Source of the DNA: a virus
Taxonomy: Duplodnaviria > Heunggongvirae > Uroviricota > Caudoviricetes
Virus record (IMG/VR): IMGVR_UViG_3300002641_000714
DNA: 64,000 nucleotides
Direction: 5' to 3' (one strand)
The translations under genes were made by a program, and so were the position numbers. A model generated the notes under the pieces. It was not told the origin of the DNA, did no database searches, and saw only the letters and a list, made by a program, of their open reading frames with translations. Below are positions 1 to 64,000 of this stretch, one piece after another; within the stretch, counting starts at the first letter, position 1; each line of letters opens with the position of its first letter.

Positions 1-1914
1 TTTGGCAGTCATGGTTTAAAAGATGGTGAACCTGCAACATTTATGACTGTTAACGGTTTATCTGAAGAAGACGTTTTAGAAATTCTTCAAGAGTTCTTAG
101 ATAATTCTGATACATGTAATGATGCTGAAGCATATATTATAAATAGTGAAGATATATATCTTAATGATAAAGACGGAGAACCTATTGATTATCCACCATA
201 TGATGATATTGAATCTGAAAAAGATTTTCCAGAATATGAAGATATTGAAACTGATGACTTAGATCCTGAAGAAGATGTATTAAATGATGACTTTTTATTA
301 AATGAAGGAGAAGATATTCTTGAAGATGCTCAAGAAGAACTTAGAGGTTTATTATCTAATTTAGGAGAAAATGACAATATCACATTTGATAATGATGTTG
401 AATTAGAGGATTATACAGTTATTTCTATTGAAGCTAATGGTGATATGGAAACTGCAGACGGAGATATTATTAATGCTTTTGATTTAACAGATGCTGATGA
501 TATTTTTACATTATGTGATGTTGTTAAAGATGAATTAGATAATGAAGCTGCATATCCTGATTATGATGATGTTGATGACAAAGAAGATGAACTTCCGAGA
601 TTTGAAAAAATTCATAAAGGACGTCATCTTGATGAAAAGAAAAAGAATAATTGCTGTCCTGGGACAAAAACTGTTAATGAGTCAGCGATTGATACTGTTT
701 TAGCCGATCTTGATGCTAAAATATTAAATGAAGCTAAAGAAGAAGAAAAGAAAAATCAAAAAGAGCTTGAAAAGAAAACTCTTAAGGCATTAACAGAAAA
801 CAAACATTCATTACATGAAAATGTAAGATATAATGGCAAATTATTTGCTAAAATGACTCTTAAAGAATTAAAATCTATTTATGAAACTGTTAAAGCTTCT
901 ATAGATGCATTATCTGAAAGAGCGTTAAATGAAAGTGTAGTAGATACCAAAATGGTAGAAACTATAAACAAAAAGAAACAACTTCTTGAATTCTTAGATG
1001 AAGAAATCACATATAGAACTACCAGAATAGAATGTTTAAACAAACTTAATGAAGATGGCGCTGAGATTTCTGATGAAGAACTTGCTAATTTATTTGGTCC
1101 TGCTCAAGGAGAGGATGAAGCACCTGCAGATAATGGAGGTGATGACGCCAAGAGTGAGACTTCAAATGAAGAAGGAGAAGAGAATAAAGAAGGTAACGAA
1201 GATGAAAATAATGAAGAAAGTGAAGAGGTTGAATTATCTCGTATTGAAATAACATTAAAAGATGCAGAAGCAGCTAATGATTTGAAGCAAGCTTGTTTAG
1301 ATGCAGATATTCCAGAAGATGCATTTGAATTAGAAAATGTAGAGGATGATACATTTGAAGAAGGCGAAGAAAATTCTGAGAAAGAAAATTCTGAGGAAAG
1401 TTCTGAAAAATCAAGTGAAGAAACCACTGATGAAGAAAATTCAGAAGAAGGCACTAATGAATCTTATGAATTTGCCAAATATGTAAAAATGTTAGGTGAA
1501 GGTGAAGTTGCCGATGAACAACCTGCAGATGATGCAGCCGGTGAAGAAGGTGGTGAAGAAGAGAATGGTGCAGAGAATGCAGACGGTGAAGGTGACAAAG
1601 AAAACACTAAAGAAAACTCTGAAGAAGAGGAAGAAGATAAACAACCTAAATTCATTTTAACTAATACTGATTATGCTAGCAAATTGGCCAAAGTATTAGA
1701 AGATGTATATGGAATTTCTAAAGAAGAATTTGAAGATATGATTGGTGGAGAAATCGTCGAAGAAGAACCTAAAGAGGATGAAGAAAATTCAGATAAAGAA
1801 GGTTCTGAAAATTCAGAAGAATCTAAAGGTGAAGAATCTAAAGAGGATTCTGGAGAAAAGAAAGATGATGAAGAGGATGAACTCGATCCATCAGACTTAT
1901 TTAAGAATCTATAA
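1..1914 (+). CDS. Extremely acidic D/E-rich protein (5' partial; the frame is open from the window start)
   Basis: The frame is open from nt 1 (FGSHGLKDGEPATF precedes the first ATG at 43). Long runs of D/E (EEEE, DDD) and repeated SEE/EEN blocks; stop TAA at 1912-1914. The antisense Ser-rich ORFs within it are artefacts of the GAA/GAT repeats. Confidence 0.6.
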   Translation, partial: FGSHGLKDGEPATFMTVNGLSEEDVLEILQEFLDNSDTCNDAEAYIINSEDIYLNDKDGEPIDYPPYDDIESEKDFPEYEDIETDDLDPEEDVLNDDFLLNEGEDILEDAQEELRGLLSNLGENDNITFDNDVELEDYTVISIEANGDMETADGDIINAFDLTDADDIFTLCDVVKDELDNEAAYPDYDDVDDKEDELPRFEKIHKGRHLDEKKKNNCCPGTKTVNESAIDTVLADLDAKILNEAKEEEKKNQKELEKKTLKALTENKHSLHENVRYNGKLFAKMTLKELKSIYETVKASIDALSERALNESVVDTKMVETINKKKQLLEFLDEEITYRTTRIECLNKLNEDGAEISDEELANLFGPAQGEDEAPADNGGDDAKSETSNEEGEENKEGNEDENNEESEEVELSRIEITLKDAEAANDLKQACLDADIPEDAFELENVEDDTFEEGEENSEKENSEESSEKSSEETTDEENSEEGTNESYEFAKYVKMLGEGEVADEQPADDAAGEEGGEEENGAENADGEGDKENTKENSEEEEEDKQPKFILTNTDYASKLAKVLEDVYGISKEEFEDMIGGEIVEEEPKEDEENSDKEGSENSEESKGEESKEDSGEKKDDEEDELDPSDLFKNL

Positions 1915-1935
1915 TACATGAAAAACTAATAAGCG

Positions 1936-1968
1936 CACTGGATTTCAGTCCAGTGTTTGCTCGTTTTT
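1936..1968 (+). terminator. Rho-independent terminator after the acidic-protein gene
   Basis: 7-bp GC-containing stem cactgga (1936-1942) pairs with tccagtg (1949-1955) around a 6-nt loop, followed by the T-run tttgctcgttttt. Confidence 0.55.
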
Positions 1969-2105
1969 CAATTAGTTTTCATTTTTGTGGAGGAATGGCT
2001 TGTGAAAGTCGTTCCTTTTTATTATAAAACAATTAAATAAATTTATTTTATAATATATATAATTTTTGTAATAAATAAGAAGAAAAATGAAAACTAATTA
2101 AAATA

Positions 2106-2294
2106 ATGCAATTATCTGAAATATGTAATAATATTAAAGAACATATTATATCGTGGTATAATATGTTAATTGATTATTTTAAAAAGTTAACATCTAAAAA
2201 ATCAGAAATAAATAATCAAAATGTTGACCAAAATATTCATATTATTAAATATAAGGTAACACATGTTAAGATAAAGAAGAAAAATGAAAACTAA
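2106..2294 (+). CDS. Small hypothetical ORF (uncertain)
   Basis: 62-codon ORF ending TAA. Its start is preceded by the same 22-nt element (aagaagaaaaatgaaaactaat) that precedes the 2301 gene, so it may be a small leader gene or may be spurious. Confidence 0.25.
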   Translation: MQLSEICNNIKEHIISWYNMLIDYFKKLTSKKSEINNQNVDQNIHIIKYKVTHVKIKKKNEN

Positions 2295-2300
2295 TATATT

Positions 2301-3389
2301 ATGGCACAAATTAGATTTTTTCAACACTTAAATGAACAAGATGACAATTTTCAAAAAGTAACAACTTTGGATTATATTGATAATTCAGAAGGTTTTACTA
2401 TGTATTATTTTAAAGATGGCTCAAGATGTAATAAACAATATATTGCACCAGTAAATGCAAATTCGATTGAAGGTTATGAATTTGCTGAAGTTTCAAGTCA
2501 ATATAATATTTGGAAATTAAATTATGTAGTTCCTAAGATAGAAAAAACAAGAACTGCAACAAATGCACAAGGTGAAATAGTTGAAGCACCGACATGGGAA
2601 GAACTTACACAGAGTACCGCTGTCAGAAAACCACGAATTGATGTAATAGGAAAGCCATCAAAGATAGAAAATTATAAAGCTCCTGATGATAGTGAATATT
2701 TTTTTGATTATGATACATATACTGCACAAAAACAAAAAACAGCAGATGTAAAAGAATCTAAATCATTTGATTTTAATAATAATACTACTATAGAAGCACC
2801 TAAACCCGCATCTAAATTTGAAGTTGTAAAAGATACAGATGTAATTTCATATGCTTATAGTTTAGATAAAAATGGAGTATTGCATATTAATGCTGATGAA
2901 TTTTTAAGAAATATTAAATCAGTTCAAATAGAAATTGGCGGAACTGCATGTGAATTATCTACTGAAGATTTTATTGAAAATGCCATTACGCCAAAAGAAG
3001 AAAAAGTAGTTGAAAAAGTAGTTGAAAAAGAAGTATTGGTTAAAACTTCTGATACTGATATTGATCTCGGTGTAAATAATGATCAAAAATCTCTTATTGA
3101 TAATATGATCAATATGTCTAATAAATCAGAATATTCTATTGGCATTGAATTTACATTAAATCTTCCGCCATCTTCAATTTATAAACTAATTAAAACTGCA
3201 TATCCTGAAGAAATGTCTAAAGGTTTTATTAATATTTTAGCAAATAGAATGCAAGTTAAAGAACTTAAAACCTCTGTTGCTGACGGTTTATTAGCTTTTT
3301 ATGATGAAGATATTAATGAAAATCCTTCTATTCAAGAAGAGAATTCAAAAAATAGTGATAAAAAAACCGGGCGTCCAAAAAAAGCATAA
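2301..3389 (+). CDS. Hypothetical protein with a C-terminal basic AT-hook-like tail (KKTGRPKKA)
   Basis: Uninterrupted 362-aa ORF with non-repetitive composition, TAA stop, and no in-frame TAG. Confidence 0.6.
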   Translation: MAQIRFFQHLNEQDDNFQKVTTLDYIDNSEGFTMYYFKDGSRCNKQYIAPVNANSIEGYEFAEVSSQYNIWKLNYVVPKIEKTRTATNAQGEIVEAPTWEELTQSTAVRKPRIDVIGKPSKIENYKAPDDSEYFFDYDTYTAQKQKTADVKESKSFDFNNNTTIEAPKPASKFEVVKDTDVISYAYSLDKNGVLHINADEFLRNIKSVQIEIGGTACELSTEDFIENAITPKEEKVVEKVVEKEVLVKTSDTDIDLGVNNDQKSLIDNMINMSNKSEYSIGIEFTLNLPPSSIYKLIKTAYPEEMSKGFINILANRMQVKELKTSVADGLLAFYDEDINENPSIQEENSKNSDKKTGRPKKA

Positions 3390-3454
3390 CTTAATTAAAT
3401 CTTATAAATATTTAAAAATAATTTGTATCTATAATATTAATGGGAACAATATAT

Positions 3455-3910
3455 ATGACATCTGATAGTGAAACCAAATTGCGATCAATATATTCAAATT
3501 TAAAAAATTATTATATATTAGATGTATAGTCTTTTATAAAAAGTTTAAATTTAGATATGTCAAAAGCAAGTAGTATTTTTATTATCAATGATGAAATTTA
3601 GTCATTAATGACATAGCAATTAAATCTTAAAAAATATAAAGGTGTTATATATATTAATAAACATTTATCAAAAGATTTATTTAATTCTTTTAAATATCAA
3701 TTTAAAAAGGATGGTAATGATATTAGAATAGTACTTATTGATAATGGACAGTTTCCAAAACATTAGGATATAATGGATGTTTTTGATGAAGTTATTTTTT
3801 ATGACAGATTTAAGAAAAATAAAATTGTAGAATTTAATGGATTTGAAAAAAATTCTAATGATATTATTAATAGTATAGATATGGATGAAAATAATTTGTA
3901 TAATGAATAA
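3455..3910 (+). CDS. Hypothetical protein whose gene contains 5 in-frame TAG codons (read as Gln)
   Basis: ATG at 3455. A 152-codon frame with no TAA or TGA but 5 TAGs (3527, 3599, 3614, 3764 and one more). Translation is protein-like (MTSDSETKLRSIYSNLKNYYILDVQSF...). The TAA stop overlaps the next ATG (taATGg at 3908-3912). Missed by the standard-code ORF track. Confidence 0.55.
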
Positions 3911-5304
3911 TGGAAGATGATATATCAATTGGTAGTTTAGACACATTAAATAGTTTACAATCACTAGAAGAACAACAAGATATTTAGCCGGATTTATCAA
4001 AAGTTTAGGAATTACTTGCTAATATTAATACAAATGTTGAATAGGTTAAAGGTATTTCATTTAACCCAGATGGTTCATATGTTGTTAAACAAAGTAAAAC
4101 TCTTCGACAATTAATGGCGATGGTTCAGCAATGGTGGCATATGGTTTGTAATTTAAAAAATATTGATTTTTCTGATTTAAATAATTATGTTGAAGAACAG
4201 CCTGAAGAAAATGGAACAGTTTCTATTAATGCAATGGTTTATATGAATGCTGCTTTTGATATGTATGGTCGTGCATATAGACAAGGTATGGTATGCCCAA
4301 TATGCGGAAAGAAAGCAAGATATTTACCGCCGGGTGGATATTGCTCTACAAAATGTTTACTTCAGGCTGCCAAAAATAAATCACTTGCATTTTTAATGGC
4401 ACCTAATGAAAAATATAAAAGTTTATAGCAAACAGTTAATCAATTATACGGCATTTTAAAACATACGAATTTAATTATTAATGCATTAGTAATGATTCCA
4501 GATATTATTAGAGAATTGGGGTCATTTCCAATTGAATATCGAAATTTTGTTCAATGCAAAATTGCTGAAGGTTTTACAGATTTACAATGTTTAATATAGG
4601 AAGCAATGGTTTATAAAACACAATTATTGCAAAAAATGTTAAAACCCGTTATGACTGGTGTTATTGCAAAACCTGTAGCAACAGGAATGCAAACAATTAA
4701 TTTAATTGTACAATCATTACAAATTGCATAGGAGGCTTTTTAGATTGCATATGACACTATTAAAATTATTATAGATAGATTATCTATTCCAGAAATAGCA
4801 CCGGGATTGGTTATTCCCGCATAGTCACATGCATGGGCATTAACACCTAGATCATTTATTTGCCCTACATTTCCGCCAACGGGAACACCTGATTTAGGTA
4901 AAATATTTGTTATTTTACCAGGCGCAATGAAAAGTCCGCTATACCCTTCATCATTACAAAGTATTAATACATAGTCAATTGATGAAATTGTATAGAAATT
5001 ATTTCCACCATTAACACCAGCTGATTATTATTTAGAACCTGAATTATTCCAAATACGATATTTATTTAGTGATCAAAGCGATTTGGTATCATCTGTAATA
5101 TAGCAATTAGAAGATTTATTAAGATTTGGCCCAGATTATATTCCGGCTTTTGAAAATTTATTACCTGTTAAAGCATATACTGTTAATGGTGATAATGTAT
5201 ATCTTCCAAATGTCGCTTATATATGGTTTGTTTTAGGCCTACTTGATTCGTGGGCACCACATAGTATGGCATTAGTTGGAAATATATTTAATCCAACTGC
5301 ATAA
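3910..5304 (+). CDS. Hypothetical protein (464 aa) with a CxxC...C zinc-ribbon-like segment and 13 in-frame TAG codons
   Basis: I translated it by hand from ATG 3910 to TAA 5302-5304 in one frame. The track's ORF 4114..4428 is an internal fragment bounded by TAGs. There is a TGA stop immediately upstream (3904-3906). Contains GMVCPICGKKARYLPPGGYCSTKC. Confidence 0.6.
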
Positions 5305-5306
5305 AT

Positions 5307-5337
5307 AAAAAGCTAGTAATATTTTTACTAGCTTTTT
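5307..5337. terminator. Bidirectional terminator hairpin between convergent genes
   Basis: Perfect 13-bp stem aaaaagctagtaa / ttactagcttttt around the loop tattt. It lies between the plus gene ending at 5304 and the minus gene ending at 5361. Confidence 0.6.
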
Positions 5338-5360
5338 ATAACTTATTGTAAATCAATTAG

Positions 5361-5690
5361 TTAATAACCAAGTTCAGCGCCAAGTGCCCCCATCACCAAT
5401 GAAGAAGTTAATAATTTTCCAAGAGTTCCATTTTGATCAATACCAAGTATTTTACAAATAGCTCTCATAATTGCTGGGCCTATAGTAGAACCGGCGACAC
5501 CACCAAGTAAAGCAGTAAATAAACCTTCATCCATTATGTCATCAAGTGATTTTCCTTCTTCTTGTGCAATTGCTGCTGATTCAACAATATAATTAAATAA
5601 TTTTTTTGCATTTTGCACTTCTTTAACAGAAACACTTTTTAAATCAACTCCTTCGAATAACTCATTAGTTGCATGTGAATGCTATATCAT
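5361..5690 (-). CDS. Small glycine-zipper membrane protein (1 in-frame TAG)
   Basis: The track ORF 5361..5618 starts at a GTG. The frame stays open upstream through one TAG to an ATG at 5688-5690. C-terminal GLFTALLGGVAGSTIGPAIM...MGALGAELGY is glycine-zipper-like. Confidence 0.45.
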
Positions 5691-5720
5691 AATAAAATAT
5701 ATTATTTTTATTATTTATTT

Positions 5721-5885
5721 TCAAAACAAACCCTTCTTAGATTTAGTTTTTGTTCCAATAATTGTGATTTTCTTTGTTGGTTCTTTTTGTTCTGCCTTTA
5801 TAATTAATGATGGTGCAGATTTTAATTCTAGATTTTTATGTCCGCATCCAGGGCAGAATGTTGCTATTTTCGGAGATAATTTCAT
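5721..5885 (-). CDS. Small zinc-ribbon protein (54 aa)
   Basis: ATG at 5883-5885 and TGA at 5721-5723. Contains CPGCGH. It falls below the track's length cutoff. Confidence 0.4.
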   Translation of the reverse strand: MKLSPKIATFCPGCGHKNLELKSAPSLIIKAEQKEPTKKITIIGTKTKSKKGLF

Positions 5886-6284
5886 TTATTTTTTTATTTG
5901 GTTTATATTATCTAAAGTAAATTTCTTTAGTTTGAATTCATTTGCACCTTTAACAGATGCATTGAATATATAACTATTATTATCAAATTTATGAACTACA
6001 CAGCCTTCATATATTTGTCCGTCTTTTAGTGATTCCCATAAATAAACCGGACGAAGTTGTTCAGCATCAATACCTAAATCCAAATCAAGATTTTTTGTAT
6101 TTATAGTTCTTCTAATTTGATAATATGTTTTTTCTGCTTCTTTTTGAATTTTTTCTTCTTCTTGCTCTTCAGCTTCATCTGCGATATCTTGTTCTTCTTG
6201 TGCTTCTTCTTCTAAATCTTGAATATACATTTCTCGCTCAATATCTCTATTATCGATATCGTATGTTATATCATCTACTACCAT
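5886..6284 (-). CDS. Hypothetical acidic protein
   Basis: 132-aa ORF with a TAA stop and an acidic EEEAQEEQD stretch. Confidence 0.55.
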   Translation of the reverse strand: MVVDDITYDIDNRDIEREMYIQDLEEEAQEEQDIADEAEEQEEEKIQKEAEKTYYQIRRTINTKNLDLDLGIDAEQLRPVYLWESLKDGQIYEGCVVHKFDNNSYIFNASVKGANEFKLKKFTLDNINQIKK

Positions 6285-6335
6285 TTCTTTCTTATTATAA
6301 TTTTTTTTACTATTTATTAAAAATATTTTTAAAAA

Positions 6336-7109
6336 TTATTCACTGAATTTTTCATGCCAATATTCATGACTTGACTTGTAAAATTCATACATATTTTGTG
6401 TATTATAATCAATATTGTCATTTTGTTTATCACGAATATCAGATGGGTTAACATCTTTGTCTTCTTGAATAACTAAAGGAATTGTGCATATATATGTATT
6501 TAGTTCTGGTTTGTCAATCGGTGCACAATATAAAGGTCCATCAGCAACCCAGAAAAATTTGTCAATAAACTCAAGATAATATTCCATACCTTTACGAGAA
6601 AGTGCATACATGGAGGCATTCCATATTGGAACATGTGGATGTTTTACCCAATATTCATCTTTATGATTTAAAACCTCCTCTACTATTCGTTCATCTACAG
6701 TAAAACCACCAAATTGAAGAATATCAAAATCACTAGGAATATTATCTAAATATTTTTCCCACAGTTTTTTATCTTCAATAAAAAGAATATCATCTTCCAT
6801 TATTAAACAATATTGATAGCCTTGATCATATGCTTGCTTTATCATAGAATAATGATTATGTGTACAATCATATTCATTAGGCTTTGTTAATCGCCCTAAT
6901 TTATTTTGATTGAGAACGTGCATCATTACAGTATTATATTTCTTAAATGGAACAGTTGTTCTAATATCAAGATCAGATTGTCTAAAATTATTAGGCAATC
7001 CGAAATCAAATAATTGTTGAATCATTTTATATCGTCTATCTCCTCGAGTTGAAAGATTCAACATAAAAATATGTTTGAATTTCTTTTTAAGTTTTTCAAA
7101 TATTTTCAT
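6336..7109 (-). CDS. Glycosyltransferase family 25-like protein
   Basis: The N-terminal HIFMLNLSTRGDRRYKMIQQL resembles the GT25 (LPS glycosyltransferase) signature VINLxRSxDRR. Has a DD motif (IMEDDILF). TAA stop. Confidence 0.5.
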   Translation of the reverse strand: MKIFEKLKKKFKHIFMLNLSTRGDRRYKMIQQLFDFGLPNNFRQSDLDIRTTVPFKKYNTVMMHVLNQNKLGRLTKPNEYDCTHNHYSMIKQAYDQGYQYCLIMEDDILFIEDKKLWEKYLDNIPSDFDILQFGGFTVDERIVEEVLNHKDEYWVKHPHVPIWNASMYALSRKGMEYYLEFIDKFFWVADGPLYCAPIDKPELNTYICTIPLVIQEDKDVNPSDIRDKQNDNIDYNTQNMYEFYKSSHEYWHEKFSE

Positions 7110-7260
7110 TTTATAAACAAATTAAAAATTTTTAATTATATGGTTTTAATATAAAAAGTTTCTTAAATTCAAATAAATCATTTTTAAGAGACTTTTTTAT
7201 TGTTTTAATGATTTATATATTTTATATATTTTAACTCACCAGAAGTCAAATAAATAAGCT

Positions 7261-8337
7261 CTAATCAAATAATTCATTATTTAATGCTTCTGCACATTCT
7301 TGTATAATTTTTAAACCATATTTTCCAAGTTCGGTTACTATCTCATATGCTTCCTGAATTTGTTCTTTTCTAGGATTATATGCTCTGTATCCCATTGACA
7401 TAATTTTTTCTTCATTCGTCATATCATCAGATATTTTGGTATCCATAATAAGTTTCATATGATCCAAACCATACTTATTAACTAATGCATTCCATTGGGA
7501 TTCTGTAAATACACGAGTGCTGCTATTGTATAATGGGTGGTTTGTATAATATTGAATACCATAAGGAACTTTTGTTGTATTTTTACCATTAGTAACAATA
7601 AAGCATATACACAAATTATACCAATCGATTGACACATCTTTAATAGTCCATTTTGCATATACATCGGTATAATTAATCTTTTCGCCGGTATTCATATCAT
7701 TTATAAATGTAGGGTAATAAAACTTATTTCGCTCGGTAAATAAACAACGGCATTTATTAGTGGCAAATACTAATTTAGAGCCTCTAAGAGATACACAATA
7801 TTCAAGATGTTTCTCCACAATAAACGGAAAATCCATAAACATATCAAAACAAATTTCGCTATCACCATATGCATGATATATGAATTTCAATTTATCACCG
7901 GTATTAAGATCTACCAAATGAAATACCCATGTATATTTATAACTTTTAGGATGATATGACATTACTTTCATTACATAAAAACGGTGTGCTTCTATGTGGC
8001 GTTTATGTGTCCCTAACAATTTGCTATCTCTATAATCAGAATAATCAGATTTATAATTATAATATGAATTATATTCAGACGTTTCATTATCATTAAAGGA
8101 ATAGTCTTTAAACCAATGATATAATTCACAACTTAAATCACCAGATTCATAACGGGAACGAGTAATAGGTAAAAGATATAATATCTCACCTTCGTATGCT
8201 TTAGCATTTTCAAATTGGTAATTGCATGTTTCATCAAAATCTGCATTAGCAAATACTGCAATTGAACTAATAATAATTGATAAGATAATAACTAACCGTT
8301 TCATTATGATTCCTCCTATTTTTAATTTAATATGCAA
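7261..8337 (-). CDS. Secreted hypothetical protein with a signal peptide
   Basis: Internal MKRLVIILSIIISSIAVFA looks like a signal peptide, so the true start is likely near 8304. The stop is TAG (7261-7263). If TAG is read through, there are 5 extra codons to a TGA at 7246. Confidence 0.55.
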   Translation of the reverse strand: MHIKLKIGGIIMKRLVIILSIIISSIAVFANADFDETCNYQFENAKAYEGEILYLLPITRSRYESGDLSCELYHWFKDYSFNDNETSEYNSYYNYKSDYSDYRDSKLLGTHKRHIEAHRFYVMKVMSYHPKSYKYTWVFHLVDLNTGDKLKFIYHAYGDSEICFDMFMDFPFIVEKHLEYCVSLRGSKLVFATNKCRCLFTERNKFYYPTFINDMNTGEKINYTDVYAKWTIKDVSIDWYNLCICFIVTNGKNTTKVPYGIQYYTNHPLYNSSTRVFTESQWNALVNKYGLDHMKLIMDTKISDDMTNEEKIMSMGYRAYNPRKEQIQEAYEIVTELGKYGLKIIQECAEALNNELFD

Positions 8338-8372
8338 AATTAATACTTTTTATTTAAAAGAAAAAATAGAAG
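8320..8372 (-). promoter_or_regulatory. Conserved early/middle promoter-like motif (partial instance)
   Basis: Contains ...gcaaaattaatactttttatttaaaag-aaaaaatagaagc, a member of the ~55-nt family described in the findings. It sits immediately upstream of the 7261..8337 gene. Confidence 0.4.
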
Positions 8373-8418
8373 CTAATTTTTTATTAACTTCTATTATTTT
8401 CTAATATTTGATATCTAA

Positions 8419-9636
8419 TTATTGTACTTTTTCAAGTTCATAGCTGAAAAAAGCTTTATACTTAAAAACCCCATATACAACTTTATAAAGTTTTCTGGTT
8501 TTTCCATCATTAGATCTAGTGTCCAAAATCTCTGCAACACATCCTTTAATACCCATTGATTTAATATATACTAAATCACCTATTTTGAATTTAGCTTTAC
8601 CTGAACGCGGTTCACTTGGAACTTTATCTTCTTTACGGAACTCACAGAATTGAATTGGATTTGTTTTCTTTGGTTTTTCTTTTGCTACTTCAATAGGCTT
8701 CTCATCAAAAATCTGATTACCAAGAATATCCATTACTGAATTAAATTTCAATCGTCCTTCAGCTTCCTCATTCAAAATCTCATAAATATCACAAAATTGT
8801 TCAAATGTAATATCAAATGATTTATTTGTATCAAGTGTCAATTTAATAATATTTACAGTATATCGAGATTTTCCATTTCTTTTACGGTGTTTCAAAAGAA
8901 CCGCATATTCATCTGTAAGTTGTTTATATAATGCAAAATCCTTTTCATTTTTTACATATTCGGGTTTTTGTTTAGGAATATTAACATTATCTAATTCTTT
9001 AATAAGCCGTTCAAATCCAGATTTTGTACAATCTTTTAATTTATTAACTGTGCTTTTAACTGTTTCTTTTGAATCATCTACAGTATTTTTAAAAGCATCA
9101 ATTAATTGGCTGATATCTTTATCAAAATATTTGCGTTCTTTGCAGGTATTAAATTTATCTTGCAACCATTTAAAATCGAAATTACGATTAAATTTAGTAT
9201 CTGGAAAATACTCACTAATGTACTCACTAACAGTTTCAGCATATTTATCTATGCTATCGATAAATGCCATTTCTTTTCCAGCAAGAATAGCCATATTATA
9301 ATCAGAATAAATGAATAAATCATGTTTACCTTCATATAGTAATATTCCATTAATATTATTTTTATACACTTTAATATATGTATGTTCTAAACGTTCACAT
9401 TTACTATTCATCATATCCAATGATATATAAACCTTTACAGGTGTATTTGGATGAGATTTACTAGCAGCATAACCAACCAGCATTTTAACTTTGGTGTCAT
9501 GAATAAACATATCATACTGAAGCTTTTTATAGTCTTCTTTATTTAATGTATTTCCATGATAAAAACCTTTATTTTCATCATATACAACAACATAATCCGG
9601 TTGCATTAACATTTTCTCTAAATATTTGTTACTCAT
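8419..9636 (-). CDS. Hypothetical protein
   Basis: 405-aa uninterrupted ORF with a TAA stop. Confidence 0.6.
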   Translation of the reverse strand: MSNKYLEKMLMQPDYVVVYDENKGFYHGNTLNKEDYKKLQYDMFIHDTKVKMLVGYAASKSHPNTPVKVYISLDMMNSKCERLEHTYIKVYKNNINGILLYEGKHDLFIYSDYNMAILAGKEMAFIDSIDKYAETVSEYISEYFPDTKFNRNFDFKWLQDKFNTCKERKYFDKDISQLIDAFKNTVDDSKETVKSTVNKLKDCTKSGFERLIKELDNVNIPKQKPEYVKNEKDFALYKQLTDEYAVLLKHRKRNGKSRYTVNIIKLTLDTNKSFDITFEQFCDIYEILNEEAEGRLKFNSVMDILGNQIFDEKPIEVAKEKPKKTNPIQFCEFRKEDKVPSEPRSGKAKFKIGDLVYIKSMGIKGCVAEILDTRSNDGKTRKLYKVVYGVFKYKAFFSYELEKVQ

Positions 9637-9656
9637 AATTTATATAATTTTAATTA

Positions 9657-9932
9657 TTATTTCTTTTTCTTATCTGTCCATGTCCATGTAGCGCAATGCT
9701 TCATAATTTCAGGATCAATATCTCTAAAATCATTAAAATCAATTTCAGAAATAGGCATTTTAAGACCGGTTCCCATGTAATTACAACTAATCCATGCATA
9801 ATCTGGATCTGTATTATATGTATTAACACAAATAGGGTGTGAGATTGGTTTTCCCATTTCTTTCAACTTACTTACAATCTTTTCATAAGTCGGATTCGCT
9901 TCTTCTTTTACTGTTTTTGCCATAATTTTCAA
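9657..9932 (-). CDS. Hypothetical protein
   Basis: 91-aa ORF with a TAA stop. The early promoter-like motif lies upstream at 9947-9989. Confidence 0.5.
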   Translation of the reverse strand: MKIMAKTVKEEANPTYEKIVSKLKEMGKPISHPICVNTYNTDPDYAWISCNYMGTGLKMPISEIDFNDFRDIDPEIMKHCATWTWTDKKKK

Positions 9933-9994
9933 TATTTTAATTTAACAATACAAAATTAATACCTTATAATTAAACTAAAAAATAGAAGCTTTAA

Positions 9995-10696
9995 TTATTC
10001 TTCCAAAAATTTAAAATGCCTTTCGTATACATGCAATGAACCTGCATTCCAAATTAATTTACCTCGATAAACAGGACATCCTAATTTTTCAGATAAATCC
10101 TTAATCATCTTGTCAAAAACATACATATGCCAACATGCATCATTACAAAATCCAAAAACTGCATCATTACTTCTCATAAATACATGATAATCAAGCATAT
10201 AACCATCTGCAATATGTCCTTCACTATCTTTAATATCATTCAAAAAACATTGAACTGCATAGGTACAACAAAAATCATGTTTATGATTAGATGTTGCGTC
10301 AACATGCATATTTGGCCTATTATAAATCATGCAAGCTTCTCTTGTTACCAGGTCATTAACTAATTGCCAAATACAATTATTATATTGTGATCCATTTTCT
10401 TTAGAATAAATCATCCAACCATAATTTGAATTAATGTCACCATTTACATCTGCACATTGTTTCCAAATTGTCGGCGCGCCTCCTGGAATATCATTAACAT
10501 TTAATGATTGTGATTCATACCATTCAATTTCACGTTTTGCATAATCATAATTCGGTTCACGAATAATAGAATCTTTGTCAGCTTCAAATTGAATGCCTTG
10601 CAATTCAACCGTTTTTACACCAGTTTTTGTTATTCTGAAATCACCATTTTTATACTTTTCTACTAAAAGTTTCTTTACATCTTCTGTCTTTAACAT
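9995..10696 (-). CDS. dCMP hydroxymethylase (thymidylate-synthase fold, T4 gp42-like)
   Basis: Matches T4 gp42 as I recall it: TKTGVKTVELQGIQF, IEWYESQSLNVNDIPGGAPTIWKQ...GDINSNYGWMIY, MRSNDAVFGFCNDACW, GKLIWNAGSLHVYERHF. Asp in the FGFCND position, where thymidylate synthase has Asn, suggests dCMP specificity. Confidence 0.8.
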   Translation of the reverse strand: MLKTEDVKKLLVEKYKNGDFRITKTGVKTVELQGIQFEADKDSIIREPNYDYAKREIEWYESQSLNVNDIPGGAPTIWKQCADVNGDINSNYGWMIYSKENGSQYNNCIWQLVNDLVTREACMIYNRPNMHVDATSNHKHDFCCTYAVQCFLNDIKDSEGHIADGYMLDYHVFMRSNDAVFGFCNDACWHMYVFDKMIKDLSEKLGCPVYRGKLIWNAGSLHVYERHFKFLEE

Positions 10697-10701
10697 AACT
10701 A

Positions 10702-11262
10702 CTAATTAAACTCTTTTATTATTTCTTCTCGGCTTTTAAACTCATCTGTATTTTCTTTATTAACATAAATTATATGTTTATTTCTTAATAAAGAATGATC
10801 ATATGCAGTTTTGAATAATTCTAATTCTTTTTTAATTAAATCAATATCTGCATTTGATAAAGATTTATTATCATCATTTTTTCTAAGTAATTCCGGTGAT
10901 GTTGATAATAATTGAATATATAAAATATCATCTTGCGGAATTTTCTCTAAAATATGTTTTTCAATAAGCTTTATTGTTTCAAGAATTTGTTCAGGATTTT
11001 CATCTCTATAAAGTTGTCCATAAACATATTCTCCAATATAATACCGATTATATATCAATATATTATTATCATTGTTTATATAATCTTTTATTGCAATATC
11101 AGCTAATGATTTATAATTAATAAATTGGTGATATAATACATTTTGTTTAACTTTTGGTTTACTACAATGAATAACCTTTACAATTTCGTTATTTTCTAAA
11201 ATATTATTAATAAGTGTATTCTTACCGGTATTATCCGGTCCATCAATAATAATTACCTTCAT
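10702..11262 (-). CDS. dNMP kinase (T4 gp1-like)
   Basis: The P-loop IIIDGPDNTGKNTL has the unusual GxxxxGK(D/N)T form of T4 gp1 (GVKRSGKDT). Adjacent to the hydroxymethylase. Ends TAG TAG, then 2 codons and a TAA overlapping the next ATG. Confidence 0.6.
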   Translation of the reverse strand: MKVIIIDGPDNTGKNTLINNILENNEIVKVIHCSKPKVKQNVLYHQFINYKSLADIAIKDYINNDNNILIYNRYYIGEYVYGQLYRDENPEQILETIKLIEKHILEKIPQDDILYIQLLSTSPELLRKNDDNKSLSNADIDLIKKELELFKTAYDHSLLRNKHIIYVNKENTDEFKSREEIIKEFN

Positions 11263-11334
11263 TAAGAATAATTTAATTTTTCATTTAATATTTTATGATA
11301 ATATTTATAAATTGTTTAATAATTAAAAACAAAA

Positions 11335-11356
11335 GGTTGAACTTAAAAATTCAACC
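11335..11356 (-). terminator. Terminator hairpin
   Basis: ggttgaa / ttcaacc stem with an 8-nt loop. On the minus strand it is followed by ttttgttttt. Confidence 0.5.
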
Positions 11357-11377
11357 AAATAATTAAAATATTTCAAA

Positions 11378-11695
11378 TTAAATCATAATAACAAAGTTTT
11401 TTGCAGAATCATATTCATTAGTTGTACAAACCAAAGTATGTGCTTTATTAACTGCCTGTAATGATGTTACATCAAGATTTGGATTAACAGAACCTACAAT
11501 AAATAAATCATAATCATTCAAATTTGTTGCATCCTTCATCTCACCGATTATTGTATTATAATTATCAGTATCAAAATAACGTGTACAAATAACTGCATTT
11601 TCAATCTGACGTGATGCATATTTCTCAAGTTTCTTAATAAATTTTGTCATTTCCAGTCTGTCATTGGTAATAGCTGTTACAATTATTGTTTTCAT
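11378..11695 (-). CDS. Hypothetical protein
   Basis: 105-aa ORF with a TAA stop. Confidence 0.5.
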   Translation of the reverse strand: MKTIIVTAITNDRLEMTKFIKKLEKYASRQIENAVICTRYFDTDNYNTIIGEMKDATNLNDYDLFIVGSVNPNLDVTSLQAVNKAHTLVCTTNEYDSAKNFVIMI

Positions 11696-11847
11696 ATATC
11701 TTTTAAATTATTTTTTATTATTTAATTATTATAAATCTTTATAAAATAATGTTTCAAATTTTACAGTAAAAATGAGTAAAATTTTTCATTTTGCCCATTT
11801 TCTTTTTAATTAAAAATAAATATATTACAAAATAATACATAGTAAAA

Positions 11848-13035
11848 ATGAATAAAAAGATAATATATGAATCTATAATGAGTTTAGTTGCTAAACAAGT
11901 AAAAAATGTGCTTAATGAGTATAGAACTGCCGCACCTGAACATAATATAGATATAACAGATCTTAAACAATTTTTAAAAATGACTATACAGGAATGGATT
12001 TATAAAAAATTTACATCTATTCCAAATTTAACAAATAGATTTTATAGTTTTACATATGAACCTTATGGCAAATTGACTCTTTATATTGGTTCGGTATATT
12101 CAAATCAACCTATAAAACTAACAATTTCTCCTTAGCTTGGTTATTATAATATTAGAGAAGATTTGTAGAAAATTCAAGAATATATTAAAAAACATAAAGA
12201 ATTTAAAATTATATCTTCTAAAATTCAAACATTATAGCAAATACAAGTTGAATATAATTTTAAAAAGGATGATGATTTACAACTTGCACTGGCAGATGCC
12301 GAAAGAAAATTTGATATGGAAGTTGATGCAACTGATACTGATGAATATGCGCCAACAGTAAGAGACTGGATGAAAATGATTGATTATAAAAATAGACATT
12401 CAAATCCAGAAAGAGTTGCAAATTCATGTAAAGATAATAATAAAATAGTTGCCAGATATATTATTGCAAATACATTAGGATGGAAAGAAGCAGTTAAAGC
12501 ATTTAAAGATAGAATATATGATTTGAATATATTAAATGATGCACAGCTTGAAGCATATAGAAGAAAATATGCAACATATAATATACCTGAAGATATAAAA
12601 GAATTAATAGTTGATCTTCAAGAATATGATGAAAAGGGTGGTTTTGGAGAAACAGAACATTCTGAAATATTTCCTGAAAATCTTAAAAAATATATACATT
12701 AGAATAATAATATTAATTCTTATAAAATTGAATTAATTGATGGGGCTCCAGTTAAAGAACATAGAACACAAAGACATAGAATTGATGCACATCATTATGA
12801 TTATCATTCAGATACAGTTCCTCAAGGAACTATTGATCAGGCTAAAGTAACTTTTAAGCTTTTTGATAATTCTGAAGTAGAATTATATTATGTATATAGA
12901 AAAAAGAATGGAAATTATGTTGGACGTTTTTATAAAAGCAAAATTATATTATATGATTGGGATGAATATAGACGGTTATTTAATGCAACATCTGCTGTTC
13001 ATACATTAAAATGGTGTTTTGATGAAGAAGATTAA
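11848..13035 (+). CDS. Leader-family-2 protein (395 aa) with 4 in-frame TAG codons
   Basis: N-terminal MNKKIIYESIMSLVAKQVKNVLNE leader. The track ORFs 11848..12135 and 12316..12702 share one frame and are joined through TAGs at 12133, 12166, 12235 and 12700. Ends TAA at 13033-13035. The late-type motif aaaaataaatatatta is upstream (11812-11828). Confidence 0.6.
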
Positions 13036-13043
13036 AAAACAAA

Positions 13044-13065
13044 GGTTGGAATTAATTTTCCAACC
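13044..13065. terminator. Bidirectional terminator hairpin
   Basis: ggttggaa / ttccaacc 8-bp stem with T/A runs on both sides. It lies between the plus gene ending at 13035 and the minus gene ending at 13071. Confidence 0.6.
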
Positions 13066-13070
13066 TTTTC

Positions 13071-13433
13071 TTACGCACTAAAACTTATAGTTTCATATCC
13101 ATCATCTGTCAATTTTTCTAATTCACATGTAGAATCTGTGCATGGTTGCCAACTTCCGTATTTTGAAGATTCTTGCAATGCATCTACAGTAAATATTACC
13201 CGATCAATATTTGTATCACCTGTTTCTTTAATATAGTCAATACAACATTGAACCAGCCGGTCTTGAAGTTTTTTTGCAAGTTTATTTTGGTTTGGATCTG
13301 CTAATAATTGTTCTCGTTTTTTAATGTCTTCAACTTCTTGCTCAAGCTTTTCAAGATGATGTTTTACAATTCTATCTTTTTTATCTTGAGATAATTTCTC
13401 AAATTGTTCCATAATTTTTTCAGGTTTTCTCAT
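13071..13433 (-). CDS. Hypothetical coiled-coil protein
   Basis: 120-aa ORF with a TAA stop. Confidence 0.5.
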   Translation of the reverse strand: MRKPEKIMEQFEKLSQDKKDRIVKHHLEKLEQEVEDIKKREQLLADPNQNKLAKKLQDRLVQCCIDYIKETGDTNIDRVIFTVDALQESSKYGSWQPCTDSTCELEKLTDDGYETISFSA

Positions 13434-13436
13434 AAG

Positions 13437-13640
13437 TTACTTCACCATTATTACTTTAATTGTTGTATTTTGTTTTTGCATTTCTTCTAATAAAACAATC
13501 TTATGTTCAAGTGAATCTACTTTATTTTGGTTTTCAATAGCAATATTATGGCTGTCTATTGCAATTTCAAAAATCATAAATAATAGAATTCCAATTATAA
13601 CAAATACAATACCTAAAAATATTTTCCAATTCGTTGACAT
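13437..13640 (-). CDS. Small membrane protein (one TM helix plus a coiled coil)
   Basis: Hydrophobic segment IFLGIVFVIIGILLFMIF. TAA stop. Confidence 0.45.
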   Translation of the reverse strand: MSTNWKIFLGIVFVIIGILLFMIFEIAIDSHNIAIENQNKVDSLEHKIVLLEEMQKQNTTIKVIMVK

Positions 13641-13646
13641 AATTTA

Positions 13647-14264
13647 TTACTTATTTAAATATGCATAAAGCAAAGTTAAACCTTCTTTTTTAGCTTCAAC
13701 ACCGGTACCTTCCAAAACACGAGTATCAAATGGATGTGTAATAAAATGCACACCGTGAACTGTTTTTATACATTCAATAATATTATTGTCATGTCCGGAT
13801 TGTGCACGATTTACTTTATTAATAATTTCAATTTGAATTGTTTCATCTTCAGAATCAACATCAATAATCCAGAATTTGTTTCCGTTCGAACCGGATTTCA
13901 TAACAGCAGAATCAAGCATTCCTTTAAGAAGCATTGAAGAACCGCCATTAACCTCATTCTTAATATTTTCCATTACAATAGATTGCAACGAAAAAAGAAC
14001 ATTAAGAATTGGTTTCGGATTAACACAAATATATGCCCGGCACTGATAACGCTTACAAAGTTCAATAATCTCATCTTTTTTATAATCAAAATCCTCAAGA
14101 CTTTGAATATGATAAGATTTAATAGTTCGCTCTTTATGTTCTGCGTTATCCTTTGCACGCATAACAACCCAAATCCAAATAATGGATTTCTTATTATCTG
14201 CTACAAATGTAGTGTCATCACAAAGGAATCGTCTTAGTTTGTCAAAGTTATTAATTTCTTTCAT
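13647..14264 (-). CDS. Hypothetical protein
   Basis: 205-aa ORF with a TAA stop. No confident family assignment. Confidence 0.55.
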   Translation of the reverse strand: MKEINNFDKLRRFLCDDTTFVADNKKSIIWIWVVMRAKDNAEHKERTIKSYHIQSLEDFDYKKDEIIELCKRYQCRAYICVNPKPILNVLFSLQSIVMENIKNEVNGGSSMLLKGMLDSAVMKSGSNGNKFWIIDVDSEDETIQIEIINKVNRAQSGHDNNIIECIKTVHGVHFITHPFDTRVLEGTGVEAKKEGLTLLYAYLNK

Positions 14265-14266
14265 AA

Positions 14267-14569
14267 TTATTTAAGATTTTGTAATTCGCGTTTTCTACGT
14301 TCTGCACAGTATTTACAATTGCCTTTGTGAGCCAAATATCCATAGCCAGTACCCGGCTCGTATCTATTACCAATAAGATACTCACAACTATCAATAACTA
14401 CAGTTCTAAGACAAAGGTCTCCGTATTGTTCATTTACATTAATAATATCTGCTTTTACTTTATATACATCATTGGTTCTTTCAACCTCATGATATATATT
14501 CGTATCAGGTTGTTCGCTACAAGAAGCCATTGCAAATAAAATACTTATTAAAATAAAAATTTTCTTCAT
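14267..14569 (-). CDS. Small lipoprotein
   Basis: Internal start MKKIFILISILFAMASCSEQ (signal peptide plus lipobox). The track's longer N-terminus overlaps the upstream gene and is unlikely to be real. Confidence 0.5.
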   Translation of the reverse strand: MKKIFILISILFAMASCSEQPDTNIYHEVERTNDVYKVKADIINVNEQYGDLCLRTVVIDSCEYLIGNRYEPGTGYGYLAHKGNCKYCAERRKRELQNLK

Positions 14570-14570
14570 A

Positions 14571-14942
14571 TTATTTTGATTTTTTAGTTCTTGTTTTCTT
14601 TGGTTTTTCTTCAATTTCACCTTTAGCAATCTTTTCTGCTTTTTCTTTAGCCTTAGCTTCACGTTTCAACTTTCGTTGTTTATCACCCCACTCCTTTGCT
14701 CTTTCTACAAGTTCTTTATGTTTTTGTTCAGCTTCCTTAGGATGTTCACGTTCCCATTGAATTTGGTCCCATACAAAACTTCCATAACCAAGTTTCCAAC
14801 TATGATAGTGCGGGCACATTAAAAACCAATGCGCATCTTGTCCCTCTTCAATGCATTTACCTTTCATTATGCATGTTTTCTTACAAACATCCTCTTGAAA
14901 TTGAGGAACATCTTTTTTATCATAAAATGATTGATTAGCCAT
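14571..14942 (-). CDS. Hypothetical protein with a basic C-terminal tail
   Basis: 123-aa ORF with a TAA stop. Confidence 0.55.
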   Translation of the reverse strand: MANQSFYDKKDVPQFQEDVCKKTCIMKGKCIEEGQDAHWFLMCPHYHSWKLGYGSFVWDQIQWEREHPKEAEQKHKELVERAKEWGDKQRKLKREAKAKEKAEKIAKGEIEEKPKKTRTKKSK

Positions 14943-14944
14943 AA

Positions 14945-15313
14945 TTATTTTAAAATACGTTCAAAAAAATGTTTCTTTATATCTTCATCACTGTTATAAT
15001 CAATGAAAACACATTGAACTGTAGTTCTTGCTCTCAGATTTCGTTCTCCTATGTTTATATTTGGGTCATTTTTAAAGGCAATTAATTTTTCAATATCATT
15101 TTTATTAATATGCACATATCCTTTATTATCTTGTACACCAAATATTCTAATAAGTCCTCCATAGAACATTATTTTGAAATCGTCATCAGAAAGATGTGAT
15201 AACACTTCCGGAATATTATATTGGTCATCTGCAATAAATGAACCATCTTCATACCACTTAATTATCTCAGACAATAATCTAAATGAGTTATCAAAAAATA
15301 TGTTTCGTATCAT
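14945..15313 (-). CDS. Hypothetical protein
   Basis: 122-aa ORF with a TAA stop. Confidence 0.55.
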   Translation of the reverse strand: MIRNIFFDNSFRLLSEIIKWYEDGSFIADDQYNIPEVLSHLSDDDFKIMFYGGLIRIFGVQDNKGYVHINKNDIEKLIAFKNDPNINIGERNLRARTTVQCVFIDYNSDEDIKKHFFERILK

Positions 15314-15354
15314 TTTATATAAAATTAAAATTATTTACTTAAAATAAAAGTTAT

Positions 15355-15480
15355 GGACCAAAATAACGTATTTGCTGCCCACGCAGCAGTTTGCCATTCT
15401 TTATCTATTAAATAACATCCAATAGCAAAAATAGAAATTGCAATTGTTACAAGACTTAAAAATTTAAGGGTTTTCATACT
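15355..15480 (-). CDS. Small membrane protein (about 41 aa)
   Basis: MKTLKFLSLVTIAISIFAIGCYLIDKEWQTAAWAANTLFWSI. The early promoter-like motif is directly upstream. Confidence 0.35.
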
Positions 15481-15506
15481 TTTAATATTTAAATGTTAAT
15501 ACTATC

Positions 15507-15560
15507 TTTTTTAATTACGATGCAAAGATAATACTTTTTTCTTAAATTAAAAAATAGAAG
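15507..15560 (-). promoter_or_regulatory. Conserved early/middle promoter-like motif
   Basis: ttttaattacgatgcaaagataatacttttttcttaaattaaaaaatagaag. On the coding strand this reads CTTCTATTTTTTAATTTAAGAAAAAAGTATTATCTTTGCATCGTAATTAAAA, ending about 25 nt before the ATG. Confidence 0.55.
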
Positions 15561-15567
15561 TTAATAT

Positions 15568-15732
15568 TCATCTGGATAAAAACCTAATACGATCATTGGT
15601 TCAAATACCTCATCATGGTCTTGTGTGACATCATAAAGATGTGCATTGTCATATGTTTCTGCTTTTATTGTACACTCACTTGGGTCAAAACCATTTTCGT
15701 TTGCATAATCTATTAAATCTTGTAATGTCATA
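15568..15732 (-). CDS. Small hypothetical protein (54 aa)
   Basis: MTLQDLIDYANENGFDPSEC... It sits between two promoter-motif instances. Confidence 0.35.
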
Positions 15733-15760
15733 ATTTTAAATATTTAAAAGTTAATATTAT

Positions 15761-15811
15761 TTTTAATTACGATGCAAAATTAATACTTTTTTCTTAAATT
15801 AAAAAATAGAA
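15761..15811 (-). promoter_or_regulatory. Conserved early/middle promoter-like motif
   Basis: ttttaattacgatgcaaaattaatacttttttcttaaattaaaaaatagaa. Confidence 0.55.
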
Positions 15812-15824
15812 ATTAAAAATAAAA

Positions 15825-15840
15825 GGTGGAATTACCCACC
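15825..15840 (-). terminator. Terminator hairpin after the RNA-ligase gene
   Basis: On the minus strand GGGTGG-gtaatt-CCACC is followed by TTTTATTTTT. Confidence 0.55.
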
Positions 15841-15846
15841 CTTCAT

Positions 15847-17529
15847 TCAATTTTCTTCAGAAGAATCGTCCGTGTATCGTTCTTGCATTTCAATATCATT
15901 AGAACGTCCTTTATCAATATCTTCTGCTTCTTTTCCGAGGAACTTCAAGCACTTAAGTTTAAATGCCTCTGCCATTGGATCATCATTGATTCGAAGAACA
16001 ATGCCTTCACGTGGAAGTTTATTTTTACACAATGGTTCATCCATTTCCATACAGAATTTCTTATCAGATTTCATTGCATTCAAAACATTTTCATGCCAAT
16101 GATTTTTAATATCAATTTCAGGATACAAATTCTTCATATCTCCATTATACAAAATTGGAATAGGAACAATTTGATCTGCATAATGAGTTCCGTGCATATT
16201 ATCAAGCTCTTTAAGAGTAAAAATAAGTGCTCGCTCAGTATAATCGTGAACATCTTGAACATTGAACTCAAATACTTGTCCATCTTCCATTACTCGTTTG
16301 ATACGATAAATCATAAGTTTATTCTCACCAGGTTTGCAACCATAATCGTAAACTTTACCTCCAAGAGATTGAATACCAGAAGTACTGTCAGGAAGATAGC
16401 CTACAATTTCACCATATAAAGTCATTCCTTGCGGAATAATACCTTTAAGGATATCATAGTATTGCTTCCATACATCAACTCCATAAAAACCGTCTTTTTT
16501 AGATTGAATAGGATTTTTAAACAAGTCTTTAATTTTATCCCAGAAAGTTTTAGGTGTTCCGTCTTCATTCAATACACGTTTGTTTTTCTTAAACAATGAA
16601 CGCAGTGTACGTGTAATATGATTATACCAAGTATAAATGTATTGATATACAGCTGCAAGCATATTTTGATTTTTAATTACACTACGAGAACTATAAATTA
16701 CATCATAATCTTCAGTAGTAAATTGCAAGAACTTTGGCAAATATACAAATAGTTTTGAATATAACCCTCTATATTTCGGCTTATGAACTTTTACATTACC
16801 AAAAATTGCTGATGTTCCATGAAGCTTTACTGAAATTGCAACTGAAGTTTCAGGCTGCAATCTTCCAATCTCACGTTGAAGTTGTTGAGTATCATAGTGG
16901 AATGCAAATTGTCCAGGAATCATACGATCATATTTTTTAATTTGTTTTTCATGACGTCCAACTCGATTTCCACGTTTCTCTTCTTTAACTTCAGGAACAT
17001 ATGCCTTTACGAACAAATCACCATTAATGGTATCAAAATCTTCACCAATATGTTGAGACCAATCAAAATGCTCAATAAGAAAAGTCTCATTGTAGGTACT
17101 CATTTGATCAGGTGAAATAAGATATCCCATAGACATAACGCCCTTAATTCGCTTCATACGAACACGACATTTCTTATCAAAGTATCCACGATTAGCTGCA
17201 ATATATGATTTAATATCATCTTCAGATACCCTGTCTGCTTTCATTTGCTCTACATGTTTTTGAATTTCAGAATAATTTGCATTAAGTTCCTCATCCTGAA
17301 ACTCATTGTTATAATGCAAAAAAAGTTGATCAAGCTGGCACTCATTAGATACATAAATCATAATATCGCCCTCTTTAACGCGATCTTTACGAACTACAAT
17401 TTCTCGACCTTCAACCATTACAGTGGCGAGAAAATCAGTTCCTTCAATTGGAGTCAATTCACCCAATTGAACAACAGTGGCACAATACTCATGTGACATG
17501 TCTTTAGATTGTGATAGTAAATTTCTCAT
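15847..17529 (-). CDS. Putative RNA ligase (Rnl2-like nucleotidyltransferase)
   Basis: Motif I VKLHGTSAIFGNV (T4 Rnl2 has KIHGTN), an EGIVLR motif-IV-like element, and an N-terminal extension. TGA stop. Confidence 0.5.
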   Translation of the reverse strand: MRNLLSQSKDMSHEYCATVVQLGELTPIEGTDFLATVMVEGREIVVRKDRVKEGDIMIYVSNECQLDQLFLHYNNEFQDEELNANYSEIQKHVEQMKADRVSEDDIKSYIAANRGYFDKKCRVRMKRIKGVMSMGYLISPDQMSTYNETFLIEHFDWSQHIGEDFDTINGDLFVKAYVPEVKEEKRGNRVGRHEKQIKKYDRMIPGQFAFHYDTQQLQREIGRLQPETSVAISVKLHGTSAIFGNVKVHKPKYRGLYSKLFVYLPKFLQFTTEDYDVIYSSRSVIKNQNMLAAVYQYIYTWYNHITRTLRSLFKKNKRVLNEDGTPKTFWDKIKDLFKNPIQSKKDGFYGVDVWKQYYDILKGIIPQGMTLYGEIVGYLPDSTSGIQSLGGKVYDYGCKPGENKLMIYRIKRVMEDGQVFEFNVQDVHDYTERALIFTLKELDNMHGTHYADQIVPIPILYNGDMKNLYPEIDIKNHWHENVLNAMKSDKKFCMEMDEPLCKNKLPREGIVLRINDDPMAEAFKLKCLKFLGKEAEDIDKGRSNDIEMQERYTDDSSEEN

Positions 17530-17646
17530 AATTTTAAATGTTTTTAATTGTTAATTTTTATTTTCTCCGCCACCAGCGATATTTCTATCGCAATTTATTA
17601 TTATAATTATTATTTATATTTTGTTTCAATCGGTTTATTACATTCA

Positions 17647-17922
17647 TTAATCGACAACTCCTAAAATTTTAGTATTATTGCCATACCAAAACCTCATGCA
17701 AGCAGGCTTATCATAATCATCAAGATAAAATTTATAACTACGAATAATTACTTTTGTATCTTCTGGATATTCTGGTTCACAAAATAAATGTTCTTTTTCA
17801 TAATCAAAATCATAATCTTTGCCTTCTGTCAATGTTGATAATTTTTCATATACAAGAGACATTGGTTTAGTTTCGAATTCACAAAATTCCAAATATAAAT
17901 TATTATAATCAGTTAATGTCAT
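17647..17922 (-). CDS. Hypothetical protein
   Basis: 91-aa ORF with a TAA stop. Confidence 0.5.
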   Translation of the reverse strand: MTLTDYNNLYLEFCEFETKPMSLVYEKLSTLTEGKDYDFDYEKEHLFCEPEYPEDTKVIIRSYKFYLDDYDKPACMRFWYGNNTKILGVVD

Positions 17923-17950
17923 ATCTTATTTTCTCTTTTTATAATTATTA

Positions 17951-18259
17951 TTATGGTACTATTTTCCATTGATAACACCACCATTTGATATTGTATTTTT
18001 CTTTAAGCCAACTCCAATGATTTTCTACTGATTTAAGAGTTCCTATCTTTTTATTTGCAGTACAATAAATAATGGGTTCATTTTCTAATTCTGGAAAATA
18101 AACATCTGCATTTTTCCATTCTATTGTTAATATAAAATTATCTTCCATAATTTTACAATCAAAATATTTTATATCAGCTTTCGAACCGTTTTCAATATCA
18201 ATAGGTAACAACTCGGGTTGTCTTGTTGTCATTGCAATACCTTTTGTAATTGCTTCCAA
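17951..18259 (-). CDS. Hypothetical protein
   Basis: 102-aa ORF. The listed start is TTG, so the true start is uncertain. A degenerate copy of the early motif lies at 18341-18378. Confidence 0.45.
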   Translation of the reverse strand: MEAITKGIAMTTRQPELLPIDIENGSKADIKYFDCKIMEDNFILTIEWKNADVYFPELENEPIIYCTANKKIGTLKSVENHWSWLKEKYNIKWWCYQWKIVP

Positions 18260-18527
18260 TGCAGCTTTGTCTTCACTATGTAATCCGTCAAACCAATTCT
18301 TTATGTCAGGATTTTTACTTATATCCTCAACTGTTTTTATTTTTTAATTACAACGTAAAAATAATAAAAATGGAAGTTAATAATTTCTTTGTTTTCTTTC
18401 AGGTTTTAAACTAACATTAGTTTCAAATAATTCACAACTACAATTTTTTGATTTTTCGCAGTTATTAAATAAGTTGCATATTTTACAATACTGAGATTCC
18501 ATAATTAATTATTGTATTTTAATTTTA

Positions 18528-19109
18528 TTATTTACGTATTCTGAGCTCAGCAAAATCCCATATTTCTTTAATACATTTTTTATTAATGTATGATTCAGGA
18601 TCTAATCCTAATATTTCCTTTTCAGCTAAATCATTAAATACCTCTGTCAAAAAGTGTGCGGTATCTTTATGCATTTTTGCAATTTTCTTTTTGTTTTCCC
18701 ACCACTCAAATTCGCCTTTATATGTAAAATTGTTACCAAGATATGCTTTTGCCGCACCAATATAATCACAAACCATCTCAACTGCATATTTATAGGGCAT
18801 TTTTATGCAAACCGTGCCTTCATCATATCTATCTGTCCAATATTCATAATGATGAGGATTACGGCCTTTATGATGCTGCCATGCTAATGAATACCCTTTA
18901 TCTGCCTTACATACATTGATTGGCGAACTTGTTCCTTGATAATATCTTACAGATTCCCAAAATTCAACCCATGAAAATTTAGACAAATCGTGAGTAATAC
19001 CTTGCCAATACAATCCAGCCTTAAAGCAATAATATGCTACCCAGAATTTATGTACACAAATTTTCTTAAAATGCGCTAATGTATTTTTTAATGTAATTTT
19101 ATGCTTCAT
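18528..19109 (-). CDS. Hypothetical protein (His-rich motifs HHKGRNPHHYEYW)
   Basis: 193-aa ORF with a TAA stop. Confidence 0.55.
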   Translation of the reverse strand: MKHKITLKNTLAHFKKICVHKFWVAYYCFKAGLYWQGITHDLSKFSWVEFWESVRYYQGTSSPINVCKADKGYSLAWQHHKGRNPHHYEYWTDRYDEGTVCIKMPYKYAVEMVCDYIGAAKAYLGNNFTYKGEFEWWENKKKIAKMHKDTAHFLTEVFNDLAEKEILGLDPESYINKKCIKEIWDFAELRIRK

Positions 19110-19114
19110 AATTT

Positions 19115-19336
19115 TTATTTATTAGGCCCTGTAATTTTCATATAGCTTTTTTCTTCTTTTAACTTTTTTTCAAGCCATGTAGCATAATCAGTCCACCAAA
19201 CATTAAGAGTTGTAGTTTTTCCACCAATAACAATAGTATAACCGACCTCTTCACCCTCTGCACATGGTATAAATGTAACATCACCGATAGGATGAATATT
19301 CATTTCTTGTTCAAGATATTCAACAATATATTTCAT
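19115..19336 (-). CDS. Hypothetical protein
   Basis: 73-aa ORF with a TAA stop. Confidence 0.5.
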   Translation of the reverse strand: MKYIVEYLEQEMNIHPIGDVTFIPCAEGEEVGYTIVIGGKTTTLNVWWTDYATWLEKKLKEEKSYMKITGPNK

Positions 19337-19353
19337 AACTTTATTAAATTATT

Positions 19354-19473
19354 TTAACCCAAAAATAAGCCCACAATTACACCTAATATTGCTCCAATTG
19401 CTCCGCAACCTAAAATATATAGAATTGCCAATACCCACACAGGGAATTCAAATTCAAATTTTACCTTTTTCAT
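19354..19473 (-). CDS. Small membrane protein (39 aa)
   Basis: MKKVKFEFEFPVWVLAILYILGCGAIGAILGVIVGLFLG. Its ATG overlaps the stop of the upstream gene (ATGA). Confidence 0.35.
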   Translation of the reverse strand: MKKVKFEFEFPVWVLAILYILGCGAIGAILGVIVGLFLG

Positions 19474-19730
19474 AATCCATGTACTTTAATATGCATATTC
19501 AAACATTTTTCTATTCCGGATTCATATAATTGATTTTGATTTCCATATTCATTTTTCCCATTAATTTCCAAAATGATTCTATATAAAATATATCCATCCT
19601 GTTTAACTTCATCCCATACATAATCAGAATCAACTAAATAATCATAACCACAAATAGAACCTTTATGAGTTTCATATTTATTAGAGATAATATCTCCCCT
19701 TTTCAGCGTTTTAAATTCTTCTTTTGTCAT
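19470..19730 (-). CDS. Hypothetical protein
   Basis: 86-aa ORF with a TGA stop. Confidence 0.5.
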   Translation of the reverse strand: MTKEEFKTLKRGDIISNKYETHKGSICGYDYLVDSDYVWDEVKQDGYILYRIILEINGKNEYGNQNQLYESGIEKCLNMHIKVHGL

Positions 19731-19884
19731 GGTTTAATCATCATTTGAACGTTGTGTACCAAAATAATTTAATTTTTCTTTAAATTTTTGATTCCAATTA
19801 ATAGACATATCAAATTTACTGTTTATTATTTCATTAAGAATTTCTTTAAATGCAAACTCTGCATCAATTTGTTCTACTTTCATA

Positions 19885-21873
19885 TTAATTGAATTTTTGA
19901 AGTTTGTTTAAAATTTGTTTATATGCCAATGCATCATTAGATGTAATAGGACGTTTAACCTTATTTTTAAGTTTCCACCATTTAATGGTTTCTTTAATAA
20001 GCTCGTCACTTACATTAGGAACTTGTCCCTTTAATAATAGTATAAAAGATTCCTCTTGTTTCATTTCTTCCAATAATTGTTTATGAACATTTTCCAACAT
20101 TGGCATAATGCTTAGATAATCTGCGCGATTAATTCGATTATTAAGATAATATTCTACAGTTTCAATATCTAATGCATCATAATTAAGAACTTCACGCGCA
20201 TCAGTATAAACCTTAAATGATATACGGTTTTTTCTATCTGGATCATAATGCCATGTTTTATCTGGCATATATTTAATTACAAAATCACCATGAGAATTTT
20301 TCTCGATTGTATATAAACCGGTTTCTGGAACATTCGGAAGCCCCCATGTGTCATCTTTATCACGGTTCCAAGAATAATATCTTTCATCAAAACGATCTTG
20401 AACACCCATTACATAATTTTGTAAAAATAATATGCGAGAACCAACTTTAATGTCTTTATTAATTTCTGTTACGAAATGCCAATAATCAGGATGCCCATCA
20501 CTAACACGTTTATATTCGGCATCATACACAAATTCAACATATGGAGATTCTAATCCTTCTTTGAATAGGTTAACCGGATTATGCGGAGCCAAAACATCTG
20601 AACGATCAAGCAAACCCTGAAGTAAACAGAAATTAAATTTATATCTGTCTATAAAATCTTCAATTTGTTCTTGTTTATTTTTTCTTATATAGTGTATGCC
20701 TTCCTTCTCCAATTCATCTACAAGTTTTTGAAGCTCATCTTGCTTTGGAAACAAATATGGATGGATAATTAAATCTGCCCAAATTCGATATACGTTATCG
20801 CCATTTCTAACAATAATATATGTTTTTACATCATTCTCGTCTAATTCATTTATTAAATATGGATTATAAACATAATGATGCCCATATTTAATTTCACCAC
20901 CTTGTTTTCCATTTCTGCGAACACGGAATACGCGAACACCTTTCTTAGATACAAATAAATCAAGGTGGTTATTTCTGAGAAGCCATTCGTCAAATTGCTC
21001 AATTTTTGTAAAATCAAGACCACCATCTTTCCAATCACCAACCTCTTCATCCATATAAAGAACCTCTTGGAAGAATTGAATAGGTTCATCAATCGGTGCA
21101 GGCGTACCTTCTTGAATTTGAATAACATCTTCATTGACACCTGTATACAATTCAAGCTGACCAAGAACCCTGCGAATACGTGTCAACTTACGTTCAACAA
21201 CCATTATTGCATCTCTATATTTACGTTGTATTGCTTCAACTTTTTCACGTTGTTCAGCGATACACATTTTAACAATAGCGAGCTTTCGATCCATTTCCTC
21301 TTTAAGAGCAAGTGTGGTATTTTGCGCATTTAAATATGTTTGTTTTGATGCAGATATACTAACAAGTGCTGTACTTTCCTCGTTGGTGTCGTCATCACTT
21401 ATATTATCTGTTTGTAAAAACTCATCATCTTTACCATTAATTGCATCCATACCGCAATTTACATATGCAACTAATTCCTCTTTATTTTTAAAAACCAAAT
21501 AATTTCTTCCATAATCTGTGCCATTAATTGACAATGCTCTAACTTCGGTTCTTTCAGGATTATATCCACCAAAACCAACTTCATATTCTTTATCTATAAA
21601 TGGATCAAATCCTACAACCTTTACATTAAGGTGATATGTATCTAATTCAATTTCTTTACGTTCACCATTTTCAAATTCTAATTTGATGTCTTTTTCCGGT
21701 TCAATAGATACAATACGATAACAACGTGGATCATGCCAAGACATATCAACAATATAATTACCCGGCTGAATATCCTTCTGCCAGTCTTTTGGATGAGTTT
21801 CAAGAGCATTTGCAATCTGTGCATCTCTTGTAACTAATTCTTTACTTTGATATTTTTCAATATTGTTATCCAT
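19885..21873 (-). CDS. Large hypothetical protein (662 aa)
   Basis: Uninterrupted ORF with a TAA stop. No recognisable motif. Confidence 0.6.
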   Translation of the reverse strand: MDNNIEKYQSKELVTRDAQIANALETHPKDWQKDIQPGNYIVDMSWHDPRCYRIVSIEPEKDIKLEFENGERKEIELDTYHLNVKVVGFDPFIDKEYEVGFGGYNPERTEVRALSINGTDYGRNYLVFKNKEELVAYVNCGMDAINGKDDEFLQTDNISDDDTNEESTALVSISASKQTYLNAQNTTLALKEEMDRKLAIVKMCIAEQREKVEAIQRKYRDAIMVVERKLTRIRRVLGQLELYTGVNEDVIQIQEGTPAPIDEPIQFFQEVLYMDEEVGDWKDGGLDFTKIEQFDEWLLRNNHLDLFVSKKGVRVFRVRRNGKQGGEIKYGHHYVYNPYLINELDENDVKTYIIVRNGDNVYRIWADLIIHPYLFPKQDELQKLVDELEKEGIHYIRKNKQEQIEDFIDRYKFNFCLLQGLLDRSDVLAPHNPVNLFKEGLESPYVEFVYDAEYKRVSDGHPDYWHFVTEINKDIKVGSRILFLQNYVMGVQDRFDERYYSWNRDKDDTWGLPNVPETGLYTIEKNSHGDFVIKYMPDKTWHYDPDRKNRISFKVYTDAREVLNYDALDIETVEYYLNNRINRADYLSIMPMLENVHKQLLEEMKQEESFILLLKGQVPNVSDELIKETIKWWKLKNKVKRPITSNDALAYKQILNKLQKFN

Positions 21874-21886
21874 AAAATTATTTTAT

Positions 21887-21938
21887 TTTTAATTTCGATG
21901 CAAATTTAATACATTTTTCTTAAATTAAAAAATAGAAG
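21887..21938 (-). promoter_or_regulatory. Conserved early/middle promoter-like motif
   Basis: ttttaatttcgatgcaaatttaatacatttttcttaaattaaaaaatagaag. Confidence 0.55.
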
Positions 21939-21939
21939 C

Positions 21940-23046
21940 TTAATTAGTTTCCATTAAATATGCTTTAATAAATTCATCAATATTTCCATTCATAACAGAA
22001 TCTACATCAGAAGTTTGATAATTTGTTCGATGATCTTTTACACGTTTATCATCAAAAACATAACTTCTAATTTGTGCGCCCCAGCCAATTGGCATCTTTT
22101 TATTTTCTATTTCTGCTTGAACTTGACGACGTTTTTCAAGCTCTAATTCATATAATTGGCTGCGCAAATGTTGCATTGCAATTTCTCTGTTTTTCGGTTG
22201 GTCTCTTGATTCTGTACTTTCTGCTACCAATTCATCTTCCTGTCCGGTTAACGGATTAATAAACTTATAATGAAGTCTTACCCCAGATTCAACTTTATTT
22301 ACATTCTGCCCGCCTGCGCCAGAAGATCTAAATGTATCCATTGTAATATTTGCAGGATTAATATTAACTTCAATAGAGTCATCTACTAATGGACATACAA
22401 ATACACTTGCAAAACTTGTCATACGTTTTCCTTGTGCATTATATGGACTTACCCGCACTAATCTGTGTATACCTGTTTCTCCTTTAAGATGGCCATATGC
22501 AAAATCTCCATATACATTAAATGAAACAGTTTTAATTCCTGCAGTATCGCCTTTTTGATAGTTTGTTATTTCTCCTGTAAAATTGTGATTTGCAAAATAA
22601 GATAGATACATTCGCATTAACATTTCGGCCCAATCTTGTGCTTCAGTTCCACCTGCTCCAGCCACAATTTTTAAAACTGCAGGCATTTTATCCTCATCAT
22701 TATTTAGCATTGTTTGCATTTCATATTTAGAAATCGTTTCTAAACATGTATTATATAATGATTTGGACTCCTCTTGAGACAATTCTTCATCAGATAACAA
22801 TTCTAAATAAGTAATGTTATCATCAGTTAAATTAATATCATATAGCAAGTTAGATAAATTTTTCCAATCTTTCGAAATTTTTTCTGCCATTTTTGCATCA
22901 TTCCAAAAAGCTGGATCATGCATTCGCATATTCAACTCATTTTCTTGATTCTTTTTATCTTCAAAATGGATACAATTTTTTAAATATTCAAATCGCTTTC
23001 GAAGTTCTTTAACATTAATATTTGAATTTAACATTTTCATTCCCAT
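21940..23046 (-). CDS. prfB: Class-I peptide chain release factor, RF2-like
   Basis: Has the GGQ motif (SSGAGGQNVNKVESGVRL). The tripeptide anticodon region reads RLVRVSPYNAQGKRMTSF (SPF-like SPY, not the PxT of RF1). Continuous ORF with no +1 frameshift site. Confidence 0.8.
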   Translation of the reverse strand: MGMKMLNSNINVKELRKRFEYLKNCIHFEDKKNQENELNMRMHDPAFWNDAKMAEKISKDWKNLSNLLYDINLTDDNITYLELLSDEELSQEESKSLYNTCLETISKYEMQTMLNNDEDKMPAVLKIVAGAGGTEAQDWAEMLMRMYLSYFANHNFTGEITNYQKGDTAGIKTVSFNVYGDFAYGHLKGETGIHRLVRVSPYNAQGKRMTSFASVFVCPLVDDSIEVNINPANITMDTFRSSGAGGQNVNKVESGVRLHYKFINPLTGQEDELVAESTESRDQPKNREIAMQHLRSQLYELELEKRRQVQAEIENKKMPIGWGAQIRSYVFDDKRVKDHRTNYQTSDVDSVMNGNIDEFIKAYLMETN

Positions 23047-23339
23047 ATATCATTTTCTTCAACCCAATCTATTTTAACATTCGGACGTTCATTACTATTT
23101 ACACAATATTTCATATAATATTCATAATCAGAATGAACACCAAGTGATTTTATTTCTTCATCATTTGTCCAATCAATATCCTCTATAAGTCCATACATTA
23201 TAGTAATACGATTCTGCATATTTATGTAATTTATCCCAACAATATGTCCTGAATAATTACTATATTTTTGTGCTAATGGTTCCCAAATACGATAATTAAC
23301 ATGTTGGTTAAAATCATATTTATTATCTATTTGTATCAT
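23037..23339 (-). CDS. Hypothetical protein
   Basis: 100-aa ORF with a TGA stop. Confidence 0.5.
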   Translation of the reverse strand: MIQIDNKYDFNQHVNYRIWEPLAQKYSNYSGHIVGINYINMQNRITIMYGLIEDIDWTNDEEIKSLGVHSDYEYYMKYCVNSNERPNVKIDWVEENDIWE

Positions 23340-23350
23340 TTTATTTAATT

Positions 23351-23728
23351 TTATTTTTTATAGTTGTAAATATTTTCTTGCAAATATGCATTTAACAAAC
23401 ATTTAAAATGTGTTAATGCATTTTTATCTGCAATATTATTTTCTAAATGTTTAAAAAATTTGCAATTTAACTTTTCAATAAATGCATCCCTATAATAATG
23501 CCTAACATTTTTTGGAAGGCAATTATAATATATACCAGTTTCATGAATAATTCTAGAAAATACATTAATAAACCAATATTGCATATTATCATCTCCATTA
23601 GTAATAATATCTTCACAAACATCTACAATATTTTGTAAACCATTATGCTTTTCAGGAATTAGTGAATGCAGTTGATTAAATAATGATTGCATTGTTTTTT
23701 CACTGTAATGTTTAATATTTGTTTTCAT
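23351..23728 (-). CDS. Hypothetical protein
   Basis: 125-aa ORF with a TAA stop. Confidence 0.5.
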   Translation of the reverse strand: MKTNIKHYSEKTMQSLFNQLHSLIPEKHNGLQNIVDVCEDIITNGDDNMQYWFINVFSRIIHETGIYYNCLPKNVRHYYRDAFIEKLNCKFFKHLENNIADKNALTHFKCLLNAYLQENIYNYKK

Positions 23729-24123
23729 TTTTCTGTTGGATTTGTTTTAAAATAATTATCAAATTTTTCCTGTTCCCACCAATTGATATTATCAATTAGA
23801 CTTTTAATAGATTTTTCCATTGCTTTATAACTTCTAAATGGTTTTCTACTTCGTAACCAAAATAAATATGATGGATGTTTATCACTTCCATCTACAAGAA
23901 TTTCCCATTTTCCATCACTATAATTTCGATTTATACATCTAAAAAGTTTACCAAGCCTAATAAAATCATTACAAAAGAAAAATATCATATATCTTTCTTT
24001 TAAATGTCCGCAACAGCTTTCCAAAGTTTCAATACCATCTAAAGAATTAAGTTTTTCACATAATTCAATACATTCCTTATCCATATCTTCAATAGGAAGA
24101 TCTATCTTTTTTCCATTAATCAT
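23725..24123 (-). CDS. Hypothetical protein
   Basis: 132-aa ORF with a TGA stop. Confidence 0.5.
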   Translation of the reverse strand: MINGKKIDLPIEDMDKECIELCEKLNSLDGIETLESCCGHLKERYMIFFFCNDFIRLGKLFRCINRNYSDGKWEILVDGSDKHPSYLFWLRSRKPFRSYKAMEKSIKSLIDNINWWEQEKFDNYFKTNPTEK

Positions 24124-24125
24124 AA

Positions 24126-24593
24126 TTAATTGTAATTTTTTATAAAATATGTTGAATATACCGGGTATGGTTCCCCAAGCATTGCATTCATATAATCAAA
24201 TCTTCTATGATTCATTTCTGCTTCTTTCTTAAGATAATCAGTATAAGATATTTCTGGATGAATTTTGTTCCATTCTTCAATAAACTTATTATGAGAATCT
24301 TGATAAATCTTCGGAACTTGGATAGGTTCAAAGTATTTCCCATTAATTAACTTAATGAGATCTCTGAATTTATCAGTGAATTTGTATTTTTCATAAAATT
24401 CACCAGCCTTATCAACAAACTGTGCATATAAATCGGCAATGGTAATAATCTCTCGTAAATCATTTGTTCGTTTAATACCCATATCGCCAGTATAACTAAT
24501 ACCCCAAGTATCAATTAGCCAAATAACCTCAAAATCCTCACCAAATTGTATGGCAAGTTGACGAATTTCTTTAAGCATTTTGTTGTACGTCAT
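24126..24593 (-). CDS. Hypothetical protein
   Basis: 155-aa ORF with a TAA stop. Confidence 0.5.
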   Translation of the reverse strand: MTYNKMLKEIRQLAIQFGEDFEVIWLIDTWGISYTGDMGIKRTNDLREIITIADLYAQFVDKAGEFYEKYKFTDKFRDLIKLINGKYFEPIQVPKIYQDSHNKFIEEWNKIHPEISYTDYLKKEAEMNHRRFDYMNAMLGEPYPVYSTYFIKNYN

Positions 24594-24596
24594 AAT

Positions 24597-24893
24597 TTAC
24601 AATGTTTTAGTTAATACTCCATATTTTTCTGTTATAAGATTTCCATTTTTATCAATGGTTCCAGTTTTTTCTAAATCTCCACAATCTTCAATCAAGTTAT
24701 GTTTTTCATCAAACCACTGATTTGGTTTAATTTCATAGTTATTTAATTTTTTTATTTCTATATGCAAACATGCAGGATCATTTAAAAACCTCAATACTTG
24801 TTTTAATACTTCTAATTTCCCGTAAAGCACTCTTTTCATACTAGCATGATATGAGTGTAATTCCTGATAGTAATATTCATTTTCTTGTTTCAT
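24597..24893 (-). CDS. Hypothetical protein
   Basis: 98-aa ORF with a TAA stop. Confidence 0.5.
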   Translation of the reverse strand: MKQENEYYYQELHSYHASMKRVLYGKLEVLKQVLRFLNDPACLHIEIKKLNNYEIKPNQWFDEKHNLIEDCGDLEKTGTIDKNGNLITEKYGVLTKTL

Positions 24894-25471
24894 ATCTCAT
24901 TATTAAAATACCGCATTCTATTAAAATTAAAATAACCAATTATATTACTATGATTAATTACATCATTATTTAATATACCTATCCATTCATTTAATGGAAC
25001 ATTATTTACTAAAAAATTATGTAATTGTAAACTAAAGTATCTTCCATATTGGTTAATATCAATATCAATATCATCATAATCTGATTGTGCAAATGTTATT
25101 CCGTGTTGGTCTGCTTCACTTTCATTTGAAATAAACATTCCAGTAAAAAACCCATGCAAATGATGTGTTTCGGCAAAATCTGCTGCATAACACCATGAAC
25201 CAATAACATTCCGTGCATGAATTAAATGCACATTATTTTCATGAATAATGTATTGTCCTGAATTCAAATTTGGATGAAGTAATCCTTGTGTGGTTCCATG
25301 TCCACACATAATTAATGTATCATTTTCTGACATAATGGCCGCATCAACAATATCCTCATAATCTTCTGTGTCATGAGTTATTTCAATAATTCGATCAGGA
25401 TTCAAACCCTCCCATATTAATTGAAGAAGTTGAGTATCTTGATCGCCAAAATTTGAATAAATTATAGTCAT
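24890..25471 (-). CDS. Hypothetical protein (MCGHGT motif)
   Basis: 193-aa ORF with a TGA stop. Confidence 0.5.
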   Translation of the reverse strand: MTIIYSNFGDQDTQLLQLIWEGLNPDRIIEITHDTEDYEDIVDAAIMSENDTLIMCGHGTTQGLLHPNLNSGQYIIHENNVHLIHARNVIGSWCYAADFAETHHLHGFFTGMFISNESEADQHGITFAQSDYDDIDIDINQYGRYFSLQLHNFLVNNVPLNEWIGILNNDVINHSNIIGYFNFNRMRYFNNEI

Positions 25472-26109
25472 TTTTCTTCATTAGTTTCATTAAACATCGG
25501 AACTTTTGCTAATCTTTCTATCAACTCGTCTGGAATATCATGCCAGTCAAGCCAATCCCATTTTGCAATATAAAATACTGCACCATTTTCTGTCGGTTTC
25601 CAATATTCGTCAAAAATCCCATTCCAAACTTTACTGCGTTGTTTCCATTGTTGCCATGATAAATCTAGGTCAGGATCTCCAGAATCACCATACCAATAAT
25701 CATCAACAATAGTCATTATCAAATCTCTATTTTCTTGACAATGATCACATCCAAAATAATTTCCATATAAATTTCCATGATATGGATATATCATTACTTG
25801 TAATGAATAGTCTAAATCACCATTTAACCGAGCTTCATCATCTTTACGACTGCCTAAATACCGAATAATTTCAAACTTTGCTTTTAAAAGGTTTTGTTCA
25901 GACGGATCATTTTTATATGCAATAATATCTTCTTTAAGGTATTGATTCATTTTATGGTCAAGTCCCACAAGAAGACCGATATAATTACCATGCAACAATG
26001 AATTGGCCATATTTTTTAAGGCCTGCTTTCTAATAGATTTCAAAGAATCTACTGCCTTTTCAAAACTCTTTGTTCGGAATTTAATTCCTGTATATACATT
26101 AAAACTCAT
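25468..26109 (-). CDS. Hypothetical protein
   Basis: 213-aa ORF with a TGA stop. Confidence 0.5.
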   Translation of the reverse strand: MSFNVYTGIKFRTKSFEKAVDSLKSIRKQALKNMANSLLHGNYIGLLVGLDHKMNQYLKEDIIAYKNDPSEQNLLKAKFEIIRYLGSRKDDEARLNGDLDYSLQVMIYPYHGNLYGNYFGCDHCQENRDLIMTIVDDYWYGDSGDPDLDLSWQQWKQRSKVWNGIFDEYWKPTENGAVFYIAKWDWLDWHDIPDELIERLAKVPMFNETNEEK

Positions 26110-26124
26110 AATATACTATATTTT

Positions 26125-26400
26125 TTATTTTCTACAAATAAATTTAAAAATTTTTTCTTTACGTTCTTGACTTTTTCTATATTGTTCAGCACGTTCTTTA
26201 TTAATTTTATTATGTTTTTCAATTAATCTTTTTCTTTCCTCATCACTACAATGTATAGTTATTTTTCCAATAGGGCCACAATATTTCCAGCCTTGAATTT
26301 TATATTCTTCTTCATACCATATATGATCTTTAATAGTAGCAATACATAAAATAACAAAAGCTATAAATCCAAGTATTGCTATTAATTTTTGTATTATCAT
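26125..26400 (-). CDS. Small membrane protein
   Basis: N-terminal TM helix IIQKLIAILGFIAFVILCIATI. TAA stop. Confidence 0.5.
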   Translation of the reverse strand: MIIQKLIAILGFIAFVILCIATIKDHIWYEEEYKIQGWKYCGPIGKITIHCSDEERKRLIEKHNKINKERAEQYRKSQERKEKIFKFICRK

Positions 26401-26417
26401 ATTTTATAATTTTTTAT

Positions 26418-26468
26418 AATTTTTATGTTGCAAAAATAATACTTTTTATTTAAATTAAAAAATAGAAG
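26418..26468 (-). promoter_or_regulatory. Conserved early/middle promoter-like motif (variant)
   Basis: ttttatgttgcaaaaataatactttttatttaaattaaaaaatagaag. Confidence 0.5.
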
Positions 26469-26556
26469 TTTATTATTTTAATTATTATAATTTAAAATGG
26501 GAAAATGTTTCACAACATCTTCCCACCCAATATATAATTAAAAATAATATCATTTT

Positions 26557-27723
26557 TCACTTTTTGATATTCAAATCATGAAAACATTGTTGAATTTCTG
26601 TTTCATCTCCCATTACCTTTCCGGCATCATCGCTCACTTTAATGCAATGAACCCATGGACTATTTGCATTCATTCTGCATTGCATTAATTTCATTACAAT
26701 ATTCTGGCTTGGCGTATTCGTATCACATGTAAGGTTTGTTCCAATGCCAGCTGAACATTTAATTTTGCCTTTACAATAATCAGCAATCTCTTTATATTTC
26801 GGAAATGTCAATGCATTTGAAAATACAATAGTTTTATCTTTAGGATCAATTCCCTTAGCTTTGTATGCATCAATTACCATCTGTGTATATTCATATTCAT
26901 CTCCCGAATCATGACGAACACCATCAAATAATTTTGCATGTTTCATTGTAAATGTATCAAAGAATGCTTTAGAACCATATGTATCAGTTAATGCAATTCC
27001 AAGATTTCCATCATAAACAGAAACCCAGTCTTCATATGATTTATAATTCGCATTTCGATAACCAAATTGTGCTGCATGGAACATAATCCATTCATGTGCG
27101 ACAGTTCCAATAGGTTTCATACCATACTTCATTGCAAGATGAACATTGGATGTTCCTACACAATAAAGCGCATTTTCTTTAAGACGTTTTACTACAGCAT
27201 CTTGAACATTATAGCTAAAACGGCGGCGGGTACCAAACTCACTAAATACCAAGCTATACTCATTTGACAATGCAATCTTTGCATCAAGCCGTTTCAACAT
27301 ATCTGCCATATTAATTATATGAACACGATTTGATACTTCGGAAACAATAGCAAGACATGCAATTTCCCAAAAAGTCAGACGATATAATTTATCGGTTGCC
27401 TCGATATGAAGAATTTTATTATCATCAAGATATACCTTAACTTTACTTGCATCAAATCTAAAACCGCGAAGCCACTCCCAGTAAAATTCAGGAATATAAG
27501 GAATATGTTTTACGCACCAATTAAACTCATCTTCTGTTAAATACAAATCCTCAAGTTTTTTAATTTCATTAAGGATTTGTTCTACGTCAGATTGTGTCCG
27601 TTTAACTCGATTACGATCACAAAACTCAAATACTCCTTCAGCTTCAGGATAAAGCTTCATATATGCATAACTCATACTGAGTTTATACAAATCTGTATCT
27701 AAAATACTTTTAATTACTCCCAT
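26557..27723 (-). CDS. pncB: Nicotinate phosphoribosyltransferase
   Basis: ILDTDLYKLSM, FSEFGTRRRFS, GTSNVHLAMKYGMKPIGTVAHEW, LGIALTDTYG, RHDSGD and SAGIGTNLTCD all match E. coli PncB blocks. Confidence 0.85.
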   Translation of the reverse strand: MGVIKSILDTDLYKLSMSYAYMKLYPEAEGVFEFCDRNRVKRTQSDVEQILNEIKKLEDLYLTEDEFNWCVKHIPYIPEFYWEWLRGFRFDASKVKVYLDDNKILHIEATDKLYRLTFWEIACLAIVSEVSNRVHIINMADMLKRLDAKIALSNEYSLVFSEFGTRRRFSYNVQDAVVKRLKENALYCVGTSNVHLAMKYGMKPIGTVAHEWIMFHAAQFGYRNANYKSYEDWVSVYDGNLGIALTDTYGSKAFFDTFTMKHAKLFDGVRHDSGDEYEYTQMVIDAYKAKGIDPKDKTIVFSNALTFPKYKEIADYCKGKIKCSAGIGTNLTCDTNTPSQNIVMKLMQCRMNANSPWVHCIKVSDDAGKVMGDETEIQQCFHDLNIKK

Positions 27724-27731
27724 AAATCACT

Positions 27732-28415
27732 TTATTTAAATTGTTTTTCTTTTAATGCATTCAATTCATTTTCAACTTTTTTAAGTTGTATTTTTGCATT
27801 CTCAGCTTTACGTATAATTTTATTTAACTGCTTTATTTTATGTGTTAATTCACTAACACGATATTCATATATTTCAGTTTTTATTTTATTAATATACTTA
27901 TCAAACTCATCAAGTTTGTATCCAACAACCTGCATATTTACATTAATGCCCAAATCACATGAATGATCCAATACAATATCTTGAAAATACTTGAATTCCA
28001 TCCGTTCTATATAATCACTACCATATAGCCATTTATTTCCAAAATATTTTTCAGTATAATAATAGCCAACAAAAATTGGTTCTGTGCATTCAACATTTAT
28101 AAATTTATATGTTGTGTGCAATTTGTCAGCTTCATTATTGCTATTTTTATATATTGACCATATATCACTTGTTAGATTATTCTTAATAATATCTGCTGAA
28201 ATACCAGTAACAAGACTTACATATTTGCAAAATGCATTTACGTCATTTTCTCGTTCTTTAATATATAAATCTATATGTTTTTTACCACTAATAATAAATC
28301 CATGTCCACAAACAGGAGGCATGTAGTTATATATAAACTCTTTAATATATGGACATAAATCTTTTGGAGAAAATGCCGCAAAATTTTTAGGATCGACTTC
28401 AATTAAATTTTCCAT
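27732..28415 (-). CDS. Hypothetical protein with a C-terminal coiled coil
   Basis: 227-aa ORF with a TAA stop. Confidence 0.55.
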   Translation of the reverse strand: MENLIEVDPKNFAAFSPKDLCPYIKEFIYNYMPPVCGHGFIISGKKHIDLYIKERENDVNAFCKYVSLVTGISADIIKNNLTSDIWSIYKNSNNEADKLHTTYKFINVECTEPIFVGYYYTEKYFGNKWLYGSDYIERMEFKYFQDIVLDHSCDLGINVNMQVVGYKLDEFDKYINKIKTEIYEYRVSELTHKIKQLNKIIRKAENAKIQLKKVENELNALKEKQFK

Positions 28416-28458
28416 TATTAACTTTAATTTTTAAAATTTATAATGTTTACTAATGTTT

Positions 28459-28719
28459 TTAAATTAAACCAATATGAGTACCACAAACCAAACAATCCCT
28501 ACTATACCATCCGCAACCTGTTGGTGTATCAATAAAAATATGAAATTTACATTCGCCATTTTTATTATAATATTCCAAAGCTTCTTCAACTTCTTTTTGT
28601 GTTGCCTCACGTACAGTAGAACCGCCACATTGGCAATGCACATACGTATCATTTTCAGAACACCGCGCTGAAATAATTTGTTTAGTTCTATTTGATATTT
28701 CTACAAATCCTTTTAACAT
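28459..28719 (-). CDS. Small Cys-rich protein
   Basis: 86 aa with multiple Cys pairs (CQCGG, CLVCG). TAA stop. Confidence 0.45.
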   Translation of the reverse strand: MLKGFVEISNRTKQIISARCSENDTYVHCQCGGSTVREATQKEVEEALEYYNKNGECKFHIFIDTPTGCGWYSRDCLVCGTHIGLI

Positions 28720-28742
28720 AATATTAATTTTTACTTAAAAAT

Positions 28743-29018
28743 CTACACATAAATGACTTTGTATATTGTATGCCAAGTTTTTCTTCGTGTCAATACATAA
28801 TATTTACGACGTTCTTTAACATAATAACAATCCTTAATATAATGTGCATCACCATCATTAATAACAGTGGTTTTTCCATTAACCCGAATCATTTCACCTG
28901 GCAATGGCACACGAGTTGCATATGTATGCCACTTTAGCTCTTTGTTAAAAAACTTTGCAATTTCTTTTGCAGTCATTACATACTTTGTAATTTTTACAGG
29001 AATAACTTCATAACCCAT
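28743..29018 (-). CDS. Hypothetical protein
   Basis: Internal start MGYEVIP avoids overlap with the cca gene. The stop is TAG, with 3 further codons to a TAA. Confidence 0.4.
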   Translation of the reverse strand: MGYEVIPVKITKYVMTAKEIAKFFNKELKWHTYATRVPLPGEMIRVNGKTTVINDGDAHYIKDCYYVKERRKYYVLTRRKTWHTIYKVIYV

Positions 29019-29022
29019 ACTT

Positions 29023-30480
29023 TTAAAATTTATAATGTTCATCAATATACTTATATAATGCATCTGGTGTATTCTCAACAATATTATCAAGAACTGCATC
29101 TTTAATAAGTTGTTTAATTTCACCGACTTGCCGACTTGGTGTCAAATGATAACGAATCATAATATCATCTCCAGATACACATGGTTGGAACAATCGCACA
29201 TAATCTTTTTGCTTAAGATCTTCAATACGTTGTTTCAATTCATCATATTGTTTCCAGAAATTTTTCTTCTTCTCTTCATGTTTCGTTGTAATATCGGCTT
29301 TTGCCAAAATTAACAACTCATCAATATAACCATTTGCATCATGAACAAGACGACGTACAGCAGCATCAGTTACACCCTCATCACAAATTGCTTGAGGCCT
29401 CATATGCATACGAACCATAGTCTCTACAAAGTCCATATTTTCATCCAGAGGCATCTTCATGCGGCTGAATATAGATTTTATCATCTTAGCTCCTACATAT
29501 TCGTGGTTGTCAAAAGACCAGCCTTTATGAGCATTCCAAGATCTGGTTTTCATTTTACCAATATCATGAAATAATGCGGCAATACGAAGCCATACATTAT
29601 CAGACTGTTTAGTAACATTGTCAAGTACATGCAAAGTATGCCAGAAAATATTTTTGTGGCCACGTACATACTCAGATACAGTTGAAGCTCTGGTAGTATC
29701 CATTTCTACCAATTCTGGTAAAAACTTTTTAAGTAAACCAAAATTTTTCAGAATTTCAATTCCGTCTTTTGCATGATTAGATGCCATGATTTTCATAAAC
29801 TCTGTAGTAATTCGCTCAGCAGAAATAATATCAAGACGATCTACATTTCGTATAATTCCATCTTGAGTTTTCTGATCAATTCCGAAATCAAGCTTGCACA
29901 TAAAACGAACAGCCCGAAGCATACGTAGTGGGTCATCACTGAATGTAGTATCAGGATCTACAGGAGTCCGAATAATTTTATTCTTCAGATCTTCAATTCC
30001 GTTAAACGGATCAACCAACTCACCAAAATGTTCAGCATTAAGTTGAATAGCCATAGCATTAATTGTAAAATCACGGCGAAGCTGATCATCTTCAAGAGTT
30101 CCATCCTCTACAATAGGTTTACGAGAACCACGTTCATATGATTCTTTACGAGCACCGACAAATTCTACTTCCCAATTTCCAAAATGAACCTGGGCTGTAC
30201 CAAAGTTTTCAAATATTGATAATTTAATATTGTCAAAATTTGATTCCCTTTTCAAATATTCTGTAAAAGCCTCTGCAATTTTCTGTCCCTTTCCGACTAC
30301 CACAACGTCAATATCATCATTGGGCCTGCCAAGAATTAAATCACGAACATAACCGCCGACAACATAACATGGATATTGTAAAGTGTCAGCAACCTTCTGA
30401 ATATTGCAAAGAACTCCAAAAATATCTGGAGTTTTTTGAATTTCTTTTAGAATTGTATTTTTATCAAATTGTGTTAACAT
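29023..30480 (-). CDS. cca: CCA-adding tRNA nucleotidyltransferase with an HD domain
   Basis: GGYVRDLILGRPNDDIDVVV and RRDFTINAMA (class-II nucleotidyltransferase head) plus HD-domain motifs HTLHVLD and HDIGK. Confidence 0.8.
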   Translation of the reverse strand: MLTQFDKNTILKEIQKTPDIFGVLCNIQKVADTLQYPCYVVGGYVRDLILGRPNDDIDVVVVGKGQKIAEAFTEYLKRESNFDNIKLSIFENFGTAQVHFGNWEVEFVGARKESYERGSRKPIVEDGTLEDDQLRRDFTINAMAIQLNAEHFGELVDPFNGIEDLKNKIIRTPVDPDTTFSDDPLRMLRAVRFMCKLDFGIDQKTQDGIIRNVDRLDIISAERITTEFMKIMASNHAKDGIEILKNFGLLKKFLPELVEMDTTRASTVSEYVRGHKNIFWHTLHVLDNVTKQSDNVWLRIAALFHDIGKMKTRSWNAHKGWSFDNHEYVGAKMIKSIFSRMKMPLDENMDFVETMVRMHMRPQAICDEGVTDAAVRRLVHDANGYIDELLILAKADITTKHEEKKKNFWKQYDELKQRIEDLKQKDYVRLFQPCVSGDDIMIRYHLTPSRQVGEIKQLIKDAVLDNIVENTPDALYKYIDEHYKF

Positions 30481-30526
30481 ATTAAATTATAATTAATTTT
30501 TGTAATTTGTTTCTGTATATGTTTAA

Positions 30527-30766
30527 TTAATCACATTTATATTCGTTAATTAACTCATCAAGATTATAAAATACAACTCTTCCATCACATGGCTGATAAA
30601 ATCGTACATCAATTAAATATGTATATTTTAATGTACAATTTATATCATTCATTTCATCTGCAACTATTCTTGAATATAGTGAACCTCCCATTGTATTAAA
30701 TAGTTCAGATTTCTTTTTTAATTCACAAAGTAAATCATAAATATCTTTTTTGTTTTCTATATTCAT
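30527..30766 (-). CDS. Hypothetical protein
   Basis: 79-aa ORF with a TAA stop. Confidence 0.45.
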   Translation of the reverse strand: MNIENKKDIYDLLCELKKKSELFNTMGGSLYSRIVADEMNDINCTLKYTYLIDVRFYQPCDGRVVFYNLDELINEYKCD

Positions 30767-30776
30767 AATTATAATA

Positions 30777-30829
30777 TTTTTAAATTCGATGCAAAATTAA
30801 TACTTTTTTCTTAAATTAAAAAATAGAAG
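30777..30829 (-). promoter_or_regulatory. Conserved early/middle promoter-like motif
   Basis: ttttaaattcgatgcaaaattaatacttttttcttaaattaaaaaatagaag. Confidence 0.55.
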
Positions 30830-30832
30830 TCA

Positions 30833-31441
30833 TTAATACATATTATGATTTAATAGAAGCTTTACAACTTTAGGCAATTTCTTAATATTTTCCTGATCAT
30901 AACCTGCAAATGCAAAATGTTTATAGTATTCTGGTTCATTTCCGAATCCACAAATAATATTAGTTATTTTAATTTCACTGTCGGCAATCATCATACAACC
31001 GTCTATATCAGTTACATCTATATATTTTGTACCAGCAGGAACTTCTACAATACCGATTGCTGGATAATGAGAGGTTTTTGTAAAATGTGCAATATTATAA
31101 AGAATATTACTAAAGATGTTTGCACTGTTATCAGTCATTTGAAAATCAAATACCAATGGCATCTCTTGCAAGCAATTTCCACATTTGATAGTAATTGCAT
31201 CATTACTATTATTATCTTCATCATACAATTTCAAATCATGAAATTTAACATTGCCATGCAAATATTTAGCATTAACCGTTCTAAACATTCCAGTTGGCCA
31301 ATAATGATGAAGAAGAATATCTCCATAAATGTCAATTTCCAATGGAATTGCATACTTACAAGTTTCTTTAGTTGTTTGAAGTTTTTTAAGTTCTTTTGTG
31401 GTGAAAACTTCTTGTTCTCCAAATGTTTTAATTGTTGCCAT
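30833..31441 (-). CDS. Hypothetical protein
   Basis: 202-aa ORF with a TAA stop. Confidence 0.55.
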   Translation of the reverse strand: MATIKTFGEQEVFTTKELKKLQTTKETCKYAIPLEIDIYGDILLHHYWPTGMFRTVNAKYLHGNVKFHDLKLYDEDNNSNDAITIKCGNCLQEMPLVFDFQMTDNSANIFSNILYNIAHFTKTSHYPAIGIVEVPAGTKYIDVTDIDGCMMIADSEIKITNIICGFGNEPEYYKHFAFAGYDQENIKKLPKVVKLLLNHNMY

Positions 31442-31453
31442 AGTTGATATTAT

Positions 31454-31505
31454 TTTTAATTACGATGCAAAATTAATACTTTTTATTTAAATTAAAAAAT
31501 AGAAG
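31454..31505 (-). promoter_or_regulatory. Conserved early/middle promoter-like motif
   Basis: ttttaattacgatgcaaaattaatactttttatttaaattaaaaaatagaag. Confidence 0.55.
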
Positions 31506-31570
31506 TTAATAAAATATCAAAAAACACTACCTAAAATTAGGTAGTGTTATATTATCTATTAATTATTTCA

Positions 31571-32395
31571 TTATCGTCTAATATTCCACATATGTTGGGA
31601 AGAACCATCAAACAATACATCAATATTTGCGCCTTGCTTTTGTTCAATAATAGACCATGCACGTAATTGAATATATTGATCCGGAGACAAATTCATTTCA
31701 CGCATATACGCTTTATCAGCTTTTGCACGTTGTTTTTCCGCTGATTCTCGAACAGTTTCCATTTCTTTTAAACGTTCTTGAGTTTTAGTTTTCTGAATAG
31801 CAGCCGCGGTAAGATTCATTTCTTTCTTTTGTTCCTCATTAGGACTAGCTTTTCCTGTTGTGACAGAAATAATTCTAATTGGCATATCAGCATCTTGTGA
31901 TTTATACTCGACATATTTACGCATATATTCTAATACAATAGAGTCAATTTTTGCATTTACTTCACGATTAGAAATCAAATCGAATGGGCTATACAATGAA
32001 ACACAATCCCTTACTTTATTTCGATAAACCTGTTGAATATTATTTTTATACCAATCGCTTCCATAATTTTGTAATAGAATTGGTGTTTTACCTTTCTCAA
32101 CCTGTATAACAATATATGTGCTAAAATCCAAAGGTGTATTATCATTTGAAAAAATATCATCAAATGTTTCATCATATTGTACTGGAACAATTTTAAACGG
32201 AACACCATATGTAGTTACTGCACACCATTCCAGACCGGTACTAACAGGTGATTTATCTACACCACCATGGCCAAAAAACCAGGGTTGCATAACAAGTACA
32301 GCTTCCTCATCAGCGTTAACCTCTACTGAATGACATGAAGACAAAGTAAACATTGCAAATACTGCAATACTGAAAAAATAAAAAATTTTCTTCAT
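31571..32395 (-). CDS. Lipoprotein with an SPFH/band-7-like coiled region
   Basis: Signal peptide plus lipobox (FTLSSC). TAA stop. Confidence 0.5.
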   Translation of the reverse strand: MKKIFYFFSIAVFAMFTLSSCHSVEVNADEEAVLVMQPWFFGHGGVDKSPVSTGLEWCAVTTYGVPFKIVPVQYDETFDDIFSNDNTPLDFSTYIVIQVEKGKTPILLQNYGSDWYKNNIQQVYRNKVRDCVSLYSPFDLISNREVNAKIDSIVLEYMRKYVEYKSQDADMPIRIISVTTGKASPNEEQKKEMNLTAAAIQKTKTQERLKEMETVRESAEKQRAKADKAYMREMNLSPDQYIQLRAWSIIEQKQGANIDVLFDGSSQHMWNIRR

Positions 32396-32418
32396 AATTA
32401 AAATAAATTTTATTGTTT

Positions 32419-33081
32419 TTAAATAATATTAATTTGACATGATTTCATTACTTCAAGTGCAGCTTTGTGTTTTTCTGGAGTAACTCCAGCACAACATTTG
32501 CTATCCACTGTAATCTCTGCAAAATTATATGTATATGCTTTAAGAATAAGTGCATTAGAAACTACACAAATATCTGTACAGAATCCACACATTTCAATTT
32601 CCATTGGAATATAATTAATATGCCCATTATTTTTAATAATATGATTAATAAATCCATTGTTTTTAATATGTTGAAATGTTCGGTCTTTTTCAAAATTTAA
32701 AACGGTGTCTTTAAGAGTTGATGCAATTTCACCATCTTCAATATAAACTGGATCAACAGAACCAAATGTATTTTTACGAATATATTTAATTTCACATCCT
32801 TGTTTAGCTTTTACTAAGACTGCTTGATAAATAGATTCTTCAATTCGCCACCCTTCACTATTGACCATACAATGTTCAACCGGAAGTTTTTTACCTTCTG
32901 ATGTATCAAGATAATCAAAATAATGAGTGTCCATTGTTAGATAAATTGCATCACCATCAAATGATAAAATTTTGTCAACAATATTTAGAACTGCTTTTTG
33001 AGCATCTTTATTTGCTAATGTGCCAGTAATAAAATCATTCTGTGCATCAACTACTACTAAAACTTTAATCTTATTTTCCAT
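32419..33081 (-). CDS. pncA: Nicotinamidase (isochorismatase family)
   Basis: VLVVVDAQNDFITG and HCMVNSEGWRI match E. coli PncA (LLLVDLQNDF, HCVQNSEGAQL). Catalytic-Cys block IEMCGFCTDICV. Confidence 0.8.
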   Translation of the reverse strand: MENKIKVLVVVDAQNDFITGTLANKDAQKAVLNIVDKILSFDGDAIYLTMDTHYFDYLDTSEGKKLPVEHCMVNSEGWRIEESIYQAVLVKAKQGCEIKYIRKNTFGSVDPVYIEDGEIASTLKDTVLNFEKDRTFQHIKNNGFINHIIKNNGHINYIPMEIEMCGFCTDICVVSNALILKAYTYNFAEITVDSKCCAGVTPEKHKAALEVMKSCQINII

Positions 33082-33083
33082 AA

Positions 33084-33878
33084 TTAAATTAATGTTTTTG
33101 CTTTTTCTAACAAATCTTTAAAACAATTCATAAAATTCTCTGCCATTTCTTTTGTTGGAAAAGATAATGGTTGTGATATTGAAGAATATTGCATAATATT
33201 AATTTTGTTGAGCCGATAACCAATACACCAGTATACTTCAGCATTATTCCAAACAGGCTTCCAATCACGAATCCATGCTTTACGCAATCTAATTAAGCGT
33301 CCAAATGCAATAAGTGCATCTGCATCATCCCCATCAAAGCCGTGTGCAAATTTTGGAATATAATGCGTATGCTTTTCATATGGATAAAAATTATCACAGT
33401 AATCATCCCATGTTTTTGGATATTTTGGTTTTAATTCATCTTCAGTAAAAGCTCTAAGAGCAAATTCACGGAGTTTTCCACCGGCATTATACATTTCTTG
33501 TGCTTCTTCTAATGTAAGTTTAAATGCCCGTGTATTTTCATCTATATCACCATATCGATTTTTAATAACTACTCCATCTACCATAACTTTGTTTGCACAA
33601 TTTTTAAATTTATTTGCAGAGTCAATAGTATTTAATGTAGTTTTATCAAACTCCAAAGTTACGGTAGAATTAACAATTCCATTATTAGATTTAGGTATAA
33701 AATTATCTACTTTCTCTAGTTGGTATGAATAAAAATATGTATTTGGCAACTCTTTAAGTATATATATATTTCGTTTATCACCATTAATATATCTTACATA
33801 ACAAATTGTATATATTTTATTATTTGCCTGATCTTTGCGGTGAACCTTATCGCCAACTTTAAATTTAGATTTTTCCAT
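33084..33878 (-). CDS. Hypothetical protein
   Basis: 264-aa ORF with a TAA stop. Confidence 0.55.
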   Translation of the reverse strand: MEKSKFKVGDKVHRKDQANNKIYTICYVRYINGDKRNIYILKELPNTYFYSYQLEKVDNFIPKSNNGIVNSTVTLEFDKTTLNTIDSANKFKNCANKVMVDGVVIKNRYGDIDENTRAFKLTLEEAQEMYNAGGKLREFALRAFTEDELKPKYPKTWDDYCDNFYPYEKHTHYIPKFAHGFDGDDADALIAFGRLIRLRKAWIRDWKPVWNNAEVYWCIGYRLNKINIMQYSSISQPLSFPTKEMAENFMNCFKDLLEKAKTLI

Positions 33879-33905
33879 AAGTTTTTAAAATTTTAAAATT
33901 TATAA

Positions 33906-34316
33906 TTAATTATCTGTAATATCTTTAGTTTCTCCACATTCATTACATTTAATATTTACACAATGTCCTAATCCTCCCGGAGTAATTTCATATGTAAATT
34001 GTTGTTTCATTGTAGATAAGAATGTTTTACTTTGTTCTGAGTCTTCAATATGGGAATGCGTATTTTTAAATTCCATTGCTGCTTTAGTTTCATTATCTGT
34101 TAATTCAAAAACAATATTTGTTTTCCCATTTTGATAACATGGTTCCAAATCAATATTTTTTCCAGTATTTGGATGTCCGCATATTGGACATTTCCATACA
34201 TATTCGTCATTTGCAACTTTTGGCATTCCAAATTGTAAAGCAGACTCATGCATATCATCAATACTTGCAACAAAATCTCTATTACAATATTCACAATGAC
34301 ATTTATAATATGTCAT
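33906..34316 (-). CDS. Hypothetical zinc-ribbon protein
   Basis: CHCEYCN...CPICGH...CNECG Cys pairs. TAA stop. Confidence 0.5.
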   Translation of the reverse strand: MTYYKCHCEYCNRDFVASIDDMHESALQFGMPKVANDEYVWKCPICGHPNTGKNIDLEPCYQNGKTNIVFELTDNETKAAMEFKNTHSHIEDSEQSKTFLSTMKQQFTYEITPGGLGHCVNIKCNECGETKDITDN

Positions 34317-34383
34317 ATAATATTCCTTTTCTGCCTAATCTAGTGTTCTAATCATATATTTTTATTTTAATTTTTATTTATTT

Positions 34384-35151
34384 TTAGTCCCACCAACCTT
34401 CAATTCCAGATCCATCAAATAATTCTACCTGTGCATCATAAGAACTAAAGTTCTTCTTTTCCTCTTCAGATAATGATTCATATTTTTCTTTAACCATTTG
34501 GCCAAGTTTATCATTATCTTGCCCGAGAATTAATTTAAATATTTTATCATAATGAGCTTTACGTGCTTTCTTTAATGCATTAGCATGACGTTCTTTAGCT
34601 TTTGCAACGGTTTCATCATCTTTATAATTGAATGATACTGAACCATCTGAATATTTTATGATTTTTTCAAGATATGTATCTCGAGGAAAACGCTCATCTA
34701 CTTCTAATTCATAATCTCGCTTAATTTCGGTAATTAACTCTTTAATTGCTGCTATTTTTTTATTACGAGATGCTTCTTCTTCATAACCATAATATTCCAT
34801 TGTATTTGCAAGTTGTTTAAGTCCAAATACAAATAAATCCAATTGGTATTCATAACTCCATGAACGCCATGATTTAATCATTGGTTGAAAACGTTTCAAA
34901 TTACTAAAATACCATTTTGTATCAATCCACCAATCTCTTACATTCCAACCAATACGGAATACAAAAAAATCTTTTATCTTTTCATACCATTTTTTATTAT
35001 TATGACGATCTTCAAAATCATCTTTAAAATAATCATCAAAACTAGTCCATTCCTTAACCGGAACAGCCTCTTTAGCTTTTTCAATTGATTGTTTAGCATT
35101 TTCAAGATTAAATCTTTTGATGCCTTTTTCACTTAATACTTGACTTTTCAT
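34384..35151 (-). CDS. Hypothetical protein
   Basis: 255-aa ORF with a TAA stop. Confidence 0.55.
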   Translation of the reverse strand: MKSQVLSEKGIKRFNLENAKQSIEKAKEAVPVKEWTSFDDYFKDDFEDRHNNKKWYEKIKDFFVFRIGWNVRDWWIDTKWYFSNLKRFQPMIKSWRSWSYEYQLDLFVFGLKQLANTMEYYGYEEEASRNKKIAAIKELITEIKRDYELEVDERFPRDTYLEKIIKYSDGSVSFNYKDDETVAKAKERHANALKKARKAHYDKIFKLILGQDNDKLGQMVKEKYESLSEEEKKNFSSYDAQVELFDGSGIEGWWD

Positions 35152-35154
35152 GTT

Positions 35155-35499
35155 TTAAATATTTTTATTTTCAAAATATGTATTTATACTTGGAAATAAT
35201 TCCCCATCATTTTCATTGTTAATATTTTTTGCATATTTTTTAAATGCTTCAATAAATGCATTCACATCTTCATAATATGAAGTGTCTGGATCATACCAGT
35301 CAAAATTAGGAAATCTTTTACATATAATTCGAGATATTTCATCTGAAAATACTTTATGATATAATTTTTCCCATGCAGTATCATCATATATTTTACTATA
35401 ATCATGATTATTTTCAAAAGCTTTATCACGTGCTATATTATATAAATATTCCAAATATTCTGCGATTTCTTGTGCAGATGCGGTTTCAATTGTTTTCAT
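35155..35499 (-). CDS. Hypothetical protein
   Basis: 114-aa ORF with a TAA stop. Confidence 0.5.
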   Translation of the reverse strand: MKTIETASAQEIAEYLEYLYNIARDKAFENNHDYSKIYDDTAWEKLYHKVFSDEISRIICKRFPNFDWYDPDTSYYEDVNAFIEAFKKYAKNINNENDGELFPSINTYFENKNI

Positions 35500-35547
35500 G
35501 AATTTTATTGTTTATAATTTTATTTCAAAATTCAAAAAAGTTTCTAA

Positions 35548-35985
35548 TTATTTGAATTCCCAATATCCGTAAACACATCGCTCACCATCACGGCCACAAT
35601 CATATGTATCATTAATAACACCATTAATAACCGCGGTCAAGTGCTTACTGACACTACATACGATTTTTCCTTGCATAGGAATTTCATTAACACGAAGGTG
35701 TGCTTTACAACCGGTTCCAATACCCATTAATGGATGCCATGTGCCACCAAGTTGTTTTGCCACTTTTTTACAAATAGATTTCTTTACACCATTGCGCGGT
35801 GATTCTTTTGCATTCTTGAATATAAGATTATATACTTCTTTATAATCTTTACCAGCTGCAATTGCAAATGCACGAGTTACACAATCACCGACTTTTTGTG
35901 CTTTGAAATACCGTGATCTGCCTCCGTCATTGTATTGGAATGCAAGATTCTTTCCATCACTGTCTCTTTGAATTAGTTGTGCCAT
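35548..35985 (-). CDS. Hypothetical protein
   Basis: 145-aa ORF with a TAA stop. Confidence 0.5.
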   Translation of the reverse strand: MAQLIQRDSDGKNLAFQYNDGGRSRYFKAQKVGDCVTRAFAIAAGKDYKEVYNLIFKNAKESPRNGVKKSICKKVAKQLGGTWHPLMGIGTGCKAHLRVNEIPMQGKIVCSVSKHLTAVINGVINDTYDCGRDGERCVYGYWEFK

Positions 35986-35996
35986 ATAACTATAAA

Positions 35997-36485
35997 TTAT
36001 TTGCTAAAAACTTCTTTAAATTCATTAATTGCTTTTATTTCATCTTCTGTTGCAAGACGATAACAATGATCTGTATGAACAGTTTCCCATTCTGGCGATA
36101 GATTTGTAGTGTTTACTGCATATTCTAAATAAGATTCGCCCATAATAGTTAATTTTACAATTCCTGCCAAATGTGCATTTGCAACATAATCACCTACTTC
36201 AAAACCTGTTGACAAACATATAATTTTATCACCATTTTCAAGAATACCATCATTTTTGCATAACAATAAATTAGAATCATTTTCTTTTTTGAAAATAAAA
36301 TATTCTATTTTATTTTCTTCAAAAATTCCAACACACCGAAGTTTAGAATCATCTGACTCTAATTTAAATTTTCTAATATATCCGAATCGTATATCTAAAT
36401 AAATATATTCATTATTTAAATATATTTCTTCATAATCTTCTTTATTTAAAACATTTGGTAAAAGTGTATAAACTGTTGTTTTCAT
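35997..36485 (-). CDS. Hypothetical protein
   Basis: 162-aa ORF with a TAA stop. The promoter-like motif is upstream at 36496-36548. Confidence 0.5.
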   Translation of the reverse strand: MKTTVYTLLPNVLNKEDYEEIYLNNEYIYLDIRFGYIRKFKLESDDSKLRCVGIFEENKIEYFIFKKENDSNLLLCKNDGILENGDKIICLSTGFEVGDYVANAHLAGIVKLTIMGESYLEYAVNTTNLSPEWETVHTDHCYRLATEDEIKAINEFKEVFSK

Positions 36486-36495
36486 AACTATATTA

Positions 36496-36548
36496 TTTTT
36501 AATTACGATGCAAAATTAATAAAATTATTTCAAACTAAAAAATAGAAG
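36496..36548 (-). promoter_or_regulatory. Conserved early/middle promoter-like motif
   Basis: ttttaattacgatgcaaaattaataaaattatttcaaactaaaaaatagaag. Confidence 0.5.
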
Positions 36549-36561
36549 TTAAAAAATAAAA

Positions 36562-36585
36562 GAGGAAACTCTTTCGAATTTCCTC
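36562..36585 (-). terminator. Terminator hairpin downstream of the putative capsid gene
   Basis: gaggaaa / tttcctc stem. On the minus strand it is followed by TTTTATTTTTT. Confidence 0.55.
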
Positions 36586-36632
36586 CTATTATCGAAATTA
36601 TTGTAATAATTTCTTAAGCTTTAACTTATTAA

Positions 36633-38552
36633 TTAAAGTCCTACGCAGTTTACATAGAATGTAATATATTGTGTTTCAGGATAGAAACCTGCATCTACAA
36701 GAGCGTAACGAGATTTAATCATAAGTTTTGGAGCCATTGTACCTTCAGCGATAATACGTACAACTTCAGCCATTACATATGGGCAGAAGTGAACACCTGG
36801 TTCATCTTTACCACCTTTACGACCAACTAATACACGAGTATCATTAGCTTTCATCAATGGATCAACGTAAACAGTTAAACCGCAAACAGTACCGATTGGG
36901 TAAAGTTGACCAGCAGTTTGTTTAACAGTATTCTCAATTGGTGAGAAGCTATAGTGTGCATCAGATTGTAACAATGTAGCAACACGGATATTAGTTACAA
37001 CGAATGTAGCAGCACCGTAACGACCACGTTGTTGGATCCAGTTAGAAGCAGCTAAGATGTTTGTGAAGATTCTCTTGATAAGAGTGTCACGGTTCTCGAA
37101 GTTAGCACCTTCAATAACACCCATTGGAAGTACTGGTATGCTAACCATTCTTTGAGAAGCATAACGTTGTTCTTGTTCAAGATATTCACCTTCTGGAATT
37201 GCATATGTAGCCCAGTCAAGATTACTAGGATTTTCTGCATCGAATTTTCTGAAGTTTAAGTTTAAGCATGCGCCAAGACCTTCAACTTCTACCATACGAG
37301 CGTGGTTTTTCCAACCAAGAGCAAACAAACGAGATGTGATGTGACGGTTGATAGTTTGAGAAAGTTCGTTTACACCAGCATTCTCAACAATCTTTAATAC
37401 ATCAATACCCCATTGTTTTTGGAGGTCAGTAACTTGTTCTTGAGTTACAGCACAAGCAACTTGGATAGTACCAACTTGGATGTTCTTTGTGAAGAGTTGT
37501 AATGAGATTTGACGAGCAGGAGTCATTTCACCTGTTGCACGGCTCATTGGTTCAAAAAGAACAGTACCATCTTGATATGTACCAGCCCATGCATCTTCAT
37601 CATGGTCACCAGCACCAGCAAAACCAAGAAGTTGATCCTCTAACATAGAGATTAATTTAGCACCTCTAACTGTAAGAGTAATTGCAGGAGTTTCACTTAC
37701 AAGTTCAACATCCTTTAAGAATGTTTCACCAAGAGATTGGTCGCCATCAACAACTTTGAACATTGGATCACCATCAATACGGCTCCAACCAATAAATTCA
37801 ACTGTAAGATGTTTATCAGCATCCTCAAATCTTACACCAGCTTTTAAACCAGCTTGTTCAAGCTCATATTTGTATTTAACAACTGGATCTGAACCTTGTG
37901 GAACAAGAACAGCTTTAAATGCATGTGGAAGTCCATAAAGACGGAAAGCAGCTGCGCCATTAATTGGTTTTTCTTCATTTGGCCAATTCTCTGGGAATGC
38001 TTTTGTAGAAGAATCAACAGCCATACGACGTTTGTTATAAACATGTGGATTAGCGCTGAATCTATCATATGCAGGAGTTGCACCATATGGTTGTTTGCTA
38101 CCGCTATATACATAGTCCATATAAGGAAGAACACCACTAGGACCTGCAAGAGGAGTAGTATTTACAAGTTCAAAACCAATAGTTTTAGCAGCAACCTTCA
38201 TTGCTAATGGAAGAAGTGCAGGGAATTTGTCACCTGAACCAAGAATTTTATCATCAGCCTATTGTGCGCCGGTCATTGCAGCCATTTTAGGAGCAACTAC
38301 ATTACCAACACCAAGAGTATTGTAAAGGTTGTTATATGGAGCATATGCACCACCGAACTCTGAGAATGCGTTAGCACCCATTTCAGGAGCAGATTCATTT
38401 AAGGATTTAGCTGTGTTGTGAGCAAGTTGACTCATCCAAGCAAGCTTTTCTGGATCCTTAACACCAGTTGTACGAGTAATCATTGGAGCCCAAGCTTCAT
38501 TGATCATTTGCTCTGCATTTTTAGCAGTAGCTTTTTGATTGTTTACTTTCAT
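36633..38552 (-). CDS. Putative major capsid protein (639 aa, 1 in-frame TAG)
   Basis: The track ORFs 38259..38552 and 36633..38201 share one frame ((38552-36633+1)/3=640) and are joined through the TAG at 38259-38261. The region is visibly more GC-rich with biased codons (ggt, gca, aac, ttc, atc), as expected for a highly expressed structural gene. The Gly/Ala-rich N-terminus is typical of processed capsid proteins. The late-type motif is upstream. The functional call is tentative. Confidence 0.5.
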
Positions 38553-38822
38553 ATTATTTTTTATAATTATTTTTTATTTAGTGTGTTATCTATAAAAAAG
38601 ATAACGGATAATCATTTTTCTAAATCTTTAATTAATCTTAATCATTTAATATGTCTATTTCGTAAATTTATTTTCTCTATACTAATAAATCTCTAAAATG
38701 AACGAGATGTGTTTTTGTTTCTTACATTACTCTTTCATATTAATTAAGACAGAAAGATAATTATATTTGTATTTTATTTATTTATTTTCTTAAAAAATGT
38801 TAAAAATGCAAAAATGCATATT

Positions 38823-39551
38823 TTATTCTTCTTCATCTTCAATACCGCCATTATTAAATATATTCTCTAAATCAATAGCTAATTCACGAACAGCTAATAA
38901 ATTTATTTGTTCATCATCTGTAGAAATACATAAAATAGAACCAAAGGCTTTACCATGAATATCTTTAAGATTTAATACGGCATATGATTTAGCATTAATA
39001 TAATCCATTTGTTGTGCTAAATATCTATCAGCTTTTTCAAATTCTTCTTGTGTATAATAAAGCAATTTGTTTTTGCCTAAATCTTCTGATAACAAAATAT
39101 CATAACGTGCAACAATATCATCACGGAATTTTTCAATAGCTACATATTTTGCATTGTCTGTTGCTACTTCAAGAGTCATATCAAAACGACAAAATTGAAC
39201 ACCTGTCATTACGTTTTCAGAACCATTATGGTATTCAATTAAAAATATATATTCTGAATTAGTCAATGAAATATATTCTTGCATTGTATGTTTTGCTAAT
39301 GCATATGCTTGACGGGATGCCTCAAAATTTGCTCTGTGTGTAGCTTTATTTCTTTCATCTCTGTCATCTAATGAATTAGTTACCGCTTCAGATACAGATT
39401 TTTGTTGCATTGAATTATTTATAAAAGAGGTTACCACTGGGCCCATTAAGATCCATACCACAGCAATAGTGAAAAGTGTTTTGAACCACCATTTATCACC
39501 CCATTTATCAAACACTTTTGTTAAAAAATTCTCAGATATTTTTGTTTCCAT
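38823..39551 (-). CDS. Membrane protein (one TM helix), hypothetical
   Basis: TM helix WWFKTLFTIAVVWILMGPVV. TAA stop. Confidence 0.55.
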   Translation of the reverse strand: METKISENFLTKVFDKWGDKWWFKTLFTIAVVWILMGPVVTSFINNSMQQKSVSEAVTNSLDDRDERNKATHRANFEASRQAYALAKHTMQEYISLTNSEYIFLIEYHNGSENVMTGVQFCRFDMTLEVATDNAKYVAIEKFRDDIVARYDILLSEDLGKNKLLYYTQEEFEKADRYLAQQMDYINAKSYAVLNLKDIHGKAFGSILCISTDDEQINLLAVRELAIDLENIFNNGGIEDEEE

Positions 39552-39661
39552 GTTTTATTGATATTTTGTTGATTAACATTCTTTCTTTTATTATTTATTA
39601 AAGAATTAAAAATAAAAATTTTATTTTTTAATAATATATAAAATTTAATAAATATATTGAT

Positions 39662-40483
39662 ATGAAAAACTATAAACAAATATTAGAAGCAATTAATCGT
39701 GGTATTAAATTTGCATTAGACGATTTTGAAGATCAAGATGATATTCAAGGTTAGGATAATAGTAAAGTTAAGTATAAAGGCGGAATTAAAGACTGGTTAG
39801 ATTTAATGAGTGATGTTGTTGATTTAGGACTACCTTCAGGAACTCTTTGGTGCAAGTATAATTTGGGATGTGAAACTGAATTATTAAATGAAGAAGGTGA
39901 AAATAGTGTAGCTGATTGGTGGCAAGGTGATTATTTTGCCTGGGGTATTAATCAGCATAATGATTTTTTTACATGGGGGTCTTATGATTATTCAGACTGG
40001 GCTATAAAAATGTTGCCTAATTTAAAAACAGAAAATTGGGTTCTTAAATTATTTAAATATTGTTATGAAAAAGATACAGTTGCATCTATATGTGATGAAC
40101 CTGATAATAAAATGAAACTTGATTTGGAAGATGATGCAGCTTATGTAAAAAATAACAAATACTGCATACCGTCTACAGAACAATTTCAAGAATTATTAGA
40201 TAATACAAAACATAAATTTGTTGCAAATTATAATAATATTTCCGGACTAAACGGTATATTATTTGCATCTATCTATAATCAAAATACAATATTTTTTCCG
40301 CTTGCAGGTTATATGAATGAAGAAAATATCAGAAGAAAAAATACACAAGGTTTTTATTGGACATGTGATTTAAGCCCAAAATATCAAACATGCGCAAATT
40401 CATTTAATTTAACAAAGAAAACAGTAGAAGTTGGAAGTTATAGACGTGACCAAGGTTGTTCAATAAGGCCTGTATTAAAATAG
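39662..40483 (+). CDS. Leader-family-1 protein A with a DUF1566-like domain (1 in-frame TAG)
   Basis: ATG at 39662. Leader MKNYKQILEAINRGIKFALDDFEDQDDIQG, then TAG (39752-39754) exactly where paralogs E and F have Gln (QGQ), then DVVDLGLPSGTLWCKYNLG, YFAWG, IPSTEQFQELL and a C-terminal SIRPVLK. Confidence 0.65.
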
Positions 40484-40501
40484 TAAAAAAAACTCTAAAA
40501 T

Positions 40502-41341
40502 ATGAAAAATTATAAACATATATTAGAAGCTATAAATAGAGGAATTAAATTTGCATTAGATGACTTTGATGATAATGAAATTCAAGGTTAGATTAGTAGT
40601 AAAGTTAATCATCAACATGGAACTAAAGAATATCTAGACTTTGTGAATGAAGTTGTTGATTTGGGGCTTCCTTCAGGAACTTTGTGGTGCAAATATAACT
40701 TAGATGTTAATCCTAATCAGTTAACTAAACCTGAAGACTGGTATGGAAAATATTATGCATGGGGCGAATTAGGAGGAAATAAAACTAATAAAGATGGTAT
40801 AATTTATTTTTATTGGTCTAATTATAAATTTGGAAAATATGATTTAACTAAATATTGTAATGATTCAGAACATGGATTAAATGGTTTTACTGATAATTTA
40901 ACAGAACTTCAACTAGAAGATGATGTTGCATATCAAAACAAAAAACTTTATAATTATAAATTCCATATACCAACTAAAGAACAGTGTGAAGAATTATTGA
41001 AATATACTAATAATTATTGGGTTGTTAATTATAATCCTAATAAAACTATTCATAATCCAAAAGATGATGGCGGAATTCAAGGTTTGGATGGTGGAATATT
41101 TGAAGGAAGAAATGGAAATCAATTGTTTATTCCAGCAGCCGGATTCCGATAGGATTTATGTCGCTATCATGTTGGTTTTTATGGTCACTTGTGGTCTTCT
41201 AGTCTTTACTTAAAAGATTGTAGCAATGCTTACTGCTTAAGCATTAATTCAAACATTATCAATATATACAATGAGGAGCATACATATAATTATGGAGAAC
41301 GTATATATGGTTATAGTATTCGTCCAGTATTAAATTTATAA
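40502..41341 (+). CDS. Leader-family-1 protein B with a DUF1566-like domain (2 in-frame TAGs)
   Basis: Leader MKNYKHILEAINRGIKFALDDFDDNEIQG-TAG. The track ORF 40643..41152 is internal. Read-through of the TAG at 41150 gives the conserved C-terminus ...GYSIRPVLNL and a TAA at 41339-41341. Confidence 0.65.
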
Positions 41342-41354
41342 ATTAATTATTTAA

Positions 41355-42554
41355 ATGAAAAACTATAATAAAATATTAGAAGCTGTTAATAGAGGAATTA
41401 AATTTGCATTAGATGACTTTGATGATAATGAACTTCAAGGTCAAGTTAGCGGTAAAATCAATAATAAAAGTAATCTTAAAGATTGGCTTGAGTGGCAAGA
41501 ATGGATTAAAAAAATTGAAGCTAGAAGTTTAAAAACAGTAAAAGATATATAGGAATTAGCAGATTTTTCAAAATCAAGCAGATTTAAATATGAGGTTGGG
41601 AATAACCGTAATTTATTAATATCTTTAATTAATTATATAATTGAAATTGATTCAACTGCTGATTTAAACTGGATTGACGTATCTAAAATAACAGATATGA
41701 CACAATTATTTGATAATAGTAAATTTAATGGTAATATATCTGAATGGGATGTGTCTAATGTTGTAACAATGCGTCAAATGTTTATATTTTCTCATTTTAA
41801 TGGTAATATATCTAATTGGAATGTATCTAATGTTAAAGATATGCATAATATGTTCAGATGCTCTTATTTTAATGGTGATATATCTAATTGGAATGTATCT
41901 AATGTTAAAAATATGTCTGGTATGTTTAAAGATACATTTAATTTTAATAAACCATTAAATAATTGGAATGTTTCTGGTGTTGAAAATATGAGTGAAATGT
42001 TTCACGGATCTAGAAGATTTAATCAACCACTTAATAATTGGAATGTTTCTAATGTTAAAGATATGGCACAAATATTCTGTAATTGTAAATTTAATCAAGA
42101 TATTAATAATTGGGATGTTTCTAATGTGGAAGATATGCGTTGTATGTTTATGCAAAATCAATATTTTAATAAACCGCTTAATAATTGGAATGTTTCTAAT
42201 GTTAAAATGTTTGCAAGTATGTTTTGCGCATCTATATTTAATTAGCCGATTGGAAAATGGAATATGTCTAAAGCAATATCTCTTAGTGGAATGTTTAAGG
42301 GTTCAAGATTTAATTAGAATATTAATAATTGGAATGTTTCTGGTGTAAAATAGATGCATGAAATGTTTTGTAATTCCCGTTTTAATAAACCATTAGATAA
42401 ATGGAATGTTAGCAATGTTTGGGATATGGAATACATGTTTCAATCATCACAATTTAATCAAGATATATCAATGTGGAATATAAATCCTAATGTAAAAACA
42501 ATTTGTATATTTAAAGATGCTGTTATATAGAAAGAATATAAACCAAAAGTATTA
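41355..42554 (+). CDS. Leader-family-1 protein C with about 10 DUF285-like repeats (5 in-frame TAGs)
   Basis: Leader with QGQ (CAA). The track fragments 41355..41552 and 41697..42245 are in the same frame. Repeats have the form FNGNISNWNVSNVKDMHNMF. TAGs fall at repeat positions that are Q in sister repeats (FN-TAG-PIG vs FNQPL). TAA at 42552-42554. Confidence 0.65.
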
Positions 42555-42564
42555 AGAAAATATA

Positions 42565-43501
42565 AATGATAAATTATAAACAAATATTAGAAGCGGTTAA
42601 CAGAGGTATTAAATTTGCTTTAGATGACTTTGAAGATCAAGAAGATATTCAAGGTTAGATTAATAGTAAGGTTAATAATAAAAGTAATATTAAAGAATAT
42701 TTAGAATGGAATAAATGTCTTGATTTATTATTTAAGAATGTTGATACTAATTATTTTAATAAAATGGTTAAATTATCAAAAATAATTGGTATACAATATA
42801 AAGTTAATGATATAGATACATTAAAAAATATTATAAATTGGTCTTGCCAGATATGTCCGAATAATGATGCAAATTTAAATTGGTTAGATGTTTCTGAATT
42901 AACATCAATGTATGGTTTATTTGGAAATGATTATACTAAAAATTTTAATGGTGATATTTCTAAATGGGATGTATCTAATGTTGAAGATATGAATTATATG
43001 TTTTATAAAAGCAATTTTAATGGTAATATTTCTAAATGGGATGTGTCAAAAGTTAAACATATGAATTATATGTTTTCACACTCTATATTTAATGGTGATA
43101 TTTCTAATTGGAATGTATCAAAAGTTGAAACTATGATTGGTATGTTTAAAGAAGTTAGACCATATGATTACCCATTGGATAATTGGGATGTATCTAATGT
43201 TAAAAATATGTCTGACATGTTTAGTGATTCATGGTTTAACCAACCATTAAATAATTGGGATGTATCTGGTGTTGAAAATATGGCACATATGTTTTCTGGC
43301 TCACAATATGATTAGCCATTAGATAAATGGGATGTATCTAATGTTAAAAATATGGATTCAATGTTTTCTGCATCTCATTTCAGACAAAATATTAGTAATT
43401 GGAATATTAGTAAAGACTGTAATACTAATAATATGTGGAGATTAGGCATGTAGTATGATATTAATAAACCGCCAAAAACAAGATTAAGATATAGACGTTA
43501 A
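42565..43501 (+). pseudogene. Leader-family-1 paralog D, frameshifted in its leader, with a DUF285-repeat body
   Basis: From ATG 42565 the sequence MINYKQILEAVN is followed by an extra C (gttaacCagaggt at about 42600) that puts RGIKFALDDFEDQEDIQG-TAG-... and the repeat body (track ORF 42764..43315, read on through a TAG to the TAA at 43499-43501) in the +1 frame. This is a sequencing error, a pseudogene, or expression from the internal start at 42764. Confidence 0.4.
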
Positions 43502-43502
43502 A

Positions 43503-43532
43503 AAATCTCTAAGATATATTTCTTAGAGATTT
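43503..43532. terminator. Bidirectional terminator hairpin
   Basis: Perfect 12-bp stem aaatctctaaga / tcttagagattt between the plus island and the minus polymerase gene. Confidence 0.6.
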
Positions 43533-43536
43533 TCTT

Positions 43537-45084
43537 TTAGAATAATGATGAAACATAACATAAATCTGAAGTAAAAGGTTGATATCCGAGAATTTCAATA
43601 ATTCTGTTTAACGGTGTTAAAACTAAATCTTCAAATTGTTGGTTATAATCAATCGGCAAAGCAAATTCTAATGGATACTTTCCAGGTGTAAAACCGAAAA
43701 CAGGATAATTAGGATCTGTAGTTTTATAGAATTTTACCTTGTCACGAGTTTTAATTGTTTCATATTTTAATTTATATTTCTTATTCTTTGGATTATTTAA
43801 TATATAATTATAAATTCCTGCAGCTTTAACATGAATTGGACAATGCTCGCCAAACACAAAATTATTTTTATCATCTAGAATAAATTTATCATAATCAGAA
43901 ATCTGAACACTTTTGCAAATATCTTCCGGATTTTGTTTAATAAAATCATCTTTAAATTTCTTAAGCATTGCATAAATATCATCAAATTCCGGTGCATTAT
44001 TATGTGTAATATACCAATTCATAATGCTTCTAATAAATTGATCTTGACATTTTTTTGCAAATGGTGGAGTAGAACCTTGAATTAATTCAAGTCCCTTATA
44101 GATAACATGTTCACCCGGCGTTACATAGATATTTGGTTCAAGAAAACATTCTGACATTGCATAATGTTTCTTTGCAATCATAATTGCAGTATCAGCAACT
44201 TTTTCAAGTTCAAGATTTTCAAGATTAACATCACAGTTGAATTTTTGTGCATACTCATCATATTTTTTATTCATATATGGGCCAATTCCGTAATTCCACA
44301 TATCAACAACAAAACGTGTCGCTTTATTAAAATCGTGTATTCCTAAAAATGTTGTAACACGCCCAAATTCAACATAAATTGAATCAGTATCACCATTTAT
44401 TGTTAAACTACATGTTGGATCATCTTCCAAATATGATGTTTTGCCCATATATGCAAACGGGTTTTCCTTAGAATTTAATGGATTTTTAGCTTTTAGTGCT
44501 AATGAATTAAGTGGTTCATTTTGTGTAATTTTGCCTTTATTAATTTCAAATTCTTTTATTTTTTCGTAAGGTTCTCCAAGATATTCGCCAAAAGATGTTT
44601 TAACTGAAACTTTTTTAAGTAAAGCTTTCATTTCTTTTGATAAATTATCTTGATCTTTAACTTCATTTTTACTTATTGGCAATTTAACTAAAACCCATTG
44701 TTTATCCGGTGTTTTAGCATAAAAATCATCAGTGGTTTCAATATCATATTTTTCCATCCACTCGAATAAAGGAACATAAATAATTCTGTTATATTCTTCT
44801 TGTGATTGAAAAATTCCCCTAAAATACTTATTGACACAGTTTTCTGAATAGTGGTTCAAATCCTGTCCTTGAAGTGTAATTGATTCAGCGACTGCGGTAT
44901 TATGACCAACGAAATACTTACTTGCGCAACTTCCATATACCGAATTAATAAATGTTTTAATAGCCAATTGTTTAGTTTCGTAATATCCTGATAAACTTTT
45001 ACACTCATTAATTGCATTATATAATTCTTCTTTAGAACAATTATCCGGATCTATTTCTATAAATTTGCTTTTATAAACTGCCAT
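43537..45084 (-). CDS. Family-B DNA polymerase, C-terminal fragment (motifs B and C plus thumb)
   Basis: KTFINSVYGSCA (KxxxNSxYG, motif B) at residue ~43 and INGDTDSIYV (motif C). The exonuclease domain and motif A are absent from this ORF and from the adjacent ORFs. Confidence 0.75.
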   Translation of the reverse strand: MAVYKSKFIEIDPDNCSKEELYNAINECKSLSGYYETKQLAIKTFINSVYGSCASKYFVGHNTAVAESITLQGQDLNHYSENCVNKYFRGIFQSQEEYNRIIYVPLFEWMEKYDIETTDDFYAKTPDKQWVLVKLPISKNEVKDQDNLSKEMKALLKKVSVKTSFGEYLGEPYEKIKEFEINKGKITQNEPLNSLALKAKNPLNSKENPFAYMGKTSYLEDDPTCSLTINGDTDSIYVEFGRVTTFLGIHDFNKATRFVVDMWNYGIGPYMNKKYDEYAQKFNCDVNLENLELEKVADTAIMIAKKHYAMSECFLEPNIYVTPGEHVIYKGLELIQGSTPPFAKKCQDQFIRSIMNWYITHNNAPEFDDIYAMLKKFKDDFIKQNPEDICKSVQISDYDKFILDDKNNFVFGEHCPIHVKAAGIYNYILNNPKNKKYKLKYETIKTRDKVKFYKTTDPNYPVFGFTPGKYPLEFALPIDYNQQFEDLVLTPLNRIIEILGYQPFTSDLCYVSSLF

Positions 45085-45110
45085 ATAATTTTATTAATTT
45101 TATTTTATAA

Positions 45111-45293
45111 TTATATGTTTTTATTATTTTTTGTTTTAATTAAATATTCAATGAACTTCCAAAAATGTTGTTCAAGTAAAACTTCATTATATGTTTCGTC
45201 TATTTTTTCTAAACTAGATTTTGGAACTCCAGAAATCTCATATATTTTTTGTTTAAAATAATCTAAATCAATTGTTTCCATTATATTTCTCAA
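45111..45293 (-). CDS. Small hypothetical ORF (TTG start; uncertain)
   Basis: 60-aa ORF with a TAA stop. It overlaps a possible read-through extension of the HNH gene. Confidence 0.3.
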   Translation of the reverse strand: MRNIMETIDLDYFKQKIYEISGVPKSSLEKIDETYNEVLLEQHFWKFIEYLIKTKNNKNI

Positions 45294-45366
45294 AATAAAA
45301 TTTTATTTCTTGCGGATGTTCTTCTACTAAACCATACTTAATCATCATTCGATATGTAAAATTTCG

Positions 45367-45579
45367 CTAGCAACATATCAATCCATGTTGTAATTCTTCT
45401 CTAAATCCTTCTATATCATTGGAGCCTTTTCTAAAATTACATGCTCTGCATGATGGATTTAGATTTTCTATAGAATCATCACCTGTATAATCTTTTGGTA
45501 ATAATTTTTCTTTATCTTTTTCAGACCAATTATGAAATACAGGTTTAATGTGATCTACCTGCATATCTTTATAATCCAA
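45367..45579 (-). CDS. HNH homing endonuclease
   Basis: VDHIKP...ENLNPSCRACNFRKG is an HNH motif. It lies immediately upstream of the truncated polB. The stop is TAG. If read through, the frame stays open for about 33 more codons to a TGA at about 45268. Confidence 0.7.
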   Translation of the reverse strand: MDYKDMQVDHIKPVFHNWSEKDKEKLLPKDYTGDDSIENLNPSCRACNFRKGSNDIEGFREELQHGLICC

Positions 45580-45604
45580 TTCGCATCCGCAATATGCGCA
45601 GTGT

Positions 45605-46072
45605 TTATTGTATTTGTTCCAAATTTGTTCCCTCTATATTTTGTTTAGTTTCATTATTATCTTCTGCTAATTTTTTAAGTGCAAATAGAACAATAGATTC
45701 CATTGAATCATTATATGTTTGACATGAACATTTATATATTTCATTTTCACTTACCCACCATATTCCATGCCAAAGTGGGAAAAAATATTCAGTAGTTTCT
45801 ATTTCTTTTCTTTCAATAAATCTATGAGGTTCAACCCATATTTTCAGATTTTTTATTTCTCTCAACCAATCACATATTTGTGATAAAGTTGGTGCAGACA
45901 TTACTGCATTATAGATTGCATTTTCACATTCTTCATTCCAGTCTCTATATTCGCCTTCTTCATATAATTCATATTCTGCATTTGATGTTTTTGCTAAATA
46001 GAAACTATTGGTTTTTTCGTGAAAACCAACTTTTTGCAATAATTTAGCTATTTCAATTGATACTTTTTTCAT
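45605..46072 (-). CDS. Hypothetical protein
   Basis: 155-aa ORF with a TAA stop. Confidence 0.5.
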   Translation of the reverse strand: MKKVSIEIAKLLQKVGFHEKTNSFYLAKTSNAEYELYEEGEYRDWNEECENAIYNAVMSAPTLSQICDWLREIKNLKIWVEPHRFIERKEIETTEYFFPLWHGIWWVSENEIYKCSCQTYNDSMESIVLFALKKLAEDNNETKQNIEGTNLEQIQ

Positions 46073-46077
46073 AATTA

Positions 46078-46839
46078 TTACTTATCTGTTTGTTCTAATT
46101 GTTTAATTTGTAACTTATTCCATAATTTAATTACTTCATGTTCTTTTTCATATTTTAAATCTAAATTATATTTAGATTCATCTTCAACACGATTCAAAAT
46201 ATCCGGATTATAACCAAATTCTTTCATAGCATCACGCAATGCGATATTCCATACAATATCTCCGTTTTCATCATTATTAAGAACTTCAACTTTATATTTA
46301 GAAAAAGCCTGAGAAGATGTGTCAAGCATCATTGCAGAAAGCTCAATTGTATCTTTTCCCATTTGTAAAATTTTTCTTGAACTATCCCATAAATTTTTTG
46401 TGGTGATGCTTAATGTATCAATTCTATACGGGTTTTCAAAATTGACAATTCTGGCCAGATTTGCAACATACATATCTTCTGTATATAACACTGCTGTATA
46501 TTTTGAAAAATCAATATTATATTTTTTGAAATATTCGTCTCGACTAATATTCGGAAGTGGTGTATCATTATGGACTTCAGTAACTATTAAAATAATATAA
46601 TCACCAAATTCCCGTTTTGACATACGCCACGTACTATTTACAATTTCATTAATAATCTCTTCGGAATATCTGGATTTTTCAAAAATTGCATAATAATGTT
46701 CACATTCGATATGCTTACATTTGCCAATTTCACCAGCAGTATAATAAAACTCTAAATCTTCTGGATATTTGATAGTTGTTTCACACATTTCATTCCATCC
46801 AGAAACTTTAATTTTTTGTTCAATCAATTTTGTTTTCAT
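46078..46839 (-). CDS. Hypothetical protein
   Basis: 253-aa ORF with a TAA stop. Confidence 0.55.
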   Translation of the reverse strand: MKTKLIEQKIKVSGWNEMCETTIKYPEDLEFYYTAGEIGKCKHIECEHYYAIFEKSRYSEEIINEIVNSTWRMSKREFGDYIILIVTEVHNDTPLPNISRDEYFKKYNIDFSKYTAVLYTEDMYVANLARIVNFENPYRIDTLSITTKNLWDSSRKILQMGKDTIELSAMMLDTSSQAFSKYKVEVLNNDENGDIVWNIALRDAMKEFGYNPDILNRVEDESKYNLDLKYEKEHEVIKLWNKLQIKQLEQTDK

Positions 46840-46853
46840 ATATTTAATATTTT

Positions 46854-48524
46854 TTAGTTAATTGCTTTTGTTATTTCTATTTTTGAAAAACCGTCTTTTG
46901 TTACACTAATGATTTTATTAAAATTATCAAGATATAAATCAGTATGTGAAACAATAAAACAACTTAAATTATTTTCTTGTGCAAAATGTCTCAAGAAATC
47001 AAGAACTAATCCGGATGTTTCATTGTCAAGTGAAGATAAAACTTCATCAATAGATAATATATTAATTGATGGAAATCTTCTCTTCAATAATTTAAATAAA
47101 CTACAAAGAACAATTAAATCCACGCGTGTTTCTTCACCATCTGATAATGATTCTGGCGTCAATTCAACTCCAAGTTCTTTGAGGTGTGGTTCAAATTTAG
47201 TGTCAATTTCCAATTGATATGGGAAATTAACCAAGTCCAGATTATCTTCAATTTCTTTATTCAAGATTGGTAAATAATTTACAATAACTTTTTGTTTAAC
47301 ACCGTCAATAGAATAAACAATTGCTAATGTCTGTAATTCTTTTAATTTTGCAGAATCTTCAGACAGTTGTTTATTAATATCTTCTATTTGTTTTGTTGTA
47401 TTATTGATAATATTATTAATTCCCTGGAACTCTGCATTATTCTTAAGTTGTTCATTCAATGCATTATTCTGTGCAGTTAATTGCTGAATATCAGAATTTA
47501 ATTGATATATTGCAGTATTCAGTTTTCCAATATATTCTGTTATTGCATTATAATCTACATTTGCTTTTTCTAATTGTTTATTAAGTTCTATAGTTATATT
47601 ATCTTTTTCTGCTTTAAGATTTAAAAGTTTAGTTTTCAAATCTTTAACAGAATCTGTTGAGAATGACATTCCGCATGTCGGGCATTTGTCTTGAGAATAC
47701 AAATCAATTTTTTGGTGAATAACTTGAATATTATAATTATTCTCATATTGTTTTTGCTTGATTTCTGTAATGCTTCCTAATGCTTCAGTTTGTTTTTGAG
47801 TATAAGTTGACAATGCATCTGTCAATTTTTTAATATTCTCATTATCTTTTGAAATCTTTTCAGTATTTGTTCTAATAATTTCTTTATTCTCTTCAGTTTG
47901 TGAAGATTGTTGAAGTTTTGATAATTCAATATTTGCATTATTCAAAGTTTGTGTCAATTGGAACAAAGTATTATTATTAGAATTAATCATATTTCCAATT
48001 TCACGGGCGTCTTTTTTAATTTTCTCAAATGCAATATTGACAACTTCAAGATTGAAAACTCTATCAATAATTTCTTTTCGATCTGCTGGAGACATAGTTA
48101 AAAATGATTTGAATTTCTTCATAGAAATAGAAATCATATTAGAAAATGCCTTAATAGGAATATCTGCAATTTCTTTATCAATATAATCTTGTGCAGATGA
48201 AACACCATAAGAATTGATATTAACTCCATCACGGAAAACCTGCAAATCATTAGGAGTGAATGAACGTTCAATAATATATTCATGCCCGCCTTTTTCAATA
48301 ACAGCTTTAACCCAGCCATGTTTATTGATTCGGTTATGAATTGCAGATTTTGTCAATCCTGGAGTTTTTCCAAATAATGCTATACATGGAAGTGAGAGAA
48401 TTGTAGATTTTCCGGAACCTGAAATTCCTTTTAACAAAACTAATTCTCCATCAACAAATTCAACTTTTTGAATTTCTTCTCCAAATGATCTAATATTTTT
48501 CCACTCAATCGATTTAAATTTCAT
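46854..48524 (-). CDS. sbcC: SbcC/Rad50-like recombination ATPase (T4 gp46-like)
   Basis: Walker A LKGISGSGKST, long coiled coil with a zinc-hook CPTCG, ABC signature LSDGE, Walker B LSIDEV. Confidence 0.8.
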   Translation of the reverse strand: MKFKSIEWKNIRSFGEEIQKVEFVDGELVLLKGISGSGKSTILSLPCIALFGKTPGLTKSAIHNRINKHGWVKAVIEKGGHEYIIERSFTPNDLQVFRDGVNINSYGVSSAQDYIDKEIADIPIKAFSNMISISMKKFKSFLTMSPADRKEIIDRVFNLEVVNIAFEKIKKDAREIGNMINSNNNTLFQLTQTLNNANIELSKLQQSSQTEENKEIIRTNTEKISKDNENIKKLTDALSTYTQKQTEALGSITEIKQKQYENNYNIQVIHQKIDLYSQDKCPTCGMSFSTDSVKDLKTKLLNLKAEKDNITIELNKQLEKANVDYNAITEYIGKLNTAIYQLNSDIQQLTAQNNALNEQLKNNAEFQGINNIINNTTKQIEDINKQLSEDSAKLKELQTLAIVYSIDGVKQKVIVNYLPILNKEIEDNLDLVNFPYQLEIDTKFEPHLKELGVELTPESLSDGEETRVDLIVLCSLFKLLKRRFPSINILSIDEVLSSLDNETSGLVLDFLRHFAQENNLSCFIVSHTDLYLDNFNKIISVTKDGFSKIEITKAIN

Positions 48525-48619
48525 GTTCTAATTACAATTTTACTTAATTATTATATATAAAAATAATGAATTGTTTCTTAAATAAATATATTGTATAAAT
48601 AAAAAATATAATTAAATAT

Positions 48620-49123
48620 ATGAAAAGCGTTAGCAAAAAAGCTTTATATGAAAGCATTATGACTTCGGTTGCTAAACAAGTAAAGAAAACATTGAATGAG
48701 AATAATAATGTGAATGATAATGCAGATTAGTTGAAGGAGTTAATTGCAGAGCATGAAAGTAGGCTTAGAGTATTAAAAAGAAAGCTTGCAGTATTAGAAA
48801 GTGAAAAGGAAATAATAGATGCGTTTGCAAAAGGTATTAATGACTGGACTGATTGGCATGATTCACATTATAGCAATTATATTCGTGAAGGTGAAGAAGG
48901 AAAAGAGTTAATAGAAGCCAGTGGTGGAATATGTAATTATATATATGAAACTGGTTGTAAAGATATGTATTCGTTTATTGAAGATTGTTTAGATGATATA
49001 GATATAGATATAGATGATGATGATTTTGAATTTGATGAAGATTTTATAGAGGATTTTATTAAAGAACATGATGAAGAAATTAATGGTGTATTGGCATCAG
49101 ATTATGGATATGTCTTTGAATAA
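48620..49123 (+). CDS. Leader-family-2 protein, acidic (1 in-frame TAG)
   Basis: ATG 48620. Leader MKSVSKKALYESIMTSVAKQVKKTLNE, TAG at 48728, then track ORF 48731..49123 in the same frame. The late-type motif cttaaataaatatattgtataaataaaaaat is upstream. A terminator hairpin lies at about 49164-49192. Confidence 0.6.
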
Positions 49124-49250
49124 TGATTAATTATATAATTTATTAAAAAATATAAAATTAAAGAAATCGGATTTCTTTCCTTTTTATTTCTTATTATTTT
49201 TGAAATTTATCACAATAAATAAATATATTATAAAAAATAATATAATAATT

Positions 49251-49661
49251 ATGAAAAGAGATAACAAAAAAGCTTTATATGAAAGCATTATGACTTCTGT
49301 AGCTAGAGAAGTTAAAAAGACTTTAAATGAAACTGTAGTAGATACAGAAGATAATGAAACTGAGACAATCAATCATTGTTTAGATGAGATTAAACATTGT
49401 TTGTATAATGGCTGTGATTTTACACAATATAACAAGTATATTGATAGTAAAAAATTTTATGTAATAACTGGATGTATATATGATTGTATTTAGCAAGCTA
49501 GCAATATTGCAAAAAATCTTACAACACTCGCTGAAAATTCTGCAGTATATAAATAGAATTTAAATAATAGTATATCTATATCTATGTTAGAAAAATGCAG
49601 CAATCAATTAGAAGATCTTGATAGTCTTATGAGACGGTTAAAACGCGCATTAAATTATTAA
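49251..49661 (+). CDS. Leader-family-2 protein (2 in-frame TAGs)
   Basis: Leader MKRDNKKALYESIMTSVAREVKKTLNE. The TAG at 49491 is read through (second TAG at 49554) to the TAA at 49659-49661. Upstream motif acaataaataaatatattataaaaaataatat. Confidence 0.55.
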
Positions 49662-49790
49662 TATTAAAAAGGCGGATTTTATTAATTTTAATTAATAAAA
49701 GAGAGAATCAAAGAAATTTGGTTCTCTTTTATTTTTGTCTAATTATTTCTTAAATAAATAATAAAAGAAATAAAAGTATATATTATAATT

Positions 49791-50696
49791 ATGCGAAAAA
49801 ATTCTGATTTATATAATAAAATAATGGAGCAAGTTGCAAAAGAAGTTAAACGTTCTTTAAATGAAGTTGACGATATTGCTCCAGTTAAACAAGAAGTTTC
49901 TGGTGAAGTTTATTTAGTTCGCTGCGATGGAATGAATAAGAAAACATTAGATATGTTATCATCTAAATTACCAGCATTTGATAATTATGGTTCCGGTTCT
50001 ATCAGAGTAACATGCAAAACTCATGAAGAAGTTATTAAAGTCATTTCTTTATTGGTTAATTCAAATGTTTTAGATATTGATAATTCTCTTGGACAATCTC
50101 CTAGAATTTCAATTCAAAAAGTTAATAAGAATTCTGTTAATGATTCTGTTAATGAAAATCGTCAAGAGTTATCACGTGATTATATTCAAATGAGCAAAAT
50201 TAAAACACCAAGGCAACGAGTTAAATTTGAAATAATCCAAAAAATTAATAAAGGTGAAATTCCTGCAACTCCTGAAGCAATCCGTGCAGAAATTGATAAA
50301 TCCGGTGAATGGATAGATCGTTCTGAACCAAGAATTCAAATGGATGTTGATCTTATTATGAGAAAAACTACTGATGAAATAATGGAAGGTGATTTTATAA
50401 CAGATTTCATATATTCAAAAGATAATTATGAACCTGGTGAATTTAGTAATGGAATGGAAGCTGCAGAAAATCATGTTAAATGGTTAAAAAAGCATGGGCT
50501 TGGTGTAAGGGTTGAAGAAGGTAGATATTCATTTAAATATTATATTCATTATAGCACTAAAAAACAATTTAATGATTTAGTTCAATGGATGGCATGGCAT
50601 TGTGGATTTACTGATACAATAACAAATCCACCATCAAAAGAAGATAGAAAATATTTTGAAGAAATTGTTAAATCAGGAAAGAAAACTACATGGTAA
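49791..50696 (+). CDS. Leader-family-2 protein (301 aa)
   Basis: Leader variant MRKNSDLYNKIMEQVAKEVKRSLNE. TAA stop and no TAG. Confidence 0.6.
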   Translation: MRKNSDLYNKIMEQVAKEVKRSLNEVDDIAPVKQEVSGEVYLVRCDGMNKKTLDMLSSKLPAFDNYGSGSIRVTCKTHEEVIKVISLLVNSNVLDIDNSLGQSPRISIQKVNKNSVNDSVNENRQELSRDYIQMSKIKTPRQRVKFEIIQKINKGEIPATPEAIRAEIDKSGEWIDRSEPRIQMDVDLIMRKTTDEIMEGDFITDFIYSKDNYEPGEFSNGMEAAENHVKWLKKHGLGVRVEEGRYSFKYYIHYSTKKQFNDLVQWMAWHCGFTDTITNPPSKEDRKYFEEIVKSGKKTTW

Positions 50697-50707
50697 AACA
50701 AATAATA

Positions 50708-50732
50708 AAGGAATCAAATTAAATGATTCCTT
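50708..50732. terminator. Bidirectional terminator hairpin
   Basis: aaggaatca / tgattcctt 9-bp stem between the plus gene (ends 50696) and the minus sbcD (ends 50738). Confidence 0.55.
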
Positions 50733-50737
50733 TATTT

Positions 50738-51859
50738 TTAATCATTTGCAATTTCTGCTTCAGCATCTTTTAAATACTGATCACTTGTTTTTATTAATTG
50801 CAATTTAAATTCTTCACTGACATCTAAATCATTAATAGCTTCATTTATTAGTTCAGATGTTGTTTTTTCTTTATATTCTATATTCTCATCAACATTAACA
50901 CTTAGTGTTTGTCTGCTAATAACGGGTTTGACAAATTTTGCGGTTGTTCCAATTCCTAAATTATAAATATCAAATTTCTTTTTATATTCTGGAATATTTT
51001 CTTCTTTAATGATAATATAATTATAATTGTTGTTTAGAAATTCTTGTCGTTCTCCAATAGACATTTCAACATATTTTTCCATTAATAAACTGTGATATAT
51101 TGGGCTATAATGATTTTCAATAAATTCATGTTTATTAGTTTTAAGATTAAGCAAATATAATCCTTTTTGATTTCCAATATCTTTTTTATCCATATGATAT
51201 GGTGAACCAACATATATACATTTCTTTGTTTCTTGACGTTTATGAATATGTCCTGAATAAACAACCCCATTAAATGCATCTGTATTGACACCTTCAGTAA
51301 TAAGCATTCCATTGTCAAATCGCATTTTTGCTAAATCTGTATGCATAAATGCATATTTGGCTTTATTGTTTTCTATTAAACAATTTGTTTCTTGTGAATG
51401 ATCGCCTAAATATGGAATTGCAATAATTTTAGTATGTTTAGCACCTTCATAATTTATATTCAATATAGTTGGTTCAGTAATAAGATGGACATTATTTATA
51501 TATTGAATCGCACGAAGTGAAGTGTTTCCTGTATTAGTTTTCTTTGCTAAATCATGATTTCCATTTATAATATAAGTTTCTATTTCTTTAGCAATATCTT
51601 CAAATACATCAATTGCTAAATTATAAACATTAATATCAGTGGCTCTGCGATCATTAAAAGTATCCCCAAGGTTCACCAGAACCATTCTTTCACCATCTTT
51701 TAATGAGGTTTTAAGTTCTTTAACCTTTGGAATAAAAAAGTCATAGAAATAGTTTTTCATATTCTCTTGCCACTCTTCTGAATTAACATGAGTGCCAAAA
51801 TGAATATCAGAAATCATTAAAATATGCGATGCTTTAATGTCTATTTGTTTTGTTTCCAT
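50738..51859 (-). CDS. sbcD: SbcD/Mre11-like nuclease (T4 gp47-like calcineurin-fold phosphoesterase)
   Basis: ILMISDIHFG, GDTFND, GNHD and GHIH phosphoesterase motifs. Confidence 0.8.
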   Translation of the reverse strand: METKQIDIKASHILMISDIHFGTHVNSEEWQENMKNYFYDFFIPKVKELKTSLKDGERMVLVNLGDTFNDRRATDINVYNLAIDVFEDIAKEIETYIINGNHDLAKKTNTGNTSLRAIQYINNVHLITEPTILNINYEGAKHTKIIAIPYLGDHSQETNCLIENNKAKYAFMHTDLAKMRFDNGMLITEGVNTDAFNGVVYSGHIHKRQETKKCIYVGSPYHMDKKDIGNQKGLYLLNLKTNKHEFIENHYSPIYHSLLMEKYVEMSIGERQEFLNNNYNYIIIKEENIPEYKKKFDIYNLGIGTTAKFVKPVISRQTLSVNVDENIEYKEKTTSELINEAINDLDVSEEFKLQLIKTSDQYLKDAEAEIAND

Positions 51860-51956
51860 TATTTAATAAAACATTTTTATATTATAAATTATATACAAAA
51901 ATTTGAAATGGTTTAATCTAAATAAATATATTGATAATAAAAAATAATTTAATAAT

Positions 51957-52403
51957 ATGAAAAAGATAGTAAAAAAAGCTTTATATGAAAGCATTATGAC
52001 ATCTGTGGCTAAAGAAGTTAAGAAAGTATTGAATGAATCAGATTCATTAAGTGATTCATTAAATGATATTAAAAAACAACTTATTGAAAATGGTGATGGA
52101 ATATATTTTGTATATAGCGATTATATATCACGTGATGCAGCATACCTTTATGTTGTTAAAAATGGAGAAATTATTCATCAAGAACACCCAAGTTGTTTTA
52201 TGACACTTAATTATTATGGCGATGGTAAGCCATGCGGTATTATTCCTTCATTAAATAAATTAATTCGTGAATATTATGAATTAAATTTATATGTAGCAAA
52301 TAAAGGCTGGTATACATTTCCGCAAAAATGGAGAGAATGTGATTGGACTACAACACTTGAAAAATATGGTATTAATTCTACACTAATAAATATTGATATT
52401 TAA
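51957..52403 (+). CDS. Leader-family-2 protein (148 aa)
   Basis: Leader MKKIVKKALYESIMTSVAKEVKKVLNE. TAA stop. Upstream motif ctaaataaatatattgataataaaaaataat. Two tandem hairpins follow, at about 52413-52437 and 52466-52496. Confidence 0.6.
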   Translation: MKKIVKKALYESIMTSVAKEVKKVLNESDSLSDSLNDIKKQLIENGDGIYFVYSDYISRDAAYLYVVKNGEIIHQEHPSCFMTLNYYGDGKPCGIIPSLNKLIREYYELNLYVANKGWYTFPQKWRECDWTTTLEKYGINSTLINIDI

Positions 52404-52522
52404 TTAAAATAAAAGGAATCATTTAATTTGGTTCCTTTTATTTTAATTTTAGTTTAATTTTAATAAAATAAAAAGAGAACCAAATTTTTTTGATTCTCTT
52501 TTCTTTATTATGTTTTTCAGAA

Positions 52523-55500
52523 TTATTGATCTGATAAACGTTGAAGTGTGAACTTTTGAATAATTTTCTCCATTCCGTGATTCATCCACAAGTTGATTTC
52601 TACAACACATGCATCTGCTTCAATAACATCTGGTGTGTTATTAGTTTCATCACAAATAATTTCATAACGAACTAAAGCACCAGAGATTTGCATTGCAGAA
52701 AGAATTGGAGTAAGTTGTTGAACAATATTTGCACGAACTGCAGGAGTATTGTATTTAAAGTTATATTTCTTAAGAACTTTCTCACATTCAATTTCAGCAG
52801 TGTTAAGATTTTCACGAACATGAAGTTTATTAAAGTCTGACTTCATTGCTTGATAAGCTGTTTGATTACCATAAATCATGATAGAACCTTGATCCTTAAT
52901 AATTGTATTAACACCGAATGGTTCAAGATATTCACGATCTGTTAAGTCTGCTAAGAACTCAAGACCTTTAAGATATCTATTAGATAAGATACCGTTTTGG
53001 TTAGCACAAATTGCATATGGATCATTGATACCATTGAATTTACGATTCAAAACATTTGCTACATCAGCTGCTGGTGGAACTACAATCTCTTTACCATTCT
53101 CTTGGTAAATCAAGTGTGGCCAGAAGCATGCTGTAAACTTAGCACCGTCTTCTTCACTTGGTAAGCTGAAGATAACAGTTGAACCCATTTCAGTATTACC
53201 GCCTTCAGGAATATATTTAGTATTCATTGATGGACGAGCCTCAGCACCTGGAGTATAAGTATCACAGAAATAAGGATTAGAACTTACTGCAAATTGTTTT
53301 GCTGATGGCAAGTTAAGAATTGCAGTACATTTACCTCTTTCTTGTGCAGTAATTGATAACCAGCGTTTACCACCAAGTTCTGAATTAAGACCATATGACA
53401 TTGAGTCAATAATATAACGGTAGTCAACCATTGCAGGATTCATTAAACCGCGTTTGATACCTTCATCATTCAATACTGAATAAACTTTTTCAATACCGTC
53501 TTCGATATTAAGTTGACCATTTGAATCATAGCCTGGACGATGACGTGATGTAATTGTAAGACCCTTCATAGGAATAAATCTTAATGAACCTGAAATTCTA
53601 TCATCAGAAATTGGTAATTGACGAATAATTTCATTATTTTCAATAAGAACAGGAGCAGTACAAGTTACCAAATAGAAACCAAATTTACCGGTTGAGAACT
53701 CTGCATAATTACCATTATAATCATATGATACACCTTGATAAGAAATCTTATTATCAGTTTTATTATATGGAATAAATTGTTTTCTAATTACACGAGCAAG
53801 ACCTGGAATAAGTTGGTATTCTTCTGTTTGTCCAGCTTCATTTTTATATGTAATATTATGTACATAGTCACCAAGTTTAACCTTTGCATCAGACCATTGT
53901 GAAGCATCTGTAATAATAAACATATTCTTAGTATCTGCTGATACAGGAGCAACATCACCCCATAATGTTGGATCACTAAAGTATTTAACATTAGATATTG
54001 TTTCTTGAACACCGTCTTTATCAGCTTCAACATAATTATATGATAAGAAATTAATACCATAGTATTCATCTAATGCCTTATTTTCATCTACTTTATTTTC
54101 ATTTAATACTAGCAAACCATCTTTTTCTTCAGCAGATACAATATATAATTGTTTAGTACTTGGATCTTGTTTAACGCCTACAGTATATGATTCGCAGAAT
54201 GTTGAATTATCTAAAATAAAGAATGCAGAAACATCAACAGTATCATTATCTAATACTTTATCTTTACTAAGTTCAATATCAAAATATAATGTTTTTGTAG
54301 ATAATGTACCAGTATTAGAAACAACATAATAATTGTTATTTAACAAATCAGCTACATTTGCTTTACTGTATATTGAATTATCAAGCATTGTAACATCTTT
54401 AAGGAATTCAGATGCAACAAATTTACCTGGGCGAATTGCATCAACAAAATCATTAATAGATGGATTACTATAAAGTGATACATCAGCAATAGACGGATTA
54501 TCAACCTTTACTAATTCTGTTAATTCAAATGCAGGTGATTTATAAAATTTCTTTCTATCTGAATTATAAACATAGACACTTGCATCAATTGTATCTAAAA
54601 TTGGTGCTTCTATCCATTTTTTATCAACTGGTTCTTTTTTCATAAATGCTTCATGACCAACCATATCAACAATATATTTAGCAACAGATTCGCCACCTGC
54701 AACCTCACCGCTATTGTCAATATCTAATCCCCAGCATCCAGAATCAGGATCACTAGAACCAGTATCTTTACCAGAATAATCATATGTAAGAACATTTGCA
54801 AGATCTTGGTTAAATGACATTAACAAACCTGTTCTTTCAGTAGCAGCATTAACTTTCTTTTCAAGGTTAAGCATATTACCTTGTTTATCAGTAAAATCGG
54901 GAATAATACATCCAGTCCATGAACCAAGAACTGTTACACCTTCAGCACTCATGAATTGATTAATACGATTCTTGATAATACCTTTTTTATCAAAGAAACC
55001 TTTCCATACAGGATCTGTAGAAAGAACCGGATAATTAGACCAGTTACCTTTAACACAAACTACTTGAAGGAAATAATCAGAAATATTATCATATGGACGA
55101 ATCCAGCCAAACGGAATATTTTCACGGCCACCGAACCAAGATTCAGCAGTTACTTCATAACCTGGCATACTAGCTGGTTTGAATACCAAAATAGAAATCT
55201 CTTCTGTTCCAACATTTACAAAGTTAAGTAAGTTACCATTTTCAAATGTATATGAAGTAGGATTTTCTGGAGCATTCAAATTACGAGCAGCTTCGGCAGT
55301 TAACAAATCTTTATCTGGAACCCAGAAACGTGATCTGTTAAATACACTAGCAAACGGAGTTTTTGCTACATATGGAATATTATCACCTTTAACTGTTCCA
55401 TAAATAACTCTATCTATAGAATCTGCCAAATAATCATATTCTCCATATGTATTATCTGAACTATTACATGCAGGGTTAGCCTCACCAGCACTCATTGATA

Positions 55501-55837
55501 ATACTGCAAGGTTAACTTGATCTGGACCGCTATAAGCAGTAGATACATTTAATAAGTTAAGTGCAATAACAGGGCCACCGTTTAATAAGGTTCTTAACAT
55601 TCTATTAAAGTAGCTTCCTTTATGCTCTAATTTTGTATCAATATCACCAAATACTCTTACTCTGTCAGTATCATCCTATAATAAAACAGGACGGTTAAAA
55701 GGCCCTTTATTAGAGAAACCAACTAACATGCGTAAAGAATCAGTTGCTTCATCGATAGCTCTGACGGTGTTATCAACTTCAAGAGTATAAATACCAGCAG
55801 CTTTAAAAGAATTTAAATCAATACTAATTTTACCCAT
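52523..55837 (-). CDS. Contractile tail sheath protein (T4 gp18-like, 1104 aa, 1 in-frame TAG)
   Basis: The C-terminal VRYEIICDETNNTPDVIEADACVVEINLW matches the gp18 C-terminal block YRVVCDTTNNTPSVIDRNEFV. The track ORF starts at 55600, but the frame continues upstream through a TAG (...RPVLL-TAG-DDTDRVRVFG...) to an ATG at 55835-55837 (MGKISIDLNSFKAAGIYTLEVDN). Confidence 0.85.
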
Positions 55838-55972
55838 ATTATTTAAATTTATTATTTTTTATCTTTTTATTTTTATATTTATTTTATATTCAATTAGCAA
55901 AAATATAATTTATATAATAATACAATATTATACTTTTATTATTTATTTTCAGTTGAAAAAAGAAAAAATAAA

Positions 55973-56000
55973 AAGTGATTCAATTATTTTTGAATCACTT
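55973..56000 (-). terminator. Terminator hairpin after the primase gene
   Basis: 11-bp stem aagtgattcaa / ttgaatcactt. It overlaps the primase stop codon. Confidence 0.55.
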
Positions 56001-57162
56001 AAACATTTAATGCATCTAACAAATTATTTGAAAAATATTGGTTCCATATTATTCGTGGATTTAGTTTTATATCTCTAAAATATTTTTTAATATCTGTTAT
56101 ATCCCATTTCTTTTTATTTCCAGATGATATATATGGATTAATTTCCGGAATATTAAATTCTGTCATAAATTTTTTCCATAAGAAAACATTATAGCCTTGT
56201 TTCATTTTGTCCATTGCATGCTCATTACCAGTATCATCTTTATCAAATATATACCAAAATGGGAATTGCATTGCAAAGTTTTTTCCGGCACCGGCAAGTG
56301 CAATACAATTTGGAAGTAAAAATGCATCAAATGGGCCTTCAGTAACAAATATTGGTTTAAAAGATGTATGTGCAAAATCAACATTAAATATATTGAATAT
56401 TAATGAGAGCTTGAGAATAGTTTCCGGAACCGGTGTTTTATCACCAAGCATTGTCTGTCTCATCTTTTCAATAGTCATTGTCAAATATTTAGGTTGGCCT
56501 TGCTTTGGTGTTAAATTTCTAATTTGCATTCCAAGAACTCTATCATCAACCAAATTCAATATAAGAATTTGATTATATTTGTCAGAATATAAAAATCTCT
56601 CATGATTTTGATATTGGCATCTGTTAATTAAATAGTTATATGCAATTGGTGTTGTTACACGCCCAATATCTTGCAAACCTAAAACATCCCTAATGTAATT
56701 TCTGTCTATAGCCCATTTATAAGCTTCCTCTTTATTAATAATGTTAGATGTTATATTATTTGAAAGTTCTTGAGAATTTGCTTCAGGATTAGTATAATTA
56801 TTTGAAATATAATTTATATCTGTCAAAGAAAGATCTGTCCCGAAATGCTTAAAAAACTTTTTTAGAGACATAGATCCACAACTATTAAAACAAGTATAAA
56901 GTCCTGCATGACGGCCTCTAAATGCAATATGCCCACGTTTCTTTCTTGGATCAAATGCAGAATCATGACAAATAGGACAAGCAAAATTAATTCCTGTTGT
57001 CTCCTTTTTAATATATTGTTTTTGACGAGTTTCTGGAAATTCTTTTTGTAGAATTAACTGAACTTTTTCTTGAATACCAGCTTCAAATTGTTCTTCAGTT
57101 ATATTAGCAGCTGTCAAACTTGACGAATCAAAATCTATTTTTAAAAAATTATTCTCTTCCAT
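55999..57162 (-). CDS. DNA primase (zinc-ribbon plus TOPRIM, DnaG/gp61-like)
   Basis: CPICHDS...RGHIAFRGRHAGLYTCFNSCG zinc-binding region. TOPRIM-like VTEGPFDAFLLPNCIALAGAG. Confidence 0.6.
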   Translation of the reverse strand: MEENNFLKIDFDSSSLTAANITEEQFEAGIQEKVQLILQKEFPETRQKQYIKKETTGINFACPICHDSAFDPRKKRGHIAFRGRHAGLYTCFNSCGSMSLKKFFKHFGTDLSLTDINYISNNYTNPEANSQELSNNITSNIINKEEAYKWAIDRNYIRDVLGLQDIGRVTTPIAYNYLINRCQYQNHERFLYSDKYNQILILNLVDDRVLGMQIRNLTPKQGQPKYLTMTIEKMRQTMLGDKTPVPETILKLSLIFNIFNVDFAHTSFKPIFVTEGPFDAFLLPNCIALAGAGKNFAMQFPFWYIFDKDDTGNEHAMDKMKQGYNVFLWKKFMTEFNIPEINPYISSGNKKKWDITDIKKYFRDIKLNPRIIWNQYFSNNLLDALNV

Positions 57163-57209
57163 TTTTAATTATTTAGTTAATAATTATATGATGAAAGAGA
57201 ATTTTGTTT

Positions 57210-57980
57210 TTACAAATTTATTACTGGACGAATTGGAAGCCCTTTGTAACGAGCGCACTAAGCACAAAAAATTTCAGGTTTTAATTTATTAGTATTAAAA
57301 TTTAATGTCATGCCATATTGCATATTATTAATTTTAGAATTAATAACTGTATTAGTCCAATAATTTCCATTTGTAGGATATTCATTTACATCTTTTTCTC
57401 CACATTTTTTACATGCTGGAAAAAATAATTCATTACCATTTTTCCCTATAAATAACCAGCCATCTAAATAATATACATTTCTATATTTTTCAACTGGTTT
57501 ATTTATTGTATTTTTTATTAATTCATTAAACTATTCAGGTGTTGGTATGCAAAACTTTAAATTACTATTCTAATACGCAGCATCATCTTCAGATAGTAAT
57601 GTATTTAAATTATCTTTATTATTATATTTAGTTAATTCTTTTCCAAATTTATATGTTTCCCATGAATATTCTGGCTTTGTCCCTAATTCTGTTTCACCCC
57701 AAGCAAAGTAATCACCATACCAATCTAAATATGTAGTATAATAAGGATCTTTATTTAAAAACCTCCAATCACACCCAAGATTATATTTACACCAAAGAGT
57801 TCCTGAAGGAAGTCCAAGATCAACTACTTCATTCATTAAATCTAACCATTCTTTAGTTCCACCTTTATACTTAACTTTACTACTAGTTTGACCTTGAATA
57901 TCATCTTGATCTTCAAAATCATCTAAAGCAAACTTAATGCCTCTATTAACAGCTTCTAATATTTTATTATAGTTTTTCAT
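57210..57980 (-). CDS. Leader-family-1 protein E with a DUF1566-like domain (3 in-frame TAGs)
   Basis: The track ORF 57570..57980 (leader with QGQ, DLGLPSGTLWCKYNLG, YFAWGE) ends at a TAG. Read-through gives ...CIPTPEQFNELIKNT... and the family C-terminus GLPIRPVINL, with a TAA at 57210-57212. Confidence 0.6.
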
Positions 57981-59959
57981 ATATTATTAATATCTTCCTT
58001 ATTTACAACAGCTCTTATTTGTAATCCAACACATCTATCAATATCTTTAATTGACGGTTTTACATTTTTGAATATATTTAATTCATATGCCATGTATTCT
58101 TTACCTTTAATATTTTCACATGCCCAATAATAACCGCCATATTTATAGATACTTAATTTATCTTTTTCCATAATATTTGTATATGGCATAAATAATTTTT
58201 CTTTATTAATTTTACTGATAAATGTAATACCGTTTAATCCTGTAATTCCTTGATAATCCTATTCAAATTTTATTTTAGTATTTTTTAATAATTCTTCAAA
58301 TTGTGCTTTTGATGGAATACAAAAATTAAAATTAAAAGATTTAGTTAATTTTTGAACAGCTGCATCATCATCTGGTATAAGCGTATTTAATTTATCAAAT
58401 CTGACATTATATTTAGGATTATTACCATATTTAGTTAATTTATCCCATGCACCGTTTGCATACTTATAAGTTGTCCAATCATATTGTGCTTTTGGTTCCA
58501 ATTCACCCCAAGCATAATAATTACCTATCCAATCTTTAGCATTATCTAATTTATCAATATTAACACCTAAATTATATTTGTGCCATAATGTTCCTGAAGG
58601 CAATCCTAAATCAACAACTTCTTTCTTTATATCTAAATATTCTTTCCAACTACCTTTATAATGGTTTGTTTTACTGCTAGATTGACCTTGAAGTTCTTCA
58701 TCATTATCAAAATCATCTAAAGCAAAACGAACATTATTATAATTAAATGATTCATTTAAATTTACTTTATTTTGATATGGACGTAATGTTACTTGCATTA
58801 TATAACATACTGTTGGAAATAAATTTTTCCATAAATAATTTTTGGGATCTGTTTTCTTTTTAAGATCAAATACGACAGGATCATTATTATTTAAAATAAA
58901 ATTAATATATAATTTCTTATTTTCAGCAAAATTAACTGTAAAATAAAAACCAAAATCAGTTTTTTCTAATCCAGTAATTTCAATAGTATCAACTAATGCA
59001 TCTTTTAATAATAATGTTCTTGTAATATTTTTATAAATTAATTTTTCATATTCTTTATTAAAATAGTCAAGTGCAAGATCAATACGTTTTTCTCTTGGCA
59101 CCGGTAAACGTCCAAGTGAATCTGTTTCTTCTCGGAAATATGTATATGGTATCATTAAAAAATGTAAATTCTAAATATATGTATTATATTCATTAATTTG
59201 TTCATTATATTCATCTATTTCATTTTCCGGATGATTGTTTATTTCTGCATAATTACGATTATCTTGCAAATCATCAACTAATTTTTGATAATGCTACTGT
59301 AATTTATAAAATTCTATATATTTTTTATTACTTTCACCTGTATTATATTTGTCATAACAATCATTTATAAAATCAACTAAATATTGTTCAAGATCCATTT
59401 TTATTTCATAGGTATCTTCTAATAACTTATTTTCAATTCCAATTTTATTATTTTCTTTGCTTTGTAATGAATTAGAATTTAAACTGTATTTTAATTCATA
59501 ATATTTTTTAACAGATTGATAACGTTCTAATAATGTTTTATCATTAGAAGACAAATCCAAACAATCTCTTGATTTAATATTAATTGTTGCCGCATTTTGT
59601 TTAATATATTGTGTAAATGTAGAACGTGTCTGAATTGTATTTTCTAAATATTCTAATAGATATTTAATAAAATTTTTAGGTTCATACATTAAAAATGATT
59701 CAAGATCCTGATACTTCTATGCACCATTTATCATTCCATAAAAATCATGAATATCATTTTGAGTATATTTAGTTTTATTATTTCTTAAATATTGAAGATA
59801 ACTATATATTTTTTTAATAATATTTTCAGATTTACCGCATTTTTCTTTTGGTAAACCATATTTTAAACCTACTTCTAATTTTTCTGATTTAGAAGGAACC
59901 TAATCTTTGATATGTAATAAATCTTGTCTAACTTCAAATTCTGAAATTTTATTTTCCAT
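57977..59959 (-). CDS. Leader-family-1 protein F: long N-terminal extension, internal leader remnant, DUF1566-like domain (about 5 in-frame TAGs)
   Basis: Track fragments 59294..59689, 58259..59155 and 57977..58189 are co-linear in one frame, and the frame stays open further upstream to an ATG at about 59959. Contains ...NVRFALDDFDNDEELQGQSS...VVDLGLPSGTLWHKYNLG...YYAWGE...CIPSKAQFEELL...ITGLNGITF...GLQIRAVV. Its TGA (57977-57979) overlaps the ATG of gene E. My coordinates are within about 1 nt. Confidence 0.5.
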
Positions 59960-60001
59960 AATTTTATATATACATTTCTATTCAATATATTTATTAAAAC
60001 A

Positions 60002-60029
60002 AATGACTCTAGAAAAATCTAGAGTCATT
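60002..60029 (-). terminator. Terminator hairpin after the gp32-like gene
   Basis: Perfect 12-bp stem aatgactctaga / tctagagtcatt with a 4-nt loop. On the minus strand it is followed by ttgtttt and then the late-type motif of gene F. Confidence 0.6.
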
Positions 60030-60069
60030 CTTAAAAGAAGAATTTACTTATAATAATTACTCATCATAA

Positions 60070-61188
60070 TTATAGTATTTGTCCATTAAGAACATCATTC
60101 AAATCAAGTGCCATTGACGGAGCTGCTTGTTTCGGAGCTTCTGCACCTGTATTAAGCAATGCGTCAACATCCGGAATATTAGTAGGTTGGAAACCCGTAG
60201 GAGATGTTTGTGCAATGCCAAGTCCGTCAAGTCCAAATTGTGGTGCAGGTGCAGCTGGCATTTGAGGAGTTACCGGTGCAGCTGGCATTTGAGGAAGTTG
60301 AACAGGTGCTTGTGCAGTTTGAGCTGCCATTGGTTGTGTTGCAACTTGTGGTACACCTGGATTTTGAGCAGCTGCTGCAGCTTGAATAGATGCTTGAGGA
60401 TTAGAATAAATTCGAATACACTCATTTACAAATTCTGTTTCCTCTGTAGTCCAAGGATGATATTCATACTTGTCTGTATCAGGTGCATTCTCTTTAAGAT
60501 AATTGAATACTGCAGCCTTACCTTGTTCTGTTGCAATAGTAGCGGTAGTTACTACAGAAATTTGGGGTTGGCCTTGTGCATTATTTACTACAATACGCAT
60601 ACCTGATTGCTCAAGAGCTAAATCAAAGAATTGACATGCATCATAATTTGGAAAACCGCTAACCTCTTTTACTTGAACACTAAATGGACGTCCGGTAAAA
60701 AGATTGAATGGATTGTGTCCTTCACCCATAGGAGGATTCATTTCAGCATTAATCTTTTCTAAAATTTTAATTCCATATTTCCAAACTAAAATCTTATTAA
60801 CAAGGCTTGGATCTGACTTACAAGAAATAACCTGAACAAGTGAAACACATTGTTGCTTACGTGAAAATTGTTTAGAATTCTCTTGAAGAATAGGATTAGC
60901 AGCATTACGAAGTGCAAAGAATGTGTTTTGAATTGGATCTTGTTGACCAACTGTTGAAGGACAATCAATGTTCTTTTTTACTTGTGAAACCGGGTGAGTC
61001 AAATAAGCATAATACTTAGTAATAATAGACTTGTTTGCCGGATCCTTTGGATTAGGGAGGAAGCGAACTACTGCTTCAAAAACTCCATTTTGTCCTTTTT
61101 TAGGATTAGGACGAAACTCTGTTAATTGTGTTGGTTGTTGTTCTTGAACAACTGGTTTTGCATTAAAAAAATCATCAAAATTTTGCAT
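60070..61188 (-). CDS. ssDNA-binding protein (T4 gp32-like) with a Q/A/P-rich C-terminal tail
   Basis: GVFEAVVRFLPNPKDP matches gp32 GQAVIRFLPSKNDE. VKEVSGFPNYDACQF matches VKQVSGFSNYDESKF. The C-terminus is low-complexity AQ/PA-rich and more GC-rich. Confidence 0.8.
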   Translation of the reverse strand: MQNFDDFFNAKPVVQEQQPTQLTEFRPNPKKGQNGVFEAVVRFLPNPKDPANKSIITKYYAYLTHPVSQVKKNIDCPSTVGQQDPIQNTFFALRNAANPILQENSKQFSRKQQCVSLVQVISCKSDPSLVNKILVWKYGIKILEKINAEMNPPMGEGHNPFNLFTGRPFSVQVKEVSGFPNYDACQFFDLALEQSGMRIVVNNAQGQPQISVVTTATIATEQGKAAVFNYLKENAPDTDKYEYHPWTTEETEFVNECIRIYSNPQASIQAAAAAQNPGVPQVATQPMAAQTAQAPVQLPQMPAAPVTPQMPAAPAPQFGLDGLGIAQTSPTGFQPTNIPDVDALLNTGAEAPKQAAPSMALDLNDVLNGQIL

Positions 61189-61434
61189 TTTAAATATAAA
61201 TTAATTTTTATTTTTTCGACTTAATAATTGTATAAAATATTTCAAAAAAGGTTTCAATAAAATTAAACTTAAACTTAAAAAATTCTTAATAAAATAAAAT
61301 TCAAAAATCTTAAATAAAATAAATCACTAAATCATTAAATCTAAACATCAAAACCAGTTGCAAGAACCAATAAAAAGTTCTGCGTTGGTTTGTCTGTTTT
61401 GTATATTATATTTATTTATAAAAATAAAGTTTAT

Positions 61435-62397
61435 TTACATATTTTTAATAACAGAATTTATGCGTTCTGTATGTTTTTTAATAATTGGATCATTTAAAAA
61501 CGGTTTATAATATCTGGCAAACCATGTATGATATGCATAAGGCTCATTCCTATCATTTAATAGAACTGTTGTTATACCGGAATTATCCATTTTTGTTTCT
61601 TTGTCAGTATATAAATCAGAGCCAAAGAAATAATATATTGGCATTTTAGTCGCAAAAACAACCGCTTCTTCAATTAAATAATATAGTTCCATATTTGTTT
61701 TGACATTATCTTTAAAAGAATATGGAATTTGATGCGGTTCATAATTATTAGTTGGGTCATTTCTAACTATAGATGCATGCGGAGGTTCTTGCTTAAAATT
61801 CTTTTCTCTGTATTCTTTTCCTAATTGAATCATATTATTAGCCGCATTATCTATAATATTATATAATTCACTATTTTTATATTCTTTAAGTTTATTTACA
61901 AATATCTGATATGGATTTGGAATTTGAGAAAAAACATTTAAATTATTTGTATATCTATCATAATTTTCTCTAATTGCTTTTATATTCCAAAAACTTAAAA
62001 AAGTATTTACTAATAATTTAGACTGATTCCTATGACAAATCATTCCGCCATCTTGCAATCCCGCCAAACAATAATTTCCTGATTTAAATTTATCAAATTC
62101 TTTTACTAATAACTCAATATTTTTTATAAAACAATCTTCATCAATATATATTGCATATTCAAAATATTCATATTGAGATTGTACAAGTGTAAATATCATT
62201 TCATTAAATGCTTTTAATCCGTAATATGGTTTATTATTTTTAAATCCCGGAATACAAATAAAACTATTATCTGGAATATAATCAATATATGTTTTTAAAG
62301 AATGTAAAAACAAAGAACCAGGAAATTCTGAAATACTATTAGTTACGAAACATACTTTGCTATCTGCAAAATATTGTTTAATTTCTTCTTTAGTCAT
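61435..62397 (-). CDS. Hypothetical protein, possibly a GT-A-like nucleotide-sugar transferase
   Basis: 320 aa with a DxD-like YIDEDCF. The assignment is weak. TAA stop. Confidence 0.35.
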   Translation of the reverse strand: MTKEEIKQYFADSKVCFVTNSISEFPGSLFLHSLKTYIDYIPDNSFICIPGFKNNKPYYGLKAFNEMIFTLVQSQYEYFEYAIYIDEDCFIKNIELLVKEFDKFKSGNYCLAGLQDGGMICHRNQSKLLVNTFLSFWNIKAIRENYDRYTNNLNVFSQIPNPYQIFVNKLKEYKNSELYNIIDNAANNMIQLGKEYREKNFKQEPPHASIVRNDPTNNYEPHQIPYSFKDNVKTNMELYYLIEEAVVFATKMPIYYFFGSDLYTDKETKMDNSGITTVLLNDRNEPYAYHTWFARYYKPFLNDPIIKKHTERINSVIKNM

Positions 62398-62494
62398 TTA
62401 ATTAAAAATATATTTTATATTATAAAACAAAATTATTGATTGGTTTTTCTATAAACATTAAAATAAATATTTTGATAATAAAATTTGACTTATT

Positions 62495-62514
62495 TTAGTT
62501 ACAGTGGTAACTAA
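62495..62514. promoter_or_regulatory. Perfect palindrome (possible operator) in a divergent intergenic region
   Basis: ttagttac-agtg-gtaactaa, 25 nt upstream of the phoH ATG, with the late-like motif aaaataaatattttgataataaaa just upstream. Confidence 0.35.
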
Positions 62515-62539
62515 ATTATCAAAATTATTTTAATTATAT

Positions 62540-63268
62540 ATGAGTGGAAAAAGTAAAAAAGTTCACGGAACTAAACAAACTTTAGAATTTGTTGAGGAAG
62601 AGAAAAAGCTTCATGTTAAACAAATTAAATGCATGAACCCTCGCCAAAAAGAATTTTTAAAATCTATCGAAACACATGAGGTAACCATTTGTTCTGGTAC
62701 ACCAGGTTCTGGAAAAACATTTTTATCTTTGTATTCATTTTTAAAAATGTTGGAGAAAAATCAAATAGAACAAATTTTACTAGTTAAATCAGTTACGCAA
62801 ATTCCTCATGAAGAAGTTGGATTTTTAAAAGGATCATTAGAGGACAAATTATCGCCATCAATGCAATCATACTTTCATAATATTGACAAATTAATTGGTG
62901 AAGAACAAAGAAAAAAATTAATAGCGCAGAACAAAATTAAAGTTGTTCCATTAGCATTTATACGTGGTTGTCAATTTGATAATGCTGGATTAATAATGGA
63001 TGAAGTTCAGAATATTACAATGGATATATTTAAATCTTTAATAACACGTATTGGTTATAATAGCAAATATATATTTCTTGGAGATATAGAACAATGTGAT
63101 TTGCATAATAAAAAAGATGAAGCATTATCAAAAATAATAAAAATTTTTAATGATGATAAAAATATTGGTATTATATAGTTTAATGATGAAGATTGTGTTA
63201 GAAATCCAATTATTCCTAAAATATTATAGAAATTAAGAAATTATGAAAATGAAAATAAAATGAAATAA
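62540..63268 (+). CDS. phoH: PhoH-like ATPase (2 in-frame TAGs)
   Basis: Walker A ICSGTPGSGKTF, then IRGCQFDNAGLIMDEVQNIT and LGDIEQCDL. The track ORF ends at the TAG at 63176. Read-through gives NIGII-Q-FNDEDCVRNPIIPKIL, which matches the conserved PhoH C-terminus (..DVVRHPLV..). A second TAG and then a TAA at 63266-63268. Confidence 0.8.
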
Positions 63269-63291
63269 ATATTAAAATATAATTTATTTTT

Positions 63292-63405
63292 CTCCCTACA
63301 TAAACTTAAAAAATAAATTATATATAATTTTTAAATGTTTTTATTTGTTAAAATTATATTTTTAGAAGTAGGGAGCTTTAAATATAATAACAAATAAAAA
63401 CATTT
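63292..63405 (+). promoter_or_regulatory. Interleaved inverted repeats upstream of the GIY-YIG gene
   Basis: A=ctccctac (63292-63299) pairs with A'=gtagggag (63368-63375). B=aaatgtttttatttgtt (63333-63349) pairs with B'=aacaaataaaaacattt (63389-63405). They are arranged A-B-A'-B'. Confidence 0.35.
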
Positions 63406-63433
63406 TATTTTATAAAAATTAATTATTAAATAT

Positions 63434-64000
63434 ATGATAAAAGAAGCCTACGTTTATTCATATGTGAATAAAATTACAAAGAAAACCTATATAGGTAGTA
63501 GAAGTGGATATAACACATCTGCCGAAGAAGATTTTAATATTAAATATAAATCATCTAGTAAAAATAAAGAATTTTTAAATGATATGAATAATAATTTATT
63601 GGATGGATATATTATATTAAAAATAAATTGTGAAAATTCTAATAAAAAAATAGTTCAAATAGAACATAAATTAATATAGGCATATTGGAATAAATTTGGT
63701 AAAGAAAATTCTTACAATAGATATTGCAATGGAAATTTTAGTATGGCTGGACATAAACATTCAGAAGAAACCAAAGAAAAATGGTCAATACATCGCCGAG
63801 GAGAAAATAGTCCTACATTTGGAAGACATTTAACAGAAGAACAAAAATCCCATTTACGAACATTTTGTGGAGAAAAATCATCAATGTATGGTAAGAAACA
63901 TTCAAAAGAAGCATGTGAAAAAATAAGTAAAGCTTTAAAAGGCAGAACTTTTTCAGAAGAAACTAGACAAAAACTTAGTATTGCAGGAAAAAGTAGACAT
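63434..64000 (+). CDS. GIY-YIG homing endonuclease with NUMOD3 repeats (3' partial, at least 1 in-frame TAG)
   Basis: YVYSYVNKITKKTYIGSRSG is a GIY...YIG motif. After the TAG at 63677 the frame continues with repeated GxKHSEETKEKxS / GKKHSKEACEKISKALKG / RTFSEETRQKLSIAG NUMOD3-like units to the window end. Confidence 0.7.

Follow-up and report, generated by a model that had tools for sequence, protein, structure and literature searches.

The 64,000-nucleotide stretch of viral DNA analysed here (the window) carries what is best explained as a functional release factor 2 (RF2) gene that was captured from a Bacteroidales host and has long resided in a Lak-related megaphage of about 0.5 Mb; we put the probability of this reading at roughly three in four. 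The factor is likely supplied early to secure termination at UAA and UGA as UAG goes to a suppressor, an interpretation that draws on homology and genomic context. The pairing of RF2 with TAG recoding is real but not new: earlier work documents it in Lak phages. All complete Lak genomes were reported to have RF2 and a CTA suppressor tRNA, with TAG probably meaning glutamine (Devoto et al. 2019), and the same was reported for 51 Lak genomes (Crisci et al. 2021). Surveys of recoded phages (Borges et al. 2021/2022) found RF2 in Lak and Agate, which recode TAG, and RF1 in Jade, which recodes TGA; the initial annotation of this sequence had pointed to this literature pattern. Here, the pairing is found in a related, distinct clade.

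Profile comparisons confirm that the ORF encodes a class-I release factor that is full length and belongs to RF2 rather than RF1, ArfB or PrfH; the match goes well beyond chance. It scores 417.1 bits with the NCBIfam prfB model TIGR00020 (cut-off 370), and the Pfam domains PCRF (PF03462, 2.3e-47, residues 33-215) and RF-1 (PF00472, 6.4e-31, residues 224-340) together match over its full length. The two RF1 models stay under their cut-offs (231 and 207 bits against 400 and 423), and so do the models of PrfH (52 bits against 167) and ArfB (45 bits against 100), the last of which covers only residues 226-261. The top solved structures are those of E. coli RF2 (2.6e-82, residues 9-364), with RF1 chains at about 1e-40. 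When aligned with E. coli RF2, the GGQ motif lies on its GGQ and the tripeptide SPY exactly on its SPF; PxT is absent from the recognition loop. The initial annotation had called the ORF RF2-like from its GGQ motif and an SPF-type tripeptide in place of the PxT of RF1, and had named an ArfB-like paralogue as an alternative; the domain profiles and the inspection of the loop bear out the RF2 assignment. Since the loop is identical to that of cellular RF2 (see below), the protein is predicted to read UAA and UGA, and not UAG. An exact look-up of the protein returned no record.

The coordinates of the gene, its motifs and its surroundings are collected in Table 1. The RF2 ORF opens with three in-frame ATGs, among which the one at 23040 is the probable start, giving 366 residues, because it overlaps the TGA of the upstream gene as ATGA and because 366 residues is the length of a relative's protein (P0001). 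This overlap suggests that the two genes are co-translated in one operon. A scan for promoters and terminators around RF2 returned nothing above shuffled controls.

Table 1. Features of the window discussed in the text (positions count from the first nucleotide of the window).
Feature	Position	Strand	Remarks
prfB-like RF2 gene, longest ORF	21940..23046	minus	ATG to TAA, 368 aa
SPY tripeptide, residues 200-202, stop-codon recognition loop	22441..22449	minus	on SPF in E. coli RF2 alignment; within HRLVRVSPYNAQGKRMTSF
GGQ motif, residues 245-247, peptidyl-tRNA hydrolysis	22306..22314	minus	on E. coli GGQ
GGTEAQDW, residues 132-139, conserved stretch of domain 2	22630..22653	minus	common to E. coli and Bacteroidales RF2
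NPLTGQEDELVA, 12-residue insertion after GGQ	22222..22257	minus	gap in E. coli alignment; 8 residues longer than E. coli
100-aa gene upstream of RF2	23037..23339	minus	its TGA overlaps the probable RF2 start as ATGA
Conserved 662-aa gene downstream of RF2	19885..21873	minus	adjoins RF2 in the window, L001 and L004
35 consecutive TAG-free genes	13071..33878	minus	6399 codons; readable under the standard code; RF2 in the middle
RNA ligase, in TAG-free block	15847-17529	minus	
DUF5662 gene, in TAG-free block	18528-19109	minus	
NAPRTase, in TAG-free block	26557-27723	minus	
CCA-adding enzyme with HD domain, in TAG-free block	29023-30480	minus	
SPFH gene, in TAG-free block	31571-32395	minus	
Isochorismatase-like gene, in TAG-free block	32419-33081	minus	
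Major capsid protein gene	36633..38552	minus	one in-frame TAG at 38259-38261 (codon 98)
Tail sheath gene	52523..55837	minus	one in-frame TAG at 55676-55678 (codon 54)
Gene pair carrying 4 and 11 in-frame TAGs	3440..5304	plus	both with Lak-C1 homologues
Four paralogous repeat-protein genes	39662..43501	plus	12 in-frame TAGs; TAG/Gln alternation in QGQxSSK, FNQ(P/D)
Two more repeat-protein paralogues	57210..60028	minus	3 and 6 in-frame TAGs

The gene neighbours, the phage-like GC and the synteny in independent contigs all support that this RF2 is phage-borne. The window has a GC content of 28% and encodes a DNA polymerase, RNA ligase, SbcC, SbcD, primase, SSB, thymidylate synthase, NAPRTase and a CCA-adding enzyme, in addition to structural proteins. 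With 61% identity over residues 7-639 (99% of its length), the window capsid protein matches that of Prevotella phage Lak. Nearer relatives (capsids 81-82% identical) come from contigs in IMG/VR that measure 263 and 381 kb, members of the RF2 clusters to which the close relatives P0001 and P0003 belong are found on contigs as long as 491 kb, and the relatives' contigs span 212-491 kb overall. The Lak-type capsid and the large contigs of the relatives hence place the window in a Lak-related megaphage of roughly 0.5 Mb, and the capsid identity of 61% leads us to speak of a related clade rather than of Lak proper. The RF2 locus is syntenic in the independent contigs L001, L004 and L006, where the gene is followed by the conserved 662-residue gene, either directly or, in L006, after two small ORFs. 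This neighbour has no Pfam or PHROG match, its AF2 model (pLDDT 82) has no significant fold match, and it was not found beside the RF2 gene of Lak-C1. The nearest non-phage homologues of the RF2 are bacterial, as would be expected if the gene had entered through bacterial contamination or a chimeric assembly. Still, this explanation can practically be dismissed: GC3 is 18% in the window gene against 56-61% in the bacterial ones, the start of RF2 overlaps a phage ORF, and the same gene order is found in four independent contigs.

In this phage, TAG is a sense codon. With TAG as a stop, ORFs of at least 100 residues cover 81.6% of the window, and with TAG as sense they cover 89.5%. In a simple gene model of the window (80 genes, 91.5% coding density) the genes stop at TAA (68) or TGA (12). 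The in-frame TAGs, 56 in all, are spread over 20 of the approximately 80 genes, including those of the capsid and the tail sheath, and the TAGs recur in L010, an independent assembly of nearly identical sequence. The alignment with the Lak-C1 capsid is continuous across the TAG at codon 98, a site occupied by TAG in L010, by Q in L012, L017 and L018, and by Y in Lak. We tallied the partners of TAG between window genes and those of Lak-C1 and five closer relatives, adding paralogues and counting only well-flanked sites (n=40): Gln stands opposite TAG at 16 of these 40 ortholog or paralog sites, followed by Asn and Ser (4 each). Tyrosine, a candidate raised by two capsid sites, was dropped since it accounts for 2 sites in this wider tally, against the 16 of Gln. 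The clearest exchanges, both with fully conserved flanks, are the invariant capsid residue Q628, with PETQYITF against PET-TAG-YITF in L011, and KMTIQEWIY against KMTI-TAG-EWIY in L001. On the evidence of these alignments, TAG is read as glutamine in the window phage, which agrees with what has been published for Lak. The window also holds six paralogous repeat proteins with an N-terminal QGQxSSK and FNQ(P/D)(L/I)xxWN(V/I) repeats, in which TAG interchanges with CAA and CAG at Gln positions. The family is therefore an internal witness for the reading of TAG as Gln. A scan for related loci using the protein with 11 in-frame TAGs gave no match.

The initial annotation had presented a phage RF2 as the partner of amber suppression. 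The gene is indeed carried by a phage in whose genome TAG is sense, but the suppressor itself is not in the window: ARAGORN and Rfam found no tRNA in the 64 kb, nor did ARAGORN find any in the relatives at a distance of up to 10 kb from their RF2 or capsid loci. The complete genome of Lak-C1 has 30 tRNAs. Two of them, near 184.5 and 185.4 kb, are tRNA(CUA); the RF2 gene, at 332.8 kb, is some 147 kb away and not clustered with them. A tRNA(UUA) of Lak-C1 is at positions 254,126-254,198 of the record. One of its tRNA(CUA) starts with UGGGG and has an acceptor stem closed by CCCCA, ends that resemble those of tRNA-Gln. The two tRNA(CUA) genes are about 830 nt apart (34533-35512 of L150, equal to 184,533-185,512 of the record) and enclose an ORF with in-frame TAGs, which by eye resembles a GIY-YIG homing endonuclease. 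Strict and relaxed pattern scans for tRNA(CUA) gave matches only on Lak-type or unrelated contigs and none on the close relatives of the window, and a scan with the Lak gene beside the tRNA(CUA) genes (30218-32131 of L150) retrieved Lak-type contigs only. By analogy with the Lak relatives, the reader of UAG in the window phage is presumably a phage tRNA(CUA) (PMC6784885).

The RF2 gene is itself devoid of in-frame TAG and lies in the middle of a block of TAG-free genes that can be read under the standard code. At the rate of the rest of the window, about 27 TAGs would be expected in these 35 genes and none is observed (Poisson P of about 1e-12). This matches what has been published on recoded phages, namely code-change genes kept in the standard code and large TAG-free regions in Lak genomes. 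Of the other genes of the block, the CCA-adding enzyme and the RNA ligase may serve in tRNA maintenance or repair, and the NAPRTase and the isochorismatase-like protein possibly in NAD salvage. Just beyond the block, a gene on the minus strand (33906-34355) has a lone TAG at codon 7 (MIRTLD-TAG-AEKEYY), which is kept in L010, L012, L001 and L011 even though overall identity falls to 72%. This TAG may be a gate codon.

Where did the gene come from? The proteins nearest to the window RF2 form a phage clade (77-96% identity), followed by cellular RF2 from Bacteroidales of herbivore guts, Paludibacteraceae among them (60-65%). The closest bacterial prfB are those of Paludibacteraceae, with 62-67% identity overall. 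Over residues 40-364 the identity is 65-67% with Paludibacteraceae, about 58% with Prevotella and 52% with Lak-C1. Relative to cellular RF2, domain 1 is 25-35% identical and the other domains 70-82%. The recognition loop, 19 residues with the sequence HRLVRVSPYNAQGKRMTSF, is identical in 80 of 80 Bacteroidales prfB loci (L067-L146) from standard-code genomes, a sample biased towards this loop because YNAQGKRM was among the patterns used to search the genomes; in the species-genome collection, about 600 stretches fitted these patterns. Lak-C1 shares the loop save for one residue, V where the others have I, immediately ahead of HRLV. The insertion after GGQ, NPLTGQEDELVA, is common to the RF2 of Paludibacteraceae, Prevotella, Bacteroides and Lak-C1, and corresponds to the "12 aa-motif" of domain 3 described in the RF2 of Bacteroidia by Ishikawa et al. 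(PMC4530459). Because the SPY loop and the insertion are common to cellular Bacteroidales RF2, we regard SPY, the Met in place of the E. coli His and the insertion as traits of the Bacteroidia lineage and not as phage features. The SPF-like tripeptide singled out in the initial annotation is thus present but not unusual.

These lineage traits bear on two alternative roles for the protein. The first is that of a factor with altered specificity, in which Tyr for Phe and Met for His would change the stops that are read. SPY and KRMTSF do differ from the SPF and RRHTSF of E. coli, but the same 19-residue loop is invariant in the 80 cellular Bacteroidales RF2, in a sample retrieved partly by the YNAQGKRM pattern, and Lak-C1 is one flanking residue off, so that such a change is highly improbable. 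The second is that of a weapon against a TGA-recoded host devoid of RF2, as in the antagonism model of Ivanova 2014, which published work has invoked for TAG-recoded phages: the phage RF2 would truncate host proteins at UGA. We consider this just as improbable, given that the window RF2 has Bacteroidia signatures (the 12 aa-motif, SPY and KRMTSF), that the bacteria with the closest prfB (Paludibacteraceae, Bacteroides and Prevotella) use the standard code and have an RF2 of their own, and that Lak phages are linked to Prevotella.

The frame of the gene also has a precedent among bacteria. No stop and no slippery site of the CTTTGA type was found in the first 80 codons of RF2, and the initial annotation was right that the gene is a single continuous frame; what does not hold is the opposition to bacterial prfB, since 59 of the 80 nearest Bacteroidales genes also lack the CTTTGAC site, including those of all the Paludibacteraceae MAGs nearest to the phage gene, of Prevotella and of other Bacteroides. 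The +1 frameshift site CTTTGAC was found in the remaining 21, among them Parabacteroides, B. xylanisolvens, Muribaculaceae, Tannerella and some Bacteroides. Two of the genes without frameshift are continuous 368-codon ORFs in bacterial contexts. The single frame of the phage RF2 may hence have been inherited from its donor. The lesson for annotators is that neither SPY nor a prfB in a single frame is out of the ordinary in Bacteroidales, and that neither should be taken as a phage adaptation.

The gene has come to resemble the phage genome in composition. Its GC is 31% and its GC3 18%, compared with a GC of 49-50% and a GC3 of 56-61% in Paludibacteraceae prfB; its dN/dS among the phage relatives is 0.10-0.14. 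It is under purifying selection and its base composition is now phage-like.

Lesions were found at the 5' end of RF2 in some relatives. In a sister phage whose RF2 is 94% identical, the CGA of KELRK-R-FEY is TGA (L001 9932-9934, L011 21620-21622), a position equivalent to 22993-22995 of the window, i.e., codon 18 of the 368-residue ORF and codon 16 of the sister gene. This in-frame TGA is found in two assemblies, from ENA and IMG/VR, and the region downstream of it remains under purifying selection (dN/dS of 0.095). The codon may reflect damage or serve to sense the level of RF2 by read-through. A 1-nt deletion in an A5 run affects the 5' end of the gene in L004 (4436-4446), and the start ATG is ATC in L006 (430-436). 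Because of these lesions, RF2 may be dispensable in some lineages. One could go further and see in the gene a decaying passenger, left over from a host, in the process of being lost and with no role in the phage. The lesions in three related lineages are what this idea has in its favour. It is nonetheless very unlikely, as the window copy is intact, most members of the RF2 cluster are full length (361-370 residues), dN/dS is about 0.1 even in the lesioned copies, and RF2 has been kept across clades whose capsids are only 61% identical.

The pattern of identities favours separate donors for the RF2 of the window clade, nearest to Paludibacteraceae, and that of Lak-C1, nearest to Prevotella. A neighbour-joining tree joins the two phage RF2 clades, a grouping in which long-branch attraction is possible. 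We also put forward a speculative pair of proposals, which we consider improbable when taken together: that the window clade took up its RF2 independently, from a Paludibacteraceae-like host, and did not inherit it from an ancestor shared with Lak, and that the codon-16 UGA of L001 and L011 is a read-through sensor of the RF2 level. If the former were true, the capture of release factors would recur at each host shift and the RF2 sequence would report the host. If the latter were true, read-through of UGA would do the job of the lost +1 frameshift. The RF2 sequence may indicate the host lineage, i.e., Paludibacteraceae of herbivore guts rather than Prevotella.

How could the phage benefit from an RF2 of its own? 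Under our preferred reading, of a captured and functional factor, the position of the gene in the TAG-free block would allow its translation by host ribosomes, with the standard code, early in infection. The product would recognise UAA and UGA through its SPY loop and release the peptide through GGQ, with no action at UAG, as its cellular relatives do. Later on, many genes, structural ones among them, would be translated with in-frame UAG as Gln, by a reader presumably encoded elsewhere in the phage genome. Additional RF2 would keep termination at TAA and TGA efficient, and would be of help because all 80 modelled genes end in one of these two codons. This would matter most if RF1, the competitor of the suppressor at UAG, were outcompeted or disabled, since RF2 would then carry all the termination at UAA. 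The need for RF2 would be only indirect, because more RF2 alone does not stop RF1 from terminating at UAG. We infer the codon specificity of the factor, its early timing, its link to RF1 and its role in a code switch.

A general boost of translation could also be invoked, as huge phages are rich in translation genes: an AT-rich genome with 85% TAA stops would profit from more release factor, and the co-occurrence with TAG recoding would be incidental. The window does encode a CCA-adding enzyme and an RNA ligase as well, Lak-C1 has its 30 tRNAs, TAA ends 68 of the 80 genes, and the distance of about 147 kb between RF2 and the tRNA(CUA) genes of Lak-C1 does not make a compact module. A generic boost would not, however, be expected to follow the code, and surveys tie RF2 specifically to clades that recode TAG and RF1 to those that recode TGA. 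RF1 would serve TAA equally well, yet it is RF2 that was kept in both Lak and the window clade. We therefore find this explanation unlikely, if less so than the rival explanations weighed above.

The comparison with known systems helps to separate what is shared from what is specific to this clade. The window RF2 has the architecture of E. coli RF2 (PDB 5u4i, 1gqe), a four-domain class-I factor to which it aligns end to end with GGQ and tripeptide in register. It differs by SPY for SPF, KRMTSF for RRHTSF, eight extra residues after GGQ and the absence of the +1 programmed frameshift. It is closer to the prfB of Paludibacteraceae and other Bacteroidales, with which it shares the length (366-368 residues), an identical recognition loop, the 12 aa-motif and, in the closest ones, the single frame. 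From these it is set apart by its phage context, by a GC of 31% against about 50%, and by the lack of CTTTGAC, which 21 of the 80 Bacteroidales genes keep. Among phages, the code-change module of Jade (suppressor tRNA, TrpRS and RF1; Borges et al.) follows a similar logic, in that the release factor spares the recoded codon and is itself written in the standard code. In Jade, the factor is RF1, TGA means Trp and the genes form a compact operon beside those of lysis, whereas no tRNA or synthetase is near the window RF2.

The closest parallel is with the Prevotella phages Lak-A/B/C, whose RF2 is likewise a single-frame gene with SPY, GGQ and the Bacteroidia insertion. Both groups are giant, low-GC phages of the myovirus type from gut Bacteroidales; their structural genes use TAG for Gln, and both have large TAG-free regions. 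The two are well separated: the window RF2 is 49-52% identical to that of Lak and the capsid 61%, and the window RF2 is nearest to Paludibacteraceae (65-67%), whereas that of Lak-C1 is nearest to Prevotella (57%). The window thus represents a second clade of giant Bacteroidales phages, well apart from the first, in which a TAG-to-Gln code goes with a host-type RF2 in a standard-code region, and it supports the published "code switch" model of the timing of phage genes.

Follow-up and report, generated by a model that had tools for sequence, protein, structure and literature searches.

What would a bacteriophage gain from pncA and pncB, the genes for the two enzymes that lead nicotinamide into the Preiss–Handler route of NAD+ salvage? 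We examined this question in a 64-kb stretch of phage DNA (64,000 nucleotides, hereafter the window), for which a sequence-only reading had proposed such a pair as a candidate counter-defence against NAD-depleting immunity.

The locus and its phage background

The phage origin of the pair was borne out by its surroundings, as the window encodes a Gp23 capsid protein, a tail sheath, gp32, PolB and RF2, and also Rad50/Mre11-like proteins. Gp23 carries an in-frame TAG, and the nucleotide matches of the window are weak and confined to Lak phages. The window belongs to a TAG-recoded, T4-like gut megaphage, a distant relative of the Prevotella Lak phages. This megaphage probably infects a Bacteroidales bacterium. 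A sister genome measures about 491 kb (a 491,091-bp contig; other contigs of 233.5 and 236.7 kb), which places the sister phage above the 200 kb that define jumbo phages. A PncB identical to that of the window was also found on a contig of 0.2–1 Mb.

The two genes are located on the same strand, 4.7 kb apart, with unrelated genes between them (Table 1). Among the latter, the CCA-adding enzyme scored 340 bits against TIGR02692, below the cut-off, and the five ORFs other than the CCA-adding and SPFH/Band-7 genes had no PHROG or Pfam match. These genes are context, and nothing ties them to the NAD pathway. Three more assemblies of the clade (L001, L005, and L035) keep the same gene order.

Table 1. 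Positions in the window of pncB, pncA, and the features between and within them, with predicted products
Feature	Position	Strand	Details
pncB, nicotinate phosphoribosyltransferase	26557..27723	minus	388 aa, ATG start, TGA stop, no in-frame TAG
Intervening genes, pncB to pncA	27732..32395	minus	order: three ORFs, CCA-adding, two ORFs, SPFH/Band-7
CCA-adding enzyme with HD domain	29023..30480	minus	Pfam PolyA_pol, PolyA_pol_RNAbd, HD
SPFH/Band-7 lipoprotein	31571..32395	minus	Pfam Band_7; phrog_200 lipoprotein
pncA, nicotinamidase	32419..33081	minus	220 aa, ATG start, TAA stop
30-nt tandem duplication within pncA	32608..32667	minus	aa 139–158, IKNNGFINHI / IKNNGHINYI

Compared with the sister phage, pncB has a dN/dS of 0.12 and pncA one of 0.27, and these ratios indicate that both genes are under purifying selection. 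The neighboring CCA, SPFH, and RF2 genes have values of 0.03–0.09, so pncA and pncB are less constrained. Neither gene contains a TAG; thus, both could be translated before and after the switch of the genetic code.

pncB encodes a predicted nicotinate phosphoribosyltransferase

PncB enzymes convert nicotinate and PRPP to NaMN in an ATP-coupled reaction. The product of the phage gene has the two-domain architecture of this family, with NAPRTase_N (Pfam PF17767, residues 8–128, E = 7.6e-28) followed by the catalytic NAPRTase domain (PF04095, residues 160–379, E = 1.8e-54), the two profiles that the sequence-only reading had suggested for a search. It also matches two NCBIfam equivalog models end to end, namely TIGR01514 with 382.6 bits (cut-off 269.55; residues 3–382) and NF003704 with 418.9 bits (cut-off 379). 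NAMPT-type models and phrog_448 match it far more weakly, and the equivalog-level scores suggest that its substrate is nicotinate rather than nicotinamide. Among PDB entries, 2IM5 matches best (E = 3.7e-102, residues 1–387); we take it to be PncB from Porphyromonas gingivalis, a Bacteroidales bacterium. The phage protein also keeps the histidine of the GT-x-x-HEW motif, the residue that in enteric PncB is autophosphorylated at the expense of ATP: in the alignments, its GTVAHEW is matched by GTHPHEW of 2IM5 and GTMAHEW of 1YIR. The identity first proposed for this gene is upheld by the two models above cut-off, and its coordinates were exact.

pncA encodes a divergent predicted nicotinamidase

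PncA enzymes hydrolyze nicotinamide with water to nicotinate and ammonia. The phage PncA matches the Pfam domain Isochorismatase (PF00857) with 56.7 bits (cut-off 27), again a profile named beforehand, and has no match in NCBIfam at E <= 0.01. It falls into phrog_19305 of PHROGs, a group of “unknown function”, and its relatives are labeled “nicotinamidase-related amidase” by JGI. All of its sequence matches in the PDB are nicotinamidases or PncA-type cysteine hydrolases, and its identity to solved nicotinamidases is 14–23%. Residues D12, D51, H53, H70, and C172 align with D10, D52, H54, H71, and C133 of the P. horikoshii enzyme, and the catalytic triad (D12/K103/C172) as well as the metal site (D51/H53/H70) are invariant among 46 relatives. 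The latter has the Asp-x-His...His form that sets nicotinamidases apart from other amidases of the fold. When the AlphaFold model (pLDDT 91.3, pTM 0.89) was compared with the PDB by Foldseek, ranks 1–28 were characterized nicotinamidases, with a probability of 1.00 to PncA structures, and carbamoylsarcosine, maleamate, triuret, and biuret hydrolases ranked from 31 downward. Coordinates, triad, metal site, and fold agree with the earlier description of this gene as a nicotinamidase with a conserved Cys block (CGFCTDIC172V), and the catalytic residues on which that description had been staked are all in place.

The tandem duplication in pncA has two units that are identical at 25 of 30 positions. 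It is private to this gene, as 210-aa relatives lack one unit, and it lies on the surface, in a variable loop (pLDDT 71–78) that comes after the catalytic Lys and before the catalytic Cys. It is highly improbable that pncA is decaying or encodes another amidase of the isochorismatase family, such as one acting on carbamoylsarcosine, maleamate, or biuret, with no PncA–PncB pathway: the match to a generic Pfam domain alone, the identity of 14–23%, the private duplication, and a dN/dS above that of the neighbors would fit such a reading, but the nicotinamidase-specific metal site and the triad are invariant in the family, the other amidases rank below 28 nicotinamidases in the structural search, PncA homologs directly adjoin PncB, NadE, or NAMPT in many phages, and the duplication is confined to a variable loop. 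As judged from sequence and predicted structure, the assignments of both enzymes are far beyond chance matches.

NAD genes elsewhere in the clade and in other phages

Neither Pfam nor six-frame tblastn with phage queries found NadD, NadE, NMNAT, or Nudix proteins in the 64-kb window, and the window likewise contains no Adps/Namat, PnuC, or NadR, nor any recognizable anti-defence gene near pncA and pncB. In the sister genome, NadE (P0293) is encoded on the same 491,091-bp contig as PncA (P0004). In sample ERZ27280713, NadE is on the second large contig (~237 kb), 1.3 kb from LigA, the NAD-dependent DNA ligase. No NadD turned up in the window or in the 20 kb surrounding the sister-genome NadE; with no copy located in the clade, the pathway would have to be completed by a presumed host enzyme. 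The sequence-only reading had the pair feeding NadD and NadE of the host and suggested looking for NadD, NadE, or NadM homologs elsewhere in the genome. Its view holds only in part, as the sister phage encodes its own NadE and more distant relatives have both NadD and NadE.

In these more distant metagenomic relatives, pncA and pncB are adjacent, and PncA-PncB-NadE operons occur with NadD nearby. One relative (L033) has a gene for a Tad6-family Thoeris inhibitor between NadD and its PncA-PncB-NadE operon, a second (L032) combines PncA-x-PncB with NadR, PnuC, Nudix, NadD, and NadE, and a third (L036) has PncA-PncB and NadE. The NAD islands of relatives include PnuC, NadR, and a TonB-dependent receptor. 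Altogether, seven or more phage lineages have PncA and PncB together, in most cases along with NadE and frequently with NadD.

Comparison with known systems

The sequence-only reading had not assumed that such a pair was already described in phages, but it was preceded by the gene clusters of three phages and by a study of gut jumbo phages. Bacillus phage G (JN638751) encodes Nudix (gp273), isochorismatase/PncA-like (gp275), NAPRTase (gp277), NadD (gp281), and NadE (gp283) proteins. Like our phage, it is a megaphage of about 0.5 Mb with a PncA-like and NAPRTase pair for the same pathway, whereas all four of its steps are encoded within 7 kb, its NAPRTase is of the long 487-aa type and 27% identical to the PncB of the window, its PncA is of the Firmicute type, its host is Gram-positive, and its genetic code is the standard one. 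Sinorhizobium phage Phosso (NadE, PncB, MutT, NMNAT, and a PncA-like hydrolase) and Agrobacterium phage Atu_ph07 (PncA-like and NMNAT-like ORFs adjoining PncB) are jumbo phages of ~470–490 kb that combine PncB with a PncA-like hydrolase, a Nudix/ADPR pyrophosphatase, and an adenylyltransferase. They differ in that their genes are clustered, their hosts are alphaproteobacterial, their PncB is ~29% identical to ours, and their adenylyltransferase is of the NMNAT type, not the NadD type; NadE is annotated in the examined region of Phosso.

Preiss–Handler clusters of pncB-nadD-nadE were described in gut jumbo phages of Bacteroidota, such as Kuafu_71 from a clade with Bacteroidota hosts, by Li et al. 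2024 (Microbiome 12:268, PMC11662467), who mentioned phage pncA and proposed a counter-defence role for jumbo-phage NAD genes in general terms. They defined “NAD-jumbo phages” as jumbo phages that encode one or more complete pathways of NAD+ synthesis, and more than half of these encode LigA (PMC11662467). Of the set formed by PncB, NadD, and NadE, we found PncB in the window, NadE in the sister genome, and NadD neither in the window nor in the 20 kb that surround that NadE. Our phage resembles theirs as a gut jumbo phage or megaphage with a probable Bacteroidota host, a phage pncB, a NadE in the sister genome, and LigA, and differs in that pncA and pncB of the window are unclustered and NadE is on a separate contig in one sister assembly. 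Li et al. stressed pncB-nadD-nadE, and the pncA entry step less so. Since the gene set and the counter-defence idea had already been described for giant phages, the present locus adds one more example to a known kind and is not a discovery.

Three phage NAD+ reconstitution pathways, NARP1, NARP2, and NARP3, are experimentally established, of which NARP2 consists of phage Nampt and Nmnat (Osterman et al., bioRxiv 10.1101/2024.02.11.579819). As in NARP2, the phage enzymes would turn nicotinamide and related pyridines towards NAD+, and PncB and Nampt both match PF04095. In contrast, the route of the window would be deamidated (nicotinamide to nicotinate, NaMN, NaAD, and NAD+), would take four steps instead of two, and would need NadD and NadE. 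Membership in NARP1, NARP2, or NARP3 by homology was rejected, because PncB is a NAPRTase and not a Nampt and the window lacks Nmnat, NadR, PnuC, and Nudix. The pncA-pncB loci of Desulfobacter encode the same pair of enzymes for the same reactions, with the genes close together on opposite strands; those loci are bacterial, and ours is viral. The PncA family of the window is divergent from these Desulfobacter neighbors (22–26% identity), with an invariant CCAG motif and an enlarged loop.

Proposed function of the pair

We propose, with a probability of about 80%, that pncA and pncB are functional auxiliary metabolic genes which provide entry into the Preiss–Handler route and sustain or enlarge the infected cell's pool of NAD+. 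PncA would deamidate nicotinamide to nicotinate, the entry into the route, and PncB would then carry out its first committed step by joining nicotinate and PRPP to NaMN, coupled to ATP. Homology, the conserved active sites, and the fold support this conversion from nicotinamide through nicotinate to NaMN, as the sequence-only reading had it. NaMN would be adenylylated by NadD, either that of the host or a phage copy at another site, and NadE, encoded elsewhere in the sister genome beside LigA, would amidate the product to NAD+. The net effect would be an NAD+ pool kept or raised from free nicotinamide or nicotinate, which may serve NAD-consuming enzymes of the phage and may also let the infection tolerate a loss of NAD+ better.

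Selective benefit: NAD+ supply or counter-defence

With slightly less than an even chance, the benefit would be a supply of NAD+ with no link to defence, in which niacin, whether exogenous or endogenous, is turned into NAD+ for phage enzymes such as LigA while a genome of ~0.5 Mb is replicated. The position of NadE next to LigA in the sister genome points to such a replication supply, and the frequency of LigA among NAD-jumbo phages (PMC11662467) and the NAD islands of relatives, with PnuC, NadR, and the TonB-dependent receptor, agree with it. In the same vein, jumbo phage PA5oct up-regulates the pncA-pncB1-nadE operon of its host during infection. LigA yields NMN and AMP, not nicotinamide, and PncA is therefore not required to recycle the LigA product, which speaks against this explanation.

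A dedicated counter-defence, in which the pair recaptures the nicotinamide that NADase effectors such as TIR or SIR2 set free and rebuilds NAD+, appears doubtful. Nicotinamide is indeed the product of TIR and SIR2 NADases, and the pair is plausibly a deamidated-route analogue of NARP1, NARP2, and NARP3, the three phage pathways established by experiment; the same role was put forward for jumbo-phage NAD genes (PMC11662467), and the Thoeris inhibitor gene lies within the NAD region of a relative. However, the route would need four steps, PRPP, and at least 2 ATP, and the ADPR half would be discarded. The window has neither NadD, NadE, nor a recognizable anti-defence gene near the pair, and NadE of the sister phage stands beside LigA. 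Relatives combine PncA and PncB with uptake genes (PnuC and the TonB-dependent receptor), a combination that suggests they scavenge vitamin B3 from outside and do not recycle the products of defence. A literature search found no experiment that tests a phage PncA/PncB route. Sequence data do not separate the two explanations; given the linkage of NadE with LigA, supply of NAD+ seems at least as well supported as counter-defence.

It is a tentative idea, and rather an unlikely one, that PncA-PncB(-NadE) of gut megaphages forms a fourth NAD+ reconstitution route, selected for its capture of the nicotinamide that the TIR/SIR2 NADase defences of Bacteroidales release. If true, no such route would have been known before in the phylum that dominates the human gut, and its mechanism would differ from those of NARP1, NARP2, and NARP3. 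What is at stake, as already posed in the literature, is whether a four-step deamidated route may, like NARP1, NARP2, and NARP3, save phages from immunity that depletes NAD. With the predicted PncA and PncB, a TAG-recoded megaphage lineage related to the Lak phages joins the phages that have a nicotinamide entry to Preiss–Handler salvage.

Identity of the two enzymes

On every test of its sequence, the product of pncB is a nicotinate phosphoribosyltransferase. Pfam recovered the NAPRTase_N (E = 7.6e-28) and NAPRTase (E = 1.8e-54) domains, and the NCBIfam models TIGR01514 (an equivalog; 382.6 bits, cut-off 269.55) and NF003704 (418.9 bits, cut-off 379) were both matched end to end. The top PDB match was 2IM5 (E = 3.7e-102, residues 1-387), and comparison with PDB sequences showed that the histidine motif G-T-x-x-H-E-W is kept.

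PncA matched the generic Pfam isochorismatase domain alone (56.7 bits) and no NCBIfam model, and was therefore examined residue by residue and by its fold. Every sequence match in the PDB was a nicotinamidase or a cysteine hydrolase of the PncA type. In Pyrococcus horikoshii PncA, the catalytic Asp10 and the nucleophile Cys133 correspond to D12 and C172, and the metal ligands Asp52, His54, and His71 to D51, H53, and H70; these five residues of the phage protein and its K103 are invariant in an alignment of 46 relatives, mostly metagenomic and many from large phage-like contigs. The AlphaFold model built on this alignment was confident (pLDDT 91.3, pTM 0.89), and Foldseek ranks 1-28 against the PDB were all characterised nicotinamidases (from B. 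subtilis, P. horikoshii, S. pneumoniae, S. mutans, Leishmania, Drosophila, S. aureus, A. baumannii, and M. tuberculosis), with other amidases of the fold ranking below. The sequence-only reading, which had named both enzymes and proposed profile searches, was right in both assignments and exact in its ORF coordinates.

The enlargement of PncA by ~35 residues is not an intein or foreign insert; it consists of a family-wide variable loop plus one private 30-nt tandem duplication, which encodes IKNNGFINHI/IKNNGHINYI within the loop and is represented by one copy of the unit in the 210-aa relatives. A CCAG motif (C196-C197-A198-G199) is also invariant among the 46 aligned members, where P. horikoshii PncA has VKGI.

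Gene order and nature of the phage

In the window clade, pncA is followed by the SPFH lipoprotein gene, two unknown ORFs, the gene for the CCA-adding enzyme, three unknown ORFs, and pncB. Bacterial contamination or misassembly was rejected, as this order is identical in four independent assemblies, with capsid and release factor 2 (RF2) genes flanking the pair. The seven unannotated ORFs around the pair had no PHROG or Pfam match and gave no anti-defence candidate; the unknown ORFs between the two genes likewise matched neither database. Searches of the 64-kb window for NadD, NadE, NMNAT, Nudix, NadR, PnuC, NAMPT, and Tad6, made with Pfam on standard ORFs, with TAG-to-Gln translations, and with phage-derived queries in six-frame tblastn, found none of them. 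When extension past the window ends was attempted, the first gene had no database match and the last was found on contigs of <=4.4 kb only.

The window has a G+C content of 23-34% and a long gene array on the minus strand, and encodes a T4-type Gp23 capsid protein, tail sheath, gp32, family B DNA polymerase, Rad50- and Mre11-like proteins, a thymidylate-synthase-like protein, PhoH, and the CCA-adding enzyme. A megablast search of the GenBank phages with a 20-kb query returned just two short matches (~72%, about 500 bp), both to Prevotella Lak megaphages, and the phage thus has no close cultured relative. The Gp23 gene contains an in-frame TAG with coherent protein on either side, 4-11 such codons are found in each of several further genes, and TAG is a sense codon in the capsid, the tail sheath, and several large genes without assigned function. 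Because of these in-frame TAGs and its own RF2, a factor that does not read UAG, the window belongs to a TAG-recoded megaphage. TAG is absent from the genes for the CCA-adding enzyme, for SPFH, and for RF2, and also from pncA (stop TAA) and pncB (stop TGA); the latter two are therefore translatable under either code. ARAGORN found no suppressor tRNA in the window.

The 25 nt upstream of pncB, pncA, and the CCA and SPFH genes are A/T-rich and have no Shine-Dalgarno-like purine tract, a sequence feature that is consistent with a Bacteroidota host. A pattern-based PncB scan of GTDB for host inference was discarded: most of the genes it returned were of the Desulfobacter type (37-40% identity), an outcome produced by seeding with exact peptides. 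At least five paralogues in the window have a near-identical N-terminal module (MKNYKQILEAINRGIKFALDDFEDQ.DIQGQ ... VVDLGLPSGTLWCKYNLG) but differ in their C-terminal portions. One includes fused DUF285 repeats, the only Pfam match in the group, and several copies have in-frame TAGs inside or near the module.

Coordinates of the features in the window and in loci of its metagenomic relatives (L-numbers)
Feature	Location	Strand	Remarks
pncA	32419..33081	minus	220 aa
Tandem duplication in pncA	32608..32667	minus	aa 139-158; units 25/30 nt identical
CCAG motif of PncA	~32485..32496		
SPFH/Band-7 protein	31571..32395	minus	lipoprotein-type signal (…LSSC)
CCA-adding enzyme	29023..30480	minus	HD domain
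pncB	26557..27723	minus	388 aa
RF2	21940..23046	minus	prfB 417 bits (cut-off 370)
Gp23 capsid gene	about 36633..38573	minus	in-frame TAG at 38261
Multi-TAG genes	3907..5304, 11836..13035, 41355..42569	plus	
Multi-TAG gene	57977..60043	minus	
Module paralogues	39635-40486, 40499-41341, 42566-43501	plus	
Module paralogues	57210-57983; C-terminal third of 57977-60043	minus	
PncB and PncA, L036	10001-11170, 9112-9735		
TonB-dependent receptor, L032	11249-13327		Plug + beta-barrel, 644-692 aa (L032, L034)
TonB-dependent receptor, L034	4094-6028		
TonB-dependent receptor, L070	near 12925		weaker match
Tad6-family gene, L033	4426-4728	minus	Pfam
LigA and NadE, L085 (sister genome)	6619-8697 and 10001-10753		LigA 692 aa; 1.3 kb apart

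NAD genes in metagenomic relatives

In L036, whose PncB is 81% identical to that of the window, the PncA and PncB genes adjoin and NadE lies 1.5 kb downstream. L033 (PncB 62%) has NadD, a Tad6-family gene, and a release factor gene before PncA-PncB-NadE; Tad6 is a Thoeris anti-defence protein, and this gene has no homolog in the window. L032 (64%) has PncA-x-PncB, a TonB-dependent receptor, NadR, PnuC, a deoxyribosyltransferase-like gene, Nudix, NadD, and NadE, while L034 (63%) has PncA-x-x-PncB and a TonB-dependent receptor. In L009, from a 413 kb contig, PncA occurs with a NAMPT-type enzyme and NadE, and the ±10 kb locus lacks PncB. Where a TonB-dependent receptor occurs in these phage NAD islands, its gene lies directly after pncB, next to NadR and PnuC, which suggests that such phages may encode a means of taking up a vitamin B3 precursor through the outer membrane of Bacteroidota.

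The sister genome, divergence, and selection

Two contigs, one of 74.8 kb and one of 0.2-1 Mb, carry the exact PncB of the window. The sister phage is represented by a single contig of 491,091 bp and, in addition, by contigs of 233.5 kb and 236.7 kb. A homolog search placed its NadE on the same 491,091-bp contig as its PncA, far from pncA and pncB; in sample ERZ27280713 (k141_563051), NadE is on the second large contig (~237 kb), close to the gene for the NAD-dependent DNA ligase LigA. NadD was not found in the 20 kb around the sister NadE.

Protein identities between sister and window (tblastn) were 82% for PncA, 84% for PncB, 96% for CCA, 97% for SPFH, and 94% for RF2. In the comparison of window and sister, pncA and pncB are under purifying selection (dN/dS 0.27 and 0.12), weaker than that on CCA (0.04), SPFH (0.03), and RF2 (0.09). 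The two identified genes between the pair are thus very strongly conserved (dN/dS 0.03-0.04), and within the clade PncA and PncB have 82-85% identity compared with 96-97% for the flanking CCA and SPFH. Between the window and L036, PncA is just ~50-54% identical at a PncB identity of 81%; these differences in divergence suggest separate histories or gene replacement.

Proposed role in NAD+ metabolism

By the established enzymology of the two families, PncA converts nicotinamide to nicotinate and ammonia, PncB couples nicotinate with PRPP to NaMN at the cost of ATP, NadD converts NaMN to NaAD, and NadE converts NaAD to NAD+. The phage would supply the entry step through PncA and the first committed step through PncB, and, judged from the sister genome, the final step as well, while the NadD step would fall to the host enzyme or to a phage copy yet to be located. 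The proposal that the pair feeds host NadD and NadE is partly supported: the sister encodes its own NadE, while for NadD the proposal may hold. The pair most likely keeps up or enlarges the infected cell's NAD+ pool (probability about 0.8).

Why the pair was selected is a separate matter, and the two candidate reasons are not mutually exclusive. General NAD supply is a tentative choice, at slightly under even odds, to which the NadE-LigA linkage in the sister genome and the uptake genes (PnuC, TonB-dependent receptor) in relatives point; Li et al. 2024 (PMC11662467) propose that NAD is supplied to LigA and comparable enzymes. Dedicated counter-defence is rather unlikely as the selective reason, with the Tad6-family Thoeris inhibitor gene beside the L033 operon and the precedent of the experimentally established NARP1, NARP2, and NARP3 in its favour. 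The counter-defence reading made from the sequence is plausible, and had been published earlier as a hypothesis, Li et al. 2024 (PMC11662467) also proposing an action against Sir2-type NAD+ depletion and stating that experimental validation is still missing. Neither PncA or PncB nor the Preiss-Handler route appears in the reports of NARP1/NARP2 (10.1101/2024.02.11.579819) and NARP3 (PMC13464706), and we found no published test of a phage PncA/PncB route in the literature. The most far-reaching reading, that Bacteroidales phages use the deamidated route as a genuine fourth counter-defence by NAD+ reconstitution, is less likely than not.

The sequence-only reading had supposed that a phage PncA plus PncB route might be undescribed, but it has precedents. 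Bacillus phage G (JN638751) has a Nudix hydrolase, the isochorismatase hydrolase gp275 (treated as PncA-like; PMC12484599), NAPRTase, NadD, and NadE annotated within 7 kb; Sinorhizobium phage Phosso has NadE, PncB, MutT, NMNAT, and a PncA-like hydrolase; and in Atu_ph07 PncB is accompanied by PncA-like and NMNAT-like ORFs whose annotation is hypothetical protein. The gut phage Phass-1 has an annotated nicotinamidase, and relatives of PncB occur on 48 viral contigs in IMG/VR, the majority of them from genomes of 200-400 kb. Li et al. 2024 (PMC11662467) reported complete salvage or Preiss-Handler pathways in 174 of 668 gut jumbo phages, showed a pncB-nadD-nadE cluster, referred to phage-encoded pncA, and noted Bacteroidota hosts. 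Our results add a Lak-related lineage to the phages with the pair, in which, unlike the known phage NAD clusters, the two genes are dispersed.

What the first reader, a model, noticed from the sequence alone, without database searches (positions are those of the whole stretch)
39662..43501. Amber (TAG) codons are read as glutamine: TAG aligns with CAA/CAG in paralogs
Six paralogs share an N-terminal module that ends ...IQGQ. In three of them (39752-39754, the same position in the 40502 gene, and at about 42655) the codon after QG is TAG. In the other three it is CAA or CAG (41355 gene QGQVSG, minus-strand 57980 gene QGQTSS, and 59155-region QGQSSS).

The same holds inside the DUF285-like repeats: FN-TAG-PIGKW against FNQPLNNW. 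It holds again for PhoH, where TAG read-through restores the conserved C-terminus DCVRNPII, and for the tail sheath and the GIY-YIG NUMOD3 repeats. Read-through joins at least 15 fragmented track ORFs into full-length proteins that end at TAA or TGA.

TGA is not recoded, since it terminates many well-defined genes (for example at 3904-3906). This is code 15 (TAG as Gln), reported in the literature for some Lak and crAss-like gut phages. Any standard-code annotation of this contig would be badly fragmented.
Basis: partly seen in the sequence, partly recalled or inferred. Interest (0 to 1): 0.9.

Follow-up and report, generated by a model that had tools for sequence, protein, structure and literature searches.

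The report
Amber codon read as glutamine, Lak-like megaphage
This window comes from a giant sheep-rumen phage related to the Lak megaphages that reads the TAG stop codon as glutamine and carries its own amber-suppressor tRNA, a recoding already well described for this group of phages.

Summary

- **TAG inside genes.** TAG sits in frame in 19 window genes. These include the major capsid protein, the tail sheath, PhoH and the four paralogs at 39662-43501. Removing TAG as a stop raises coding coverage from 0.81 to 0.90. Removing TGA gives no gain.
- **TAG means glutamine.** Across 121 kb of this genome compared with relatives, TAG pairs with glutamine codons in 28% of non-identical pairs, against a 3.4% background (p about 1e-51).
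- **Suppressor tRNA.** The window is 100% identical to two contigs of ENA assembly ERZ12302819, so the genome is at least about 469 kb. About 83 kb beyond the window's right end, the same genome encodes a tRNA with a CUA anticodon. Its family resembles tRNA-Gln most.
- **Closest known relatives.** These are the Prevotella Lak megaphages (capsid 61% identical), for which code 15 and suppressor tRNAs are already published.
- **TAG is unevenly spread.** 36 consecutive genes, several of them RNA- and nucleotide-metabolism enzymes, carry a single TAG where about 20 are expected, and the replication genes elsewhere in the window carry none. Several of these genes follow a Bacteroidetes-type promoter motif. 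Several TAG-bearing genes follow a T4-late-like motif. This fits the published early/late code-switch model.

Verdict: a new member of a known kind. It matters for annotation but is not surprising.

The parts
39662..40486 (+). Paralog 1: conserved N-terminal module plus a FISUMP-like C-terminal domain. TAG at 39752-39754 (codon 31) and at 40481-40483, directly followed by TAA.
   Evidence: weak TIGR02145 match; both TAG codons are kept in strain variant L005
40502..41341 (+). Paralog 2: same module and domain. TAG at 40589-40591 (codon 30) and at 41150-41152.
   Evidence: in L005 codon 30 is CAA, and two CAA/CAG codons of the window are TAG there
41355..42569 (+). Paralog 3: N-terminal module plus DUF285/PARCEL repeats. 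CAA at the module junction (41442-41444). TAG at 41550, 42243, 42315, 42351 and 42528.
   Evidence: Pfam DUF285 E 5e-97; repeat register; a JGI standard-code protein, P0135, equals its first 65 residues and is cut at the first TAG
42566..43501 (+). Paralog 4: N-terminal module plus DUF285/PARCEL repeats. TAG at 42656, 43313 and 43451.
57210..60028 (-). Paralogs 5 and 6 (57210-57980 and 57977-60028). CAA at the module junction (57890-57888 and 58684-58682). 3 and 6 further in-frame TAG respectively.
36633..38552 (-). Major capsid protein (T4 gp23 type), 639 aa, with one TAG at 38261-38259 (codon 98).
   Evidence: Pfam Gp23; single tblastn piece over residues 7-639 to the Lak phages; relatives have TAG, CAA, CAG, TAY or TTY at this codon
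52523..55837 (-). Tail sheath, 1104 aa, with one TAG at 55678-55676 (codon 54).
   Evidence: Pfam Phage_sheath_1C; the N-terminus aligns with Lak-C1 and L018 across the TAG
62540..63268 (+). PhoH-like ATPase, 242 aa. TAG at 63176 and 63227.
63434..64000 (+). GIY-YIG/NUMOD3 endonuclease that runs off the window (300 aa in L001). TAG at 63677.
3440..5304 (+). Two genes of unknown function with the highest TAG density: 3440-3910 (4 TAG) and 3910-5304 (11 TAG in 464 codons).
   Evidence: both have Lak-C1 homologues; no Pfam or PHROG match
11848..13035 (+). Gene of unknown function with 4 TAG. It carries a second shared N-terminal module (KKIIYESIMSLVAKQVKNVLNE), also found at 48620-49123 and 49251-49661.
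13071..36485 (-). Block of 36 genes with essentially no TAG: 7020 codons, 1 TAG, about 20 expected. It includes RNA ligase, an NAPRT-like enzyme and a CCA-adding enzyme.
   Evidence: Poisson P 3e-8; out-of-frame TAG is common in the block (14 per 1000)
36480..36560 (-). One of nine copies of a ~60-nt promoter-like motif (...GTATTAATTTTGCATCG...) that contains the Bacteroidetes -7 box TAnnTTTG. Seven copies lie 62-67 nt before the ATG of genes with no internal TAG. The other copies start at 8371, 9987, 15559, 15811, 21937, 26467, 30828 and 31504; this one starts at 36547.

Best explanation
The window belongs to a megaphage of at least about 469 kb and about 28% G+C from sheep rumen. It is a distant relative of the Prevotella Lak phages. 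In this phage the amber codon TAG is decoded as glutamine (NCBI table 15), while TAA and TGA remain stops.

**Proposed mechanism.**
- The phage encodes its own tRNA with anticodon CUA. This tRNA belongs to a phage amber-suppressor family that is closest to tRNA-Gln.
- It is presumably charged by the host glutaminyl-tRNA synthetase and outcompetes host release factor 1.
- Genes with no TAG can be translated by the unmodified host machinery early in infection. These are the replication and nucleotide/RNA-metabolism genes, several of them behind a host-type Bacteroidetes promoter motif.
- Genes with internal TAG yield full-length protein only once the suppressor tRNA is present. These are the capsid, the sheath, PhoH, homing endonucleases, and the DUF285 and N-module paralog families. 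Several of them sit behind a T4-late-like AATAAATATA motif.

**Shown here:** TAG is sense; TAG corresponds to Gln; the tRNA(CUA) gene exists in the same genome; TAG is absent from a defined gene set.

**Inferred:** charging by GlnRS; the timing of expression; the promoter assignments.
For: **TAG is sense.**
- Coverage rises from 0.81 to 0.897 only when TAG is recoded.
- Domain and ortholog alignments run across TAG in PhoH, the capsid and the sheath.
- None of the 73 table-15 gene models needs TAG as its terminator (62 TAA, 11 TGA).

**TAG corresponds to Gln.**
- Paralogs and repeats show TAG against CAA.
- Of 300 non-identical codon pairs that involve TAG, 84 are Gln, against a background of 3.4% (binomial p 9e-52). 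The substitution profile fits Q best (log-likelihood -786, against -833 for K and -840 for E).

**Suppressor tRNA in the same genome.**
- The window is 100% identical to NODE_557 and NODE_4 of ERZ12302819 over the overlaps checked.
- NODE_4 carries a tRNA(CUA) at L147 9875-9950.
- A covariance model built from 18 other CUA tRNAs scores it at 57.8 bits, E 5e-15.
- The model's best hits outside the CUA tRNAs are tRNA-Gln: 66.8, 63.1 and 52.9 bits.
- The acceptor stem and discriminator base are identical to a relative's tRNA-Gln(UUG).
- 12 of 20 stem pairs show compensatory changes across the family.

**Family context.**
- The capsid is 61% identical to Lak phages. For Lak phages, code 15, CUA suppressor tRNAs and RF2 are published (PMC6784885, PMC8346664).
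- Q at TAG was confirmed by proteomics in crAss-like phages (bioRxiv 10.1101/2022.01.06.475225).

**Uneven TAG use.**
- Searches show which genes lack TAG.
- The link between the two promoter motifs and TAG use gives Fisher p 0.005 on 13 genes.
Against: - Rfam's general tRNA model does not report the tRNA(CUA) of this genome even at E<=10. Its D arm lacks U8, A14 and A21, so its function is not guaranteed.
- Only about 121 of at least 469 kb were seen, so a second suppressor tRNA, RF2 or other code-change genes could not be checked.
- There is no peptide evidence.
- About 70% of the pairs with TAG are not Gln (N, K and E are next), as expected at variable surface positions but not proof of exclusivity.
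- Two otherwise TAG-free genes end TAG+4 codons+TGA (7263) and TAG-TAG+2 codons+TAA (10704/10701). There TAG may act as a true stop.
- The promoter and timing inference rests on small numbers and on motif resemblance recalled from the literature.
Confidence: 0.93

Rival explanations
1. TAG has two meanings over the course of infection. Early on, host RF1 reads it as a stop, so N-terminal fragments are made and a few early genes truly end at TAG. Once the suppressor tRNA accumulates, it is read as Gln. This extends the best explanation rather than excluding it.
For: - TAG-free early-type genes contrast with TAG-bearing structural and accessory genes.
- Tandem TAG-TAG followed two codons later by TAA sits at the end of an otherwise TAG-free gene (10704/10701). 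TAG+4 codons+TGA sits at 7263.
- The published model proposes such a switch (bioRxiv 10.1101/2021.08.26.457843).
Against: - There are no expression data.
- About 1.3 C-terminal TAG are expected by chance across 73 genes, so only the tandem TAG-TAG stands out.
- No relatives of that gene were found with which to test conservation of the short extension.
Confidence: 0.3
2. TAG is a sense codon but encodes another residue: Lys, Glu, Tyr or pyrrolysine. ARAGORN labels the tRNA 'Pyl'.
For: - K, N and E are the next most frequent partners of TAG.
- At capsid codon 98, many Lak relatives have TAT or TAC.
- ARAGORN labels any tRNA with a CUA anticodon as Pyl.
Against: - The Gln profile wins by 47 log-likelihood units.
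- The tRNA family is closest to tRNA-Gln and shares its acceptor stem.
- The tRNA has a normal T loop (TTCGA), G18-G19 and a 5-6 nt variable region, unlike tRNA-Pyl (tRNA-Pyl features from general knowledge).
- TAG to TAY is a single-base step away from a Q codon, which explains the capsid site.
Confidence: 0.03
3. The standard code applies. The TAG-interrupted reading frames are pseudogenes, separate small genes, or assembly errors.
For: Public standard-code annotations do list the fragments as separate proteins.
Against: - Essential genes (capsid, sheath) would be broken.
- The same TAG codons recur in a 97.8%-identical strain from another sample and in relatives at about 80% identity.
- TAG alternates specifically with CAA/CAG.
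- A cognate suppressor tRNA is present.
- TGA and TAA never occur in frame in the same way.
Confidence: 0.01

Closest known systems
Prevotella Lak megaphages (Devoto et al. 2019, PMC6784885; Crisci et al. 2021, PMC8346664)
   Same: - T4-type capsid, portal, sheath, gp32 and gp46/47-like genes; the capsid is 61% identical.
- Very large, AT-rich genome.
- TAG read as Gln, with large TAG-free regions.
- Suppressor tRNA(CUA). Lak-C1 has two.
- The local arrangement of tRNA(CUA), a GIY-YIG gene and a 116-aa protein is shared with Lak-C1 in the clade relative L101. In this genome the tRNA(CUA) and the 116-aa gene are present without the GIY-YIG gene.
   Different: - Most proteins are only 30-60% identical, and gene order is not conserved with Lak-C1.
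- The source is sheep rumen.
- The genome is about 469 kb or more at 28% G+C, which matches none of the published GC26, GC31 or 660-kb groups.
- The N-terminal module family was not found in Lak-C1.
- In this window the replication genes are TAG-free, whereas in Lak-C1 they are reported as mostly alternatively coded (bioRxiv 10.1101/2021.08.26.457843, Fig. S5 legend).
- The tRNA(CUA) has an atypical D arm.
TAG-recoded crAss-like and other gut phages (Ivanova et al. 2014; Borges et al. 2021/2022; Peters et al. 2022)
   Same: - Code 15.
- The amber-suppressor tRNAs come from the same sequence family. The pattern scan returned 95 IMG/VR stretches, many on contigs of about 55-105 kb; their taxonomy was not checked.
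- Early genes are compatible with the standard code, while late genes need the switch.
   Different: - Unrelated phage lineage and genome size.
- In those phages the recoded genes form one late module. Here TAG-bearing genes are scattered in several islands.
Phage T4 early/late transcription programme
   Same: - T4-like core genes.
- An AATAAATATA motif resembling the T4 late promoter TATAAATA lies 14-45 nt before five TAG-bearing genes.
- A host-type promoter motif precedes the TAG-free genes.
   Different: - T4 uses the standard code.
- The promoter roles here are inferred from sequence only.

Membership tests
Stop-codon-recoded phage using genetic code 15 (TAG = Gln) | In-frame TAG inside conserved domains and orthologous proteins | tested here: met
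   PhoH, capsid and sheath alignments span TAG.
Stop-codon-recoded phage using genetic code 15 (TAG = Gln) | Coding density and ORF length rise specifically when TAG is not a stop, while TAA and TGA still terminate genes | tested here: met
   Coverage goes from 0.81 to 0.897 for TAG and to 0.814 for TGA. Terminators are 62 TAA and 11 TGA. The RNA ligase that ends at TGA matches its profile to the end.
Stop-codon-recoded phage using genetic code 15 (TAG = Gln) | TAG aligns preferentially with glutamine in homologues | tested here: met
   84 of 300 pairs are Gln against a 3.4% background. The Q profile is best by 47 log-likelihood units. Paralogs and repeats agree.
Stop-codon-recoded phage using genetic code 15 (TAG = Gln) | Cognate suppressor tRNA (anticodon CUA) encoded in the same genome | tested here: met
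   Found at L147 9875-9950 on NODE_4. The family model scores it at 57.8 bits. Caveat: Rfam RF00005 does not report it.
Stop-codon-recoded phage using genetic code 15 (TAG = Gln) | Peptides with Q at TAG positions | not testable with these tools
   This needs metaproteomics of the sheep rumen samples.
Stop-codon-recoded phage using genetic code 15 (TAG = Gln) | Phage-encoded RF2 or another factor acting against RF1 (reported in some Lak phages; not universal) | not tested
   Only about 121 of at least 469 kb could be read. No release-factor family appears in the gene lists.
Lak megaphage clade | Lak-type capsid and other core proteins | tested here: met
   The capsid is 61% identical over 99% of its length. 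The sheath, SbcCD, gp32 and primase homologues are 45-57% identical.
Lak megaphage clade | Genome of about 0.46-0.66 Mb with 26-31% G+C | tested here: met
   NODE_557 (74,813 bp) and NODE_4 (394,637 bp) are joined by the window. G+C is about 28%. Whether these two contigs make up the complete genome is not shown.
Lak megaphage clade | Synteny with published Lak genomes (holds for the GC26 and GC31 groups, not for the 660-kb horse lineage) | tested here: not met
   Window genes map to scattered Lak-C1 positions.
Lak megaphage clade | Placement inside the Lak clade by large-terminase phylogeny; Prevotella host shown by CRISPR spacers | not tested
   The terminase is not in the sequence seen, and no spacer search was possible. 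A Bacteroidetes-type -7 box in the repeated promoter motif is only a hint.
tRNA-Pyl (ARAGORN's label for the CUA tRNA) | The atypical tRNA-Pyl architecture: very short D loop without G18-G19, 3-nt variable loop, no T-psi-C sequence (from general knowledge) | tested here: not met
   The tRNA has GG in the D loop, a TTCGA T loop and a 5-6 nt variable region. It is closest to tRNA-Gln.

The most novel reading that the evidence does not exclude
In this lineage TAG may be a deliberately two-state codon.
- In early genes it still serves as a real terminator, backed up a few codons later by TAA or TGA (TAG-TAG-nn-nn-TAA at 10704-10690; TAG+4 codons+TGA at 7263).
- In the expanded paralog families it sits exactly at the junction between a conserved 30-residue N-terminal module and the variable body. 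Before the switch, such a gene would yield only the short module peptide. After the switch, it would yield the full protein.
- The switch itself would depend on a suppressor tRNA whose tertiary core (C8, no A14 or A21) is unusual enough to escape the standard tRNA model. Such cores might be one reason why suppressors are detected in only about 40% of TAG-recoded phage genomes.
Probability: 0.12. Interest if true: 0.55.

Novelty: new member of a known kind. Interest (0 to 1): 0.3.

Why it matters
**Practical.** Standard-code annotation cuts about a quarter of the genes in this genome into pieces. Public protein databases already hold such fragments, for example a JGI protein that is the first 65 residues of the 41355 gene. 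Any functional or taxonomic analysis of this phage should therefore use table 15.

**Scientific.** The window adds a diverged rumen lineage to the Lak-like megaphages. For this lineage it resolves how TAG is read, with a suppressor tRNA in hand. Crisci et al. 2021 reported that the translation of TAG could not be resolved for several Lak lineages.

**What it does not change.** The clean split in this window between TAG-free replication and nucleotide-metabolism genes and TAG-bearing structural and accessory genes gives more sequence-level support to the published idea that recoding times late gene expression. It does not add a new concept to it.

Tried and rejected
**Searches inside the window**
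- No tRNA was found with ARAGORN at default settings, with introns allowed, or at lowered thresholds. The low-threshold hits lie inside genes. Rfam found none either.

**Routes to the rest of the genome that failed**
- An exact 53-mer from the finding was not found in IMG/VR.
- Walking out from the window edges with the look-up of encoding contigs gave about 8 kb on each side and no tRNA.
- The Lak-C1 portal sits 2.4 kb from its suppressor tRNAs, so I used it as an anchor. The search for related loci reached only close Lak relatives. In the homologue search I could not tell which portal belongs to this genome.
- A D-arm plus anticodon-loop pattern taken from the Lak suppressor found Lak and other phages but not this clade.
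- Sampling the genome through the N-module paralogs gave L063 and L065, neither with a CUA tRNA.
- The GIY-YIG gene is not multi-copy in Lak-C1, so I dropped it as an anchor.

**The route that worked**
- The repeated promoter 18-mer led to L101, then to the neighbouring ADP-ribosyltransferase gene, then to a member of its protein cluster on NODE_4, and so to L147.

**Other negative results**
- Rfam's tRNA model does not report the tRNA of this genome.
- No relatives were found for the gene that ends in TAG-TAG.
- Pfam and PHROGs give no function for the most TAG-rich genes.

**Hypotheses rejected**
- TGA recoding: no coverage gain.
- TAA recoding: the coverage gain comes from merging ORFs in an AT-rich sequence, and TAA ends 62 of the 73 genes.
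- Pyrrolysine: see the rival explanations.


Full report
**1. The observation**

Reading 39600-43560 shows four tandem plus-strand genes that begin MKNYKQILEA(I/V)NRGIKFALDDF...QG (the fourth begins MINY...). The codon after QG is TAG at 39752, 40589 and 42656. It is CAA at 41442 and in the two minus-strand paralogs, at 57890 and 58684.

In the DUF285 repeats, TAG occupies the position after FN/YD, where other repeats have Q, K or G. FNQPLNNW stands against FN-TAG-PIGKW.

- The Pfam PhoH match covers profile positions 1-202 of 205 and crosses the TAG at residue 213, as does the alignment to PDB 3b85.
- The capsid gene (Pfam Gp23) matches Lak phages as one piece over residues 7-639, across the TAG at codon 98.
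- The sheath N-terminus MGKISIDL... is conserved with Lak-C1 upstream of the TAG at codon 54.
- The GIY-YIG/NUMOD3 gene has a TAG at 63677.

One detail is wrong. 'TGA at 3904-3906' is out of frame, and that gene ends at TAA 3908-3910.

**2. Is it more than chance?**

In an AT-rich sequence, removing any stop codon lengthens ORFs, so I compared the three stops.
- Greedy non-overlapping ORF coverage is 0.81 with the standard code, 0.897 without TAG and 0.814 without TGA.
- The gain without TAA (0.867) comes from merging. TAA ends 62 of the 73 gene models and TGA ends 11.
- Long ORFs that end in TAG continue in frame for at least 30 codons in 50% of cases, against 13-19% for TAA and TGA.
- With table 15, 19 window genes carry 55 in-frame TAG, and 14 of them join at least two fragments of 30 or more codons.
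- TAG makes up 7.8% of the Gln-type codons (CAA 575, CAG 75, TAG 55).

**3. Where the window comes from**

- The capsid places the phage next to the Prevotella Lak megaphages at 61% identity.
- Exact protein look-ups put the window on two contigs of ENA assembly ERZ12302819: NODE_557 (74,813 bp) and NODE_4 (394,637 bp). Coverage is about 53x for both.
- The window is identical to them over the 13,389 and 10,042 bases I could compare. It bridges their 55-base overlap at 53959-54013. The genome is therefore at least about 469 kb.
- The same sequences occur in run SRR873603 and in WGS set AUXO01, both cited in a sheep rumen study (PMC4158751).
- IMG/VR holds a strain 97.8% identical (L005) and relatives with about 80% capsid identity.
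- Gene order is not conserved with Lak-C1, and most proteins are 30-60% identical. This is a separate lineage of Lak-like phages.
- The collection's own gene calls on these contigs already have table-15 lengths. JGI standard-code proteins of the same family are fragments cut at TAG.

**4. Which amino acid?**

I called table-15 genes on 121 kb of this genome: the window, its two flanks, L063 and L147. That gave 134 genes, 145 in-frame TAG in 50 of them, and coverage of 0.85-0.93. I aligned them to all related DNA held, at the codon level.

- Counting each distinct partner codon once per site, TAG pairs with Gln in 84 of 300 non-identical pairs. The background Gln frequency is 3.4% (binomial p 9e-52).
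- N (37), K (31) and E (30) follow.
- The whole partner profile fits that of Gln codons best: log-likelihood -786, against -833 for K and -840 for E.
- Between the window and strain L005, five of seven changes involving TAG are to or from CAA/CAG, and four of them involve CAA. TAG to CAA needs two base changes, which points to selection on the residue, or to exchange between paralogs, rather than to mutational proximity.
- At capsid codon 98, relatives show CAG (distant), TAG or CAA (close) and TAY (Lak proper). That is a path through TAG as a Gln-equivalent codon.

**5. The suppressor tRNA**

None lies in the window or its flanks. Lak-C1, which I fetched whole, has two CUA tRNAs and one UUA tRNA.

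How I found this genome's copy:
- An 18-mer from a promoter-like repeat in the window retrieved many IMG/VR loci.
- One of them, L101, comes from the same sample as L005. It carries a tRNA(CUA) next to a GIY-YIG gene, an ADP-ribosyltransferase gene and a 116-aa gene. The Lak-C1 homologue of that 116-aa gene also adjoins a suppressor tRNA.
- The ADP-ribosyltransferase led, through its protein cluster, to a member on NODE_4.
- ARAGORN finds a tRNA(CUA) just upstream of it, at L147 9875-9950. That is NODE_4 at about 93.07 kb, roughly 83 kb beyond the window's right end. The identical sequence is in the Logan contig.

What the tRNA looks like:
- It is 76 nt and 62% G+C in a 28% G+C genome. It has four fully paired stems, an anticodon loop CUCUAAA, a T loop TTCGACT and an encoded CCA. 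A hairpin and T-run follow it.
- Rfam's general tRNA model does not report it, although it reports L101's homologue at 46 bits.
- The D arm (C8, GCGC-GUCGGUC-GCGC) lacks the near-universal U8, A14 and A21.

A non-circular check:
- I built a covariance model from 18 other CUA tRNAs recovered by a pattern scan.
- It scores this genome's tRNA at 57.8 bits, E 5e-15, over its full length.
- The family alignment folds into a cloverleaf, with compensatory changes in 12 of 20 pairs.
- The model's best hits outside the CUA tRNAs are tRNA-Gln(UUG) of a 490-kb relative (66.8 bits) and the two Lak-C1 tRNA-Gln (63.1 and 52.9 bits), ahead of Lys at 50.7 bits.
- The acceptor stem and discriminator base of this genome's suppressor are identical to that relative's tRNA-Gln.
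- ARAGORN's 'Pyl' label reflects only the anticodon.

**6. Distribution of TAG and likely mechanism**

TAG is far from evenly spread.
- The 36 genes between 13071 and 36485 hold 1 TAG in 7020 codons, where about 20 are expected (P 3e-8). Out-of-frame TAG is common there.
- That block encodes RNA ligase, an NAPRT-like enzyme and a CCA-adding enzyme.
- Other TAG-free genes are DNA polymerase, SbcC/SbcD, primase, gp32 and thymidylate synthase.
- TAG-bearing genes are the capsid, the sheath, PhoH, the HNH and GIY-YIG endonucleases, the paralog families and several genes of unknown function.

Two upstream motifs go with this split.
- A 60-nt motif...TTCTATTTTTTAATTTAAG-AAAAAGTATTAATTTTGCATCGTAATTAAAAAT..., occurs nine times. 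Seven copies lie 62-67 nt before the ATG of genes with no internal TAG. It contains TAnnTTTG, which I recognise from general knowledge as the Bacteroidetes -7 promoter box.
- ATAAATATA resembles the T4 late promoter TATAAATA. It occurs ten times, six of them 14-45 nt before a start codon. Five of those six genes carry TAG.
- The association gives Fisher p 0.005. It rests on 13 genes and is only suggestive.

Together this fits the published model. Early genes are readable in the host's code. Late and accessory genes need the phage tRNA (PMC6784885; bioRxiv 10.1101/2021.08.26.457843). Charging by host GlnRS is inferred, not shown.

**7. Comparison with what is known, and verdict**

- Code 15 in Lak phages, their CUA suppressor tRNAs and RF2 are published (PMC6784885, PMC8346664).
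- TAG as Q has proteomic support in crAss-like phages (bioRxiv 10.1101/2022.01.06.475225).

What is new here is modest:
- a rumen lineage of Lak-like phage that is not syntenic with Lak-C1;
- a clear Gln assignment for that lineage;
- a suppressor tRNA with an atypical core;
- replication genes that are TAG-free, whereas in Lak-C1 they are reported as mostly recoded.

Open points:
- whether the C-terminal TAGs at 7263 and 10704/10701 are true early stops;
- whether a second suppressor tRNA or RF2 exists in the 350 kb not seen.

The finding is confirmed, correctly interpreted, and a new member of a known kind.

Noticed in passing
window 8371, 9987, 15559, 15811, 21937, 26467, 30828, 31504, 36547 (minus strand, motif start): A conserved ~60-nt promoter-like element (...CTTCTATTTTTTAATTTAAGAAAAAAGTATTAATTTTGCATCGTAATTAAAAATAAT...). 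Seven of the nine copies lie 62-67 nt upstream of the ATG of genes with no internal TAG. It contains TAnnTTTG, the Bacteroidetes -7 box. The same 18-mer occurs many times in related IMG/VR contigs.
   Followed up: partly
window 15314-15846: A 533-bp gap with no called gene holds two tandem copies of that promoter-like element, 252 bp apart. No Rfam match. It might produce small transcripts.
   Followed up: no
window 11815, 39647, 48581, 49218, 51921 (+) and 55883 (-): AATAAATATA, which resembles the T4 late promoter TATAAATA, lies 14-45 nt before six start codons. Five of these genes carry in-frame TAG.
   Followed up: partly
window 10690-10704 and 7246-7263 (minus strand): Two otherwise TAG-free genes end ...AAT TAG TAG TTA TGT TAA and ...GAT TAG AGC TTA TTT ATT TGA. 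TAG may be the real terminator here, with a back-up stop a few codons later.
   Followed up: partly
window 11848-13035, 48620-49123, 49251-49661 (+): A second shared N-terminal module (KK(I/A)(I/L)YESIM(S/T)(L/S)VA(K/R)(Q/E)VK(N/K)(V/T)LNE) heads three otherwise unrelated genes. This parallels the MKNYKQILEA...QGQ module of the finding. It could be a targeting or packaging signal.
   Followed up: no
L147 9875-9950 (NODE_4 of ERZ12302819, about 83 kb right of the window): The suppressor tRNA(CUA) of this genome has C8 and a D arm made only of G, C and U (no A14 or A21). Rfam RF00005 does not report it even at E<=10, while ARAGORN and a family-specific model do. Such cores might be one reason why suppressor tRNAs are under-detected in recoded phages.
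   Followed up: partly
L147 10001-10552 and L101 1138-1692: An ADP-ribosyltransferase gene (PF03496) lies directly downstream of the suppressor tRNA in this genome. In L101 a GIY-YIG gene sits between them. A 116-aa gene follows; its Lak-C1 homologue also adjoins a suppressor tRNA.
   Followed up: no
L101 1722-3125 (-); Lak-C1 loci L030, L031, L035, L040: A 467-aa ORF with 12 in-frame TAG. It looks like a TnpB/IS605-type protein by eye (motif GIDMNPN); this was not checked with any profile search. It is present in several copies at 70-75% nucleotide identity in Lak-C1, so it may be a mobile element written in the recoded code.
   Followed up: no
window 53959-54013: The window bridges the 55-base overlap between two contigs (NODE_557 and NODE_4) of the public ENA assembly. 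It therefore comes from a better-joined version of the same genome.
   Followed up: yes
P0121-P0240, e.g. P0135: All 120 listed database relatives of the N-terminal module are short proteins (37-108 aa). P0135 is exactly the first 65 residues of the 41355 gene, cut at its first TAG. Some others come from short contigs.
   Followed up: partly
window 34337-34335 (minus strand): The only TAG in the TAG-free block sits at codon 7 of the longest ORF 33906-34355. It is conserved as TAG in three relatives at 69-99% identity. The true start may be the Met at codon 14, which would leave the TAG in the leader.
   Followed up: no
window 45268-46072 (minus strand): The HNH endonuclease ORF (3 TAG) overlaps a 155-aa ORF in another frame that matches phrog_12005. 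The HNH gene probably starts at an internal Met near 45654. It lies next to the DNA polymerase gene, whose PHROG match covers mainly the C-terminal half of family-B polymerases, so the polymerase may be split.
   Followed up: no
Lak-C1 MK250029.1 c254126-254198: Lak-C1 also encodes a tRNA with anticodon UUA (reads TAA), as published for all Lak genomes. Whether this genome has one could not be checked.
   Followed up: no

Follow-up and report, generated by a model that had tools for sequence, protein, structure and literature searches.

The stretch of DNA analysed here, a window of 64,000 nucleotides from an AT-rich megaphage of the Lak kind, a gut phage related to the Lak megaphages, encodes six genes (A to F) that share an N-terminal peptide, referred to as leader 1 (Table 1). 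Four of these genes lie in tandem on the plus strand and two on the minus strand, as the first-pass annotation had described, and the leader is N-terminal in five of the six proteins; tblastn of the whole 64-kb window returned exactly these six leader copies (E 1e-17 to 1e-46) and no further ones. The genes of the island were called with TAG read as sense, and that TAG encodes glutamine is directly visible, the 'IQG-TAG' of A, B and D aligning with the 'LQGQ' or 'IQGQ' of C and E. Each leader-1 gene carries two to six in-frame TAGs, in agreement with the many TAG codons noted earlier, and most neighbouring replication genes carry none; in Lak phages, TAG usage has been described as a mark of regions encoding structural proteins (PMC6784885). 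The ATGA overlaps reported previously are real, at 42566-42569 between C and D (the earlier figure of 42565 being one base off) and at 57977-57980 between F and E. On the other hand, a member with a frameshifted leader, also reported, was not found among the six. In gene F the leader is indeed internal and follows an N-terminal extension, but this extension measures about 415 aa instead of about 310, and of the leader itself just the latter half (RFALDDFDNDEELQGQ) remains. No PHROG or NCBIfam match was obtained for the extension, and MENKISEF is the likely start of F because a promoter-like motif sits upstream of it. This motif (TAAATAAATATATT) has nine matches in the window against 1.5 expected, a number reached in none of 100 shuffles, and is also found upstream of genes of leader family 2. 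Members had been placed behind a late-type promoter motif, which holds for the first gene of each cluster (A and F) but not for the other members.

Table 1. Coordinates of the leader-1 genes and associated features in the 64-kb window.
Feature	Position	Strand	Description
Major capsid protein, T4-type (Gp23)	36633-38552	-	Pfam PF07068, E 6e-35; phrog_138; BLASTP against T4 gp23, E 2e-4
Promoter-like motif	39645-39658	+	TTAATAAATATATT; 4 nt upstream of gene A; heads the A-D cluster
Member A	39662-40486	+	274 aa: leader 1, acidic linker, C-type-lectin-like (DUF1566/FISUMP-like) domain; 2 in-frame TAGs
Leader-1 core of A	39662-39733	+	Codons 1-24, MKNYKQILEAINRGIKFALDDFED
Member B	40502-41341	+	279 aa: leader 1 and lectin-like domain
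Leader-1 core of B	40502-40573	+	
Member C	41355-42569	+	404 aa: leader 1, helical spacer, about 10 DUF285 repeats; 5 in-frame TAGs
Leader-1 core of C	41355-41426	+	
Member D	42566-43501	+	311 aa, start MINYKQ: leader 1 and about 7 DUF285 repeats
Leader-1 core of D	42566-42637	+	
Member E	57210-57980	-	256 aa: leader 1 and lectin-like domain
Leader-1 core of E	57909-57980	-	
Member F	57977-59959	-	660 aa from MENKISEF: N-terminal extension of about 415 aa, decayed half-leader RFALDDFDNDEELQGQ, lectin-like domain
Promoter-like motif	59984-59997	-	TTAATAAATATATT; upstream of F; heads the F-E pair

Leader 1 comprises about 24-25 residues, and its N-terminal form (MKNYKQILEAINRGIKFALDDFED) is present in five members. 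A profile search of 1.84 billion representatives retrieved it in 244 proteins (cluster representatives), only in this phage group, and in nearly all of the 150 matches listed it starts at residue 1, the few offsets looking like mis-called starts. Twelve positions are invariant in alignments A1 and A3 (I7, L8, E9, A10, N12, G14, I15, A18, L19, D20, D21 and F22). The leader evolves under protein-level constraint, because paralogues differ at synonymous sites yet keep the peptide: their leader cores vary by synonymous codons (e.g. CGT/AGA, GGT/GGA/GGC and GCA/GCT/GCG, the arginine change from CGT to AGA being a two-step one), over the first 24 codons most pairs differ synonymously at 4-7 codons and non-synonymously at 1-4, and distant relatives, with no more than 42-55% identity over the whole leader, still retain the peptide core. 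Structure prediction with AF2 gives an unpacked helix at residues 2-20 (low pLDDT), a disordered stretch at residues 21-41 and then a confident domain, and thus predicts leader 1 to be a free amphipathic helix, with an a/d-like hydrophobic pattern (L8, I11, I15, A18 and F22), followed by an acidic, disordered tether of some 20 residues. Bacterial homologues carry a Sec or lipoprotein signal exactly at the position of the phage leader, which makes this position a place for an address signal. A Sec or lipoprotein signal peptide was rejected for leader 1 itself, which is polar and amphipathic and has no hydrophobic core; so was a double-glycine bacteriocin leader, as the peptide has no GG and the 48 window ORFs scanned with Pfam include neither a peptidase nor a transporter family.

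Nearly every cargo behind leader 1 is a module for binding sugars or proteins and is of one of two kinds, with either a C-type-lectin-like DUF1566/FISUMP fold or a series of DUF285 repeats; both folds are observed directly. Different cargo domains had been assigned to the family, and the cargo does differ, although it falls into merely two domain classes. The DUF285-like repeats proposed for some members were recovered with Pfam PF03382 in C (E 5e-97) and D (E 3e-95), with four matched stretches each, and eight further leader-1 proteins likewise match this family above the cutoff with tandem repeats. For the cargo of A, B, E and F no Pfam match was obtained at E <= 0.01, and TIGR02145 matched only A (E 0.003, 18 bits), below its curated threshold (cutoff 41.65); these four domains are assigned to DUF1566/FISUMP (C-type-lectin-like fold) by homology through intermediates and by their shared fold. 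In every characterised case, both folds serve ligand binding outside the cell, as in Lcl, invasin, intimin, the Bdellovibrio fibre tip Bd2740, Bordetella phage Mtd and the targets of diversity-generating retroelements (DGRs). Matches in BFVD comprise DUF1566/FISUMP domains in long phage proteins as well as a protein with Peptidase_S74, which is a domain of fibre proteins. Most of the cargos are acidic (pI 4.9-6.1); the internal proteins of T4 are basic. In Bacteroides phages, DUF1566 proteins that are DGR targets have reportedly been linked to tropism. Leader 1 is coupled almost only to the two binder classes in this clade, and the same applies to its shortened form, ILMESLFDEE, in the Lak-C lineage.

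An I/L-x-E site had been noted in the leader, and the I-L-E-A at residues 7-10 of MKNYKQILE/A (a slash marks a putative cut) indeed fits the (I/L)-x-E rule of T4, with rare replacements of E9 by D or K in more distant members (ILDA in P0027, ILKA in L005). The same lectin cargo is found with three or more further short leaders as well, each of which has (I/L)-x-E at residues 7-11, the equivalent sites being ...ALYE/S in leader 2, MKTINSFISE/K in leader 3, MNSLIKQLIE/S in leader 4 and ...ILME/S in the Lak-C type, so that the motif recurs in all leader types. Among 56 other proteins of the window, [IL]xE is found at residues 6-12 in five and [IL]xE[ASG] in none. Leader 2 looks like a cleaved propeptide: all copies found have a sharp end at (L/I)NE, past which at least 25 unrelated cargos diverge abruptly. 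Unlike conservation confined to a propeptide, that of leader 1 runs 15 residues past the putative cut (INRGIKFALDDFED), to residue 24, and no second conserved cut site was found ahead of the domain. The ILE site also follows (I/L)-x-E and not the phi-N-E form common to the protease, the capsid protein and leader 2.

The head machinery of this phage lineage is of the T4 type, with regard to both capsid and protease genes. The gene for the major capsid protein is located 1.1 kb from the island and divergently transcribed, and the N-terminus of its product holds two [ILV]NE-type motifs within the first 53 residues, MINE/A (residues 17-20) and SLNE/S (residues 50-53). A protein of Lak-C1 belongs to Peptidase_S77, the gp21 family (PF03420, E 9e-15; phmmer against T4 gp21, E 2e-10), and is the probable head protease of the phage group; its homologues are encoded by L065 and L066, two IMG/VR contigs rich in leader-1 genes. 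The first-pass annotation had suggested looking for co-occurrence of the leader with a gp21-like prohead protease, and the two do co-occur in these relatives, the window itself having the Gp23 capsid gene. Since the Pfam scan of 48 ORFs of the 64-kb window revealed no protease family, we infer the protease of this exact genome from its relatives. In L065 a protease gene, a leader-2 gene and a leader-1 lectin gene follow one another within 4 kb, and leader genes also lie within 5 kb of the protease in L066, Lak-C1 and L062, the distance being under 4 kb in two of the related contigs; leader-1 genes are situated among replication genes, adjoining protease or capsid genes, and not in tail modules. 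The proteases of two diverged lineages contain five [ILV]NE motifs each versus 0.43 expected (P about 8e-5, in what is a post hoc argument), at conserved positions, with one of the five preceding the catalytic domain, near residue 19, and the other four directly following it, and (L/I)NE, i.e. phi-N-E, is a candidate cleavage motif of this gp21-like protease.

The A-D locus had been termed a hypervariable island, which is partly borne out by comparison with the near-identical relative L002, the flanks being 99-100% identical and positions 40000-42000 only 81-95%. Gene B is the most divergent gene (76% amino acid identity, dS 0.48, dN/dS 0.28). The figures indicate replacement by recombination, with purifying selection, rather than hypermutation, and the breakpoints in L002 lie elsewhere than at the leaders. 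The same values speak against a DGR target, as the divergence spans whole genes, and no reverse-transcriptase family occurs among the Pfam matches of the 48 window ORFs.

From these findings, the shared N-terminal peptide probably loads binder proteins into the virus particle, as T4 loads its internal proteins, and we put the chance that leader 1 is specifically a T4-like head-targeting leader of such proteins a little short of even. Leader 1 would then be a portable N-terminal address tag that brings two kinds of ligand-binding module into a virion with a T4-type head: it would bind the prohead scaffolding core, which here would include a gp21-family protease with a long acidic stretch fused to it, the shell would assemble around this core, and the protease would subsequently cut after the glutamate of I-L-E/A, leaving the cut proteins inside the head, from where they could be ejected with the DNA. 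Head targeting is favoured because the leader is discrete, its site is T4-like and the head machinery of the lineage is of the T4 type. It is weakened because a 10-residue T4-like capsid-targeting sequence (CTS) does not explain the block INRGIKFALDDFED past the cut, because ILE lacks the phi-N-E form and some members carry D or K for E9, and because the cargo folds act extracellularly and the cargos are mostly acidic. The family had been proposed at first to consist of capsid-targeted, ejected effectors or else of surface adhesins; the T4-type head machinery and the I-L-E-A site support the former, but, instead of being small and varied effectors, nearly all of the cargo belongs to the two binding-module classes.

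The main alternative is that the same peptide is a surface anchor, which we consider possible though rather unlikely. The uncleaved leader helix would dock on a repeated site of the outer virion, for instance on capsid hexamers, decoration proteins or a fibre hub, and the acidic tether would hold out the lectin-like and LRR modules, forming a mixed adhesin coat for host capsule or mucus glycans, or a set of accessory receptor-binding proteins. Receptor-binding proteins are as a rule built in this way, from a common anchor and a binding head that can be exchanged, and short conserved N-terminal anchor peptides are present in the secondary depolymerases of Klebsiella KP32-type phages. Much of what is known of the cargo agrees with display, namely its near-exclusive restriction to two binder classes (with the shortened Lak-C form included), the company of its relatives in BFVD, the DUF1566 link to tropism and the secreted or lipoprotein nature of the bacterial homologues; host-range genes typically show the kind of local recombination hotspot seen here within a genome that is otherwise identical, the conserved block is longer than a cleavable CTS, and the predicted geometry of a tethered domain would suit display. 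Yet a helix of 20 residues makes a small anchor, unaccompanied by any shaft or by domains for trimerisation or baseplate attachment, and the genes lie beside protease and capsid genes instead of tail modules. Display would also leave to chance the presence of (I/L)-x-E(A/S) at the T4 position in at least four leader types, and lectin cargo is found behind leader 2, seemingly a cleaved propeptide, as well.

A soluble role appears improbable. In this model the binding domains would oligomerise through the helix, acting as a short coiled coil or docking element in the manner of the collectin and tetranectin necks, or the helix would dock them to a non-virion partner in the infected cell, and the proteins would act in the cell or after lysis, outside the particle. 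Such a role would account for the a/d-like pattern of the helix and needs no synteny with a structural module; however, the helix has only about two heptads and an invariant Gly14, some 20 disordered residues, for which a collectin neck has no equivalent, lie between it and the domain, and one helix serves two unrelated folds. Furthermore, four or more unrelated leaders are found in front of the cargo, which is more readily explained by addressing than by a structural neck, and TAG-rich coding and the shared promoter motif group these genes with late, structural-type genes. It is scarcely credible, finally, that conservation acts on the nucleic acid, with the shared 5' ends being recombination cassettes, translation-initiation elements or recent gene-conversion tracts that have no peptide role. 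The paralogues are in tandem within a recombination hotspot and their 5' ends are 76-84% identical in nucleotides, but the synonymous-site pattern largely refutes this explanation, as do the retention of the peptide core in diverged leaders and the L002 breakpoints, which miss the leaders.

Lak-type megaphages are common in human and animal guts, are uncultured and have genes that are mostly annotated as hypothetical; the leader-1 family is not mentioned in the Lak papers searched, no cultured relative and no virion proteome was found, and a published metaproteomics study reportedly concerns crAss-like phages. Hundreds of megaphage genes are now defined as an address tag plus a binding module. 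A broader proposal, which we regard as unlikely, is that at least four interchangeable T4-CTS-like leaders pre-load the giant capsids of these phages with dozens of lectin-fold and LRR binders, whose repertoire recombines, and with many small leader-2 cargos, all injected with the DNA as a library of binders for host factors or defences. If pre-loading is true, the leaders would be portable packaging tags, the first of their kind from a megaphage that has not been cultured, and phi-N-E or (I/L)-x-E would be the specificity of the gp21-like protease. Cleavage at these motifs predicts N-termini that begin at Ala10 or directly follow LNE. An internal location would extend the T4 internal-protein strategy to giant phages at a far larger scale, with binder scaffolds as cargo, and would provide packaging tags for engineering, and a surface location would represent a new way to coat a phage with a mixed lectin set; either bears on host range and gut persistence.

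Compared with known systems, the leader-1 proteins differ from DGR variable proteins in that their divergence looks recombinational and no reverse-transcriptase family is present among the 48 window ORFs. Receptor-binding proteins and adhesins of the C-type-lectin (CLec) fold (Mtd, TvpA, TaqVP, the Lcl C-terminal domain/DUF1566 and Bd2740) have no counterpart of leader 1, and the leader-1 proteins in turn have no fibre shaft or trimer domain. The KP32-type depolymerases of Klebsiella phages and the tailspikes of K1-5 and SP6 resemble them in joining a short, conserved peptide at the N-terminus to a binding or enzymatic head that can be exchanged, and in having several forms per virion, and are trimeric beta-helix tailspikes on a known adaptor; the leader-1 proteins, by comparison, look monomeric, with dozens of paralogues and no known adaptor. 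In SPN3US, gp53 and gp54 (family A) exemplify families of head paralogues that have identical N-terminal propeptides with an x-E cleavage motif (PMC5694885). Families A and B of SPN3US and the inner-body proteins of phiKZ are, like the leader-1 set, large paralogue families associated with a giant myophage head and a protease homologous to T4 gp21; they differ in fold (pfam12699 and others versus CLec and DUF285) and in cleavage motif (A/S/G-x-E versus I/L-x-E or phi-N-E), and they have been shown by virion mass spectrometry, whereas the leader-1 family is known from sequence alone.

The closest parallel is the CTS of T4, which the first-pass annotation had given correctly: IPII and IPIII begin with MKTYQEFIAE/A and IPI with MKTFKEF...ITE/A (translated from AF158101). 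Residues 4 and 7 of the CTS serve targeting and residues 8 and 10 processing (PMC9026906), and in T-even phages the IP genes are variable and the CTS alone is conserved (PMC3012670). As in leader 1, the CTS (in IPI, IPII, IPIII and Alt; removed by gp21) stands at the extreme N-terminus of otherwise different late proteins, and both have an MK-x-Y start, a hydrophobic pair, x-E and then A or S at residues 7-11. The present lineage likewise has a Gp23-type capsid protein, a gp21-family protease and several paralogous carriers per genome. Packaging and cleavage are predictions in the case of leader 1, which has no statistically detectable sequence similarity to T4, no T4 record being among the matches listed. 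The CTS is also 10 residues long compared with a conserved block of 24 that runs past the putative cut, the small and diverse T4 internal proteins contrast with two mostly acidic binding-fold classes of 200-350 aa, and the three or four carrier copies of T4 compare with dozens per genome in these megaphages.

The N-terminal peptide of about 25 residues shared by these proteins (leader 1) is a genuine module under selection at the peptide level and is restricted to this phage group; an address tag that directs proteins into the virion is the best reading of it. Within the window it is carried by six genes, A-D on the plus strand and E-F on the minus strand, as previously annotated and with no further copies, while a profile run against 1.84 billion representative proteins returned 244 carriers, in nearly all of which it starts at residue 1. 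Alignments of leader 1 are invariant at I7, L8, E9, A10, N12, G14, I15, A18, L19, D20, D21 and F22, and over the first 24 codons the window paralogues differ mostly synonymously (CGT or AGA for Arg13, three codons each for Gly14 and Ala10), so that the constraint acts on the peptide and not on the DNA; conservation at the DNA level was rejected on these grounds and is scarcely credible. The AlphaFold model of P0027, a protein 92% identical to A (94-sequence alignment, mean pLDDT 87.6), places residues 2-20 in a low-confidence helix and 21-41 in disorder, followed by a globular domain, modelled with confidence, that starts near residue 50; the leader thus lies outside the fold in this model and is predicted to form a helix that stands free on an acidic tether. 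Other identities that were considered and rejected are a signal peptide, a double-glycine leader and a DGR target, and phrog_13598 (E 0.006) was too weak for use as its PHROG family. In tblastn against the phage collection the leader gave only weak Lak and chance matches, with none to T4, and no description of the leader family was found in the searchable Lak literature.

The window, with a G+C content of 28%, belongs to a myophage among the alternatively coded megaphages of Lak type, an assignment that follows from the presence of leader homologues on metagenomic contigs as long as 490 kb and from weak protein matches to Prevotella Lak phages; megablast of positions 36000-46000 against the phage collection gave no nucleotide matches. 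Besides the major capsid protein it encodes a tail sheath, a gp32-like SSB, a family-B DNA polymerase and NAD-salvage enzymes, the last of which fit the topic of a paper on the NAD+ systems that gut jumbo phages carry (PMC11662467). Long clean genes emerge once TAG is read as a sense codon, and TAG is Gln, as can be seen in the leader alignments themselves, where 'DDIQG-TAG-DNSK' of A, B and D aligns with 'NELQGQVSGK' of C and 'DDIQGQTSSK' of E. The leader-1 genes are indeed rich in TAG, with 2-6 in-frame codons each as against none in most of the surrounding replication genes. It has been reported that TAG use marks the structural-protein regions of Lak phages (PMC6784885); window-wide, it is concentrated here in the leader families, the capsid and sheath genes and 3440-5304. 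ARAGORN found no tRNA in the 64 kb, and hence no suppressor tRNA either. The polymerase ORF (515 aa) resembles only the C-terminal part of such enzymes, and directly upstream of it an ORF that has three TAG codons resembles an HNH endonuclease (CAYCG...DHIKP...CRACNFRKG); the polymerase gene may be split by a homing element.

Coordinates of the features discussed (window positions unless another contig is named)
Feature	Position	Strand	Remarks
A	39662-40486	+	leader 1
B	40502-41341	+	leader 1
C	41355-42569	+	leader 1
D	42566-43501	+	leader 1
E	57210-57980	-	leader 1
F	57977-59959	-	leader remnant
Leader-2 gene	11848-13035	+	
Leader-2 gene	48620-49123	+	
Leader-2 gene	49251-49661	+	
Leader-2 gene	49791-50696	+	
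Leader-2 gene	51957-52403	+	
Copies of TAAATAAATATATT	2034-2047, 11813-11826, 36396-36409, 39645-39658, 48579-48592, 49216-49229, 51919-51932	+	
Copies of TAAATAAATATATT	59984-59997, 61405-61418	-	
Acidic low-complexity protein	43-1914	+	623 aa
Release-factor gene	21940-23046	-	PCRF and RF-1 domains, GGQ motif
NAPRTase family	26557-27723	-	NAD-salvage-type
CCA-adding/poly(A) polymerase family	29023-30480	-	
Isochorismatase/nicotinamidase family	32419-33081	-	NAD-salvage-type
Major capsid protein, T4 Gp23 family	36633-38552		PF07068, E 6e-35
Family-B DNA polymerase ORF	43537-45084	-	
HNH-endonuclease-like ORF	45268-45744	-	
gp21-family prohead protease, contig L065	3683-5464		
gp21-family prohead protease, contig L066	3683-		
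gp21-family prohead protease, Lak-C1 (L058, MK250029)	2648-4402		

The cargo that follows leader 1 is less varied than the first-pass annotation implied. Different domains do occur, yet they fall into two classes in nearly all members (73 leader-1 proteins of 37 related loci and 141 further representatives): DUF285 repeats, as in C and D, and the domain that A, B, E and F share. The latter has no direct Pfam match; among its 5052 homologues, however, some bacterial ones carry PF07603 (DUF1566) and PF09603 (FISUMP), and its best BFVD matches are phage proteins bearing these two names, so that the earlier assignment to a DUF1566-like fold is right at fold level. This lectin domain also matched the C-terminal domain of Legionella Lcl (7.8), the Bdellovibrio fibre-tip protein Bd2740 (7.5), Treponema TvpA (7.1) and Bordetella phage Mtd (6.3), as well as FGE-type proteins, invasin, intimin and many animal C-type lectins. 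Sequence searches of the PDB, run with B and with the capsid protein, returned nothing. Among these proteins the only two clear exceptions to the two classes are P0215 and P0244. P0215, a metagenomic protein that is neither lectin-like nor DUF285 and has no Pfam match, may have a cargo resembling a zinc metallopeptidase, to judge from its HExxH motif (LIHELAHAIMG).

The island itself had been described as hypervariable, and in comparison with L002, a near-identical metagenomic relative, it is locally divergent: positions 40000-42000 are only 81-95% identical, whereas both flanks are 99-100% identical, the 2-kb patch lying inside a 10.7-kb stretch otherwise matched at that level. Gene B differs from its L002 counterpart with a dS of 0.48 and a dN/dS of 0.28, and no reverse transcriptase was found among 48 window ORFs scanned against Pfam. 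The pattern indicates that a segment reaching from the 3' end of A through B to the 5' half of C was recently replaced by recombination with a diverged allele or paralogue, under purifying selection, and does not indicate hypermutation. Numbers per genome are high, one 490-kb contig (ERZ919348 scaffold_8) having eight leader-1 genes in a row and the fetched parts of a 380-kb contig having at least 16 at no fewer than eight places. The ATGA overlaps between C and D and between F and E are genuine; on the other hand, no window copy was found to have the frameshifted leader once ascribed to one member. In F the leader is internal, as noted before, although only its second half is kept and the preceding extension is of about 415 residues and not about 310. 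This extension is fused in frame to the decayed leader and lectin domain; F may have come from a gene fusion in which the address tag is bypassed, or may be an alternative mounting of the same binding module.

Lectin-domain homologues on huge-phage contigs sort by their N-termini into several leader types. Besides leader 1, these include leader 2, the second family of the window (MKKSNKKALYESI..VAKEVKKALNE; MKK.NKKALYESIMTSVAKEVKKALNE), leader 3 (MKTINSFISEKLKITK and MRSLKDYILEGFKLGK), leader 4 (MINYIQEIIENFDF and MNSLIKQLIESKFNF) and a short Lak-C leader (M.K..K.ILMESLFDEE), and bacterial homologues have Sec or lipoprotein signals where the phage copies have a leader. In each of the phage leaders (I/L)-x-E falls at residues 7-11, and the next residue is often A, S or G; among the other 56 proteins of the window, [IL]xE occurs at residues 6-12 in five and [IL]xE[ASG] in none. 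Leader 2 is near-invariant over 27 residues and terminates at (L/I)NE in all copies found, and past this boundary there is abrupt divergence into unrelated cargos, which are 80-400 aa long and number at least 25 in related loci, those of the window being small, unrelated and without a family match. Judged by sequence, the case for a capsid-targeting propeptide cleaved by a protease is stronger for leader 2 than for leader 1.

A protease of the appropriate kind is present in relatives. Lak-C1 encodes a 584-aa protein with the gp21 signature (Peptidase_S77, PF03420, E 9e-15; phmmer against T4 gp21, E 2e-10). In the protease of these megaphages the protease domain, which spans about residues 22-177 in L065, is joined to a long D/E/S-rich acidic region and to a C-terminal domain. 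The proposed co-occurrence of a gp21-like protease with leader 1 was borne out in relatives, homologues of the Lak-C1 protein being found on L065 and L066, two IMG/VR contigs rich in leader-1 genes, while the gene is absent from the window. In L065 the protease gene, a leader-2 gene and a leader-1 lectin gene follow one another within 4 kb, and in L066, Lak-C1 and the related locus L062 leader-bearing lectin or DUF285 genes lie within 5 kb of the protease. Pfam profiles were required to bring out the relationship to T4 head proteins, since phmmer of T4 gp67, gp68, gp21, gp22, gp23 and gp24 against the six-frame translations of the window and 37 loci found nothing. The extremely acidic product of 43-1914, with no family matches, is like the acidic region of the relatives' fusion in composition only, and may be a scaffold or core-like protein.

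The gp21-type proteases studied so far all cut after Glu. Proteases of two diverged lineages share five [ILV]NE motifs at conserved positions (0.43 expected, P ~8e-5), at residue 19 ahead of the catalytic domain and at 178, 190, ~215 and ~230 after it, and the first 53 residues of the window capsid protein contain two more (MINE/A and SLNE/S). On these sequence patterns, the inferred cleavage motif of this protease is phi-N-E or, taken more widely, (I/L)-x-E, and leader 2 would be a cleaved head-targeting propeptide; paralogue families sharing N-terminal propeptides have been described in giant-phage heads (PMC5694885). Alignment with gp23 gives weak support for SLNE/S, the sole N-terminal BLAST segment having an offset of 18 residues, so that the equivalent of the T4 cleavage position would fall near residue 83. 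A conserved second cleavage site at the linker-domain junction of leader-1 proteins was rejected, since phi-x-E is found there in only ~25% of members and the junction Glu belongs to the domain in bacterial homologues too.

The 14-nt promoter-like motif TAAATAAATATATT, which resembles the T4 late promoter TATAAATA, occurs nine times in the window against 1.5 expected, a count that no shuffle reached. It lies 4-27 nt upstream of the starts of leader-family genes, namely four of the five leader-2 genes together with A and F, for which alone among the leader-1 members the reported late-type promoter motif held, and the position of the copy upstream of F makes 59959 its likely start. The gp32-like SSB gene is also preceded by the motif, and the copy at 36396 lies antisense within a gene.

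The annotation had proposed either that the leader proteins are targeted into the capsid and ejected with the DNA or that they are surface-displayed adhesins. Its version of the T4 capsid-targeting sequence is accurate, as the genome gives MKTYQEFIAE/A for IPII and IPIII and MKTFKEF...ITE/A for IPI, in which residues 4 and 7 serve targeting and 8 and 10 processing (PMC9026906). Leader 1, MKNYKQILE/A, has a T4-like site at the T4 position; the analogy is incomplete in that its conserved block runs 15 residues beyond ILE/A and no conserved second site precedes the domain, and its site is I-L-E, not phi-N-E. Leaders 1 and 2 have in common lectin cargo, the promoter motif, TAG-rich coding and nearness to protease or capsid genes, and these features together with the T4-like site support a head-targeting role for leader 1. 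T4-like targeting to the prohead core is, on this sequence evidence, the leading but tentative reading, to which we would give slightly less than an even chance.

The acidity of most cargos speaks against such targeting, and every characterised relative of the cargo folds binds ligands outside a cell; in phages the lectin fold is borne by fibre tips or by proteins of tropism. A shared N-terminal anchor with exchangeable binding heads, together with a recombination hotspot, is also the pattern to be expected of surface adhesins or of accessory receptor-binding proteins. Leader 1 as an uncleaved external anchor is somewhat less likely than head targeting, and a role in oligomerisation or another function away from the virion is improbable, the remaining probability being unassigned. 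Predictions for leader 1 can be checked by metaproteomics, for which phage culture is unnecessary. In conclusion, when compared with T4 internal proteins and the head paralogue families of giant phages, the system described here has new leader sequences, several of them interchangeable, and differs in its binder-fold cargo and in its dozens of copies per genome.
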